Origin: Octopus vulgaris
Taxonomy: Eukaryota
Length of the DNA stretch: 64,000 nucleotides
Direction: 5' to 3'
Assembly (NCBI GenBank): GCA_951406725.2
Contig: OX597814.1
Coordinates: 27,094,001-27,158,000, forward strand
Positions 1 to 64,000 of this stretch are shown piece after piece. The position numbers were made by a program, and so were the translations under genes. Under the pieces are notes generated by a model, which saw nothing but the letters and a program-made list of their open reading frames with translations, was not told the DNA's origin and ran no database searches. How positions within the stretch are numbered: the first letter of the stretch is position 1; each line of letters starts with the position of its first letter.

Positions 1-266
1 AATATATTTTGCTCTCAAATTATTTTCATTTCAAATGAGAAAATGTTTGTTATCCAGTATATTTTGCACTTAGATTTAACAGCTACCAATGAACTGTTTC
101 ACTGAAAGAAAAAAAAACATACAACAGCAATTATTCGTAATACAAAAGAAATATTATCCAATAATTCCTGCCCCCTCCCTTCTCTGGTTATGCGTAAAAT
201 AACAGGTGATGTCTAGACAAATTCTATAACAAACCAAGTGAAGTTTGTAGTCTTATCTTGCTACAG

Positions 267-380
267 AACCTATCAAACCAAAGGTATATATTGCCGGTGT
301 TGGCTCCAGAACAGTGAATATCTCTTGGATGGCACCGACAAATGATCATATTGGTTACTCCATTGAATATCGAAAACTAG
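267..380 (+). CDS. Internal exon (phase 1-1) of an FN3-containing cell-surface protein; N-terminal half of a fibronectin type III domain
   Basis: Acceptor cttatcttgctacag|267 and donor 380|gtaaaa; 114 nt. Translates (E)PIKPKVYIAGVGSRTVNISWMAPTNDHIGYSIEYRKL(G), with the FN3 'V-x-I-S-W' and 'Y-x-I-E-Y-R' motifs. Joins in frame to 8103. Confidence 0.9.
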
Positions 381-3300
381 GTAAAAATTTCTTCACTCTT
401 CTTTTTCTCACCTATTTTCTATCATTATTTCTTCTAAACACATTTACTCAGAGAAAAACATACAAACATACACAAATATATGATTGTGTCTGTATGTGTG
501 TGTGTGTATATATAAAACATTTAAATGAGAAACAGTTCTACAAAGTGGTATAGTATTGTAATTGCAACAATGCTGCATTTTTATCAGTTTGCTGACAGAT
601 TTCACTTCTCATTATATGTAAAATGTATATATACATATACTGTTTAACAGTTCAAATTTTAATAACATTTACCCAGTGTTCCATTCATTTTCAAATCTTG
701 CTATTATGCCTGGTACACACAGATGGGAAAGAGTGATATACATACAAGAATATAATGGTGTCAACAGTATATCACTTTGAACAAGTTTTAAAAATCAAAA
801 AAGCAGTCAAAACATACATAAAATATTGGACAGTGTTTGTTTAGATTGAAGTGTTCAAAGAAAAAGTAAAATCTGTTAAAATAAATCAACAGTAAACTAT
901 TAAAAATGCAGTTTTCAATACTATATACAAATGTGTGTATGTGTGCGTATACATACACACATACACACCTGTATATATACACACACATATACACATATAT
1001 ACACATATTCACACAAATAAAAAATAAATCAAACAAGCTTCCTCTATCTTCTATTGAATTCCTTTTGTTCTTCCTCGCTCTAGTCTTTCTTATTTTCATT
1101 ACATTTCCCTTTGTCTAACTTCCTTGTCATCTTTATTTTGTTCATCTAACTTCAATTGATACCAATTTAGTTTCGAGTTAAATCTAACATCTTCAGTTAT
1201 TATCAATGATAAATTATTCACAAGTTTGTTTCTCAGTAAAAAAATATATATGTATAACAAATTAAGTATTTCTTTTAAAGGAAATCAATCATCTTTAGTT
1301 TCTTCAATATTTGCAATGTTTAAAACAAAAATTGTTTTCTGCTAGTAACCAGCAAAATAATTATCAAAAAATCTTTCTGAAACAAAATTCTGGAGATAGA
1401 TGCTGAAACAATTTTCTAAAATAATTTACTGAAAATAATTCTCTGAAATAATGTTCTGAAAACATTTTTAACAAAAATTAAGAAAACTTCTAAGAATTTT
1501 CTGTAGAAATACTGAAGACAATAACAAATTCTGAAAATAATTTCATGATGACAATCAGAATATTATTTACTGGGGAAACTTTGAGTGGAAACAAAGTTAA
1601 TGCCTTGTTCTGAATTATTTTAAAGATTTATAAAACCTGAAATTAGTTTCATAAACGTTTTTATTTCAGTCTAAATCTTAGGAATACTGTCAGGTGATTA
1701 TTAGGAATAACTATGGAATTAAGGACACAAGGAAACTAATATTTTCAATTCCTATCACATTTATCAAGAAGTATAAGAAATTATAAAATAGACTAAAAAT
1801 AGCACTGACATGAGAGTGGTACAAGTGAAGGCAGCTGCTAACCAGTTTCCAACTTCACATACATTTTATGCAGAATTCTTCAAATTTTTATTATTTCAGA
1901 CATTTGCAAGCTTTTATTTCTTCAACAAAATCTATTGTATAGAATGCATATTAGTATTAATTTGGCAATGTTGGTAATTTATGTTACTCTACTTGTGTGC
2001 ATAATCACAACAGAGTGATGATTTGACAGCAGCCACATTGCAAGTAATAATGATATTAATAATCAAAATGAGTTCAAATTCAATATACCATAAATTTAAG
2101 AAATATTTATGATAAAATCTAATAATTAAGAAAGATGCTATCCTCATCTTTAAAAAAATTACTTACCAGTTGTAATGGATTGTTTAGGTTTAAGAATTGC
2201 AGCAGGGTAACTTGATACAGCATTAGAAAATTGGTCAAAAGATTTATGGCTTTACATCCCATTGCAAACACTGCATTATGGTAATGTAGAACAAAAGTTC
2301 TTAACTGCTTTATGATTCTAGACTACAAAGGATTTTCCAATATATTTCTGCATCCCCTTTGCCAGGCTGTCAAAATCATCACTATTAGCAATCCTATTAG
2401 GTACCAGTATCATTTCAAAAGCTTAGTTTTATTTTAGATGCCAGTAACAAAGAACAGAACTGAAAACAAAATCATTGGGATTTTGTCATATTTGTAACAA
2501 TACTAGAAGTCAAGTCTCTTGGCCTTGGCCCTTGATTCCTATACTCACTTGCTAAGAACCTCTGATGTAAAAGGACGATGGGCAAGTGGAAATGATATTG
2601 GATTTCTGTTCATGAGCCCTGAGTTCAAATGTACTACTAGCACCTTGTGTTTCTGTTCAAAACATTTAAGTTGCCACTGTTTGAGTTTATTCTGATATTT
2701 GGAATAGGTTTCTGATGTTTGGAATAGATAACAGAACATTAAAGAATGTTCAGTGGTTCTGATTGTAGAGTGTACGTAATTGTTTGTACATAAAAGTTTA
2801 TACTACATTAACCTCAGTGCATGATGAGTTTAATGTGGGACACACTATTAAATAGGTATCATCTTTAGTCACAAGTGATGGCCATTACTTTATTTTTGTA
2901 CAGCAAAAATTTATAACTCTGGTTAGCTCAGTACAGCTTTCTGTAAATAGGTACGAGTTGGTAACTCTAAATGCAGTAAGAATCAAAGGCAATAATAAAT
3001 AAATATTTATTTGTTTATAATGTTCATTTATGGTCCACCTTTGAAACTGGAACAGGCAACAAGAAATGACCCACCCCACCCCAGTATATTTTTCTTAAAT
3101 ACAATGTTAGTTGAGATCAACTTTAATGCATTGGTTGATCCTTATATCTAGTTAAGTGCAGGCTAATATATCAAATAAAGGGAATAAAAAATAATATTTA
3201 ATGAATTAAAATTATGTCTTAGTGAGAAAAAAAATCCTTAACATTAATGACAACTCTTGTCAAGAAAGGAAGGAGAGGACTCTGAAATTTGTATTGATTT

Positions 3301-5038
3301 AAAAACTTAAACGGGTGCATGCAGCAGAGGAATGGGTGTGATTTTTAGCAAGTATGGCAACAAATACAGACATGTTTCAGTCTTATTCAACCACCTCATT
3401 AAAATCTAGTTCAGCTAATACTTACAGACATTAGGAATTTGTTTTAATATAGGGATGTCTTAATATAGGAATATAGATGTTAAATGGTGATGATGATGAT
3501 GACAGTGAGCTAAATAGAATGTTTCATCAAATTGAAATTATGCTCATAATGAGAAGAAAAGCCATTAGCATTAGCAGTAACCCCTATCAAGTAAAGCAAG
3601 TTATACCTTCACTCACAAAGCCATTTTCACCAGCAAGCATGTCTGTTTATATAATTAATTTCTCTGAACTAGAGTTGATAAAACTAGCACCAATTCAATA
3701 CTAGGTACTAATCAAATATATCCGCCCCCTCAAAATGTAAGGCTTTATGCCTATATTAGAAATCAATATTTCAGACTTATTTCTTATCTTAAATTTCAAA
3801 TGCTATCTTTAAAAACAGTAATATACTTGAAGTCAGTTGTACCTCAGAAAATAATATTTTCAAACTCAGAAACCACCTAACTTAATATTATTGCTACTAT
3901 TTTATTTTAATATCTACTATTTTATCGTTACGAACAGACTATTTGACTTCCTAAACATCATAGCTGCTTTTAAACAATATTAAGCAAAAAATATGTAGAT
4001 TAATACAATTTTTAGCAATGAATTGATAAATCTACACTAAACTATAATAATAAAAATAATAATAATAATTATAAGTTTATTGTATATAGTGCTACAACAG
4101 AACATACACCCTGGCCCGGTTTGCTAGGTGTCCTTAGCAATCCCTTCTCAATATAATATAACACAGCTAGAATGCTTGTATCTACATGCATCCATGTTAT
4201 GCTGCTAAATTTTTGCATTCTGCATTATACTGTTACAGTAGCTCCAGTTTTAATTATATTCATTAGAAAAGCCAATTAGTAAGTTCATATTCTTAATTAA
4301 ATAACCTTCATTTAGTTTAGCACCTAGTCCTTCAGTGACTTTAGCAAAGTCTTCTCTATGACAAGCACTTGGGCCTGATTTCCAGTCTGAGGACAATTCC
4401 CTCCCCTTCTTTCCATCCAATTTTTGAATCCTTGTACTGCATTTTTCCATCCGACTAAATTATAAAAGGAATTATCACCATAAAAACAATTCAGCTTGGC
4501 CTACCCGTACATACCTGTTGAAATTATAGGAGACGTTTTCATAAATGATAGGAAAATGATACAAGATGATTATTATATACCTAGGGTAGCCAAGTGGCAT
4601 ATTTTTTTGAAAAGACATAGCACATATTAAATAAGACATATATACTGCTACATGATTTTACTCAAAAATGTACACTGGTTAATCTGTGTTCATTGAAGGA
4701 TTTTATTGAGTTCTTATTTTTCAGTTGTTATTTGGACAAAATTCTAGATGGCAGGATGTTAAAACCATTTTAGGGAAAATAGCACTGAAACACAAGATTA
4801 TTTCAGGAGCTGCACATAATACCTTGGAGAGCCACATGCAATTAATGACATTCCTTTTAATTACTGTTTATAAACCATTATTTAAATAAATGACATTTTC
4901 ACTTTCTACTTGCTTTATGAATTTAGAAAGTCATTTGAATTTAGCCAAGGTATATATTTGTCTATTTATAATAAATAATTTCATAGAAATATTATGTTTT
5001 TACATGCATGTGTGTTTGCCTGTATGTGATTACATATA

Positions 5039-5072
<34 letters not shown>

Positions 5073-5292
5073 CATACACACACACATACACATGCACTTA
5101 TAAACACACATAAATACATCCTCACCTATTTCGATAAGCATATATTTGTCGTCCTGAATAAGTTTTACCTAGCAATATATGCTTTCAGAAAATTTTAGAA
5201 AATGTCGATAATTATGAAGAAACAAGTTTGTTTATAAGAATAAATAAATAAATAAATATCTAAATTTTGTTGCTAACCCTCCCATTTACCCT

Positions 5293-5325
<33 letters not shown>

Positions 5326-5782
5326 ATCTATCTATCTATCTATTCTTACTTTCTTTCCAAACAAGAATTTCTATTCTACACTAACACACTAATTTTCTTG
5401 GTACATTTTATTTCTTTCTTCTTGGTGTTTTATCAATCAATTAATACAGATATTAAAACAAACAAAACTTTTGCAAGTTAAACAAACAAATACTTTTTTT
5501 TTAATTTAAACAATATTTGTATATTTGCTGACTCAAATTCTTCAATGACAAGTCAAATTATGAGTTAATTCCTTAAAACACCACAAGTCTAAGTGTTTTG
5601 TTTTTTTTTTATAAAATCAAATTAAAATAAAAAGCAATATATAAAGAAAATATATGATTTAATTTGTGTTTTTTCCTTTTAAGAATCATTTCCTGAAATT
5701 AAAAGCTATTTAAAAATCATTATGAGGATATTGAACCGAAAAATTAAAGCAAACCACTCACAATATCAAGACAAGTCTAATT

Positions 5783-5818
<36 letters not shown>

Positions 5819-5929
5819 TAATAACCTTTAAGAATGTATAAAATATCTAAATATCTAATTATCAATCTTCATTTTAATTATTCTAATTATAAGAGAAACT
5901 ACAAATAAATATTGTCTGTAATGCATGTA

Positions 5930-5975
<46 letters not shown>

Positions 5976-6730
5976 GGGGGATTAAATAAAAGGAAAATAA
6001 ATAGTATAACTTATTTAGGAATGTTCTGTTGTGTTGGGGAGAGTCTTTTTCTTTTAGTGCCTTATAATTTAACACACTCACCGGTAAAATTTCCACTTAT
6101 TTCTTTTTTATTTTTCTAAAATATTCATTGGGTCTTACAACCTTTTCAATAGGAAATATATTTCATTCTAACTTTCAACGAATCATATATCCTAGGTTCA
6201 AATAGGATATTCAGAACATTGCATAGAAAATAATTCTGAAATTCTTGTCATAATGAAAACAGTATGTCAAATAGTCCTAAAAGAACCGAGCAAAAGTGTC
6301 GGTGACAATTTTCCGCAGGGAAGTAACTCTTATATATATATTTGTAAGATTTGCCTCCCCTGTTTGATTTTTTATTGTCTATATAAAATCTGTTGAGTTC
6401 TACATATTTTCAATTATGCAACTAAACATAATATGAATAAATTATCTGGTTTAAAGCAACTTTTCTATTTATTTAGAAACAAATAAGTTATTCATTTTCC
6501 TTTAATATGTATCAAAGAGTAAATTTCAATTTATTGTTTAAGAAACAATTATCGAGTTTAGTCATCGGAAAAGAGGACAATCAGTAGAAAACAGGGAAGA
6601 AATTTAACATTTCCACAATTATACAGCATATCAGCGGATATCAATGTTCCCCTCTAGAAAACGCGGAGCAATTCAAAAGTATTTGTAAATAAAATATTAT
6701 TTATACTTGAATTAATGTTTATAATTAATA

Positions 6731-6768
<38 letters not shown>

Positions 6769-6888
6769 CATGACGAACGTATGTAAATGAAAGGTAACTT
6801 AAAATATATATAGATACTTTGAGAAGTTTCATATAATTAATTTATTAAACATTGAGAAATATATAAATATAGCGAAACGAGATAAATT

Positions 6889-6919
<31 letters not shown>

Positions 6920-8102
6920 ATTCATATCTTGCCTATCGATAGGGGAGATAACTCTTACAGCAAAACCGAATGTTTTCAAACTATTTTTCCAGATTACCTC
7001 TGAAATTTTTATCAGCAGATAGATTAACTAATATAGAAGCTTGTATTATTTGATATTACAATTGATAATGTGCAAAACATAGAAGAGCTTCGCTCAGGAG
7101 TTTTCGGTGATGGTTTTTTTGGTATTTCATATACTATAAAGAACATTAATCTCATTGCTCATTTTAGTTCAAAGAATGCCTAATAGACAAATCAGTAGTT
7201 TTGTGCAAGCCAAACATTAAATAACTGAAGTAAAATTTAAATCACACAAGATAATCTATTTCATATTCCTTTGAAAATGCAGAAACACTGGAATAACTTG
7301 TATGTATTTGCAACAAGTATACACATATGTATTTATTTATATATACATTAACTTAGGGACTCAACAGTTAGGCAAGCAATGAAACATAATATTAGATTAA
7401 TTGGAAAAATGATTGCAAATGATTTGTAAAACTTGCATCACTAAAGAATTTCAACTTACCACATGAAATGTTTAAAGTGTAATAAATCATAATTTAAACT
7501 TGTTTAAATTAAGACAGTTGCATGAAATTAATTTGTGAAGAAAATAAGCAAATCAGTAACAAACAAATCATTGATAATTTAATGCATTTTCAGTTATTTA
7601 TATTTGAAATTTTTTTTATTTAAAATATGTTCATAAAAATTAAAATACTTTGTAGTACATAAAATCTTCTTGAAATCTATGTTAAACTTTATCAATGTAA
7701 TCTTTGAAAAAATAGATATGTTTTTATCCATACATAAATAAATTTTAAAAAATAAACTATAGAAACACTTTAGCATTAACCAATTAATTACTTTAATTTG
7801 TGATTTAATTATAACTAAAGTAAAAAAAAAAGTTTAAGTTCTTGCATTTTAAAGTTATAATAAAATAAAATAAATAAAATCCAAAGAAAAATTATGAATA
7901 AATTCCAAAACATTCTTGTCAAGTCTGATACTCTTCTTTTCTTCTACTCTTACCATTTTACATCCATCACCACCACTACTAATACTACTACTATTACAAC
8001 CACTTTGCTGCTGCCACCACCACTGCTGGTGCACATCTCTGCTTCTACCACAAACAAACTTTCTGCAAACTTTCTGAATATTCAAACTGTTTTGGGTGGT
8101 AG

Positions 8103-8264
8103 GTGATGAATCGTGGCAAGCTACACGATATCTGTGGAGGAAAAAGTGGAGTCTCTTAGGTTATCTGGAACCAGGGACAAGATATCAAATCCGTGTGGCT
8201 GCTCAGAATAACGTCGGTGATAAAGCATCCAGCAGAGTTTTAGAAGTTCAAACTGCTTTCCAAG
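8103..8264 (+). CDS. Internal exon (phase 1-1); C-terminal half of the same FN3 domain
   Basis: Acceptor ...gggtggtag|8103 (weak pyrimidine tract) and donor 8264|gtaggt; 162 nt with no stops. Translates (G)DESWQATRYLWRKKWSLLGYLEPGTRYQIRVAAQNNVGDKASSRVLEVQTAFQ, with the canonical FN3 'L-x-P-x-T-x-Y-x-I-R-V-x-A-x-N' motif. Missed by the ORF track. Confidence 0.92.
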
Positions 8265-9319
8265 GTAGGTAAAGAGGAGAGGGCATGTTCATGTATGAGG
8301 TTTTTGATAAAACACTCCTCTCCCTGCAACCAAACCCAAGAAAACACATCATCCTGCAATATCTATTATCACCCATTTTGAAATTCCTTTTTATAAACTT
8401 TTTGAAATCTTTATTATTTATTTGTTTATTTATTTGCACTTATCTTAATGGAGTCTTATTTAAAGAATTATTGTGGACCTTGAAATGAATATATGGCTAT
8501 TGTAGCCAATATCACCATCACGTAGCAATATGTTGTCATGGTAAACATCATCACCATTTTCATTAATGTTAACACTCCGATTGTTTATATGACAAATAAT
8601 CTTCACAAACTGCAACTGTGACCATTCTCCTATCACTGCATGTTTGTTCACTAAATGTATAGCATTGGTTTTTTTACCATTTCCTGTCTAAATTTAACAT
8701 TATGTTAAATGTAGACAACATTTCGTGAAGAATGAGTTGTAAATCTTTTTATTTTTTCAGCAGTCATGTATCATAAGACAATATTGTTACACAGGTCAAT
8801 AACGAGGGGGAGGTTACTGTTGTCATTATAATTTTTAAAAAATTTTGTTTATGTAAACCTGAATTTTATTTATTTATTTATTTATCATACTGGAATTATA
8901 TGTCAGAATTCAGGAACTGAAAGGATCATAATATTCTGCTGACCAAGAATCAAAATAAAACTTCTTCAAAACAATTATAATTTACTTCCTCTTGTTATTG
9001 TATTTCTGTTTTCATAGCTACATGATTTTTTAATATATTTCTGAATGTCTAACTGTTAGTATAACTTATTTTGATGCAAGATTATTACAATTTAGTAAAA
9101 CTTCACTACAGCATCATTATGTAGTTGATTCATATGTATGTCACGTGAATAATATCTTCATCATACTCTGGTAAAAAAAAAACTCTGTTGTAACTCTAAA
9201 AGTCAAATTAAACCAGGGGAGAATTAGCAGGGATTATTACCAGGAATGTGACATGAACTGCTCAAATGACTTTGTCTTTTGTGATATAATTATGTAGCTA
9301 ACACATTTGCTTCTCAAAT

Positions 9320-9430
9320 ACATACTTTTTGGTCACACTTTGACCAAGTGTCTTCTACCATAACCCCAGGCTCATTAATATCTTGTGAGTGGAATTTGGA
9401 AGATTGGAATTGTATGGAAACCTAGCAGAG
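9320..9430 (+). mobile_element. Degenerate SINE fragment (family with 'caagtgtcttctac...ttgtgagtggaatttgg' body)
   Basis: The same body occurs in reverse orientation at ~56165-56285, next to a tRNA-like head. Confidence 0.55.
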
Positions 9431-9519
9431 GGGCCACATCTGCTCTTGTGTAGTACATTAAATCTATCAACCAATTTTATATAAACATCTGGCCCTCAGG
9501 TATCTTTAGTGAATGCAAG

Positions 9520-10125
9520 TATTTGGACCAAGTATCCGAAAGAAATGTTTTGCACAATTTGTTTCGGCCATTTTTACATTTCTGATTTCAAATCCCACTA
9601 AGGCCAATCCTTTAGGGATTGATGAAATAAACTACCAGTACTACACTCAATTCGATAGACTACTTCTTTCACCACCAATTTTTGTGGCCCATTATTTTTA
9701 TCATTGGAAGTGTCATAAAAAGTGTTTTGAAGTACTTGCTCAATCTCTTTACATTTTGTGCTCAATTTCCACTAAGGTCAACAGTGCTTTCATCGTCCCA
9801 AGGTCAATAAAATAAAGTACCAGTTGCATACAAAAGTCAATTAAATCAATTAACCATTCCCCCATGTCTCAGGTTCTGAACCTATAACAGAAACAACTAT
9901 TATTATTATTATTACAACCATGGATTGGCAGAATCATTAGAATTATCAGATGGAATGCCATGCTGCATTAGTTCTGGTATTTTACATTCTGAGTTCAAAT
10001 CCTAACATGGTCATCTTTGCCTTTCATTCTCGTCAAAATGCTAGTCAAGAACAGAGGAAGTTCAATTTAATCAAGTAATTTATCCTCACAGAGGTACTGG
10101 TTTTGTGCCTAAAGTAGAAACAATT
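9520..10125 (+). mobile_element. Three tandem degenerate copies of a tRNA-derived SINE
   Basis: The motif 'tttacatt-tg-g-tcaaat-cc...ggtc...gcctttcat...ataaaataagtaccagt' repeats at ~9570, ~9750 and ~9980 and matches the better copy at 44445-44652. Confidence 0.65.
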
Positions 10126-10769
10126 ATCATTATATATATATATTTGCAAGGCCAAAAATTTGTTGGTGTTAACTATTTGACTAGAATGTTAGGACCAAAC
10201 AAAATATGAAGAGGCTTACTTATCAGTAGTCTGGTAATTCTAAAATCCATTAACATGTCAACTAATAATAATGATTATTATTACTCAATATTATTGTATT
10301 TTGCTTTATAGTATTTTCTTTAGAAGATATTCATGACTATATATATATATATATATATATTCTGATTATACTTAACAAATATATTCCAGGAAATCTAGTT
10401 AAATGAACAGATATTTAATTATTTGATTGAATCAAATTGAAATTTTTATACACAGAAGGAAATATGAGGGAAGAAAGGATGGGGTTTATGTGATATCATA
10501 CGAAAATTTTTGCTGTAATTGTATAAATTTCACCTATCAATGATTTCTGTCAACAACTCCAGTAATTCCATGAAAAATGAACACAGACCACAGACATAAA
10601 TTCATTGTATGCACAAACAAAGAATATTGAATTTACACCTGTATGCACAAGCATGAAATACACTTCCTTGTATACTTCCTGTACTCAATATGCAGAAAAC
10701 TTTCCAAAAAATAAAATAGCCAAAAATTAGAGGTAATTAATTACAAATTCAATTCATAGAATGTACTTA

Positions 10770-10811
10770 TTCCTCTCTCTCTCTATCTCTCTCTATCTCT
10801 ATCTATCTATT

Positions 10812-10904
<93 letters not shown>

Positions 10905-10925
10905 AGCTAGCTATCTACCTATCTT
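10770..10925. repeat. (CT)n/(CTAT)n compound microsatellite
   Basis: Directly visible. Confidence 0.95.
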
Positions 10926-11056
10926 TGTTGCACACTTATGAGGAAGTTTAAGTATGGTGCTTACATACTGGATCTTTTCAATAATAACCAATAAGCCAAT
11001 TCTAGATCCATCCACTAACATATGTCAATATGAATATGTGTGAGTGTATGTGTGTG

Positions 11057-11103
<47 letters not shown>

Positions 11104-12171
11104 GAGATCCTGTGATGAAAATGAATATTGTTGAAACTCAGTACAATGATTGTAAACAAATTATAAGTTGCACATATTTATCTTATTCCATTTTTTTTTC
11201 TTTTTCTGATACCAAAGTACTAAAATATTCAAATATGCATCAACAACCAGACTTTTTATTCCACTCAGGAAATATTTTGACAATTAAAGAATGTTGCAAA
11301 GAATTTTGCTGATGCTTTCAAACCATTTAACTATTATTTGTACAAAACCTTTTACCTTTAAACTTAATAAATATTTATTTGTCCAATGTAGTGTAATAAA
11401 GTGATAACTGATATAAATTTGAAACATTTGATTAATGTCATAAATATTTAATTCATAACCTTCAGTGCCATTCTATCAGGAAATGATCAAACCAAAAGTG
11501 TTCTATTTATTCAGTTCAAATTAGTCTGTTTGCATTTTATGCAAATTTATAACTTTTCTCTAACAAATCTAAGAATATATATTATAATTAATATTATAAC
11601 TAATGAGAAAAAAAAACAGCTTTGCAGATGCGTAACCATCACATCTGTATGTAACATTATCTTAACTACTAATACAGGAAATAATTAAACCTTATTAAAT
11701 ATCAACCAATCTTCCTCTTAAGTCTTACGCCTTATTAGACAGAATTTTTTCTTCTAATCAAGCCTTGTAATGACAGCACCATTTCTTCATCAGTCATTCA
11801 CATCTTTTTGATACATTACTTTATATTCCTTTTGTTAATAGGTGTGTTCCCCAATCAATTCATCCAGCAACTCACATGATTTGTTTAAGGGAACTCATCT
11901 ATTACATGATTAAACTATTTCAATATATCACCCACCATATTTAATGAATATTGTATTGTTAAGGTCTTTTTATGAACAGTATCAAAAATGTACAATGATT
12001 TATCCTATTTTATCACTAAATCATTGTCTTAATAGAGTGAACTACCCTACGTTCTATCTGCTATATTAAAACTGCATGTTTTTCAAGCCACGATGAACTT
12101 CATGTTCTCCCATTGCGCTGCATGATGCTTAATACAAATTGCTTGCTCTTTATGTTTATTATCTCTTTTAG

Positions 12172-12198
12172 ATTCAGCTTTTCTTTCTCTAGAACAAG
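12172..12198 (+). CDS. Candidate 27-nt microexon (phase 1-1) encoding (D)SAFLSLEQ; a nested acceptor would give a 6-nt exon at 12193-12198
   Basis: Acceptor tttattatctcttttag|12172 and perfect donor CAAG|gtaagt at 12199. Frame-preserving between exons 8103-8264 and 19174-. Confidence 0.6.
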
Positions 12199-12295
12199 GT
12201 AAGTAAAGAAAGAGAATCATGTAAAAATAATTTCATTCTGGGCACAAAAAGAAAACAATGTCTCTCAAAATACATGAAATTTTACATGAAAAGTA

Positions 12296-12332
<37 letters not shown>

Positions 12333-13145
12333 AAGTTGCTACATAAAATTTCATCTTGATCATTTGGTGATTGGCATTAAGATATTTGAAGCTTGCATAT
12401 ATACATGCCACTTGATTTTCTTTCAGCAACACTAAAAACAACTTGACACAAATTCTAGCTCCTCACATAAACATATGACAAAGTTTAAAAAATTCTAATG
12501 AAAGCACGCATGGTAAACTTATAAATGTGAAAACTAATGATTAGTGACAAAAAATGTTTCGCAGGGATTCTTTGTATGTAGGAGGATTTTTAATGGAAAA
12601 AAAGGAAATTTCACTAAAGTGATTTTACTTCTGGGTATAGTTAAGAAATAAGAATATAAATAAATAAATAAATCTGTAATTGTACATATATATAAATTTG
12701 GCATTTATATATTTAGCTAAATTGGTTTTATGACTACAGAATATGTAGTTTGGCTTGCAGTGGATGATTTTTTTTTAATATGTAGAGAAATTTGGAGGTC
12801 AAATATAAATTAACTCATGGTTTATATTATGTGTGCACATATGCTATGCATGATGTCACACATGTATTCGCATGCACATACATGAACTCACACAAATGCA
12901 CATGCAAATGAGTGTGCATTCATGCACAGGCAAACATGTCTGTGTATACTCAGATATTTACATACACTTCCTTGTGCTATGTTCCCACTTTCAATATACA
13001 CATGTAGGTATGCACATATTCATATATGTACATGCACACACAGACACACACACATGCATACATGCATGCACATACATGCATACTCACACACACATACACA
13101 CATACACATGAATATACATCCATGCATTAACAACAGGTATACAAA

Positions 13146-13365
13146 TATTGGTTTCAAATTTTGGAACAAGGCCAATAATTTTAGGGGAGGAAGTAAGTCA
13201 ATTACATCAACCCCAGAGCTCAACTGGCACTTATTTTACCAACCCCTAAATGGACGAAAGGCAAGGTCAACTGTGACAGCATTTGAACCCAAAACAAAAT
13301 CGGAAGAAATACCACAAAGCATTTTTCCTGCCACACTGACAATCCTCCCAGCTCGATGCCTTATA
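13146..13365 (-). mobile_element. Near full-length tRNA-derived SINE, reverse orientation
   Basis: The reverse complement aligns end to end with the copy at 44445-44652 (gggttcaaat...ttgcctttc...aaaataagt-ccagttgagc-ctgggg...aatttgaaaccaat). Confidence 0.8.
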
Positions 13366-14053
13366 AACGTACAAATATAAAAAGCTTGAATGTTAAAATT
13401 GCATAAAACTAATTGAGTGCTAATTCACTTTTACAAAATAAGTTACAAAATTTTTTTAAAGCGCTAAAGAAATAACTTAATTATCTGGAAACTGATTAAA
13501 ACATTTTAACTTATATAAATTAGGCAAGCGCCATAAATGCATATATATGCATGTACTACATGTATAAGATCTGTATAATACATGTATTCTATGGTTGTAT
13601 GCTCACATTATCAATAAATGAAATTATATGAACAGAGAAATATGGGAACACAAGGCAATTTAAAAAGAACAAAATGCATATATGGATGCATACATCTATG
13701 CATCTGTGTCATGCACACATGAGCCTATTTACATTTATGCTAATGTTCTTATGCACTCATACACATCTGTGCACATACATACAAACATATATGTGTGTGT
13801 GTACTAACAGATGCACACATATTTGCATATATGTGTGTTTAATATGCAATACACTCATGTAGCTATTAGAATGCTTATAGATACATACAAATGCATGTGT
13901 GAATATATTCAACTGTAATTCATCCTTAGTTCACATAAAAATATATGCCAGTTAATATGAGCATTACACACACACACACACACACCTACATATATAGATA
14001 TAAATGCAACTATCCATACATAATGTAAATAACTAAATGAGTCTATCTATCTA

Positions 14054-14092
<39 letters not shown>

Positions 14093-14096
<4 letters not shown>

Positions 14097-16178
14097 TCAT
14101 TTAAAGTCCGTTTTCCATGCTGGCATGGGTTGGACGGTTTGACTGGGGACTGGCAAGCCAGGAGGCTGCATGAGGCTCCAATCTGATCAGGCAGTGTTTC
14201 TACAGCTGGATGCCCTTCATAATGCCAACCACCCTAAGAGTGTAGTGGGTGCTTTTTATGTGCCACCGGTATGGGAGCCAGTCAGACAGCACTGGCATCA
14301 GCCATGTTTGGATGGTGCTTTTTATGTGCTAATGGCACAGAAGCCAGTCAGGCAGCACTGGCAACAAACTATGCATGAATGGTGCTAATTGCATGCCACC
14401 AGCACGGGAGCCAGTGAGGTGGCATTGGCACTAGCCACAACTACAATTTCTATTTTTGGTTTCTATTTGATTGAGATTCTAATTGTGATTTTGATTTTGA
14501 GTTTTGATTTTACTTGACTCAATAGGTCTCCTCAAGCATAGCATGTTGCCTGACAGTTCAAAGATACTTTTTAAATGGACTGGTTATGCGACACTGGTAT
14601 AGGCTATGGCTGCGGTCGCACTTTACTTGCCGGGTCTTCTCAATCACAGCATATCTCCAGAGCTCTTGGTCTCTTGTCATTGCCTCTGTGAGGCCCAGCA
14701 TTTGAAGTTCGTGCTTCACCACCTCATCCCATGTTTTCCTGGGTCTCCTTCTTCCATGGATTCCTTCCACTGTTAGGGAGTGACACTTCTTCACACAGCT
14801 CTCCTCATCAATACGCAGCACATGACCATACCAGTGCAGTTGTCTCTCTTGCACATCACATCTGATGCTTCTTAAGTCCAACGTTTCTTTCAGGTTGCTT
14901 GTATTCTGTTGTGTGTGCACAGTGACATACTAGCTTCATTTCTTTCAATGTATGTCCTCAACAATCATGGCCTATGTTTCACTGCCGTGTAGCATGGCAG
15001 TACACACACATGCATCATAAAGTCTACCTTTCACTCTGAGTGAGAGGCCATTTGTCACCAGTAGATGTAGGAGGTTTCTGAACTTTGCCCAGGCTATTCT
15101 TATTCTTGTGGCAATGCTCTCCAAGCATCCACCCACCACTACAGACTTGGTCACCTAGGTAGCAGAAGCTATCAACTACTTCTAGTTGCTCCCACTGGCA
15201 TGTGATGGAATCTGTTTTCTGTGCATCTTCAGTGTTTATTGCCCCTATGCATCTGCCTTACACAAAGGAAGGTTAACCTTCCTTTGATGTTGCTGCACCA
15301 CTCATGTGTCCACAGCTTACACTGGGTACATCTTATGGAGTTTCTACCTACACCTTTTCTACAGATTGAGCATTGCCCACTAGATAAGGGATTGGGGGAC
15401 CCTGTCAAAGGTTTTCTCCAAGTCAACAAAAGCCAAATATAGGGGTTTATCTTTGGCTAGGTATTTTTCCTGCAGTTGCCTTACCAGATATATAGCATCA
15501 GTGATGCTTCTACCTGACACCAAACCAAACTGCATCTCATCTAAGCAGACTCTCTCCCTAATTAGTTGGATTATGAACCTCTCCGTGACTTTCATCAACT
15601 AATCCAGCAGTTTGATATCCTGTAGTTATTTATCTAAAGCATCACCTTACATTTGTAGCAGTTGACTATTGTGCTGCTACACCAGTCATTGGGCATGACT
15701 CCTTCTTGAAACACCTGATTTACAATACGGGTGACAAGACCATAACCCACACCACCAGGTATTTTATGCATCTTAGCAGTGATTCCTGATGGGATGGGGG
15801 CTTTTCCTGACTTCATATCCTTAATTGCTTTATCTACCAGGGTGCAATCGATTTGGGTAGCCTATCCCTTGACTGGGTCAACATTTGGCAAGCTCTCCTC
15901 CTCCCATTCATTCTCCACATTCGCAGCCTTTCATAATGGCATTAAAAGCAAGTGCACCATTATCCATACAGATACATTTCTCTCTTGTAACATCAATTTT
16001 CTCTCACATACTGTCTTGAAATCCGAAATACTTCAGTTCTTTGGTCCTCACATCACTGAACATTGGCAAACTTCTTCTTCTTTTCTGCTTCTCCCTTGGC
16101 TATATATACCTGACTCCCAGCCTCGCTTCTAGCAATCTGGTACAGTTCCCTGCTGCCCCAACTCTTCCAGGTTTCCCA
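14093..16178 (-). mobile_element. 5'-truncated, decayed RTE-clade LINE (RT pseudogene, 3' UTR and (GAT)n tail)
   Basis: Frameshifted minus-strand fragments: MKSGKAP..SGITA, QFGLVSGRSITDAIYLVRQLQEKY...AFVDLEKTFDRVP, RIRIAWAKFR...MLHGSET, RQLHWYGHVLR...GRRRPRKTW. The 3' end ccgtccaacccatgc-agcatggaaa-cggac-ttaaatgatgat is shared with the copies at 57.6 and 63.6 kb. Confidence 0.93.
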
Positions 16179-17234
16179 CATATATAGATAGATAGATAGA
16201 TAATACATAAATACATATATGTATGCTCATACATAAGTGAACATAAATAAATATATATAAGCACTAAAACTAAACATATAGATGCATGTATTCACACACA
16301 AGTACACATTACATGTGCATATCCAAGCGAAAAAAATTATCAAAAAATTTGCAATTAAATAGAAACCTATACTTTTTCCCTTTTATCCTTGTTCAAAAAC
16401 ACATATATCTGTGATGTAAACATTTAAATGAATGTATCAATCCCACCCACATTATCTCTCTCTTTTTTCATTTATATATATATATATATCATATATATAT
16501 ATCATATATATATATATATATATGAATTTGGGTACATATGTACAAATGCAATTTTGAGTATCATCATATATATATATATATGTATGTATGTAAATAAAAA
16601 TGCATGTGTGCACGTGCACATGTGTGTGTGTGTATCACACTACTCGCACAATATGCACACACATAATATATTCTGTGAATTGATCTATATATGACCTGAC
16701 CCATGTCCCACCAACTTACAAAAAAGAACTGATTTAAAGCCATTGAATTCCATTATAAAACACAATATTCTAGAAACTCCCACCCTATCCCAGTCCACAT
16801 ATCAGGTAGTAATATAGATTTTAGCTAAATAAATAAATAACAAACTAAGATACATGCACAATTACAAATTTATTTATTTGTTTATTTATTTATACCTTCA
16901 ATCCTTAACTACACCCACATGTGAAACTTCTTTACTGAATATTCCAATTTCTTGCATTAAAAATCTTCCTACATACAAAGAATTCTAACAAAAAAATCTT
17001 TCTTGTGACTAATCACTAATTTTCCCATATTTGAGCATTCATAAATGCACCACAGGGATCTTCATAAGGATTTTCTATAGAAACTATTTTATAAAGAAAC
17101 ACTGAATCTGAAGAATTTTTGCATGTAAATGTATCTAATTCTTTTAAATTATGTATAGGTAGGAATTTTTTTTTTTTATCAGTACTGAAAGAAAACCAGG
17201 AGATGTGCTTATAAGCAAGCTTCAAGACACACAT

Positions 17235-17264
17235 ACATATATATATGCATACATATGTATGTGC

Positions 17265-17329
<65 letters not shown>

Positions 17330-17751
17330 TATACCTGTATACATATGTAATATATACATATATTTACAGACACACACACACACATATATATACATATACA
17401 CATACATATATATATTATGTATATATGTGTGTATTTGTGTGTTAATCCACATATTAGTATTAATTGACAGATTCTAAATGATTTATGATTATTTTCAATA
17501 TATATATATATATAATATGTACACATATATTTGCAAACAACAATTTGAGATTAAAAACAACAATTATCCAATTTACAGGAAGTGATTCATGTATCTCTTA
17601 CTTATCAGAAAAATTTACCTCTATGGGTTGGTTGATTCCTGTCAATTGGTTCTTGTTCTTCTTCAGTCTCAAATGTTTAAATTGAAATTTCAACTTTCAT
17701 TAATAATTCATGTGTGTATGTAAATGTATGTATATGCATGTATGTGTATAG

Positions 17752-17840
<89 letters not shown>

Positions 17841-17885
17841 AAAAAATATATACACACACACACACACACACATTATATGTGTGTA
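17235..17885. repeat. Two compound (TA)n/(CA)n microsatellite tracts (17235-17440, 17710-17885)
   Basis: Directly visible; source of spurious IY/HT ORFs. Confidence 0.95.
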
Positions 17886-19173
17886 AGTATCGTTTTCTGT
17901 TATAATCAAGCACTGTTTACAAAAATTCATATTTAAGCCATGTATTATTTAATGAAAATCATTAGTTTCTTAAGAAATTAATTACTTTATTGTTAAAAAT
18001 ATTATTTTTCAGATTATTTTAGAAAATTAGAAGAGGTTCTTCATTAACAAATAATTACATAGGTCTCTATATATATGTGTGTGTGTTTGTTTGTGTGTGT
18101 GTGTTTATATACATATATATGTATATATAATAGTATATACAGATGAGACTATGTGCTCAACACTGCATTTGTTGTTGGCCATATGAAATTGTAAATGAGG
18201 TTAAGAATTAGAACATAAGTCTAGGGCTTTTATGTTTAACTTCTTGCTAGTTTTAATGTGTGAGACAAACTTGAGTTACAGAGAGAGACAGTCAGAGTTT
18301 CAAATGTTTCAGAAGTAGAGTCAAATCCATATGGCAGGTCATGCACATCATCAGATAAAGCTCACTTTACTGCAACCATCACTTCCAAACCAACATTTTT
18401 TCTGAAGTCGTTGAAGCTGGGCATCAGCCACCTTAATTTTAATGGTCTAAGAGGATCAGCAAAAGTCATAAGCACTACTCCTTCCCCACCAATTCATACA
18501 TGGATAAACATGATCTGCTCTTTAATCTATTGAGTTGCAGAACAACAACTTGAAGAATTTGTCTTCATTTGGCTATACATCCAGAACAAGTCAATAAGAC
18601 AGGACCCAATGTGTTCTAAAGTAATTGCAAGTTGAGAGTTAAATCTGCAAATTAATGAAATACTCATCAATTAAACAGTACTTTTACTTACTATAGGAAA
18701 CTATAACATTTGTGATACCTATTTGCCATTAGGTAGATTAGGATAGATATTGGTTGTGAGAAACGAAGTGTGGATCTTAGGGGTAAAAGTTTATCAACCT
18801 GTTTTTCAGCATATATATATTATGGATTAGTTATAAGGTGGAAGACAGTGCCCATCAACTTCTGCATGGCTTCTGAAATTGATGCAAGGACAGGACTGGA
18901 AACCTGGTGGATCTGCTGTAGTCAAAGTCACTCAAGGATCATGTGATGGTGATGAACCAGGCACCAGGTTAAGTCAACCAGCTAAGTGAAAATAAAAATA
19001 AAATATAAAATTAGTTGTAGAAGTATTTTTATCTCAACGTTTAACTACTAGTTTAGACATATTTAAGTTACAAGATACAAAAGAACTACATAGAATAATA
19101 GCATGGCATAGTTATACAAATGTATGATGACTATCTTCGTTGAAGAAATTTATCTTCTCTATTTCCCTTTCAG

Positions 19174-19319
19174 TTAATGGAACTCAGTATCAAACCTCAA
19201 ATGGTATGCCAAGATCGAATCCCAGCTCCGCCATCAGGACAGGCCTGAAGTCATACATTCTTATAATCCTGACTCAGTTATTCACCATTTTTGCAATGGT
19301 GTTTCAAGTCTTCCAATAA
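19174..19319 (+). CDS. Terminal coding exon with GPI-anchor-like C-terminal signal
   Basis: Strong acceptor tatcttctctatttccctttcag|19174. The phase-1 join gives (V)NGTQYQTSNGMPRSNPSSAIRTGLKSYILIILTQLFTIFAMVFQVFQ* (TAA 19317-19319): small residues S-S-A, a polar spacer, then a terminal hydrophobic stretch with no cytoplasmic tail. Confidence 0.8.
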
Positions 19320-20974
19320 AAGAAAATGAAAAAAGGGAAAAGCTCATAACAATGCTACATCTCAGTGATCAGTGAACAAGGTACGAAAAAACGGCGACAA
19401 TTTTTTTCTTTTACAGAAATGGACGACGACATAAATTATTTCGTACCACTATTCTTTTGACATTCATTACTAATAATGAACATGAAAAAAAAAATTACCC
19501 AGAAAAATTCATTTTAATCAAATGGAAATCTACACTTTTTTTTTCTCTTTATCCTTGTCCAGTAACAGATGCAATGAATATAAAAATTATATAAATAAAC
19601 TTCTCAATAAATACCAACTCCAAGTAACAATATATGCAGTCAACAACCAACCAATCAACTAAGTAACATATTGAAAACTGAAAGTAAAGTATCCAATCAA
19701 ATCAAAACTAAGCTAACTGTATAAATACAATAATGGCTACTGTTGACAATGTCAAATTAAATATTATTATAACCTCTTGTTTCAATCTGAAATGCATATT
19801 TACACTAACAAACATACACATACATACACATGCATGCTCACACACATATATGCACACATTTTTTTAATGTGTGTAAATTTTTTTGAAACTTTTTGTGTTT
19901 TTTTTCTCTTCTTTGCCTTCTTTTACTGTCTCACTGCAAATCAGTTATGGAAAATAAAGTGAAGAAAATTAGTGGGTAAAAGAAAAAATTACCCACCCAG
20001 CCACCACCACCACTCCCCTTCTCCCCTACTGGCTGTAGTGACAGAACTTCGTAGGCATTCTCCCCTTCCCCCATTCCTTCCTCACCTTTTCATCTCAATT
20101 CTATCCCAAACTTTGGTTATGAACAATTCATTTCTGTATCTAAAATCTCTCTTATCTTCCCTCTTTTCCTAACTTACCATCACTTTCCTTCCTCTATTTT
20201 TCTAACTTTTTCCCTCTCCCTTGATCTGTATTATTTTTCATCATTTTTTCTTTCTTCCTTTCTCATTCTCTCATCACCCCTCCCCCTCTCTTTCTCATAT
20301 TTAATTTTATTATTGGCTGTGCAACGAAAGCTTCTGATTGGTTCAAAAATAAATAACATACAGACACATCATCATCATCAACAACTACAATAATAATAGC
20401 AAGAACACCTCCTGACATAACCCTCAGCATGTGGGATATTTTCATCATTTTTTTTAAACAAGCATTACAAGCAGTAAATGAAAGAAAAATTTCAAAGATG
20501 TGTGTGATGCAATCATATTTCAGAAAAAAAGAAAAATCAAAATGTGAATGACAATGGCAGTGTTAGTATGTATGAAATAAGAGCCCCAACGCCCTAAAAC
20601 ATAGGTTGTAAGAATAGAATTTCATTGAAAAATTATCTTTTTAATCCTATTCTATCAAAAATGCTGAATGTTTGTTTTGTCTGGTCTAATTTTTATGTTC
20701 TTCTCATCACCAGTTAACTCTTTTGAGTAGAATAAATGTAATTATTCCTTCCCCAACCACCACCACCACATGAATCATATGTGGCAGACATTGATCAATT
20801 GATCATTTTGGCTGGGCATCAGCCACATCTTTCTCAATGGTCTGGGAGAGTATACTTATTTCATAGGTGCTGCCTCTATATAACAAAATTTTTAAACTTA
20901 CATGAATACAATATTTCAGTGGTGTTCAACAGCATCACAGCACTCTCTACCACAATCACTACCAACAGATACAA

Positions 20975-21300
20975 TGCTTAACCTGCTAGAAATAGCGGCT
21001 AAATCTCCCTCACTGTCTTAAAAAGGGAAGGACACACATTAAATAATGTAGTCATAGATCCTCCCACTTCCAAAAAAAAAAGACGGGATGGTCATGGCTA
21101 GAATGCCTTTGATCATAGACGTGTTCAGTCAAGACTGACATAAAATTAAGTAACATTAGCAAGGGTGCTTCTATATAATCACTCAACCTGCAAGAAACAA
21201 CAGTCAAATCTCCCTCAAATTACACCCCCACCCACCGTCTTCAAAAACAGGGAAAGGACACATTAAATAATGTAGTCCTAGACACCCTTAAAAAGGCAGG
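20975..21300 (+). repeat. Two adjacent diverged copies of an unclassified interspersed repeat
   Basis: 'aacctgc-agaaa-a-c-g--aaatctccctc...gtctt-aaaa..ggacaca..ttaaataatgtagtc' occurs at ~20980 and ~21185. A reverse-complement copy lies at ~47310-47355 (gagggagatttggctgctattt...caggtc). Confidence 0.65.
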
Positions 21301-21304
21301 ATTC

Positions 21305-21455
21305 TTTTTATTCTTTTAGTGGTTTCAGTCACTAGACTGTGGCCATGCTGGGGCACCACCTTCAAGTGTTTCAGTTGATCATATCAACCCCCAGTACTTA
21401 ATTCTAGTATTGTACTTATTTTATTGTCTCTATTTGTCAAATCGCTAAGTTATGG
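21305..21455 (-). mobile_element. SINE 3' portion, reverse orientation
   Basis: Contains 'gactgtggccatgctggggcacc...atcaacccccagtactta...tacttattttattg', the reverse complement of the SINE core; a related stub lies at 53010-53048. Confidence 0.55.
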
Positions 21456-21774
21456 TATGGATGGTCAATGTATTTCGTGCATATGTACATGTCATATATA
21501 TATATATATATATATTAATATATATATATATGTGTATGTATATATATACACAAAATATGGGGGTTTAGTTCACAGGTGATCTAAACGATTAGGTACACTA
21601 GGTAAGTGCTGTAATAGATTACTAAGGTTCCAAGGTTGTAGCTGAGATGGTAGTTATAGAGCCATTGCAGATTTCCAATATAGTGGATATATAATTATTA
21701 AAGACAACAACAAACGTTAAGGCAAGGCAAACATCTCAAGTCATATACGTTATTATTATTGGAAAAAATTCAAA

Positions 21775-21830
21775 GTCTTATAGCTGTTTCTGGGATATCC
21801 AAGAGTATAGGATATTCCATCATCAGAGAC
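21775..21830 (-). ncRNA. Minimal type I hammerhead ribozyme motif (Penelope type)
   Basis: Minus strand reads GTCT-CTGATGA-TGGAATATCC(tatactctt)GGATATCCCA-GAAA-CAGCTA-TA-AGAC: stem I GTCT/AGAC, intact CUGAUGA and GAAA boxes, a stem II hairpin, and a palindromic stem III with one substitution (CAGCTG>CAGCTA). Confidence 0.75.
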
Positions 21831-21841
21831 AAATAGGGAAA

Positions 21842-21893
21842 GTGATGACAGAATATCCCATACTCTGGGATATCCGAGAAACAGCTGTAAGAC
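21842..21893 (+). ncRNA. Second hammerhead motif, 5'-clipped at the first core C
   Basis: Plus strand reads gTGATGA-CAGAATATCCCA(tactc)TGGGATATCCGA-GAAA-CAGCTG-TA-AGAC: intact palindromic stem III and GUA cleavage triplet, but C3 and the 5' strand of stem I are lost. Confidence 0.65.
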
Positions 21894-22913
21894 TGAATTT
21901 TTTCCAATAACAATAATGTATATGGCTTGAGACATTTGCCTTGTCTTAATGTTTGTTGTCCTCTTTAATAATTATATATATATGACATATATATATGTAT
22001 AACATATATGTATATATGCTTGAGTTTGTATATGTGTGTGTGTGTGTGTGTGTGTATGTGGGTGGGTGTGTCTGTGAGTGTGTATTTAATTGTATGTACC
22101 ATAAGCAATCCATACATCAGAAACAATGTGTTCAAATTATATCATAATTTGTATACAAATAATGCAGTAATGCAGAAAACTGGATATGTATAGAATGGGA
22201 ACTAAGAATTAGGGAAATAGGGAAATGAGCACCAGTGTAATAGTGAGTCAAGAATATGTCCTTCTTAAAAGTGAGGTGAATCAAAAATATTATTTTAGAT
22301 TACATACTTTAATAATAAATGTTACAATCAATCTTAAATAAATTTTTTTTAAAAAGACATTTTGAAAGAAAGAATGAAAGAAAAACAGAATGGAAGAAAG
22401 AAGTAAACAAGGTGAGAAAATATCTAAAATCAATATATGCAAACTTACACTAGAGACAAACTAATATTTTTTTTTCTAAGAATTTTGTGTCTATATGTAT
22501 GCATATGTGTGTATATGTTGGTTTGTGCATTTGTGTGTATGTACAAGCACATACACACAGATGCAGAAACCAACATAAGCATTTTTGTGTTTGTGTGTTT
22601 AACAGTGTAATACAATTTGGACAAGTGTTTATATGTGAAAACAGAATACTGAAAATGATTTTAAAAAAAGGCTACCTCAATCAAAATCAAAACTTTCCTA
22701 CAGAAACAAAGAAATATTGCAGAGGAATAAAAGAAAAGGGGGTTCAAATAATAATAATAAAAACAATGCAAAGAATACACATGGATGACGAATTAATCAA
22801 TAAACAAAAGGAAAGCAATGAAATATGATAAATATGTGTGCATGTGTGTTTATATATATATATATATTATACATATATACACACAACACATATACACACA
22901 CATGTTCACATAC

Positions 22914-22960
<47 letters not shown>

Positions 22961-24918
22961 CATGCATGCACATAGATATATTATAATATATATATATATA
23001 TATATATATGTTTGTGTAAGAGTGTATGTATATGTATGCATACATGTAATGTTTTTGAAAAGAGGTAAAACAGACAAATCAGACAAAAATTTAATAATTT
23101 AAAGTACTTAATATCAAAATATCAAAATTGTCAAGAAAGATTACAATGATTATTGTAGGTTTAACATTTCATCTTACTATTCTTTTATCAGTCAAATAAA
23201 GACCATATTTGAGTGGAAATATTCTACAATAATTACTTATTCCACATCAGAACAAGTATTTTATATCATGTCATTTAATGCACTCATTAAAATTGCATTG
23301 GAAAATATGACTGTTTAAAAATTTAATATCATTTCAACAAAGTTTAAGCAAATATTACAGTATATAGAAGGAGAAAACAAAACTAAATTAATGAATATGA
23401 TAGAGATAGTATATGAAAGGATGCAGTATAAAAACAGAGACAACTTATTAAAATATGGAGCTAAAATAAGGTTATTGTTTCAAGAGATAAAATCAGAATG
23501 TTAAGCAGCAAATCTTATATACAACACATCAAATGAATTACACAAGAATTTTATTCTTATATATAACAAACAAGCTATCATGTACAAACATACTTATCCA
23601 TGTACTGTAAGATAATCTGATATTCTCACATTTAAAAACAGAGGCACATCTTCACACACACACAATTTATGCACACTCATTTCAACACTTGCATGCAGGC
23701 ACAGTCATACACACACAAACTTATACATACATATGCATACCCACTCACCCACATATATGCATAATTGTATGTAAATATGCATATACTTGCATGTGTGTAT
23801 ATATATATACATGTGTTTGAGTGCTTATGTTTATGTATACAGTGATGAGCTACCAAAATTTTGACAAGTGGTTCACTGAAAACAATAAAATTTTGATCAC
23901 AGTCTGTATGAAAAAACATTCCAATATCAATAATGTATTATCACTTCATTATGAGGGTCATGAAATATAATCTTAAAATAGAGTAAAATCCAGAGTCTGG
24001 GGGAAACTAACAATGCTCTGCATTGACAAAAGTCATTAAAACAAGAGGTCTGACAATTATAATTGTTTATTTGTTAGGAGGGGGCTTAATATATAATCCC
24101 TTGTAGCTTTAGAGTTTATCTGGGAGTGAAAAAGTAAGGGAAAATTGTGAAGTTGAGGGATAGATAGACTTAGTGGGAGAAATGTTAGATTCAGGAAGGG
24201 GAGAGAATGAACGAAGCAGAGTTGGGTCAGAGGATTCTTGAAATAACTAGTAAAGGTGTAGCAGTTAGGTGTCAAGTTAAAGGTATAGAAAAGAAGAGAG
24301 AGTTTGACAAGAAAATGGATAGATACAATATATGATAGATTAAAGGGAAAAAGAAAAGGATGATGATGCTACAAGGGCACAAGCAATACACAGCACACAA
24401 TTCCATACATACATATGTACACATAGACACACATGCACACACATATGCACAAACATTCATTAGTACACAGATACATATAAGCACTCATGAACATTTTCAT
24501 TTTCATTACAGCAAATAAACTTTACCAATCATCTTAGGTTAACAATGAAAAAAAAAATCTTACACAGCAAAAATCAACTATCCTTTATTGCAAAACAGTA
24601 AAATGCAACTGAATTGCAAAGGAGGATTGGAAGAATTATTGGACAACATGTCATAACAGTGGCACTGTAAATTTTCTCAGTAGATCTCTATTCAGAATCC
24701 AGTAAAAAATCAACAACCTATCTCATCTTAAAAACCATTTTAGTGACCAGTTTTCGTAAACCAATGCAAAACAGGTCTAGCTCACCACTGTATATATATA
24801 AATATATATAAGCATACACACAAACCTATACTATGCATACATAAATAACCTGATGGACAAACATACATTTACATACAATATAATTAATGACTTGCCTTCA
24901 ATAATGTATGTTGTTGGA

Positions 24919-24968
24919 GATGATGATGATGATGATGATGACGACGACGATGGTGACGATGATGATGA
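24919..24968. repeat. (GAT/GAC)n trinucleotide microsatellite
   Basis: Directly visible. Confidence 0.9.
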
Positions 24969-25371
24969 CATTGACATCGATGTCATTGAGCAGAAGGAAT
25001 TGTGTGATAATAAGAAGGTGGAGGAGGCGGAAGATATACACATAGTAGTTGTCAAGTTGTGATTTTGTGTTTGAATGTGCTAATGAACAAATAAAACCCA
25101 AATTCCTTTAAAGTCCTCTCTCTTCTCTTAGTGTCTAACTGCCTCTGCTCTATTCCACTTCATGTTTATCCCAACGACCCACCATGCACCAACACCTTCA
25201 CCTCTACCATCACTACATATCTTCTTTTCAATAATGATTTGTAAAGAGATTTTTAAAAGGAGGAAAAACAATTAGATAAGATCAAATGTTGAAATGTAAA
25301 GAAGAGATTTCAGAAAAAATATCCCTGAATATATTATCTTCTCTACCCACTCTCTCTCTCTCTCACACACA

Positions 25372-25466
<95 letters not shown>

Positions 25467-25600
25467 CTGCCTCTATTTTTTGTATTATTTCCACCATTTC
25501 ACATCCAATAAATATTGTTGATATTAGATACATCATTGGATAATCTACTTAAAGCTATGATATCCTGGATAGATTTAATACACTAGATAGTTATATATAT

Positions 25601-25665
<65 letters not shown>

Positions 25666-26057
25666 TCTACTTAATATATGCTGACTACATACCAAATAAG
25701 CAAAAGAAACCTACTAGTTTCAATTAAAATTGATGGTTCAAAGTTATCACTAAGTTAAAATCAAAAATTCTTTGACAGAAATAGAACGATAGAAAATGAG
25801 AAATCTCTTCATTTCAGAATAAACCATTTGAAACTTAGTCCCTCTGAAGTAAACAAAACAACAACAAAAATAATTATTCTTGCTCTTATTTCTGAAGAAA
25901 CAATAAAATCTTTGCAACTTTTCTTGAATTCCAAATTAGTAAATAAATTTTGATGATGTCATCAAAATTAAGAAATTAAAAATATCAATAATATTGAAGA
26001 TGATGGCATTGATGATAATAAATTTTATTATATAACAACATCAATGACAACAACAGC

Positions 26058-26093
<36 letters not shown>

Positions 26094-27844
26094 CACTAAC
26101 AACAGAACAGGAAAAGACCTATTCCAAAATATGAAATGTATGAAGAAATTTTAAAGAGTAGAGGTCATTGAAGATTAAAATAGAAGAGCATTTGGCAGAA
26201 ATTCAATGGTGTGATTTGGTAAATTCACTTAATACTATCACGTTCATACAACCTTCTACACTTGCATGAATGCACATGCACATTAGTGTCTGAATAGTCA
26301 AGTGTCTGTACAAAGTGTTCTGGTATGTGAAGCAGTAAGTAGATGTGTTTGTATGTGTGTGTGATTACATACACATGTATATGTAATGTGTGTGTGTGAG
26401 TATGTGTGTATGTTATAAATAGTCATGTATGGCTGTACACATGTGGTTTGTCAACAGTAGGTGGCCATCTTCAATGGTAAGCAGGAGACATCAATCAAAA
26501 GAAGACAAAGAAGAAGAAAATGTATAAATTTCATTATTATACACTCAAAAAAAAAAAAAACAACCAGTACAAAGGCAACTTGAAAACTGAAACAAAATCA
26601 ACACATTGCTTACACTTGAAGATGAAATTGGTTGTTATTTTCTTTCTTGACTTCCCTCTTATAATTAATTCCTTTGATGTTTATCTATTTGATTTCTATA
26701 TCTTTCTGGATTCTTTTTTTTATTTTTGGTTGTTCCCTGCATGTTTCCATGTTTAGCATAACAGTTGTCTACTCAACTATTTGAACACCTACTGATATAA
26801 CTGACCAATGGGTTTTCTTGTCTGTTCAGTGTGTATGTGTATTATTCCAAGAGAAAAAAGATTATGCCAATTCTATGTAACAAACAACTGGTATAATCTA
26901 CTCAATTGTATTGCAGCTACTCTAAATGAAAAGACACAAAAAAAAGCACTTGTGTTTCTCTTGAAGACGAAAGGACAATAATAATAAAAAGAAATAACGA
27001 TGATGATTACTCATAATGCAATGGGTAACACTATCCTTTTCTTGTGTACAAAAGAAAGATAAAAGAATAAACTCCTTCCCAATGGTTGTGCCCTAATTCA
27101 TGGGTTGTGATTTTCATTGCAGTATGAAGGAAAGAATTTAATTTGCAAACAAAAGCAAAAAATAAAAAAAATGAAAAATAAATAAAACAAAAAGAACAAT
27201 AAATAGACCAACTGAATAATGCCATAATATAAACATGCAAGTTTTGAAAAATGGAATAATAGCCATGTTTGTAAATTGTAAACAGAAATAATAATAAAAT
27301 GTAATGTGAGAGAAGAGAGAAAAGAAAACAATATGTTATGCTTGACTTTTTTAATCACTTTTTGTGTTTTTCAGTTCAAAACATTCTAACCTGAAAAATG
27401 AATTAAAAAAATATCAAAAAAAAGACCAACTATAACATTTAATGAAAGAAAAAAAGGATGACATATTCCCGTGGGACCTAAATATTTTAATTACCGATCT
27501 AAAGTTAACCCCAATATAACCTTGATAATTTAATCATAGGGCTAAAGTTTAGAAGCCAAGCATTTTCAAAGCCTACATGGAGAAAAATAGATACTGCAAA
27601 ATACAAACTCAATTGTTTGGTCACAGTTATTATCTCAATAAAATATAAGTGCAATATGTGCTTGATTAGCATTGAAAGAAAAGTGCAAAACTCTGCAACA
27701 AGCTTCAAAACAAATGAAAACGTTCATTTTCTGTTCTCTGGTTGTGCTCAATTATTATACCACAAACAAGAATTTTTATTTAGCAAATTAAGAGAAAGTT
27801 ATATTAATAGTTTGGATTTCAGATGGAATTCACAATTTTATACG

Positions 27845-28212
<368 letters not shown>

Positions 28213-28337
28213 TTTTTTAATAATTCAACTGCTGAAACAACAATTTTCGAACAATTTTGTTTTATAGAAATGAAAATTAGCTAGAAAAAAAAAACCTAAT
28301 AGTGTGTTCTACTTTTAAGCATCATAATGTAGAACTC

Positions 28338-28462
28338 AAAAATAGTTTGAATCTTTTATGGCAATGAAGAAATAACATAGAATTGTTGAATAAATAAAAA
28401 AATAGTTTGAATCTTTTATGGCAATGAAGAAATAACATAGAATTGTTGAATAAATAAAAAAA
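28338..28462 (+). repeat. Perfect 60-bp tandem duplication
   Basis: 'aatagtttgaatcttttatggcaatgaagaaataacatagaattgttgaataaataaaaa' occurs at 28341 and 28401. Confidence 0.95.
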
Positions 28463-28805
28463 AATAACTATTTATTTTGATGGATTGACCAACTAAAAGA
28501 TCCTATTTCAAAATTTTGTTGAAGAACACATACAAAATGTAAACTGACAACTTTAGAAATTGTAAGAGAAAATGAGATTAGTTGGAAAGTAATGAAAATT
28601 ATATTAGAAATTCTTTAAAATGTATAATACAAATTAGATAAAGAAGAATAAAAATTAGATTAACTGGGTATAATTTCACAAGTTATCTTCAAAATTTAAG
28701 ATATTAAGCTTCTGATAAAACAAGCTTGGTAAGTGGCATCTAAAATTCTATAGATTTTACTTTTCAATTCTTTTTCTATATTTTTTTTCTGGGGAGGGTA
28801 TCCTG

Positions 28806-28842
<37 letters not shown>

Positions 28843-29390
28843 ATTTTGTAAATTAAATGAGAGTAAAAGCAAAACTATCAATGAATATTTTCTAGCATAT
28901 ATATCAAAAATTATCAAAACTAGAAAGCTTTGCTCAACTGCTGAATATACCAAATATATAAGCAAAAAACTGGATTTTTTTATAAACATGCCTTGCTTAA
29001 ATTTAGCCTTGATTATTAATATTTCAAAAGAAACAAAGCAAAATTTGAAAACAAAAATAATAGACCAGCATAAATAATTGGGATTACTATCATGCATTTC
29101 CCAAGTTTGAATACTTTGTTTCTTTAAAATAACTCTTAATTGAATATACAAATAAATAGAGTTCATCTAATAATTGCAAAGCTGTAATTAAGCTTAGAGC
29201 TTGTTTGTTAGTTACATACCAAAAGCAAAATTGGAAATAATTGAAAATTCATAACAAATTTATCTTTCAAGGCAAAGTTGTTTAGGGAAAAGACTTTTAA
29301 AAAATTAAAAATCAATTGGCAAGAATAAATAAATTTGTCAGTTACTAATTTTTTTTTTTGTATCTTATTATTCTGAAAATTAAAGATTAG

Positions 29391-29391
<1 letters not shown>

Positions 29392-29463
<72 letters not shown>

Positions 29464-29476
29464 CATACATATATAT

Positions 29477-29520
<44 letters not shown>

Positions 29521-29652
29521 TATATATATATATATATACATACATATATATATATACGTACATATACATATATACATACATACATATATATATATACATA
29601 TATATGTATGTATGTATGTATGTGCATATATATATATGTGTATGTATGTATT

Positions 29653-29685
<33 letters not shown>

Positions 29686-29910
29686 TATATATATTATATA
29701 TATGTATGTATATATGTATGTATATGCACACAATGTATTTATGTGTATATACATGTGTGTGTATACATTTCTTTGTGCATGTATATATGTATATTTCTAT
29801 ATAATGATATATATATGTATATGTACACACAAATATATGCACATATATATACATATATATGCATTTTATGTATGTGTGTGTTGGTGTATATATATAATAT
29901 ACACATACCA
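29392..29910. repeat. Compound (TA)/(TACA)/(TATG) microsatellite
   Basis: Directly visible. Confidence 0.95.
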
Positions 29911-32407
29911 AATATTCATCGCGTATTGCAAATATATTATTACTCTTATTTACAAGCACACATTTAGCCTCCTATGAAACTTAGCACATTTATAAAATTG
30001 CAATATAAACTATGATTTTGCCAGTTGCTGTAATTTTTTCTTATTTTTCATTTGTTCTAATCCTTTATTTGATTTGTTAGCCAATCATTATTATTATTAT
30101 TATTATCTTGTTTGCTTTTGTTCCTTTTTTATTCTCTTTTATTTTTTAATACCCTAAATTCTAAGAACATGACAGTAAAAAAAAAAGGAACAAACTTTCT
30201 ATAGAAATGGAACAATTTCTCCCAATTGCATCCATTGGTGAGTAATTTTATACTTCAATCCCTTCACTTCCAAAAAAAAGAGAAAGAAAAAAAGAAAAAC
30301 CAACAAATCATTCACTAAGCATTCCTGTTATGACGTACGTGCACAATTCTCCTCCCCATTAATAGTCTCTTTTGTATCAGTCAATCTATCTGTTATTACA
30401 CACTTCAAAACATAAGCACACACACGCACATAGACAAACAAACCAGCAAAAAAAAAGAATGATTAAAGAAGAAACAAAGAAAATCCGAAAAAAAAGTGCA
30501 AGAAATTAGTTTAAAAAATGAAATACAAAACAACAGAGTTACCAATTAAGAAAATTAGCATATTGGTCACTTTGTGATATCAGTTGGTTTATTATTTTTT
30601 AAAAAAACAAATAAAGAAAACAACAGCAACAATATAGAAGAATATTTTTTTTTAAGTTTTTATTATTTTTTTTTAATTTGTAAAAAAAGGATTTTCTGTT
30701 TCTGTGTCTTTGAATGATGTTTAGTATTCTTAACATGTTCTTTTAGAAGACTCTGGGTTTTTTTATTTGTTTTTTGTTTTGTTTTTTTAACACTTTATCA
30801 CTTCAAAAAAAATATTGGGAACCTGAGGTGAAATAAGAAGTTAGGATAAAGATATACAAATAATAATAATAATAATAATAATAATAATTAATAACAATAA
30901 TAATAATAATAATAATCATGTTTGATATAGCAAAGTAATTGTGATGACATCAAGTTCTTTCATCTCATACTTCAACAATTCTTCACTCTCTTAAAATATT
31001 CCCAGAAAGTTTTAAACTTCAAGATAAATAATAAAAAAAATAAATAGAAGAAAGAGAAAATGACCTGGTACCTAATAAAAAAAAGAGGAAAAAAGTTTTT
31101 CTGTTTCATTTTTTTCTTTTTTTTCTGCATATGCAATCCATCATTAACATAACATTATTAATTAATATTATTACTTTTTTTAACTGCTGCTAATACTTAA
31201 ATCATCAAGATTGTTATTTTTTTAATTATTTATTCTTTTATTTGTTCATTTATTTATTATTAATACTAGCATATTCTGCTGCTACTAATTCAATTTTCAA
31301 TTAATTTTTTTTTACACTTTTCCTGAATCAAGATGGAAAGACACCATTTTACAGCTTTTCAAAATTTGTCATCAATTTTTGTAATGGAAAAAAATATCTA
31401 AGAAATTTCATTCTTTCTATTTTTGTTGATTTTCTTTTGTTTTTGTTTTCACAAAATTAAAATTAAGAAAAAAAAATGGAAAATATCATGTATCATCAGA
31501 TATTTTATATTCTCTCGGCTTCCATATAAATATAAAGCTGGAATAATTTCTTTCTTAGCCAATTTCCTGTGAAAAATCCGCTGAACAGTTTGGATATGTT
31601 GCTTTTTATTTATTTTGTATTTACTTAATTCTCAATATCTTTTAGCTTTTAGGTTTTTTTTTATCATAACGATCTAATATAAACGAATTACTTGTTCTCT
31701 TTTTTACTAGTTCTGTAGTTGTTTATTACAAACAGAAAAGTACAAGAAATCCCGTAAACATATAGAAATGTCAGGAACACAAAGAATTCTTTGAGGTACA
31801 AATTTTAGAACAATATATTCAAAAGGAAAAACAGAAAAAGAAAAAGGTCTGCTTACTATTTTGAAATTAATGATTATGCTAAAAAAAAAAAGAAGCATTC
31901 AATAAGATGCTTTTTGCAAGCTTAACAAGGTCCCTTTTTGTTTGTCTGTGTAGTATAATGTCTTATACAGAGCTGACTTAATTTATTCAACAATATCATT
32001 GGTATCAGATCACTATATCATCAGACTTAGGCTCTCAACAACTGTATTATACCCAAATAGAGTATCCCTTATTTGGAGCATATTAACTTCAAGCAATATG
32101 GAACTATCATGTTGATTCATGACCATATTTATGTGATAACTTGTAACTGATACCTGCTGTATGGCATAACAAATGCAAAGGCTACTAGTCCAAAAAAATT
32201 ACTGATAAGAAAAGTGTTTATTGATATTATTACTAAAAGAATTTCTTTTATTTGCCACAAATGCCTAAATTTAGTTTTAATAGTAATTTGTATAAAAATA
32301 TTCAGTTATGCAAGTATATTACAATTATACAACTTTAAATAAATTACAACGCAGTTCTTAGCAAACAATTGATACTATATAGCAATGACGCATACTATCT
32401 TCTCTGT

Positions 32408-32587
32408 CAATTTGTCTGCAAGCAACATAGCTATTTAAAAATATGTCTAGCAATTTGTTAGCAAAGCAATTTGTCAGCAAGCAACATAGCTGTTTAAAAC
32501 ATGTGTCTAGCAATTTGTCAGCAAGCAACACAGCTATTTAAAACATGCGTCTAACAATTTTCAGCAAGCAACATAGCTGTTTAAAAT
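32408..32587 (+). repeat. Minisatellite, about 4 copies of a ~43-bp unit
   Basis: Unit approximates caatttgtcagcaagcaacatagct(a/g)tttaaaacatgtgtctag; 'gcaagcaaca' recurs at ~32417, 32477, 32521 and 32563. Confidence 0.9.
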
Positions 32588-34114
32588 GTAACATTCACAC
32601 TTTCCACTAGTTGCTCAGTTTACCAATAATCTATAATGTTGCCTCATATAAGGACAATTTGGTTCACTTCTAATCTGAAGTAATTCGAAAATTGCCTCAT
32701 CAGCAAGTTTATATACCTTCAATATAAAGAAAAGATGTATCATCATAATCATTATCATCATTTACGAGTCTCATCAAATCATATTTAAAATGAACATTAG
32801 CAAGAATTTGTTAACTAGAATTTAAATCACACCATTTAAAATGTTGAGCTCATTTTAATTCTTTTTTAGTTTAACTTCTTTGTTTCTTTAATTTATCTTT
32901 CAGATAATTGCTATTTTCCAACAATTTCATTCATTTATTTAAAATTTGTTTTCAAATTCTTTAATTTTTTTTCTTTTTACTTAATAAAAATATATGGCTT
33001 TCATTTTTTAAAGCCATTTTGTCTGGAGCAGGTGACTAAATGTCAAAGAAAAGCTATTTTAGAAGTGACTCTAAAATAACTGAACTGTTCAGACCTTATT
33101 TACTCTCACATTCCCATCATATTGGTTGTGCTAGTAGAAAAGAAAAGAAAAAGCTTCGTATTTTGCATATATAATCAAATGTATAGATTCTTTACAGTTT
33201 TCTAAAGAAAAATTCTCCCATTTTTTCCTTCTTTTCTTCAAATTATTCCTTCCCCTTCCCACCCCCTCATATTTGTGTCTACATTAGTAATTCTAAACCT
33301 CCATGTTGTATCTCTGATTTCAGTTAACACACTGGCAAATAGATGTTTCTGGGGGTGTGGGGTATTTCAATCAATCAGCTTTTGACTTTCATTCATCTAT
33401 TTTTCTTTCCAATCCATCATTTTATATTTTCTTTTGTCCATTATTAAATTTTTTTTTCTCAACCACCATCTGTGTTATATGTAAAGGACTAATTTTTGTC
33501 CAGTCACATGCGGGTGTTTAGAACATATTCAGATATCCACTGTTTTAGAAAAGAACCATCGACATTTATTTTGGATGTTTTTGTTTTTTGGTGGGGGGTA
33601 GGGTTATATTTTATTTCATCACTAAGGACTCACATTTTTTATGTGTAAAGCAGTCAGACATTAACAATATTGATAGATAAATTCTGATTCCGATCTAAAT
33701 TGTCTCTAATTGAAAATTGCAAAAACAAAAACAAACAAAAAATAGAAAACTACATTGGAATTTGATGGAAAAATATTTGAAAATTATTTAGGAAATGTTA
33801 TCTATTAGTGATATTTCCTGGTTGATAAGAACAATAACAATTTAGGAATTACCAACATGAATAACTAAGGAATTACTATTTTCAAGAATTCCTCTGCTAA
33901 TATTAAACTAGTTTTTTACAATATAACATTTTACTTCAATACATGATAGACCAAAAATATGACCAATATAACTTGGTATGATCGAAAACAATGCATAAAA
34001 TAGATAAGAATTAATGACAATAACAGCAGTAACTAAATTAGTAACCAAATGATAATGAATTAATAGGGTAAGTAAATAGCAAGTAGAAGCAAAAACTATA
34101 ATCACTATCTTAAG

Positions 34115-34160
<46 letters not shown>

Positions 34161-36612
34161 CAAGTAGATGCAATTATTCCAATAAATTGCTATTGATATA
34201 TTCTTAAAAAGAACTATAGAATTTCTTCATTTTACTATTCGAAAAGTAACTCATTCAAATGTTGTTAAAGAGAGAGAGAGAAAGAGAATGAGTGTATGTG
34301 AGAGAGAAAGAGAGAGAGATGGAGAGTGAGAGAGGCGAGAGGAATGTGAGAGAAAGAGAAAAGAAGAGAGAGAAAGAAAGAAATGCAACTAAATAAACTT
34401 CAAAGCAACTTTTTTGTTAATGTTTTTATTTTTACTTACAGAAGAAACAAAGGAAAAAGTCTAAAAACTCAAACTTAAAACTTCCTCTTTGAACTTCAAA
34501 AGTGATTTTATATTGTATTATCGAATCTCAGGGAAAAAAAAACTCATGTTTTTTTTACTTTTTTTTTTTAAATATTTTTTTTCTTTTTCGATATTTTTTT
34601 ATTGACATATATTTGTTGTTATTTTTTTTTAATTCCACTCCCACTCACTTTATCCCTGTGTGAATTTTCATATTTTGTGAATTTCTTGGTCACAGCCAGT
34701 TGACGACTCCCAAGTTTGTCAATTGTTTTCTGATCCCTAAAGCTAAGCACCATCATTTAATCAGGCTAGTAGTATTTAGATGAGGGGATTATCCATGAAA
34801 CTCACCTGCATACTGAACCAGGTGCTATTAAGCTACGAATCCATGTTTTACTCATTCAGGAGAGAGTGAAGTTGATTCTTGTGAATAAAAGAATGGGCAT
34901 GGGAACTACTGGTCCCTATCATTTCTCTTTTTATTTTTTGTTTTGTTTTGTTTTGTTTTGTTTGTTTCTTTTTGTTTGTTTTTTTCTAAGCCCTAATAAC
35001 AGAAACCTTGGTAATACATTTTATTTTACCAAAGTCCTCGGCTCCAACTGGAGTTTATGAACAGAAAGAGTAAGAAGAAAGAGAGAGCAAAAAAGATAAT
35101 AGATGAATTTCTTTCATGAAATTCTCATTGACAAGTTGTATATTGAAAATGTATATTTGTACTTTAGTTTTAGTAAATAGTGCTTGGAAACTGAATTATG
35201 TATGTGTCGAAGTAGACGATATGAAAATGCCTAGTTATATGTCTGTACATATGCAATGCATACCAAATGCACAGCTGTCTTATATGCAAATGGAACTAGT
35301 TTCTAGATGGTATTGTTAGTCAATCTCTGATTATGATAGATAATCAGCAAAGAACTACTGCCTTACCAAGACTTGTATAAAGCTGATGAAACTTTGAATG
35401 ATTCTTTCAATAAAAAAATACCAAATCATAAAATGAAGTTTCTCTTTCAAAAAAAATTATTAAAAATAATTTTAAAAATACATAATAAAAAGGGAGGATA
35501 TGATAATTAAAGAAATCTTTATTTCATTCTTTCCATTTTATAACCCATCCCAATTTACATTTTTTTTAAAAATCCCCTTGCCTATTAAAGAACAATAATT
35601 CTCATCACCGAAACATTTTTTAAAAAAATATAAAAATAATCATTTCATTCCTTTTTTTTTCATTAAAACTAAAAAAAAAATCTATTTGTTTTGATCTTCA
35701 TTTTTTTTTCTTTGTTCTTATAAATATTTCAGAAACAAAAAAAAAAGAAAAGGAGAAAAGTCAGATGAAATATGAAATCAAAAGCAGAAAAACATCTATG
35801 TTTTAATATAAATCTATTATACTTATATCAATGGTAATAATATCGACAATTATAATATGTGATGATTTCGTCAAAAATCCATGATCTAAAAAAATTGATT
35901 AAAACAATTAAATAATTTTGTCTTTAAAAAACTACATTTTTTTCTGCCAGTGTGTTAGCAAAATCTATTGATACTCTTTGGGGAGAATGGGGCAAGCAGG
36001 GGAGATATTTTTGTCATCTTTATGTTATTGTTGTTGTTGCTGCTATTATTGGTGTGATGTCATTGTTGTTGCTGCTGCTCTTTTCATTATGTTAAGATTA
36101 CATATAGGTACTGATACATTCTTTTATTTCTAAACTTTTTTTACTTTTGTTTTACTTGGAAGAAGTAGAATCTAATTTTTTTAATGTCTAAATTAAATCT
36201 TCTTGCATTATGGAAACCTTTGTGGGGAAAAGATTTCCTGACTTCAGAAGAAAGAAAGAAAAAAATAAGGAAATATCATTAGTCTTTTAATGATCTTCAA
36301 TAATTTGCTTTGTTTAGATTCTCAATCCCATCTGCCTGCCTCCCACAATATTTTTTTCTCCTCATACAAAAAAAAAAACAAAACAAACTATGTATATTAT
36401 TTATGTGTTGACAAATTTCACATTCTAAACAGTTTGTACTAATATTTGATAAGCTAAATTATACCTTTTAGAGTAACATTCATAGATTAACTGGATATCT
36501 TATGGAATACATATATACCTCAAATACAATATGAATATATCAGATACTGTTATGTGGTGTACATATATGTATACATACATACATGCATACATACATACAT
36601 GCATGCACACAC

Positions 36613-36651
<39 letters not shown>

Positions 36652-39600
36652 TACACACGTACATATATATGGTAAATTACAGATTTCAAATTAAGGTACA
36701 TGGTTAAAGCAAGTGGATACCTATTAGAATTCAGAAACACTTCAAAGTCTATGGGAATATGCAAGATAACTTATATTATGAACAAAATAGATTCAGTGAT
36801 ATCTATCTTAATGCATTACAAATACCTTTGTGTGACATGAATAAATCAAACAATATATTTGCATGCACACACTCATATGTGTGTGTATAAATGTATGCAT
36901 ATAGAAGCAGTACCATAACCAATGAGGGTTATCTGAGGTGTGGTTAGTGCTTTGCATATATATATATATAATTCACATTCCTAGATATATCAGATAGTAC
37001 TTTGAGTGGTAAAATTCAATAATTTAGCTTATATCATTTCCTTATTTGAAAACAATTTTTTTATTGTAATCAGTATACTAATTAATATTAAAACAATAAC
37101 ATAGATTTTTTTAAATGTTAAAGGATTTTTCTTTTGTATATAATTTCTTAATCCTTCCCCTCCCCACCCCCACCCCAATTGCTTGTAAATTTTTCTGCTT
37201 TGAAGATTACTTCTTTATGTAACATTCTTTCTTCAACTCTAACAACATCCAATAATTTACTTGCTACATCTAAAGCAGCCACTTTAAAAGACTGCTTTTA
37301 AAAAAGTAACGAAGCTCTATTTCCTGATCTGGTTCCCTCAGAAGTGATATTTTTTACAGAAAGGAAATATCTGGTTTATAAACCAGCAAAAAAAAAAAAA
37401 AATTCATCTGCTAATTTTCTCAATAGAGCAAGTGTACCTACCATGTAATTTGTCTTACCCTACTTTGTGGTGGTGAAGGAGGTGCTTTTTATCCGGCTGT
37501 GGTTGGCCAGAAAATAACTATCTGCAGGATAAATTGAAGGACTTGGTTTCAAAACGATGGATAAGGTTTGATATTCTTATTTTAAACTCTTTTTTTTTTC
37601 CTTCCTTTTTCTCACATCATGCATCTGTTGATATGAATTTAATCTGAAGCAGCTTGAAACATATGAAAATGGAACTTTATATATATATAACCCTATTTCT
37701 CTAATAATTAAATTGTCTATGTTATTTAGTGTTGCAGTTAGTAAGAAATTGATTTTAAACCATCAAATGTTAATTAGAATATCTTAATGTAATTAATTTT
37801 GCAACGGAAATTTATATATAATAATATATGATATGGAAATAAAAAATGATTTAAATGAACAATTAATGATTAGGTAAAATATCAACAACAATATTTAATA
37901 AATCAAAATATCTTAAACAATTGAAAGAAGATTTATTTGAAGTCCCAGTTCTTAACTATGGCATTATGCAACAAAGTTATTCAATTTGATTATAACCATA
38001 ATTGTGCAGCTTACAGATCTACAGAATGAAGTAGATTTGTTGGTAGTTTTTTTTTAATATCTGATGCATAGATTCAACAGATAATACAGGAAAAAAAATA
38101 TGATAAAATTACCTAGTTAAGAGAACCATTCAGCAGGAACCTCACAAGAGTCAAAAGCCTCTGTATGTCTATTCATTTCTTTGCGTGTATGTATATGTAT
38201 GTATATATATATATGTGTGCACATGCAAGTGTGTATATCACAGTATTGAAAGAAAGTATGCAAAACTTATGTATCTATGAAGAACATCCTGTAATATAGC
38301 TAATTTTTTCTACTTCTTAATCATCTTTACATTTTTTTTCTTTGCTGCTTTCATCATATTATTATTGCAGCAACATAAAACCTTCATCATGAGAGATGAC
38401 ATCAGTGTTGAGGACCAAATTGTTTCCTTTGTCATTGATAATTGCAAAATTAAAAGTAAATAAATTACTAAAAATGACATTAGAAATCTATTTAATAAGT
38501 AATTAACATAAACAAAACTAGAAAGCATTAACTGACAATAGAAATATTTACAGGAACCACAGATGACTTGCATGAAGTGGTTTTCATTACAATAGGGATG
38601 CGACAAGCAAATCAATGCATCAACCAAATAATACAAAACCAGGCCTTTAAGAGCAATCTTAAGGTCATAGGAGAGCATCTAGAAAGACTGCATATAAAAA
38701 TGCTATCTATCAGTTTTAAACCTAGGTTAATATAAATGAGAATGCTCAATATATGCTTATGAAACTGAGAAATTTTTCACACTTAGATAGTTAATACTCA
38801 AGGTTTCACAATTAGACAATTAATACTCAAGATCTAGTAGTGCTGGTGCAGAAATGTCATTAAACTAAGGAACAATCTTCAGTGTTTGATGCAAATGATT
38901 TCATCACAATCTATGAGTAATCTTTATAGTCGCTAAACATAAGAAAGAATATCTTCAGAGATATGATTCAATTGTTTGTTTGTTTTTTTGTTCTTTTTTT
39001 TTTCATATTTCTTTTTGATATTTTAGGTTGTGGATTCTGTATATCATATAGAATATTAATATGTGGATTAGAATATTAAATTATTCTCTTTAATTATGAA
39101 AGCTGTATTATGAATACCATGTATGTGAGAGAGAGAAAATAAATTTGAGCTCAATCAAACCACATTTAAAGTTACACTTGCACTCACACACACACACACA
39201 CACACACACATTTAACATCTTGCAAATATAAGAAAAATATATCTTCATATAAAATGTAGCAATGTGCTCTATGAAGATGAATAAATGTGGTTCAGAGTGA
39301 TAATATAAATGTAATATTGAAGGATAGCCTAGGTGATAAGAGACGACAAGAAAATAAAGACAACCACATATATACTGAAATAAAAATTTACATACATAAT
39401 GCATATTTTTCCAGACATGACAACATGTTCCTGGAGGCCACATACTAATAAAGATATATGCTTATGAATCTTATTGTCAAATGGCAGAAACATTCATTTG
39501 AGAGAAGGGAAACAAAATATCTAAAAACAAAACAGTAAAATTACATAAATAGTCATTCACAAAGAAGTCACACAAGCTTATATTTCTATGCATGTGCATC

Positions 39601-39654
39601 CTCAAGAAATGAGATGTCGTGTCCAAGGAAAATATATGGCATGTGTGCTTAGGT

Positions 39655-40230
<576 letters not shown>

Positions 40231-40849
40231 TCAGCATAACAGTTAATATGTGGCTATGTGGGGAAACAATTAATCTTCAGAGTATATGTATACCAATACA
40301 AACAGCAAGATACAAGGTATGTTTGTGTGCTTCGAGTCTAGCTCCCAAAGGTACTTTTACTTCAATTGTATAACTTGTAGTAGAAATATTAGTAAGTATT
40401 ATTACAATATTTGAAATTAATTTAATTTCATTCTATATTAAGAATGCCAAAATGTATTAAATATGGTACAACCATTGCATAAAATATTAATATTTAATTT
40501 GTACAAAGAACTAAAGAATGTAAAAAGTAACAACAAACGTTAATTTTTTTTTACATTCTTATTTCTTGGTTACATTTTAAATGTTACCACTTTATACAAT
40601 GTCTTTACTACAACCACTTGGATATATTTTCAATGTTGTTAATACTCAGTGATATTATAATAATTATTAATATAATGATATTTATTATTATTATTGTTAT
40701 TATTATTATTACACCTGCTACTACTGCTATGTTTACAATGGGAGAGAAATTACTTCAGGATCGTGGACTCCAAGCTTACAGATATAGTTTAGCAACCTTC
40801 AACAAGATACTAAACTTCACTTGTTTAAAAGTTAATGCCACATGAAAAA

Positions 40850-40990
40850 GTTATTAATTATCATTATTACTATTATTATTACTATTATTATCATTATTAT
40901 TATTATTACTACTACTACTATTATTATATCATCATCATCATCATTATTATTATTATCATTATCATCATCATTATCACCATCATCATTACC
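40850..40990. repeat. (ATT)/(ATC)/(ACT) trinucleotide low-complexity tract
   Basis: Directly visible. Confidence 0.9.
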
Positions 40991-43731
40991 AATATGATGT
41001 ATTGATAAGTTCTTCAGCTAATTAAGAATGTGAACATGCATATTGGTTCCCACATGGGACCTTTTCATACTAAATCAATATTGTCGTTCAGGAAAGAAAG
41101 ATTGTCGCAACATTATTGCCTCTCTCTTTTATAAATGTGTTTGGGCCATTGTGACCAATAAAGAAATTATCATTATTATTAATATTATTATTATTATTAT
41201 TATCATTATTATTATTATTATTATTATTCCAAACTATTTTAATATATTACATTTTGGATGCTTTCTTTGTAGTAAATGAGGCATCTAAAATATTTTAAAT
41301 ATTTCGTTTTTTTTTTTTAATGAAGATCATTTTCAAACTTCAGTCAGAGTCTGACAGTGATGAATAGCTGTACTATTGCAAGAGCTACATCTTGACTAAT
41401 AAAAACATGCAGTTAGAATAAACTAACAAATCAATTATTTTTCTTTTTTTTTCTCTTTTTATTTTTGATTTATAAATTTCTGTTTCTTAACCAACTGTAT
41501 TGTATCCATTGTAAAACACAAAAAAAAAACCAAGTCCAAAAACCTTGTACAATATTGACCTTTGTTTTAAAACATTTTTCAGCTCATAGACTATGCACAT
41601 ATTTTTTTTTTCTAAATCACTGGTAAGGATTATGAAAATATATATTTTCTTCTACCAGAGAAAGAAAAAATAAAAACATTTCAAAACCTTTAAAAATAAA
41701 TATTGAACATAATGTTTGTATTTTGAACTTAAATTTGCTTCTGTTAATTGTGGATTATTTATTTAACTTGAAATATCTGCTGTTCAAATCTGAAAGTACT
41801 GGGCAGGAAAAGAAATCAAAATATACAACAAGGGATAATGCAAACCAAAATTAACTTCAAACAATAGGTTTATTTTTTAGAAAGCAATTTCTTTCCATTT
41901 TGAAACATAAATCATATTTCTGATAAAATTTATATTTTCTTTTCTTATTTTTCCTTCTACCCTTTTAATGGTGTTTTTTTTTGTTTGCTTTTTTTTTCAT
42001 TTTTTTTATTGTTTTCATTATGCAAAAACTAAATTAATATGAAAATTATTCTATGCTAGCCTTATTTCAATATATTGCATTTTTTTTCTTTTTACTTAAG
42101 TCTTCCTTTAAATTCAGAAATTAAAGAAACAATCAAAACTGCTATCCTTAAATTTTATATTTAATAACCTTCTGTAAGGACAAAAATCTATTTATTTAAT
42201 TTACATGGAAATTCTAATTTGCTTAGAAATAAATACATGAGTTGTCATTACTGGATATATTAATACATTTAAATTTTCATATCTACAATTCTTAAAATCT
42301 ACACCAAAGCATAATTTACCCAAACAGTATTCTACCAGGGTCAACAAGGCAAACTCTGGAATGAAATAATGTTTAGTTAAATGTTGTAGTGATCATTTTT
42401 AAGTTGCTAACTTATCCTGCTAAGAGCTTTAAAGTAATGGATTATAACCATTATTCTACAATTCATTTCCAAATAAACAGCCCTTGGAAATGGCAGATTT
42501 CAAAAACAACGTTTTTTCTAAATTAGTTGTAGATTGTAAGCATCGATGTATGTATGCAAAAATGTATGCCTCTGTGTATGCAAGCTTGTATAACTGTGCA
42601 TATGGTTTAGCAATTGCTAAAATTATAATAAAATTCTTACAAATTCTTCAATAGTATAATATTTTATTGCATAAACAAGAGAAAAGGTAAATAAATGAAA
42701 GGATAGAAAATAATTTTCACTTTATAAATCAATAAATGAATAATTTAATTTTAATTAATAATCAGTTTACTTTAATGATAATGTTAAAATTTCAGGAACT
42801 AATGGTTTTGTTCAGTTTCTTTGAAAATAAATGTTGCTGCTGGTATTAGACTTGGCAAAATGAGTATGGATGTTGAGATGCCTAAAAAAGAAAAAAAATT
42901 GTCCTCTTATCACATAATATATTTAAGTAATTACAAGTAATAAGACACCTACTGCTATCTATGTGACTACTATAGAAATTAGTACACATGCTTCCTTACA
43001 GATATACTGTACTGAAGTGCCCAAATTCAATTGGTTCAATCAAACACATGTGCCTGCTTGCCTTAGTACAGTCTGTCAACTATTCATATACATGCATGAA
43101 GTAAATAATGTGTACTGAAAGCAGGTTATGTGCTCATATAAGATTTATTCCTTTTCATATGTGTGTGTGTGTGCATGTGTGCATGCATGCGTGCATGCTT
43201 GTATGAGAAATGAGGAAGCAATTAGATTAGTTAAACAAATTAATATTTTCTCTTGGCTAGGTGCAAGGTCAAATTTTCAGATGAGAGAGGTATAGTTGCT
43301 TGAATGGTCCAAAGCTGAAAGCACTAAATAGATGACCAAGAATAGCAGTAAACAAAGGCACTTTTCAGAATATAATAATATATTGGGTGTGGGGAGTTGT
43401 TCATTTTAGAAATTTTATCAGTTTGCTTTGTTTCACATAACTAACAACTTTTATAACAACTCTAATAGCATTTATAATGATGGTACTTAGAACAGTAATA
43501 ATCACTTAATGGAGCATGACAATTATATTTCTGAGGTAAACATAGACTCTTTGGTATTCATATTTTTCCAGAGAATATCACAACTAGTTAATCATAATAT
43601 TGATTTTTAGCATGAACACAAGGTCTCAAAGATTTCTGGATTAATATAGTTGATTAAAACTGACCCCATTTTTGACTGGAACTTATTTTAAGGACCATAT
43701 ATGAATGAAAGGCAACAGTAATATTAGCAAT

Positions 43732-43779
<48 letters not shown>

Positions 43780-44444
43780 GTCATCTGCATTCTTTCTCTC
43801 TCTCAGATTTCAGTTTGCATGATTTTGCTAAACCAAACTCTCTAACACAAAACAACAACAAAATAGTTTGCAAATTAGTCAGAAAAGCTTTATTAAAATA
43901 TAAATATTTAAAAGATTAAGTTATGAACTCTATAGGTGTTGCTAGTATCATCAATCTGACAAGGCAGAATCCTCCATGTGAAGAGGGACCCATTACATTA
44001 GTAATGGTATTCAGTATTTACTTAATTCAAATACATTATTTTGCTAGCTATTTTTCTTCTTTGCTATCTTTTAATTAAAAAGAAATTCATAAACATTCAA
44101 ATGACAAACGATACAACATTCAAAACAAATAGTAGATGTTCTGTGATAAGTAGTTTTAATAGTTTTAGATAAGCTGATTATGAAAACTTAAAACAGACAA
44201 TCCACATAATATACATTGCAGCTTCTTGCAATCTCATAAAATAAAATCAATTAATAATAATTAATCTGTTAAGAGCAGGCAATGCAGTAAGCTCTGTCTT
44301 TTTCATATGCTGAGTTCAAATTTAGCTAGAGTTGTTAAATTTGTCTTTCAACTTGTAAGGATAGAGAAGTGTCAATAAATGGGTACCAGTTACATAGTGA
44401 GAATGATTTACTTGACAATATTTTACATTATACTTTAAGGCATT

Positions 44445-44652
44445 CAGCTGGCAGAATCATTAGTATGGTGGACAAAATGCTTGGTGGCATTTCATCCATC
44501 TTCACATTTTGGGTTCAAATTCTGCTGAAGTCCACTTTGCCTTTTATCTTTTCAGGGTCGATAAAATAAGTACCAGTTGAGCACTGGGGTCGATGTAATT
44601 GACTTGCACCTCACTCACAATTGCTGGCCCTGTGCCAGAATTTGAAACCAAT
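44445..44652 (+). mobile_element. tRNA-derived SINE (best-preserved copy), preceded by a more decayed copy at ~44275-44420
   Basis: A-box-like 'tggcagaatcattag', B-box-like 'gggttcaaattc', and central 'ctttgccttttatcttttcagggtcgataaaataagtaccagttgagcactgggg'. At least six related copies occur in the window. Confidence 0.85.
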
Positions 44653-45030
44653 ATAAAAATTCATTATTTATTAAATAAAAGTTTAGAAACAGGAATAAGA
44701 TATTCATGTAAAGTTGCTTTCTGTAACTATTAAAATGTTCAACTAGTTAAATTTATTATTAAATGAGTTAAGTTTATATTAGTAAAATAACTAGAAAAAA
44801 ACAATGACCAAGTTTGGAGATAAGTTTAAGTTTAAAATAAATTCAACTGAAATTTTAACCATTCATCCTGCTTTTGAGCAAAAGTGTTACAATTTATAGT
44901 GAATAGAATTTTTTTTTTTAAACTGTAAAATACTTATTTAAAAATTGCTTTCAACAGAAATATTCATTTGAAATACTCTTCAATCATTGTTCTTAGTCTT
45001 CTACCAGAGACAACAAATAATTTTGGTTTC

Positions 45031-45077
<47 letters not shown>

Positions 45078-46339
45078 TCCCTTTCCCATTACTTTTAGCC
45101 TTTTTCTTCACTTTGGGGGTTGTGATTAGAATACAGAACATTTTAACTTCTCAACATATAATTTTAATAATAAAAAAAAAAAAAAAACAGAAAAATACAA
45201 TTTTTCCAACAGTTTCATTTGTCTTACAGCAGTACTAATGAAAATAGCTACAGACAAAATTTAGAAACTTTCCTGAAAAAACTGGAGTTCTTTTTTTGCA
45301 ATTTTTGTTTTCCATTAATTTATCATTTTTTTACGAAAATAATTTTGTGAAATGGCTATATTTTAAACTTTGTTTCTTTAAATATATGCTCAATTTATTT
45401 GCTATTTTATTTTATTTCATATAAAATTCTGTTGCTGAAATAAACAAAAATGTAAACTTTAAAAAGAAATATCATATTGTAATGATATTCTGATTATATG
45501 ATTATTTTTAAGTAATTAACATTTTATTTATTAAAAGAACTCCACAGAAGGAAACATAAAAATGATTTCCCTTTCTTAGTCATCAAGACTAGAAAAACCA
45601 TTCCAGAGAAACAGAAGGATCAACCATTGGGATTGTTTCTTATAAAGAAAATATTTATATGAAATCGTAGAGAAATTTTTCATCTAACAAAATATAATTA
45701 TCTTTTAAATGCTATTACCTTTTTCTTTTGTCTTTATGTTAATTTGTTTTTATTTTTAAGTAATAGATTTTTTTCTTCAATTTTGACCATAAATCTCCAG
45801 TAAGTTGTAGACAAAAATGTTTCCGTTTTGCTGGAGAGTGGTATAACTTGTAAGCGTTTGCAAGCAAAAGCTATATTCAACTTGTGATCACCCTGATGCT
45901 GGGTCAGCAGCAGTATTTTCAAATCAAATCATCAACAGAAACAATTATGAAAATAAAACATTTTTTTGTTAATGAAGTTTTACTTTGTTTTGTTATTTTT
46001 ACTTTCCAGTTACAGAATGTTAACTTTCATTCACAGGAAAACATCAATTGCAGGTAAATTAACTGGGATGCACTACTTCTGGTCTACCATAAGGTCCAGT
46101 CCTTGATGCAGCATGGTAGCTGGTGTCCTTCAAGGGCCCTAAAAGCTATGCCAGCAGAGTGCAAGGTCCTGATAGGGCCCCCTATGTTTGTCTGTATAGA
46201 GGCCAGAGTAATATAGACCACCTTTTCCCAGAGATGAAAATAAGTTTGCATAAGATAACAGCCCTACCTAGAAAAAAATCAAGTTTTTAAATTTACAGAA
46301 GTAGTTGAAGACCTGAGAGAGGAAGGCCTTCCCTCAAGG

Positions 46340-46595
46340 AAACATATGACATGGTACCATAAAATCTGAAAGGAAAACATCATCCTGCATTACACATCAG
46401 GCCCTGATCTGGAATCCATGACAGGTGGAAAAGAGGTTGCCAGAAAATTAGCTGGTGATGGGGTACTGAAGCAGAGCTGAAAAAGCAGTCATCTAACAAG
46501 AAAGAAGCAGAAAAAACTGTCCAGATTTGAGGAAAGTGGGGAACAGTTATCAATGGCCTGCACTCCATAGAGAGCAAAAGCTTAAGTCAGTAAGC
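46340..46595 (+). mobile_element. Old 3' fragment of a second, different RTE-clade LINE
   Basis: Reading through stops and a frameshift gives KTSSCITHQALIWNP* / RWKRGCQKISW*WGTEAELKK...EAEKTVQI*GKWGTVINGLHS, matching the RTE C-terminal pattern ITRQAL.WNP.G.RKRGRP..TW...AQ.R..W..V.GL.S. Confidence 0.7.
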
Positions 46596-47459
46596 TTCTT
46601 CGATTATTAGTAGTTTGAGTAACAAGCAATTGAGCTTTATTGAACCTACTATTTTCTCAATTTTTAAAAATTGCTTTTATACTCTGGAGGAAAGGCAGTG
46701 ACCTTGTCCTTCACAGGCTATTTCAGACTAGTCATATCAGTGTAGATGGATATCAGCTTGATCCTCTGCAGGTTGACAACTGTAGGAAAAAATATGGGTG
46801 AGGATTCCAGAGGTTTTCATTCAGGGAAGGAAGCAAGAATTAGTAAAGTTGATTCTTGTGTATCTGATACCAATAAAATTTGAAACATGGTTAATATGAA
46901 ATGCCTCCATTATCTATGATTCAGTGATGAATCATTTATACAGTATGTTAGTTGAAGTAATAAATACAAGGGTGGATTTGTGTGGTGACTGTTACTCCAT
47001 TCATGGGATACAAAGATAGTTGTTGTGATCTAGTGCCAGATGAAATTTGATTGAGCAGACTCAAACCCATTCCAGCCGAGATTATTGTCTTTTATTCAGA
47101 CAATAAATTCATGGCTACATTATATAATATATATTTCTTGTTGTTATTAGTTAACCCAATGTCAAATCTGAGAGGACAGACCATCAGACAATTATGTTGT
47201 ATCCCTTCTTTTTCCAGAAGGTAAGGTATGATATCAGGCAGATATGGCTGTTATTAAAAGAAAAGCAACTGCATAGCATATCCCACCACCTTTTTTTCTC
47301 CTTAGAATGTAGTATGATTTGAGGGAGATTTGGCTGCTATTTATAACAGGTCAAGGGACAATAAAGAGGCTTTCTCATTGGCTCAATACAAGTATGGTAA
47401 CTGTATTTAAGGAGAATGTAATGCAATTGTTATAAAGATGATATATATGTGTGTCTGTG

Positions 47460-47503
<44 letters not shown>

Positions 47504-47596
47504 TACATATATGTACATATATACATATATGTATGCATATATATATATATATATGTATGTATTATACATATATGTATGTGTGCGTGTGTGTGTGTG

Positions 47597-47735
47597 AATA
47601 ACAAGTAGGTTTATTAGTTTGACACTCAGGAAAGTGAAAAAGACTTTTACGTTTCAAGCCTATGTTCTTCAACAGTTAGGAATAAGAGAAAATAAACAGA
47701 GAGAGAATAAAAAAAACCTTGTGGTGACTGATTAG
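47597..47735 (-). mobile_element. Penelope-type terminal-repeat fragment with a decayed hammerhead motif (47615-47680)
   Basis: Minus strand reads CTGTTGA-A-GAAC(atag)GCTT-GAAA-CGT...GTG-TC and sits directly against a microsatellite. Same layout as 61620-61815. Confidence 0.5.
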
Positions 47736-49442
47736 AAAAAAAAGGTTTGATAGGAGGGATTGAAAGAAGGGGAGATAATAAAGTATTGGTGATTCTAAAA
47801 TGAAGGTGTACGTGCATGTGTGTATGTGAGAAGGTGTAAGTGTGTTTGGGGGGATAGGGGCTAGTGACTTTGATGTGTGTGCATCTGTAACATGTGGATG
47901 TGTGGGTGCTGGGAAGTGGTCAGTGCTAGAGTGTGTGGAGCAGTGTAGGGTGGTGTGGTGGTGTCCTTATTTTAGACAGGGAAGACAGGATCTTTGGTAT
48001 GATGCAGTGCTGTTCAGTTTAAGGATTGGTATAGCTGTCAATTCCAAAATTGGGAGCTAAACCCTCCAAGATCTTCCAAATATATATCACCACATATATC
48101 TCTTGTCCTCTCTCCAGGTAATAGAGACTCAGCTCCTTTAGCCTCTCCCATTAGCCCATCTTTTGCATCGAATCAATCTTCTTTGTGTATTGGCACTGGA
48201 TTGCTTCAAGTTCCACAGTTTGTTTCACATTCCCTGGGGACCATAGTTGAGAGCAAGTAGTTAGTGTGAAAAACCTCATAAAGTTTTGTAAATTTAACCA
48301 GAATATATTCAGTGCTGAATTTTATTCTGAATAAACACGTTGTACTGAGATGCAATTCGAAAAGCCTGCCTTTTACATAGATATATAAAGGTAAACAATT
48401 TCTATGTACTATTTCGTGTTCGTCTGGTATGTTATGTATCTTGAATTATGCTTGCACTGAAGATTAAAAATTGTATTTTGTGCACTAATTATGAGATCAT
48501 ATGATATGCAGCTGAATTCTGTTTTTAAAATGCTTGCTTCGAGAGTTGCATTCCCTCATATTCAGTACAATGTGTTTATTTATTATGATAGTTTTGACTT
48601 TAAGAGTCCCTATTAGCGTGAGGCATTTGTGTATAATAATGCCCTTAATATAAATAATATATATATTCGTTTTATTTTATTTACTGATTGATTTTTCAAA
48701 TTGTTAATTTGCAAATATTATACTAATGTATTTACATACAGAATTACACTTTATCAAAAAATTCCCTCCAAAAATGAATGTTTGGAAGGGGTATATTCTA
48801 AATATAACTCAAAGAGGAGAACGAGAAAGAAAGGAGGAAAAGGAAAAAAGGAGGAATAGGAAAAAAGAGGGAGAGAGAAAGAAAGCAAAATGACTTTCAG
48901 TGATGACCAAATCGCACCTGTTTTTTTTTTGAAGAGGTCACCATCCTTAAACCCATTCCAATAAAATGGTAAAGGACTAAATAAATAAATGAATGAATGG
49001 TGAAAAGGAAGGTGGATACCCCTTTTCTCTCACTTTCCCTCTACCTATCTGTCCATCTGTCTGATTATCTATCTACCTATCAGCCTATCTATCCACCCAT
49101 CTCCATTTATCATCGGACCTCACCCCTCCCCCCCAAAAAACAATATTTTCTTCTAAACAAAACCAAAAAAAACATCTGTTTTATATAAATGAACAAGCTG
49201 TTTGTACATTCACATAATTTTATTTGACAAGTTCTATAAAGGAACGAAAGCGCTGATAATAATGACGAAATAAAAGGATTTTTTTTCCAAAATTCTGACA
49301 ACTTTTTTCTCAATATATATATATACGAGCAAAACGCACACCCCCGTTTAGTGGACGGTACTGAGTTGTCAAACATTTAAACCAAATTTTCTCAAAACAA
49401 CTTGTCAGACCGTCCCATAGGCCTCCTCTTTGAGAAACATTG

Positions 49443-50782
49443 CAAAAGTGTGACTGCGCATACGCGAAAGTGTGCGTGCGCATGCGCGAACGTTTGCGTG
49501 CGCATGCGCAAATGTGTTAATGCGCGAAAGTGTTCGTGCGCATGCGCGAACGTTTGAATGCGCATGCGCGAACGTTTGCGTGCGCGTGCGCGAAAGTGTG
49601 ACATGCGCGATACTGCGCGAAAGTGTTACTGCGCGTGCGCGAACGTTTGAATGCATGCAGGCGCGAAAGTGTGATTGCGCATGCGCGAAAGTGCACTAAC
49701 ACTTTCGCGCACTGCGCATTAACACTTTGCGCGCACTTTGCGCATTCAAACGTTCGCCATGCGCAAACACACTTTCGCGCATTGCGCATGTGCATGGCTT
49801 AACACTTTCGCGCATGCGCATTAACACTTTCGCGCATGCGCATTCAAACGTTCGCGCCTGCGCAGTCACACTTTCGCGCATGCGCATTAACACTTTCGCG
49901 CATGCGCAATCACACTTTCGCGCATGCGCATTCAAACGTTCGCGCACGCGCAGTAACACTTTCGCGCATGCGCAGTCACACTTTCGCGCACGCGCATTCA
50001 AACGTTCGCGCATGCTCATGAACATCTTCGCGCATGCGCATTAACACTTTCGCTCATGTGCAGTCACACTTTCGCGCATGCGCGGTCACACGTTCGCGCA
50101 TGGGCAGTCACACTTTCGCGCATGCGCAGTCACACTTTCGCGCATGCGCGGTCACACTTTCGCGCATGCGCAAACACACTTTCGCGCATGCGCATTCAAA
50201 CGTTCGCGCATGCGCATGTGCACTAACACTTTCGCGCATGCGCATTAACACTTTCGCGCATGCGCATTCAAACGTTCGCGCATGCGCAGTCACACTTTCG
50301 CGCATGCGCAGTCACACGTTCGCGCATGCGCAAACACCCTTTCGATCATGCGCAGTCACACTTTCGCGCATGCGCATTCAACACGTTCGCGCATGCGCAT
50401 GAACACTTTCGCGCATGCTCATTAACACTTTCGCGCATGCGCAATCACACTTTCGCGCACGCGCATTCAAACGTTCGTGCATGCGCATGAACACTTTCGC
50501 GCATGCGCACTAACACTTTCGCGCATGCGCATTAACACTTTCGCGCATGCGCATTCAAACGTTTGCGCATGCGCATGAACACTTTCGCGCATGCGCATTC
50601 ACACTTTCGAGCATGCGCAGTCACACTTTCGCGCTTGCGCATTAACACTTTCGCGCATGCGCATTAACACTTTCGCGCATGCGCAATCACACTTTCGCGC
50701 ATGCGCAATCACACTTTCGCGCATGCGCATTCAAACGTTCGCGCACGCGCAGTAACACTTTCGCGCATGCGCAGTCACACGT
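49443..50782. repeat. CpG-rich 22-bp minisatellite, about 60 units, core TTCGCGCATGCGCA; first ~250 bp inverted relative to the rest
   Basis: Unit variants are gtcacactttcgcgcatgcgca, ttaacactttcgcgcatgcgca and ttcaaacgttcgcgcatgcgca. 49443-49694 reads as the reverse complement (tgcgcatgcgcgaaagtgtgac); the switch is at ~49695. Confidence 0.97.
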
Positions 50783-50785
50783 TTC

Positions 50786-50850
50786 AATGTTAAATAAAAT
50801 GTTAAATAAAATGTTAAATATTAAATGTTAAATAAAATGTTAAATATTAA
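50786..50850 (+). repeat. Short 12-14-bp tandem repeat (aatgttaaataa) x ~5
   Basis: Directly follows the 22-bp array. Confidence 0.9.
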
Positions 50851-51987
50851 ATCTTATTTAATATATCTATTCTGAATCCTGTATTTACCGTTTATAAGAC
50901 TACATGTGTTTCATGAAAGTACGTCGGTTATGATTAGATACGAGGTATCTATTTTCAATACTTAATCGGGTCGACATACTCCCAATCTTCAGGTCCGGAT
51001 TCCTCAACATCTTTTACTATCTCTACATCTTATATACCTCTATGATACTCTATATCTTCAATATAATCTTACTTAGCAAATACAAATAAGTAGAAATACA
51101 AATAATAAATAAAAATAACTGAAAATTAAAAATTTAAGGAATAAACATTTAAGGAAAAAAATTTAAAGAGAAAAATACGAGTAAAATTGCGAATGAAAGT
51201 TACGAATAATAAATAAAGAATTGCGAATAAATAAATACAAAATAAAAATAGAGATAAAAATAATACGAATGTTAACTTATCTTCTCTTGGCTCAACGAAA
51301 ATTAGACATAGCCACATCTTGAAAAGAAGGTAAAATCCGCATTTGATAATACATATGTATAGAAGGTACCACAAAGAAACGTCAAAAAGTTCTAGTAAGT
51401 TACTTCTTTAACATCTCTCAATGTTTAATTCGTATATATAAAAGTAGTTTTAGAGACAGAATCACCTTCAACTCAATCAACACTGAAAGATTTTATACCC
51501 TACCAATCAATAAAATGTTAAATATTAAATCTTATACTAACTATATCTATTCTGAATCCTGTATTTACCGTTTATAAGACTACATGTGTTTCATGAAAGT
51601 ACGTCGGTATTGATTAGATACAAGGTATCTATTTTCAATACTTAATCGGGTCGACATACTCCCAATCTTCAGGTCCGGATTCCTCAACATATTTTACTGT
51701 CTCTACATCTTATATACCTCTATGATACTCTATATCTTCAATATAATCTTACTTAGCATATACAAATAAATAGAAATACAAATAATAAATAAAAATAACT
51801 GAAAATTAAAAATTTAAGGAATAAACATTTAAGGAAAAAATAGAGACAAAAATAATACGAATGTTAACTTATCTTTTCTTTCCTCGACGAAAATTAGACA
51901 TAGCCACATCTTGAAAAGAAGGTAAAATCTGCATTTGATAATACATATGTATAGAAGGTACTACAAATAACTGTCAAAAGGTTCTAC
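50830..51987 (+). repeat. Near-identical direct duplication (50830-51395 vs 51510-51987)
   Basis: 'gtatttaccgtttataagactacatgtgtttcatgaaagtacgtcggt' occurs at 50881 and 51561 (offset 680). The second copy lacks ~90 bp present at ~51160-51250. Confidence 0.93.
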
Positions 51988-52304
51988 TGGTGTATCTATT
52001 CCTTTATATAGTACTGTCAGGGGAACCGGAAACAAATGCATCACTGGAACAAGCCACTTTTATCGTTGTTTATTTTATTCAATCTATGAATTATCGCAAA
52101 CAACCAATCTAGTAAGTTACTTCTTTAGACTCTCAATTCGAATATTTTGGGATACATAAGAGTTACGTTGAAAAGAAAAGAAAACTTAACATTCGTTTTA
52201 TTTTCCTTTATATTTTTATATCATTATTATTTCATTTTTATTTCGTATTTGTTTATTCGCAATTCTTTATTCGTAACTTTCATTCGTAATTTTTAACGTA
52301 GTTC

Positions 52305-52915
52305 TCAGTGAGATTTAGCATGATAAAGAATGTGGCAAGGCTGGCCCTTTGAAATAGAGGAACTACTCATTTTTGTAGCTGAGTAGACTGGAGCAGCATG
52401 AAATAAAGTGACTTGCTCAAGGACACAATATCACATCAGGAATTGAACTCACGACCTTACGCTTGTAAGCCAAATACCCTAACCACTAAGTGACATGTCT
52501 TCATGATACACACACATGCACACGCACGCACGAACACACACACACACACAGCACATATGTACAAGTGTATATAAAAAAAGTATCACAAGCCACATTATCA
52601 GTAAGTTCTATAGGTACAAAGCCTGAAATTTGGTGGAGAGGATTAGGCAATTACATTGACTCCAGTACTTGACTGGTGCTTATTTTATTGACACTAAAAG
52701 GAAGAAAGGCAGATTCTGTGGAGTATACAGTATATTCCCTCCCTGGATGGGATACCAGTCTGTCACAGAATTACTCATTTTTACCAGCTGAGTGGACTTG
52801 GGACAACGTGAAATGAAGTGTTTTGCTCAAGAACACAATGCATCACCCAGTTCAGGAATCAAAACCACAATCTTATGATCATGAATTGAACACCTCAACC
52901 ACAAAACCACGTGCT
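52305..52915 (-). mobile_element. Cluster of three reverse-oriented SINEs (52305-52495, 52610-52715, 52740-52915)
   Basis: 'agctgagt-gact-g-gca-c-tgaaat-aagtg--ttgctcaa-gacacaa...ggaat-gaactc...aaccac' occurs twice (tRNA-like head on the minus strand). The middle copy matches the 44445 SINE family. Confidence 0.75.
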
Positions 52916-53084
52916 TCTACGTATATGTGTATGTGTGTGAGTGCACACACACACACATATATATGTATGTATGTTATGTATGTATATGTATTCTTTTATA
53001 TTATTTTACTTGTTTTAGTTACTGACTGTGGCCATGCTTGTGCACCATCTGTATAACTAATAGTATTTCTATGGAGCTGCTTTT

Positions 53085-55730
53085 TTTTTATAGTTAGCTT
53101 TTTGTGAATGAGGAAGTTTGATGTAGTGGATTCATTTGCATTTCTTGCCATGACATTGGCTCATCTGGGATAATAGTTGAATATCCAGACAATTTTTGAA
53201 AATACTTGCATCCATCTTGGCAAGATACTGAAAAGCTTTGGGCATTTAAGCCCTAAGTTGCTATGAGAAACGTAGGACCTTTACGGCTCTGCAGGGAAGG
53301 ATTAGTATAACTTTAGGATTCTCTAGTTAAGGGATTGGTATAGCTCTCAATACTGAAGTTTGGTGTGACCCTCAAGGATTTTCTATATATAAATCATTAT
53401 ATATATATATATATATATACCTTCTTTGTCTACTTTCCAAAGAATGGAGTCTTAGTGCTTTCAATCCCTTCTGGTTACTCAGCTTTTGTTTTGAGTCTAT
53501 TTTCTTCATGTAGTATCACTGGATTGCTTTTAGTTTTACAGTCAGTTTAATACTTTTTGGCAATCATAGTTGCAAGCATAGTCCAGACATCTGAAGAGAA
53601 ATGTTTTCCACAAATGCAGCATGCTTTCTTGCTCTTCCATACAAAATGATTTCAAAATCCATCCTGTCAGTCTTTTGCACATCATTGCCATCTTGTTAAT
53701 GTGTACACGAAAAGATGCAACATTACTCATATTTATTCCCAGTCATGCACTGACTGTGACCCTGGAATTGCAATCCCTCAAGGTCCTGTGCATTCTGGAT
53801 GTGATGTGTTTGTAGGCTAATAGTAATGATCTTTCCAGTGTTAAATTGCATGTTATTTTCTTTAGCCCACTTGTAGATTGCATTGAGGTCTTTCTATAGT
53901 TTTGGGGCTATACCAGTGTTTTTAATTGCCTGTGATACTTTTTATCATTGGCATAGCTGTTGAGAGTGACTATTCGTATAACTGAAGGCATGTCTGATAT
54001 TGCTAGTATAAACAGCTATGGCCAAAAGTCAGTTCTCTGGGATGGTCCATTCAAAATTAGTGTTTCTTTTGAGAGAGCACCATTAGCATCAGCTATTTGA
54101 CTTTTACCTCTTAAAAGGCCATGCTACCCACTCTCCTAATTTCCCAATTATGTCAAGATCACACAGTTTATAACACATATCCCATGATCAACTTCATTGA
54201 AGGCCTTTTTGAAAGTCAAGATATACCATGTATACATTTATGTAGTTGTTCCTAGTTATAGTATTATGGCAACTGTATAAAGTAGTTTCTTCTTGAGTGA
54301 AAGCCTTGCTGAAAATTAGTCAGTAACTCATTTTCTTCTAAGAACCTGATTTGTTTCTGATAATTCATTCTATGACTTTGCAGACATATGAAGTAGAGAG
54401 AGGCCTAACTTTTAATATCTGCCTTGTTTCCTCTTTTATGAACAAAGCATGTTATGTTTTTAACTTATCTGGAGATTTCTTTCTTGCCAAGAAAGTTTGA
54501 AAAGACATCTAGAGTGGCTTGACAAAAGCCTGATAATATGCTTTTTCTGAGGATTGTTGGGAATCCACCAGGGCCTATTGCTGAGTTTAAGCTCATTCCA
54601 GCTATAGTTGATATTACATCTTCCTCGTTTATGTTGATGCAACTGTTACTTGCTGTGGTGTCAAAGAACTGATCTACATGTTTCCTAACCAAAAGGGCAA
54701 AATATTGGATAGAGTTCAAGTGCTCCTTTTACTTTGGACTTTACAGTGTAGGTTCTGGAATGTATTTAATGAATTATTGACATAAATTGCTCAAGTTTTA
54801 TGCTTTTGTTTTGCATAGAGAAACTTTCAAGTGTGTTCCGTTTGAGAATCTCTCTTTGAAATAACTTCCAGTCAGCTTTATGAAAATTTCTTGGGCCATA
54901 CATTGTTGATGAGATCTATGTGAAGAACAGGTCTAAAATGTTTTCATTCCTGGTTGGTTATAGTATAATTTGTTCAAATAGATATTCTGCTTGTTGTTTT
55001 TGTTCATTTAGTGATATTCCTAACAGAATGTGACATTTGGTCTGTTCAGTATTGGGGATGTTAAAGTCACCCATGAAGAATATGTCATGTTGGTCCAGTC
55101 TGGTTAACACCTCTTTCATCTTATCAAGGCTTTCTTCAAATTTACTTCCATTGAGGCATCAGGTTGCTGGCATGTTTTTCCATATAATCAAATTAAGTTG
55201 TTTAGTATATTAGTGACACACTAATATACTATTAGTTCGTCACAAACTGACTTAAAGTATGACAGCAAGACTAAAAGTGTGATGTTTTTAAGGATGAATA
55301 TAGTAACTCTGCCATGGTATCTCTTTCTTCTTAATACAGAATATGACATACTTCAGTATGAATCTCTGCATCCACTATAATTGGTGCCTCTATGATTTCT
55401 ATACATATTGCTTGATTGCATTTTGCAAAATCTAGACAGCAGATTTTACTTCTGGTTATTGATTTATAACAGACCTCTAACATTCATTGATAACAGTGAT
55501 ATGATGTTTGGGTGGGCATCTGTGGTTGTCATCTTTAGTTTGTAATTTCTGATGACTTTGTGTGTTGTTTTCGCTTGTTATCTGCTGCAGCCAAATCAGC
55601 TGCTGTACTCTCTTTAATGTGATGTTTAAAAAAGCATGCTGCTCATCTGCTACAGTTCATTATGCATTTTCATATCATGTTTTGGTGGGTCATTTATTTT
55701 ACATCCATTTTCTCAAACTAACATGAGTTA
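53085..55730 (-). mobile_element. Heavily decayed CR1/Jockey-group LINE (APE endonuclease and RT pseudogene)
   Basis: Minus-strand remnants: FFMGDFNIP, ENILDLFF, SAIGPGGFPTIL, VYLDFQKAFNEVDHG, and SFRVHINKMAMMCKRLTGWILKSF...MLHLWKTFLFRCLDY. Many stops and frameshifts. Confidence 0.85.
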
Positions 55731-56164
55731 GATGAATACATATAACAAAAGCATTGTTTTCAAAGCCAGGTTCCATTTCATGTCCCAAGCCATAGGGTTA
55801 GTTACATGCAGAGCACTCATCTTTGAAAGTGCAGAGCTAATGGATAACTTTTCTGTCAGAGATTTTATTTGGAGAAGTGTAAAATGTAAAAATTCATGCA
55901 CACATGTATGCAACACACACACACACACACCATCATCATCATCAAAACTACTTTTGGTTTAATGTCCAGTTTTCCATTCTTGCATGTAGCAAATGAAATT
56001 CATTGAAGCAGATCTTTTATGGTTGGATGCTTTTCCTGTTGTCAACACTCCACTGTCTCCAAGCAAGATAATATTTCCCCCTTGTCCTTCAAATGTGACC
56101 AGCACAATGTCTAGTGTTTTCACAAAAGATTACGACTGAATGACATTGCTTTTAAGGTTGCTAA

Positions 56165-56285
56165 ATCCACAAACAAGGTTTTAGTAAGCCTGGTACTATA
56201 GTAGAGGACACTTACCCAAGGTGTTAAGTTGCGGGGCTGAACTCAAAGCCATGTGAATATGAACTGAATTTCTTAACCACCCATC
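56165..56285 (-). mobile_element. SINE fragment, reverse orientation
   Basis: 'tactatagtagaggacacttacccaaggtg...gaactc...ttcttaaccac' is the reverse complement of a tRNA-like head plus the body seen at 9320-9430. Confidence 0.65.
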
Positions 56286-56794
56286 CACATATACTGTTTA
56301 CTATGTGATATAACCATGTAGCTTCTCTACAGCAAGAAACCTGCTCTGTTTGGCCCCTTCTCTCATGCATTTCCTAGTTTAAAGTAGTCTCCCTATACAC
56401 TGTAGCCACACCCAGTCAAAAGGGATTTTAGTCTTGCAAGCTGCTTGGTGACCTCCATAGTGCTGTTATTATGAAAAAAGCATCCTGAACACATTGTATA
56501 GTGGTTGGCATTAGGAAAGACATCCAATGTAGAAACCATGTCAAAACAACAACTGAAGTATGATGCAGTCTCCAAGCCTGCATCATTAATTTTCCATAGG
56601 TTTACAGATTATCCTCATGCTGATAAATTCCTTTTTCACAGATTTTGGTCTCTGGGACAAGTCAGCCTGGTGGAATTCATCTGTACTGATTTTGTTATTT
56701 TATAAAATAAGCAATATATGGTGTATTTTGGTAGAGCCATAATGGTAATTAAACTAAACATATGCACTTGTGAATTCTTTTCTTCATTACAAGT

Positions 56795-57636
56795 GAAAAT
56801 CAAATCAAATCAAATCAAAATAGATGAACATTAATGGAATTTGTATCTTTGTGGTACCAGTGCCGGTGGCACACAAGAAAACCATCCGAACATGGCCGTA
56901 GCCAGTACCGCATCGACTGGCCTCCGTGCTGTGGGCACGTAACAAACACCATCCGATCGTGGCCGTTCACCAGCCTCATCTGGCACCTATGTCGGTGGCA
57001 CATAAAAACACCATCCGAAGACCCGGCAAGACTAGTCAGGCCATAACCCGTGGCCCCTACCTGGGACGTAGTCAGTCCACCTGTGCATATCTTCCTTCTT
57101 GTGACACTTGTGAAGACCTGTTGAGGCAAGTGAAACTCAAAACAAATCAAAATAGATGAACATCAATGGAATTTGTATCTTTGTGGTACCAGTGCCGGTG
57201 GCACACAAGAAAACCATCCGAACGTGGCCGTAGCCAGTACCGCATCGACTGGCCTATGTGCTGTGGGCACGTAACAAACACCATCCGATCGTGGCCGTTT
57301 GCCAGCCTCATCTGGCACCTGTGTCGGTGGCACATAAAAACACCATCCGAGCGTGGCCGTCTGCCAGCCTCGTCTGGCACCTGTGTCGGTGGCACATAAA
57401 AAACACCATCCGAGCGTGGCCGTTCGCCAGCCTCGTCTGGCACCTGTGTCGGTGGCACATAAAATCACCCACTACACTCTCGGAGTGGTTGGCGTTAGGA
57501 AGGGCATCCAGCTGTAGAAACACTGCCAGATCTGACTGGCCTGGCGCAGCCTTCGGGCTCCCCAGACCCCAGTTGAACCGTCCAACCCATGCTAGCATGG
57601 AAAGCGGACGTTAAATGATGATGATGATGATGATGA
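56795..57636 (+). mobile_element. Young RTE LINE 3' end (end of ORF and 3' UTR with ~61-bp internal repeats, (GAT)n tail), with an extra upstream copy of part of the 3' UTR
   Basis: 56815-57017 is ~identical to 57147-57349 (offset 332). 57017 'gaagacccggcaag' equals the EKTRQ ORF end seen in the 14-kb LINE. The tail is ccgtccaacccatgctagcatggaaagcggacgttaaatgatgatg, and CpGs are retained. Confidence 0.9.
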
Positions 57637-58429
57637 TATATATATATATATATACAGTGGTGCCTTCGGGCTAAAACATTTTTAAGGATACATGTATATA
57701 TACATACACACACACACATATACACAACTTTATACATATTGCGCATATCATAAACCCCTTATTAGTTCTTTTCATTATTTTATCTATTTCACTACCATGT
57801 AAACATAGTTTCAATAGTTTTGTCTCCCACGTAGTTGTCTTAAGTTGATGCATCTCCGGTAATCGTTACATATTTATTTATTCAAGTTTATCACATCGTA
57901 ACTCATCTCCAAATTTGTCACAGATAGGCTGACCGAAAATTCTAAGATTTTTCAATTCTATTTCACTATTATCGGCATTTGCTGTTTCATTAAATTATGT
58001 TACCCAAAATCCCAAAGAATATTTTTCTCCCTCGTGTTCTATGACCACCCTAATTCTGCGCCCCCCCCCCCCTTTCTCTCTCTTTCGATTTACCACTTGA
58101 TTCGCCAACACTTCCCCCCTCTTTCACCACCACCACCCTATATAAACTAGCGCATGCACTCAGATTCCCCCTACTCGATTTTTAATAACTCCCCCAAAAG
58201 AATACAAATCCAGAAGATGCTCTTGTCTAAATTTGCTAGCTCCCGGTATGCCTGACCTCCCACCCCCTCCACATGTACTGGAAGTTCCTATCCTCTGCCT
58301 ACCTTTAGTTGTCTCCAATGAACACTTCTAAAGGCTTAATGCCATCCCCACTCCTACCTAGGGTTTATCAGTCATATAGTGCATAAAAATGATGGTGTAG
58401 TGTATGCATGTTGTTTATGAATTCTGCTA

Positions 58430-59768
58430 AATGCAAGCTTTCTTTTCAGGTACATGACGCTGCTGTCCCTCGTCCCAAGGTCTCACGGGTCCACACCCTC
58501 AGAGTTGGCACACTGAAAGGTAGGTCTGGTGAGATTGTTGAGATGCTTGAACAGAGATGTGTCAATTTGTGCTGCCTTCAAGAAGTAAGGTGGAGAGGAA
58601 GTTCTGTTAGGTTCCTTACAGGCAAAGAACACAGGTACAAGATTTTCTGGGCAGGGAACACTAACGGGGTCGGGAGTGTGGGTATACTTCTTGTGGAGAA
58701 ATGGGATGATAAGGTAATCGAGGTAGTCAGAGTATGCGATAGAATACTTAAGATTAGATTAGTGCTTCATCATGGGTTAGCAACCATTATCTCGGCCTAT
58801 GCCCCTCAACTAGGGCTACCTGATGGGCAGAAAGACTGGTTTTATGTCACCCTCTTGCAGACTACCTCGTTGACAAATGACAGGGACCTTCTCTTTGTGG
58901 CTGGTAACTTCAATGGACATGTTGGACGACAACATGCAGGGGGCTTTCATGGCGTACATGAAGGCTATGGTTTTGGTTCCTGCAATGAAGAGGGAACCAG
59001 ACTGCTAGAGTTCTGCGATGCAAATGATCTTATGGTTTGCAATACCAACTTCAGGAAACCTGCCAGTCACCTAGTCACCTACCATTCTGGCAGACACACT
59101 AGTCAAGTTGACTACATCCTTGCCAGAAAAAGGGAAAGATGGCTGCTTATAAATACCAAAACCTTTCCAGGCGAAGAATGTACTCCTCAACATAGACTAG
59201 TTAGCAACTTCAGGATCAGAGCTAAATGGATACCCAGAAGACGACCAGCATGGAAGAGAAGGGTCTGGAAACTTAAAGATCCTGCAAATGGACAGAGATT
59301 TAGAGACGTATTACTCGAAGCCTTTGACGAAATAGAAGGGGATATAGCATCAAAGACAACTGGAGGTTTCTACGAGACAACCTGCTGAGAGCCACTGATC
59401 AGATCAGTGGATGGTGCAAAGTCCCCTCTTGACCCAAGGTAACATGGTGGTAGAACAATGTGGTTGATAGGGCTATTAGAGAAAAGAAACAGGCTTGGAA
59501 GAATGGTGGTAGCGGGGAATTGTATCAAACTGCCAGAAGGGAAGCTAGAAGACAGGTTTATTTAGCCAGAGGGAAAGCAGATAAGAAAAAATTTGCCTAT
59601 GTTCTACACCGTGAGGACCAAAGACTTGAAGTATTTCGTGTGTGAGAGAGAAATGTGTCTGCATGGATGATGGTTCACTTGCACTAAATGAGGCTGCAAA
59701 GAGAAAGATTTGGAGACACTACTATGAAAGGTTGTTCAATAAAGAGAATGAATGGGAGAAAGAGAGTC
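58430..59768 (+). mobile_element. 5' half of an RTE LINE: APE endonuclease domain and linker, decayed and truncated before RT
   Basis: ORF 58408-59388 has VGTLKGR, CLQEVRW, SAYAPQ, AGNFNGHVG, CNEEGTRLLEFC, TYHSG..SQVDYIL and QHRLV. Downstream frameshifts follow; 59520-59765 resembles the 5' end of the 14-16 kb copy. Confidence 0.93.
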
Positions 59769-59889
59769 AGCTAAGTATTGTAAGAGATGACCTGGACCTA
59801 CTAAATCATCTCCCCAAACACTAATAAAAACATTTTCATTGTCTCTTTTGATATAATAAACCTTTACACTATGATCTCACATCAATATG

Positions 59890-61490
59890 AACTGGAAGCC
59901 ATTAAATTCTGGCTAGAAAAATACCTCTGTGGATAGGGCATATAACACCATCTTTCAGCATCTTAGGAAGCACACCACTTGCAAGGAAACTTTGGAAAAG
60001 TAAATGAAGTGGTTTCACTAAAGCCTGTCCACATGACCTTAGGAGAATAGCTGGGAAGCCATCAGGGCCAGTGGCAGAGCATGAGCTCATTTCATCTATA
60101 GACACTGTTACATCTGTTTTCTCAATGTTGATGTAAACGATGGCTGGTGCCTCCTTTTTTAGAGCTGCAATATCAAAGAATTCAGCTGGATTTTTTTATC
60201 TGCATGTGTCCAAGGGGGGGAAGTGAAGACCCTTTTAAATTGTTCACTGAGTATCTCACTTATCCTTCCTGCATAGGTCCAATATGTTCTTCCCTCTGGT
60301 TGGCCTGAGTATCACTTGTTCCATGAACAGCTTATTAGTAAGTTCAAATAATGACTGTACATGCTTTTGTTCATGCAGTGACATCCCAGAGAGGATGTGG
60401 TCTTCTGGCTATTTAACATGTGGGAAGTTGAAATCACCCAGGAAGAGTATGTTGATGTTCTGATCTAGGTTCGTTAATACCTCTTTGATGTGTTTGAGGC
60501 TATCTTCAAATTTTCCATCATATTTTGTGGTATTCAGCAGACAATGTATTGAGCATATAGCTACATCAGCTTGCTTTATATGTATTATTAAGGTGTTGCA
60601 AAACTGAGTTTGAATGTGACAATAATACAAGAGGTATGACGGCTTCATGGATGTACATAGCAACTTCGCCGTGGCTTGTTTCTCTTCTATCTGTACGAAG
60701 TACAGCATACTCTGGCATGTCCACTTCCACATCTGTTACATCAGGGTCTAGATGCGTTTCAGTGAATGCCATGCATATTGCTTGATTGCATGTAGCAAAC
60801 TCTTTTTGAAAGAGAATTTTACCTGTGTTGCTGAGTTGTAGCAAACCCCCAATATCCAGTAGGAATATGGGTGATATATCGGGTAGGTGTAAGTGGTGGC
60901 CATTCTGGGCCTGTCACCTGGGGTGGTCTTGTGCATTGGAATGCATGGCTTTGAGTTTGCACGCTGTGCATCCATGTCAGCTGCTGTACTATCTTCTGGC
61001 CCATGTTCAAAAAAGACTGTTGTTTGATTGCTGCAGTTTGTACAGTCTCCGCATATTACCTTTTGAGGGGTGCAGAATGCATTCAGTGACCTCTTTTCCT
61101 ACTCTTTGCAGACAGGTTTCTTCTTCCAGCAACCTGAGCTCTGTCTGTTTCTATCCTTATGCTTCTTCATTTTTCGTTTTGGCATTTTGTCTATTTGTCT
61201 GTCTTGCCTGTTAACTTTGGATATCAGGACATCAGTTTTTCTGGCTGTGCCAGTTTATTGTCTGCCTCTGTTTATCACCACATTCCAGCTTTGACTATTC
61301 TTATTGCAGCTCTTTCTGCTGTCAGTGTTGTTTTTGGGGGCGGTGGTGCTTGCAGGATTTTAGTCAGTGCTGTTTTGGGGGTCAGTGATGTTTGCAGTTT
61401 TGTTTTTTATGCTGTCTGTTTGTCTTTCGTTGGATTCAAGGCATGCAGGGTCGTCATTGAGCACTCCTGTTTCCTTCATTATGTCTCCTA
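59890..61490 (-). mobile_element. Internally deleted CR1/Jockey-group LINE fragment related to 53085-55730
   Basis: Minus-strand CNQAICMAFTETHL, DRRETSHGEVAMYI, ILFLGDFNFPHV, then SATGPDGFPAILLRSC..LVKPLHLLFQSFLASGVLPKMLKDGVICPIH. Shares 'catattgcttgattgca' with 55384-55400. Confidence 0.85.
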
Positions 61491-61554
61491 GAAAGTTGAT
61501 AAACGGCTTGACAAGAGTATATGTTTCTTTAAGAGTCTAGGTAGTGTATACACA

Positions 61555-61619
<65 letters not shown>

Positions 61620-61624
<5 letters not shown>

Positions 61625-61815
61625 TAATCCAAACAAGAAAGCACAAAAAAACACAACGCGAGGACGTGGAACAAATATAGTATTATTGGACGCTAAGGAA
61701 AGAAGGAGGGTTTAACGTTTTGAGCGGAGCTCTTCGTCGGAAACATAGAAGGAAAGATCCAGAGAAGGGAAGACAGAGGGAAAAAAATCGCATCCGGTAC
61801 ACACGCGGTCACACA
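61620..61815 (-). mobile_element. Penelope-type terminal-repeat fragment with a mutated hammerhead motif (61685-61745)
   Basis: Minus strand reads CCGACGA-A-GAGC(tcc)GCTC-AAAA-CGTTAA(loop)TTAGCG-TC: stems II and III and a GUC triplet are present, with two core substitutions. Flanked by microsatellites. Confidence 0.65.
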
Positions 61816-61849
61816 CACATATACATAAAAAAATCGAAATATATAACTT

Positions 61850-62500
61850 TAGGAACGTCCAGAGAGAGAGAGAGAGAATATCGAAGCTTCGTTGAGACAA
61901 AGTTGAAGGAGAGAAACGAGAAGCATTTAACTCTAGGAAAGTTTACGAAGAGAAGGTGCAAGAAAGAAAGAAGAGTAGTTTCGCTAATTGCAGAAAAGGA
62001 GTCGAGGTAATGAGTTTTAAGGATGTTCGATCAAAATTGGGGTAATTTACCTAAGGGAGTTCGAGCAAAATAGTTATTTTTAACTCTGTTGAGGAGAAAA
62101 TAAGGAGGTCTATAACAAGGTGGAAGAAAGAGAAAAAAAATGGTGTCGTCAAGCGTTAAGATGACTCTAAATAGTGTACTTTAATTAGGTTCAGGAATAG
62201 AGAAAGAGACTGTTTAAAGAAGCAAAAAATATTTATTCAACACTAGAAAAGTTTAAGAAGTGAGTGGAAGAAAGAAAGAAGAAACGGAATGGCATCGCGA
62301 AGTGCTAAGAGGAACCGAAGTAATACAAGTAAAGGACGAGAACGTTAAGAATCGAAAAATATTTAACACTAGGAAAGTTTGAGAGTGGAAGAAAAAAAGA
62401 AGAAAAGGAATGGCGTCGCTATATGCAAAAAGGAATCGGATTAATAAACGCCAAGGACGTTCGATCAGGTAGTAAATATTAGCAAGGAAATCTGCAGAAA
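61850..62500 (+). repeat. Degenerate purine-rich tandem repeat, ~4 units of ~130-160 bp
   Basis: 'aac-ctag-aaagttt...gtggaagaaagaaagaag...tggc-tcgc' recurs at ~61930, ~62085, ~62240 and ~62365. 'aagga(t/c)gttcgatca' occurs at ~62020 and ~62455. Confidence 0.7.
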
Positions 62501-62519
62501 GAAAAGTGATTGAGGATTT

Positions 62520-62765
62520 ATAATGATAATAATAATAATACTAATGAAATTATTGTATACAGTGCTCAGGTGCACCACAACTTGTCGAAAGTGCATATAA
62601 AGCATATGCAGTAATGTACAAATGTCTGGAAAGAGAACAGTGTATGAGTTAGATACATGCTTGCGTGTGTATGGAGGGGAGAAAATGAGATGTAGTGTTG
62701 GCGAATCTCAGGAAGCATGGAAGTTTTGAAGGATGCAGTGCTCCGACAAGTAACAACTGATGGCG
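62520..62765 (-). mobile_element. 3' terminus of a CR1-like LINE with (ATT)n tail
   Basis: The minus strand encodes ...SVVTCRSTASFKTSMLPEIRQHY (LINE C-terminal 'VV....ASFK' pattern), then a short UTR ending cactgtatacaataatttcattagtattattatt. Confidence 0.6.
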
Positions 62766-62897
62766 GCGGAGTTGGCATCCACACTCACACCTGCACCTGT
62801 TTGCTTCTCCCCCTTCTTCCCTCCCTCGTGAAGCTGTGGGAAAGGCAGTGTAAGGAAATCAACGTCGTAAAGCGTTGTCAAGGAGACCAGCGCACAA

Positions 62898-63015
62898 GTT
62901 CGCGCATGCGCAGTCACACTTTCGCGCATGCGCAGTCACACGCACACGTTCACGCATGCTCAGTCACTTTTGCGCATGCGCATTAACACCTTCGCGCATG
63001 CGCATTCACAGTTTC
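62898..63015 (+). repeat. Short copy (~5 units) of the 22-bp GCGCATGCGC minisatellite
   Basis: 'ttcgcgcatgcgcagtcacactttcgcgcatgcgcagtcacac...' has the same units as 49443-50782. Confidence 0.92.
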
Positions 63016-63643
63016 GAACATTAGGCCTCACCGAGACCTTTGGGAATATGCTGTGCTTGAGAAGACCCGGCAAGCCAAGTGAGACCATAACCTCGTGGCC
63101 TATGCCAGGGGCGTAACCAGCCCACTTATTCGTACCTTTCCTTCATTGGACACTAAACTCTGCTTGCAAAGACCTGTTGAGGCAAGTGGAATCAAAATGA
63201 AATTCGATGACTGGCATCCGTGCTAGTGGGGCGCTAAGAGCATCATCCGAACGTGATTGTTGCCAGAGCAGCAAACTGGCTTCCATGCTGGTGGTACATA
63301 AAAAGCACCATTCAAGCGTGATCATTACCAGTGTTACCTTACTGGCACGTGAAAAAACACTTGAGCGAGGTTGTTGCTAGTGCTGCTGGACTGGCTCCTG
63401 TGCAGGTGGCACATAAAAAACACCATTTGAGCATGGCCGTTGCCAGTACCACCTGACTGGCCCTCATGCCGGTGACACATAAAAGTACCCTTTCAGAGTG
63501 GTTGGCGTTAGGAAGGGCATCAAGCTGTAGAAACTCTGCCAGATTAGATTGGAGCCTGATGCAGCCATCTGGTTTGCCAGTCCTCAGTCAAATCGTCCAA
63601 CCCATGCTAGCATGGAAAGCGGACGTTAAACGATGATGATGAT
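63012..63643 (+). mobile_element. RTE LINE 3' end (ORF terminus and 3' UTR with internal repeats, (GAT)n tail)
   Basis: 'ttcgaacattaggcctcaccgag' (LGLTE), then 'tatgctgtgcttgagaagacccggcaag' (YAVLEKTRQ). Ends gtccaacccatgctagcatggaaagcggacgttaaacgatgatgatg. Confidence 0.9.
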
Positions 63644-63648
63644 ATATA

Positions 63649-63700
<52 letters not shown>

Positions 63701-63839
63701 TATACACACACATACATACATAGTTCATAGATGAGAATTGGATATTCATCAAGTCAAAGTCAATGGGCAGACTATACCCCTGCTGATGAAAACATCCCTT
63801 GGATGGAATGTCAGTACAACATATGGTTAACCCCCAGTT

Positions 63840-63985
63840 TCTCCTGTTACTCATTGTCAGTTAAATAGACTGGAACAACATGGCATGAAATGCCTTGCTC
63901 AAGGAAATTGAACTCATAATTTCCACTCTGGATACTGAACTCATGATTTTACAGCTGTGAGTCCAATGTCCTAATCATGGGACCA
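63840..63985 (-). mobile_element. Decayed SINE, same family as 52305-52495
   Basis: 'ttactcatt..cag-t-a-tagactggaacaa..catgaaat..cttgctcaagga..ttgaactca...cctaatca'. Confidence 0.6.
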
Positions 63986-64000
63986 CATACTAGCACAAAT

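Follow-up and report, generated by a model that had tools for sequence, protein, structure and literature searches.

A truncated head-to-head pLTR insertion of a decayed Penelope-like retrotransposon, with hammerhead motifs on both strands, in Octopus vulgaris

Two hammerhead ribozyme motifs lie on opposite strands of a long hairpin in the genome of Octopus vulgaris, and the locus raises the question of how such a structure arose and whether it cleaves, moves as a unit or serves a neighbouring gene. The DNA analysed here, called the window, is a stretch of 64,000 nucleotides (contig OX597814.1, positions 27,094,001 to 27,158,000), and coordinates are counted from its first letter. A sequence-only reading of the window had offered two origins, an ORF-less, MITE-like derivative made of two inverted ribozyme-bearing repeats or a one-off inverted insertion.

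Results

The hairpin is part of an asymmetric, one-tailed insertion

The two inverted arms of about 135 bp proposed in that reading are real and form a hairpin where claimed. Segments 21687-21772 and 21894-21979 (86 nt) are 90% complementary, a second pair of segments, 21774-21825 and 21843-21894 (52 nt), is 88% complementary, and the 293-nt stretch folds with -177 kcal/mol (z = -25.6), a stability equalled by 0 of 200 shuffles. On the folding model, any transcript at the locus is predicted to form one long hairpin. The extent first given, 21687..21978, holds for the hairpin and fails for the insertion boundary, as the minus-strand arm runs about 140 nt beyond 21687, to about 21546, an extension common to other copies. 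Compared with a family profile of the arm ends built from 14 natural copies, the window arms match positions 880-1183 on the minus strand and 900-1039 on the plus strand. The insertion is asymmetric, with a long arm that carries a tail and a short arm that does not, and comprises the following features:

21546..21979, no strand: whole insertion, a head-to-head inverted pLTR-end pair, one tailed (profile match of both arms)
21546..21686, minus: tail, about 140 nt, on one arm only
21687..21845, minus: pLTR part of the long arm; its 5' end is profile position 880
21775..21830, minus: minimal type I hammerhead (sequence, motif pattern, local fold, family majority)
21843..21845, no strand: junction, 3-nt TGA common to both arms (alignment overlap 3)
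21843..21893, plus: truncated hammerhead (UGAUGA, stem II, GAAA, intact ACAGCUGU palindrome, GUA site, AGAC)
21843..21979, plus: short arm without tail, ending at the proximal TATA site, profile position 1039
21494..21548, no strand: left flank, (TA)n-rich, likely the target
21970..22020, no strand: right flank, TA-rich; a target-site duplication cannot be told

Both outer ends of the insertion blur into (TA)n, and the TA-rich flanks claimed earlier were found on either side. Read on the plus (host) strand, the tail contains AGGTAAGT at 21600-21607, which we take to be a splice-donor-like site.

Both hammerhead motifs of the locus are predicted to be inactive

The minus-strand motif displays CTGATGA..GAAAC at 21826-21786 and the GTCT/AGAC strands of stem I; its helix III reads ACAGCTAT where the family has ACAGCTGT, the change at 21781 (G to A at position 16.2) giving a 15.2-16.2 mismatch. 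Its predicted cut site falls between 21779 and 21778. The plus-strand motif consists of TGATGA from 21843, GAAA at 21878-21881, ACAGCTGT, A17 at 21889 and AGAC at 21890-21893. It begins at U4, without C3 and the 5' strand of stem I, because the junction at which the short arm starts cuts through the motif. The earlier inventory of the two copies is borne out by the sequence, both for the minus strand (core boxes and stem I kept, stem III substituted) and for the plus strand (stem III and GUA site kept, C3 and the 5' strand of stem I lost), and the pattern and family evidence supports the reading of the family motif as a minimal type I hammerhead. The hammerhead search suggested at the time gave a divided answer: the exact motif pattern has 358 matches in the genome against 0 for the reversed control, and an Rfam search of the locus returned no hammerhead match even at E <= 10, so that the call rests on the pattern and the family evidence.

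Stem II has a probability of 0.0 in the whole hairpin, as compared to 0.55-0.77 (plus strand) and 0.90-1.0 (minus strand) when folded alone, and the hairpin is predicted to sequester both motifs. The dimeric cleavage envisaged earlier is impossible in cis for inverted copies, since either strand has a single sense motif, which is paired to its antisense. Both ribozyme motifs of the locus are damaged and predicted to be inactive, with no cleavage expected, and the hammerhead was inherited from the parent element.

The parent is a Penelope-like element, likely of the Hydra clade

The parent element was sought by walking upstream from other genomic copies of the arm. In long copies, decayed ORFs were reached about 0.9 kb before the hammerhead, with remnants of an N-terminal RMRWK, of DKTGN and RT motifs, of an insert rich in asparagine and threonine, of a CNC-x5-C linker and of an end that resembles GIY-YIG and has CxxC + CxH; RT/EN remnants lie upstream of the arm in L120, L152, L155 and others. 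Among 21 copies, RT4-like and YxDD motifs were each found in 7, the linker in at least 7, CxxC..E in 7, CxH in 11 and DKTGN in 3; RMRWK occurs in L155 and L161, few copies extending this far 5'. The insert lies in frame between the RT thumb and the linker in L120:2214-3614 and L154:5690-6481. Pfam matches did not reach the cut-off, with E 6e-4 for GIY-YIG and, on a relative, E 9e-4 for RVT_1; most RT pieces were missed by Pfam, and word-seeded protein searches gave no match. An intact 806-aa database protein aligns colinearly with the N-terminal, RT and EN pieces. Atlas look-alikes carried HTH_animal in 26% and 93% of members and RVT_1 in 19%. Divergence of the copies from the family majority amounts to about 8%. 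The genome yielded no intact source element, and the window copy itself is devoid of an ORF.

In L155 and L161 the tail leads on into the ORF and stops some 50 nt short of the putative start codon, and the arm is therefore a pLTR; in these long copies the tail probably forms the 5' UTR leader. The pLTR arrangement is direct in L155 and inverted in 25 of the 55 loci of the census described below. Judged by these remnants, the parent is a Penelope-like retrotransposon coding for RT with a GIY-YIG EN at the C-terminus. The Penelope-like origin and inverted terminal repeats claimed earlier were right, RT/GIY-YIG remnants being joined to the same arm, and the window copy is a truncated head-to-head inverted pLTR stub of this decayed element.

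When matched to the definition in the text of PMC8557442, the motifs make membership of the Hydra clade likely: RWK, DKT, a CxCX5C linker, CxxC + CxH in the EN, a hammerhead and (TA)n targets are common to both, whereas the element is about 3.9-4.3 kb long and the clade 'generally <3 kb'. The Neptune clade was rejected, as only low-complexity spurious CX2-5CxxC matches were found and DKT stands instead of DKG. An asparagine/threonine-rich insert between RT and EN is also described in rotifer Penelopes (Adineta Pen2a). At L131:5253-6653, a related PLE ORF occurs as nearly identical head-to-head inverted pieces with the same linker type, which suggests a younger family.

The two-arm layout recurs with a different junction each time

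The genome (2.8 Gb) was searched for two-arm copies; 40 of 2172 candidates were scored and 15 two-arm loci besides the window were fetched. The recurrence that the sequence-only reading had asked about was thus found for the layout and not for the junction, all 15 others being different. For a census, the 55 rows with the family's stem II among the first 100 listed of the 358 motif matches (contigs C1-C4) were kept, and 45 with another stem II were left out. An inverted partner within 4.5 kb was present at 25 of these 55 loci, which disposes of a one-off inverted insertion. Pairs span 209-4300 bp, the longest enclosing ORF remnants, and L152, L154 and L120 show the same inverted layout across 3.9-4.3 kb. 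Junction overlap varies, the alignment estimates ranging from gaps to overlaps, and TA/AT makes up at least half of the sequence in 23 of 50 flanks versus 6.2% of 1000 background windows. With unique junctions, spans of 0.2-4.3 kb and TA-rich flanks, the structure is therefore likely remade at each insertion.

These data bear on the proposal that fixed two-arm ribozyme elements form a MITE-like, non-autonomous family and move as a unit. ORF-less two-arm copies of 0.38-0.45 kb are indeed common, but the similar size of the two-arm matches follows from the query, the best of them (among the 40 of 2172 candidates scored) are 77-87% identical, and all junctions examined differ. Furthermore, the arms are unequal, the tail lies outside the inverted repeat, and sizes are continuous up to 4.3 kb, where the layout encloses ORF remnants. 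Such a family is extremely unlikely. A non-LTR retrozyme was also rejected, given the head-to-head layout and the single arm pair in the window; the retrozymes described in bioRxiv 10.64898/2026.07.22.740005 are likewise non-coding, pLTR-derived and equipped with a type I hammerhead, but are head-to-tail tandem units with intact hammerheads, whereas the copies here are head to head and are not amplified as a unit.

Almost every classifiable pair carries one tail

The 3' ends of the arms are bimodal, at profile positions ~1038 and ~1183, about 145 nt apart and both TATA-like at the end. In the census, 22 of 22 classifiable pairs combine one tailed and one tailless arm (p = 5e-7 at even odds), three more having an eroded end. 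The same rule was followed by 20 of 20 classifiable pairs in a second set of 27 loci from other searches, the window included (7 eroded). In a third set of 21 new loci, six have partners, of which two follow the rule, three are eroded and one is an exception. With the three sets combined, exactly one arm is tailed in 44 of 45 classifiable pairs. In the exception, L230, both arms are tailless, and the long arm ends without a TATA motif or TA flank.

One way to produce the inverted arm is self-priming (fold-back) on one template of the same element, as proposed for rotifer Penelopes in PMC3846280. The arms of one insertion do share variants, 2.41 per pair versus 0.96 for different insertions (39 pairs, one skipped), a value reached in 0 of 2000 permutations and indicative of one shared source; gene conversion or subfamily structure could account for it as well. 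The two arms in the window have only 1 variant in common over 132 columns. Fold-back would likewise fit the short overlaps at many junctions, 3 nt in the window copy, whose tailed arm is longer at the 5' end as this mechanism requires. However, if a tailed cDNA folded back, the start of the tailed arm would have to lie 5' of its partner's, and in 15 of 22 census pairs it lies 3' of it; in five of these 15 the arm is tail-only and has no sequence in common with its partner. We therefore favour two separately primed cDNAs, and consider fold-back unlikely.

The tail-only arms (L166, L170, L172, L181 and L216) stop within profile positions 1094-1126, a narrow zone that is possibly a pause or a protein footprint, and 0 of 25 partner arms start between positions 960 and 1090. 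Two other explanations of the arm starts were not supported. A transcript-start pile-up was suggested by 7 of 29 starts at profile 638-660, several at CCATTCT, but was seen in 0 of 21 new loci, for which the query was placed further 3' and ends accumulated at its edge instead. The ribozyme cut site (~946) was not clearly enriched for junctions, only 2 of 25 partner arms starting at 945-954.

A second family (L039, L041, L055, L058), which shares the hammerhead only, has a tail of 132-140 nt with TATA-ending bounds in 4 of 12 loci. The likeness between the tails of the two families is weak, 9-187 of 300 shuffles reaching the score, and their folding gives z from -0.2 to -2.1.

The insertion lies downstream of a host gene

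The hairpin was rightly placed downstream of a stop codon: the inferred stop of a plus-strand gene is at 19317-19319, 2.2 kb before the insertion. This multi-exon gene occupies 251-19319, with an fn3 exon near 251 (Pfam E 0.004) and a hydrophobic C-terminus, and its product is perhaps membrane-anchored. The window further contains a 22-bp tandem repeat rich in GCGCATGCGC at 49445-50785, in two opposite-orientation blocks of 11 and 44 copies, and decayed LINE pieces at 58393-59388, 60409-60913 and 14558-14929, the first two with weak endonuclease matches. A SINE neighbouring the element presumably resembles octopus SINEs.

This position leaves room for co-option in the host 3' UTR, either as a ribozyme switch or as a dsRNA element that acts on editing or stability. 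Of the words of 19150-22300, a fraction of 0.69-0.80 occurs in small contig sets guessed to be RNA, and in three guessed-RNA runs 21567-21699 is covered by short pieces that show 0-1 differences, so that the host transcript might conceivably reach the element. Yet no run is recorded as RNA, the contigs are strandless, the junction together with both arms is not spanned by any piece, and upstream of the insertion there are several poly(A) signals. Editing is not a clear explanation of the A>G differences, one of which is also present in the large run X15, and the window arms differ at 15 of 132 columns, near the family mean of 12.4%, which gives no sign of selection for pairing. Co-option is therefore very unlikely, and the copy is better viewed as a dead pLTR insertion.

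The hammerhead is conserved in the family

Sequence comparison shows that the parent lineages conserved the hammerhead. Between the family profile and the second family, the match is confined to the motif, positions 893-957, at 12 of 12 loci; the core match itself is a product of selection by the search pattern, and these loci mostly keep the stem I strand, which the pattern did not require. The two families have an identical stem I, GTCT/AGAC, and the pairing of stem II is kept, without clear double changes. In 57 of 60 unselected copies an A precedes GAAA, and the facing base is mostly C or T, the family motif lacking the G10.1-C11.1 pair next to the core; in PMC3088659, hits without this pair were rejected unless activity had been measured. 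The motif resembles the minimal hammerheads of metazoan PLEs (PMC4209133) in its 4-bp helix I, long helix II and palindromic helix III, and differs from them in the missing G10.1-C11.1 pair (C or U opposite A), the 8-nt palindrome and the large share of CCGAUGA cores.

A large lineage of the family carries this CCGAUGA (U4C) core, and U4C is reported to lower hammerhead activity in vitro (PMC3088659). Among 172 cores, 107 read CTG, 52 CCG (CCGAUGA, about 30%) and 13 CCA. The idea that CUGAUGA is a mere CpG decay product of CCGAUGA was rejected, since these counts need both ancestral states; the 13 CCA cores are such a product. At least three other hammerhead families, with G-C by the core or a different helix III, were seen (L192:4729, L198:3470, L204:1085, L064:1862), one other hammerhead-bearing family in L204 being present on both strands. 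Hammerhead pairs on opposite strands, 100-700 bp apart, have been reported in Schistosoma (PMC4209133).

Discussion

We regard it as highly probable that the window holds a dead, truncated head-to-head pLTR insertion, likely of a Hydra-clade element and likely made in one event from two primed cDNAs. According to this model, which is reconstructed from the sequences of dead copies as regards priming, the element's enzyme would cut the (TA)n target on both strands and two cDNAs would be primed on the element RNA, at two fixed sites separated by about 140 nt; TATA at both start sites may help priming by pairing with the target. Both cDNAs would then stop early and join head to head through a few bases of microhomology.

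A comparable activity has been described for Poseidon PAc of Anolis (PMC11167929), a PLE protein that in vitro cleaves both strands, extends them and initiates at two internal sites bounding a tail. The targets are AT-rich in both cases, and the PAc ribozyme is not needed for insertion. PAc belongs to another clade, and its start sites lie inside the ORF and are not homologous to the cut DNA, whereas both sites end in TATA here.

A more far-reaching version, which we hold to be doubtful, would make two-primer integration obligate: a dimer would cut both (TA)n strands and always use both TATA-ended sites, one per target end, with a spacing of about 140 nt in two unrelated families of Hydra type. 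If true, the 8-nt palindrome would serve mainly to bring two element RNAs together by pairing, which would provide every active site with a template, and this role would explain the good spread of a lineage with the weakened CCGAUGA core.

Published work already covers the inverted one-tailed architecture, pairs of hammerheads on opposite strands and the targeting of (TA)n. EN+ Penelope-like insertions (PMC8557442, PMC3846280) likewise show a head-to-head inverted copy, 5' truncation, a tail at one end and AT-rich targets. The tails described there are 30-40 nt, a length typical and not diagnostic, whereas the tail here measures about 140-145 nt and seems to fall within the 5' UTR, and a target-site duplication cannot be told. 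In a search to which subscription papers and Repbase were outside, no paper was found on the family, its ~140-nt tails or the one-tail counts; the supplements of PMC8557442 may list this family. Less ordinary in the family are a tail roughly four times as long as described, the TATA with which both start sites end, and the CCGAUGA cores.

PMC8557442 and PMC11167929 leave open how PLEs form inverted insertions tailed on one side and what the hammerhead does. Any mechanism must explain the near-strict presence of one tail per pair, the tail-only arms, the TATA starts, the 140-nt spacing and the non-canonical core, and these family-level numbers can be put directly to the test in the in vitro system already available.

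What the first reader, a model, noticed from the sequence alone, without database searches (positions are those of the whole stretch)
49443..50782. 1.35-kb array of about 60 NRF1/Erect-wing-type palindromes in an AT-rich, CpG-poor genome
Seen: the 22-bp unit has a strongly conserved GCGCATGCGCA core and a spacer alternating among a few variants (gtcacacttt, ttaacacttt, ttcaaacgtt, atcacacttt, tgaacacttt). CpGs are largely intact, and the period is about two helical turns. Established: (T/C)GCGCA(T/C)GCGC(A/G) is the binding consensus of NRF1/EWG/P3A2, whose binding is methylation-sensitive, and alternating purine-pyrimidine CG-rich tracts can form Z-DNA. Inference: a dispersed minisatellite acting as a phased homotypic TF-binding platform or sink, or an artificial CpG island, with variant spacers hinting at higher-order structure.
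Basis: partly seen in the sequence, partly recalled or inferred. Interest (0 to 1): 0.75.

Follow-up and report, generated by a model that had tools for sequence, protein, structure and literature searches.

The report
Helitron-borne minisatellite of NRF1 sites
This 1.3-kb block is one of at least 40 scattered copies of a 22-letter repeat that is mostly carried inside a rolling-circle transposon; each unit spells the binding site of the gene regulator NRF1, and the variants that spread mostly spare that site, which likely means that the bound protein helps the repeat multiply rather than that the block regulates a nearby gene.

Summary
The array is real: about 61 units of 22 bp, 42 with a perfect NRF1 consensus, CpG o/e 1.95. 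It is not locus-specific. Of 40 places examined (2,418 units), 31 abut a very abundant non-autonomous Helitron and 21 share one tail, so this is a Helitron-borne minisatellite like the oyster Cg_HINE repeats. The window copy is an orphan fused between a truncated second Helitron and a 6-kb duplication from C2. New core mutations arise about as often as spacer ones but are rarely amplified (2 of 92 versus 39 of 158), so the bias acts on copying, not on upkeep. The genome's NRF1 keeps its three base-reading residues. Intact CpGs are ordinary for transposons here; no regular higher-order repeat and no host gene was found. Binding is untested; hairpin-driven copying is the main rival. The scan has noted the same motif-sparing pattern before in other satellites of this genome. 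Verdict: new variant of a known kind, moderate interest.

The parts
49443..49693 (-). Inverted arm of the minisatellite, 11 units, more degenerate
49690..49697 (.). Point where the array switches orientation, an 8-bp palindrome made of spacer letters; units at about 49600-49800 are irregular in length
   Evidence: sequence
49694..50782 (+). Main arm, 50 units of 22 bp; its commonest spacers TTCAAACGTT, TTAACACTTT and TGAACACTTT were seen between intact cores in none of the other 43 stretches compared
49325..49442 (-). Last 118 bp (positions 424-541, 92% identical) of a second abundant non-autonomous Helitron-like family ('helB'), cut off where the array begins; complete copies run on without an array
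50783..50846 (+). Junction filler: starts with an inverted copy of the 7 bases at the left junction (49436-49442), then about 5 tandem copies of a 12-mer from the start of the duplicated segment
50831..56791 (+). About 6-kb duplication, 97.5% identical to G000:C2:91,834,604-91,840,846, whose breakpoint is the right end of the array
62759..62890 (+). Fragment (227-358, 95%) of the main carrier Helitron family 'helA', joined directly to the second array
62891..63016 (+). Second, 5-unit copy of the same minisatellite

Best explanation
The array is one copy of a dispersed 22-bp minisatellite that travels mainly inside a composite non-autonomous Helitron, and its NRF1-site core is likely kept intact because NRF1-bound units are the ones that get copied. 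Shown: family membership, Helitron carriage, core-sparing amplification, frequent inversions, and the window copy's position at a rearrangement junction. Inferred: NRF1 occupies the units in the germ line; a row of bound dimers would stall replication or invite breaks; repair by template switching between units would then lengthen, invert and transplant arrays, using units with an intact site as donors. Core mutants arise normally but drop out of copying. On this reading the array is selfish DNA that exploits NRF1, and the window copy is a by-product with no shown job at this locus.
For: Carriage: 31 of 40 places have helA within 100 bp of an array and 21 of 40 share one tail, against 0.2% of 164 kb of background DNA; helA has 16,545 exact 3' ends. 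Core sparing: heterozygosity of G9-C18 versus the other 12 positions 0.076 vs 0.259 pooled (exact permutation p 0.0002), 0.094 vs 0.199 place-weighted (p 0.013), 0.069 vs 0.203 in the window alone (p 0.038). One-step variants seen once: 64 at positions 10-19, 81 in the spacer; variants with 5 or more copies: 2 of 92 vs 39 of 158. Locus-specific expansions: 6 of 36 in positions 10-19, all at 8-11%, against up to 59% outside; as distinct alleles 6 of 26, p 0.016. A spacer-anchored search that ignores the core gave 202 hits; the 100 listed show intact or scattered variant cores and no array with a fixed alternative core. For protein over shape: no excess of palindrome-restoring double changes (6 of 24); the commonest core change in the window is T14C, the Y of the consensus; A19, outside the palindrome, is conserved and C8 often becomes T, completing TGCGCATGCGCA; a non-palindromic 13-bp satellite in the same composites also has a conserved block; two other transposon families carry the same motif near their ends, one as a pair at the same 22-bp period. 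NRF1 gene with R206, N242, R244 (PMC10810270 section 17).
Against: No binding, accessibility or methylation data. G9, a base that NRF1 reads (4-fold loss for G to A, PMC10810270 Table 2), varies twice as much as its twin C18 (7.2% vs 3.6%). In three copies made from one array, core columns changed nearly as often as spacer columns (63 of 470 vs 83 of 460, p 0.058; flanks 26 of 634; the alignment of repeats is uncertain), so sites are not maintained one by one. In the window, five spacer positions are as constant as the core; spacer diversity is concentrated in about six positions, many of them shared ancestral variants. The range 10-19 used was chosen after seeing the data. Several inversions pivot on the palindromic core, which needs no protein. 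The fork-stalling step is by analogy only (recalled).
Confidence: 0.48

Rival explanations
1. Same Helitron-borne minisatellite, but the core is spared for structural reasons: in single-stranded rolling-circle or repair intermediates the palindromic cores pair with each other and set the register for slippage and template switching, so only units with intact cores act as donors. The NRF1 match is incidental.
For: Neighbouring cores fold into a long stem, -22 kcal/mol for 87 nt (no shuffle control). 8 of 40 places contain an orientation switch, several at an intact core. The standard composite begins with a palindromic head at the Helitron junction. Junctions to helA fall at many points with short shared words.
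Against: No excess of palindrome-restoring double changes; conservation is shifted one base off the palindrome, A19 kept and G9 looser; a non-palindromic satellite in the same elements shows a similar block pattern; the window's own switch is not at a core.
Confidence: 0.3
2. The arrays are kept by host selection as NRF1 platforms, sinks or artificial CpG islands that regulate genes or chromatin.
For: The 40 places hold 1,673 consensus sites, 19.5% of all strand matches in the assembly; CpG o/e 1.95; Helitron-borne HSF-1 sites are functional in Caenorhabditis (PMC6927752, passages).
Against: Copies are heterogeneous, rearranged and transposon-flanked; core positions decay freely once copied; no host gene recognised in 54 ORFs of the window; low CpG decay is shared with the plain Helitron (3.7% vs 2.4%).
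Confidence: 0.1
3. No constraint at all: a few early spacer variants in the founding array were inherited by all copies, and the apparent core conservation is founder history.
For: The main spacer variants are shared by many loci; place-weighted p values are modest (0.013-0.018); paralogue comparison shows no significant core-spacer difference.
Against: Locus-specific expansions also avoid the core; 15 of 30 spacer alleles but 0 of 30 inner-core alleles reach 3%.
Confidence: 0.12

Closest known systems
Cg_HINE elements of the Pacific oyster (PMC7492417; abstract and passages read)
   Same: Short satellite-like arrays dispersed through a mollusc genome as internal repeats of non-autonomous rolling-circle elements; some carry two different arrays; proposed source of long satellites.
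   Different: Those are Helentrons with subterminal inverted repeats and oligo-T targets; the carrier here has canonical TC...hairpin-CTAG ends. The array here sits between a 5' fragment and a complete copy of the carrier, its unit is a transcription-factor site, and 9 of 40 places have lost the carrier.
Helitron-acquired heat shock elements in Caenorhabditis (PMC6927752; passages read)
   Same: Helitrons supply repeated sites for one conserved factor and hold a large share of the genome's sites.
   Different: There binding and gene induction are shown and the share is over half; here binding is untested, the share is about a fifth of consensus matches, and the claim concerns biased amplification.
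Human Satellite 3 as a TF-binding platform (PMC11526998; abstract read)
   Same: Tandem repeat whose unit encodes TF motifs.
   Different: Megabase arrays with demonstrated binding and function; here 0.1-6 kb arrays, about 2,400 units examined, transposon-borne.
Hypervariable human minisatellites with a shared core, destabilised by PRDM9 binding (recalled, no call)
   Same: A conserved core in variant-repeat arrays, with a bound protein driving turnover.
   Different: PRDM9 directs meiotic breaks; NRF1 is an ordinary activator, and no such activity is known to me for it.

Membership tests
Non-autonomous Helitron (carrier helA) | 5' TC after A, 3' CTRR before T, no target duplication (features recalled; lack of TSD also in PMC7492417) | tested here: met
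   10 of 10 copies have T after CTAG; the 3 of 10 whose 5' end my pattern found begin A|TC
Non-autonomous Helitron (carrier helA) | GC-rich hairpin about 12 nt before the 3' end | tested here: met
   16-nt CCCG...CGGG stem-loop 12 nt from the end, read from the sequence; 16,545 exact copies
Non-autonomous Helitron (carrier helA) | Autonomous RepHel partner with matching ends | tested here: inconclusive
   150 Helitron_like_N matches scored, many in long open frames; the one checked beside an array shares no ends with helA
Helitron-carried tandem repeat (family level) | Array inside the element with the same junctions at unrelated loci | tested here: met
   helA[1-306] + array + tail + helA recurs on many contigs; 21 of 40 places with the tail
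Helitron-carried tandem repeat (window copy) | The window array itself lies inside an intact carrier | tested here: not met
   No helA or tail within 100 bp; flanked by a truncated helB 3' end and a C2 duplication
MITE / foldback transposon | Terminal inverted repeats and target duplication shared among copies | tested here: not met
   The inverted 7-mer at the ends is native helB sequence on the left; other inverted arrays have unrelated ends
NRF1 binding site | GCGCATGCGC with two TGCGC half-sites | tested here: met
   42 consensus sites in the array; PMC10810270 sections 15, 17, 18
NRF1 binding site | Cognate factor with R206, N242, R244 | tested here: met
   Five-exon PF10491 match on C4; exon aligned to 8K4L/8K3D keeps all three
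NRF1 binding site | Occupied in vivo, unmethylated | not testable with these tools
   Only indirect: inner-CpG transitions 2-3%, similar to helA
CpG island | Over 200 bp, GC over 50%, CpG o/e over 0.6 (criteria recalled) | tested here: met
   1,340 bp, GC 0.55, o/e 1.95; composition only
CpG island | Promoter activity or open chromatin | not testable with these tools
   No host exon recognised
Higher-order repeat satellite | Regular multi-unit period | tested here: not met
   No significant lag in spacer order; one 92-bp internal duplication

The most novel reading that the evidence does not exclude
A housekeeping transcription factor acts as the engine of a satellite: NRF1 bound in rows makes its own sites the preferred templates for copying, so the repeat evolves towards and keeps the factor's consensus with no benefit to the host, seeds inversions, translocations and 20-35-kb daughter satellites, and ends up holding a fifth of the genome's consensus sites.
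Probability: 0.3. Interest if true: 0.75.

Novelty: new variant of a known kind. Interest (0 to 1): 0.45.

Why it matters
Conserved blocks in satellite monomers are usually read as proof of host function. This family separates the two steps: core mutations arise and persist, yet are not amplified. If NRF1 binding causes that, motif conservation in repeats can come from biased copying alone. The system is easy to test, because the factor's structure and per-base affinities are known and the unit is 22 bp. It would also explain how transposons turn single promoter-like motifs into satellites and rearrangement hot spots. If the cause is hairpin geometry, the finding is an ordinary Helitron minisatellite.

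Tried and rejected
MITE or foldback element: rejected, no shared ends or target duplication. Regular higher-order repeat: rejected. CpG retention as a special feature: rejected, helA CpG transitions 49 of 1,318 vs non-CpG 84 of 3,465, and octopus transposons are reported to be poorly methylated, satellites somewhat more (PMC9476566, passages). The C2:91.94 Mb array, about 100 kb from the duplication's source, as parent of the window array: not supported, it lacks the window's private spacers, and no other stretch shares more than 64 exact bases. Long DNA between two arrays as an autonomous element: it is 13-bp satellite (output cut, TRF and ORF parts seen). RepHel gene beside an array as helA's partner: no shared ends. 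Central AT as a discriminator between binding and hairpin: dropped, NRF1 itself prefers AT about 3-fold (PMC10810270 sections 15, 18). Pair count 1,630 vs 0 for the reversed control palindrome: mostly one family's expansion, not independent evidence. Host gene search: 54 of 65 listed ORFs of 75 aa or more were scanned, 11 in obvious repeats left out; one weak PHD/C1 hit inside a retroelement-like stretch; short exons would be missed. Sequencing runs: no RNA holder listed. No listed contig bridged the left junction, but the table was cut and contigs break in repeats; the right junction has no read-level check, so an assembly error at the junctions or the irregular inversion zone is not excluded. 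Z-DNA: alternating runs are mostly 12-13 bp, at most 19; not tested further. Literature searches without a description of this family; PMC13282606 main text has no hit for 'satellite', 'minisatellite' or 'NRF1' at word start, but its repeat library and supplements were not seen and may hold the consensus.

Full report
Observation. The array is there as described. It has about 61 units of 22 bp, reference unit ACACTTTCGCGCATGCGCAGTC, numbered 1-22 below. 42 units carry a perfect YGCGCAYGCGCR. GC is 0.55 and CpG o/e 1.95, against 0.31 and 0.30 elsewhere in the window. Spacer order has no regular period, and 22 bp drifts 34 degrees per unit, so neither higher-order structure nor long-range phasing holds. 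The genome is 2.8 Gb in 227 contigs; I treat it as octopus-type by inference.

The family. One exact 26-mer has 127 matches on many contigs (100 listed). From the listed parts I fetched 40 places, with 2,418 units in all; unlisted matches mean this is a lower bound. 31 of 40 have a repeat I call helA within 100 bp, against 0.2% of 164 kb of background, and 21 share one short tail. HelA starts A|TC, ends in a hairpin and CTAG|T, and has 16,545 exact 3' ends: a canonical non-autonomous Helitron. The usual layout is helA[1-306], array, tail, complete helA. Only a small minority of helA copies carry arrays (17 exact tails). Two composites hold 21 and 34 kb of a 13-bp satellite between two 22-bp arrays. 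Contigs from four runs labelled as four organisms lie on the array part; one from organism C matches 49445-49517 without a difference, so the family is not an artefact of this assembly.

The window copy. It is one of 9 places without helA. To its left are the last 118 bp of a second Helitron-like family on the minus strand, cut where the array starts; other copies of that family run on normally. To its right come a short templated-looking filler and a 6-kb segment 97.5% identical to C2:91.835-91.841 Mb, whose breakpoint is the array's end. Its commonest spacers occur in none of 43 other stretches. I infer that it arrived or was rebuilt in a template-switching repair event and then diversified in place. 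The junctions lack read-level confirmation. A 5-unit copy at 62891-63016 is joined to a helA fragment. No host exon was recognised.

Is the core constrained? In 1,770 units, mismatch per site was 5.1% over positions 8-19 and 17.2% in the spacer. With the core fixed beforehand as G9-C18, an exact permutation over positions gives p 0.0002 pooled, 0.013 place-weighted and 0.038 for the window alone (1,955 units). The pattern is one of amplification. One-step variants seen once number 64 at positions 10-19 and 81 in the spacer, but those with five or more copies number 2 of 92 and 39 of 158. Locus-specific expansions are 6 of 36 in positions 10-19, all at 8-11%, or 6 of 26 distinct alleles, p 0.016. 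Against a strong reading: range 10-19 was chosen after looking; diversity sits in about six positions and A3, T6, T7 are nearly as constant as the core; and three copies of one array differ at 13.4% of core and 18.0% of spacer columns (p 0.058), both well above their flanks at 4.1%. So single sites are not maintained; arrays turn over fast; core mutants just do not spread.

CpG. Inner CpG transitions are 2-3%; helA beside the arrays shows 3.7% against 2.4% for other C and G. Transposons in octopus are reported to be little methylated, satellites somewhat more (PMC9476566, passages). Intact CpGs are therefore not a sign of function.

NRF1. One five-exon PF10491 gene lies on C4. Its exon aligned to the human structures keeps R206, N242 and R244, the base-reading residues (PMC10810270, sections 15, 17, 18 read). 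Binding in vitro is thus likely. The consensus has 16,885 strand matches genome-wide (reversed control 5,381), and the 40 places hold 19.5% of them, 1,673 sites. The extended motif also occurs once near the 5' end of a TA-flanked mariner-like repeat (18 of 18 singleton hits fetched) and twice, at the same 22-bp period, in each terminal repeat of a 2.7-kb foldback-type element (48 exact hits). Either could have seeded the unit; the spacers are too different to say.

Mechanism. Shown: carriage, inversions (8 of 40 places), junction position, core-sparing amplification. Inferred: the cause. I favour bound NRF1 (0.48) over hairpin geometry (0.30) because palindrome-restoring double changes are not in excess (6 of 24), conservation is shifted off the palindrome towards A19, C8 drifts to the T that completes the best site, and a non-palindromic satellite in the same elements shows a like block. 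The looseness of G9 fits neither well. The step from bound protein to stalled forks and template switching is an analogy from memory. My first reading favoured shape; notes from this scan on TCF- and TEAD-site satellites in the same genome (unchecked AI notes) and the tests above moved it.

Comparison and novelty. Rolling-circle elements that carry dispersed satellite-like arrays are known in a mollusc (PMC7492417, abstract and passages; PMC8268682, listing only). Helitron-borne TF-site arrays are known in Caenorhabditis (PMC6927752, passages), and satellites as TF platforms in human (PMC11526998, abstract). I found no description of this family or of motif-sparing amplification for NRF1; unseen repeat libraries may list the consensus. 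It is a new variant of a known kind. The locus itself looks like debris; the interest lies in the family and in a cheap test of whether a transcription factor can drive repeat evolution.

Noticed in passing
L158:2610-5460 (G000:C1:86.83 Mb) and L161-L172: A 2.7-kb foldback-type element with very long terminal inverted repeats carries two NRF1 cores at a 22-bp period inside each end; 48 exact hits.
   Followed up: partly
L078-L095, L190-L195: A TA-flanked mariner-like repeat (label recalled) has a single NRF1 site about 45 bp inside its 5' end; it accounts for all 18 singleton hits fetched.
   Followed up: partly
G000:C1:16,975,950-17,010,000 and C1:107,708,000-107,729,300: 34 kb and 21 kb of a 13-bp satellite (CAAATAGCCAACC) lie between two 22-bp arrays inside one Helitron composite; the first block flips orientation four times and the unit has a conserved 8-bp block.
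   Followed up: partly
G000:C4:153.590-153.606 Mb and C4:29.915-29.936 Mb: An array composite and a RepHel gene (1,518-aa open frame in one copy) are duplicated together; the RepHel part is 98% identical, the array part 90%.
   Followed up: partly
L041 (C18:1-10000), L046-L047, L051, L044-L045: The 22-bp arrays alternate with other repeats (SINE-like pieces, AT-rich 11-13-bp satellites, helA 5' ends) in kilobase-scale tandem blocks, one at the very start of contig C18.
   Followed up: no
window 50831-52290: The duplicated segment begins with a 680-bp tandem duplication of a third repeat family that has an internal inverted repeat.
   Followed up: partly
window 58393-59388: 331-aa open frame resembling a LINE AP endonuclease (recalled); no Pfam hit at 0.001.
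   Followed up: no
window 56802-57640 and 63040-63645: Two copies of a repeat with internal 62-63-bp tandem units ending in (GAT)n; the left one marks the right end of the C2 duplication.
   Followed up: no
window 49694-50782: Units with the TTT spacer end also spell TTTCGCGC, an E2F-type site (recalled) overlapping the NRF1 site, but the first T is the most variable position in the family.
   Followed up: partly
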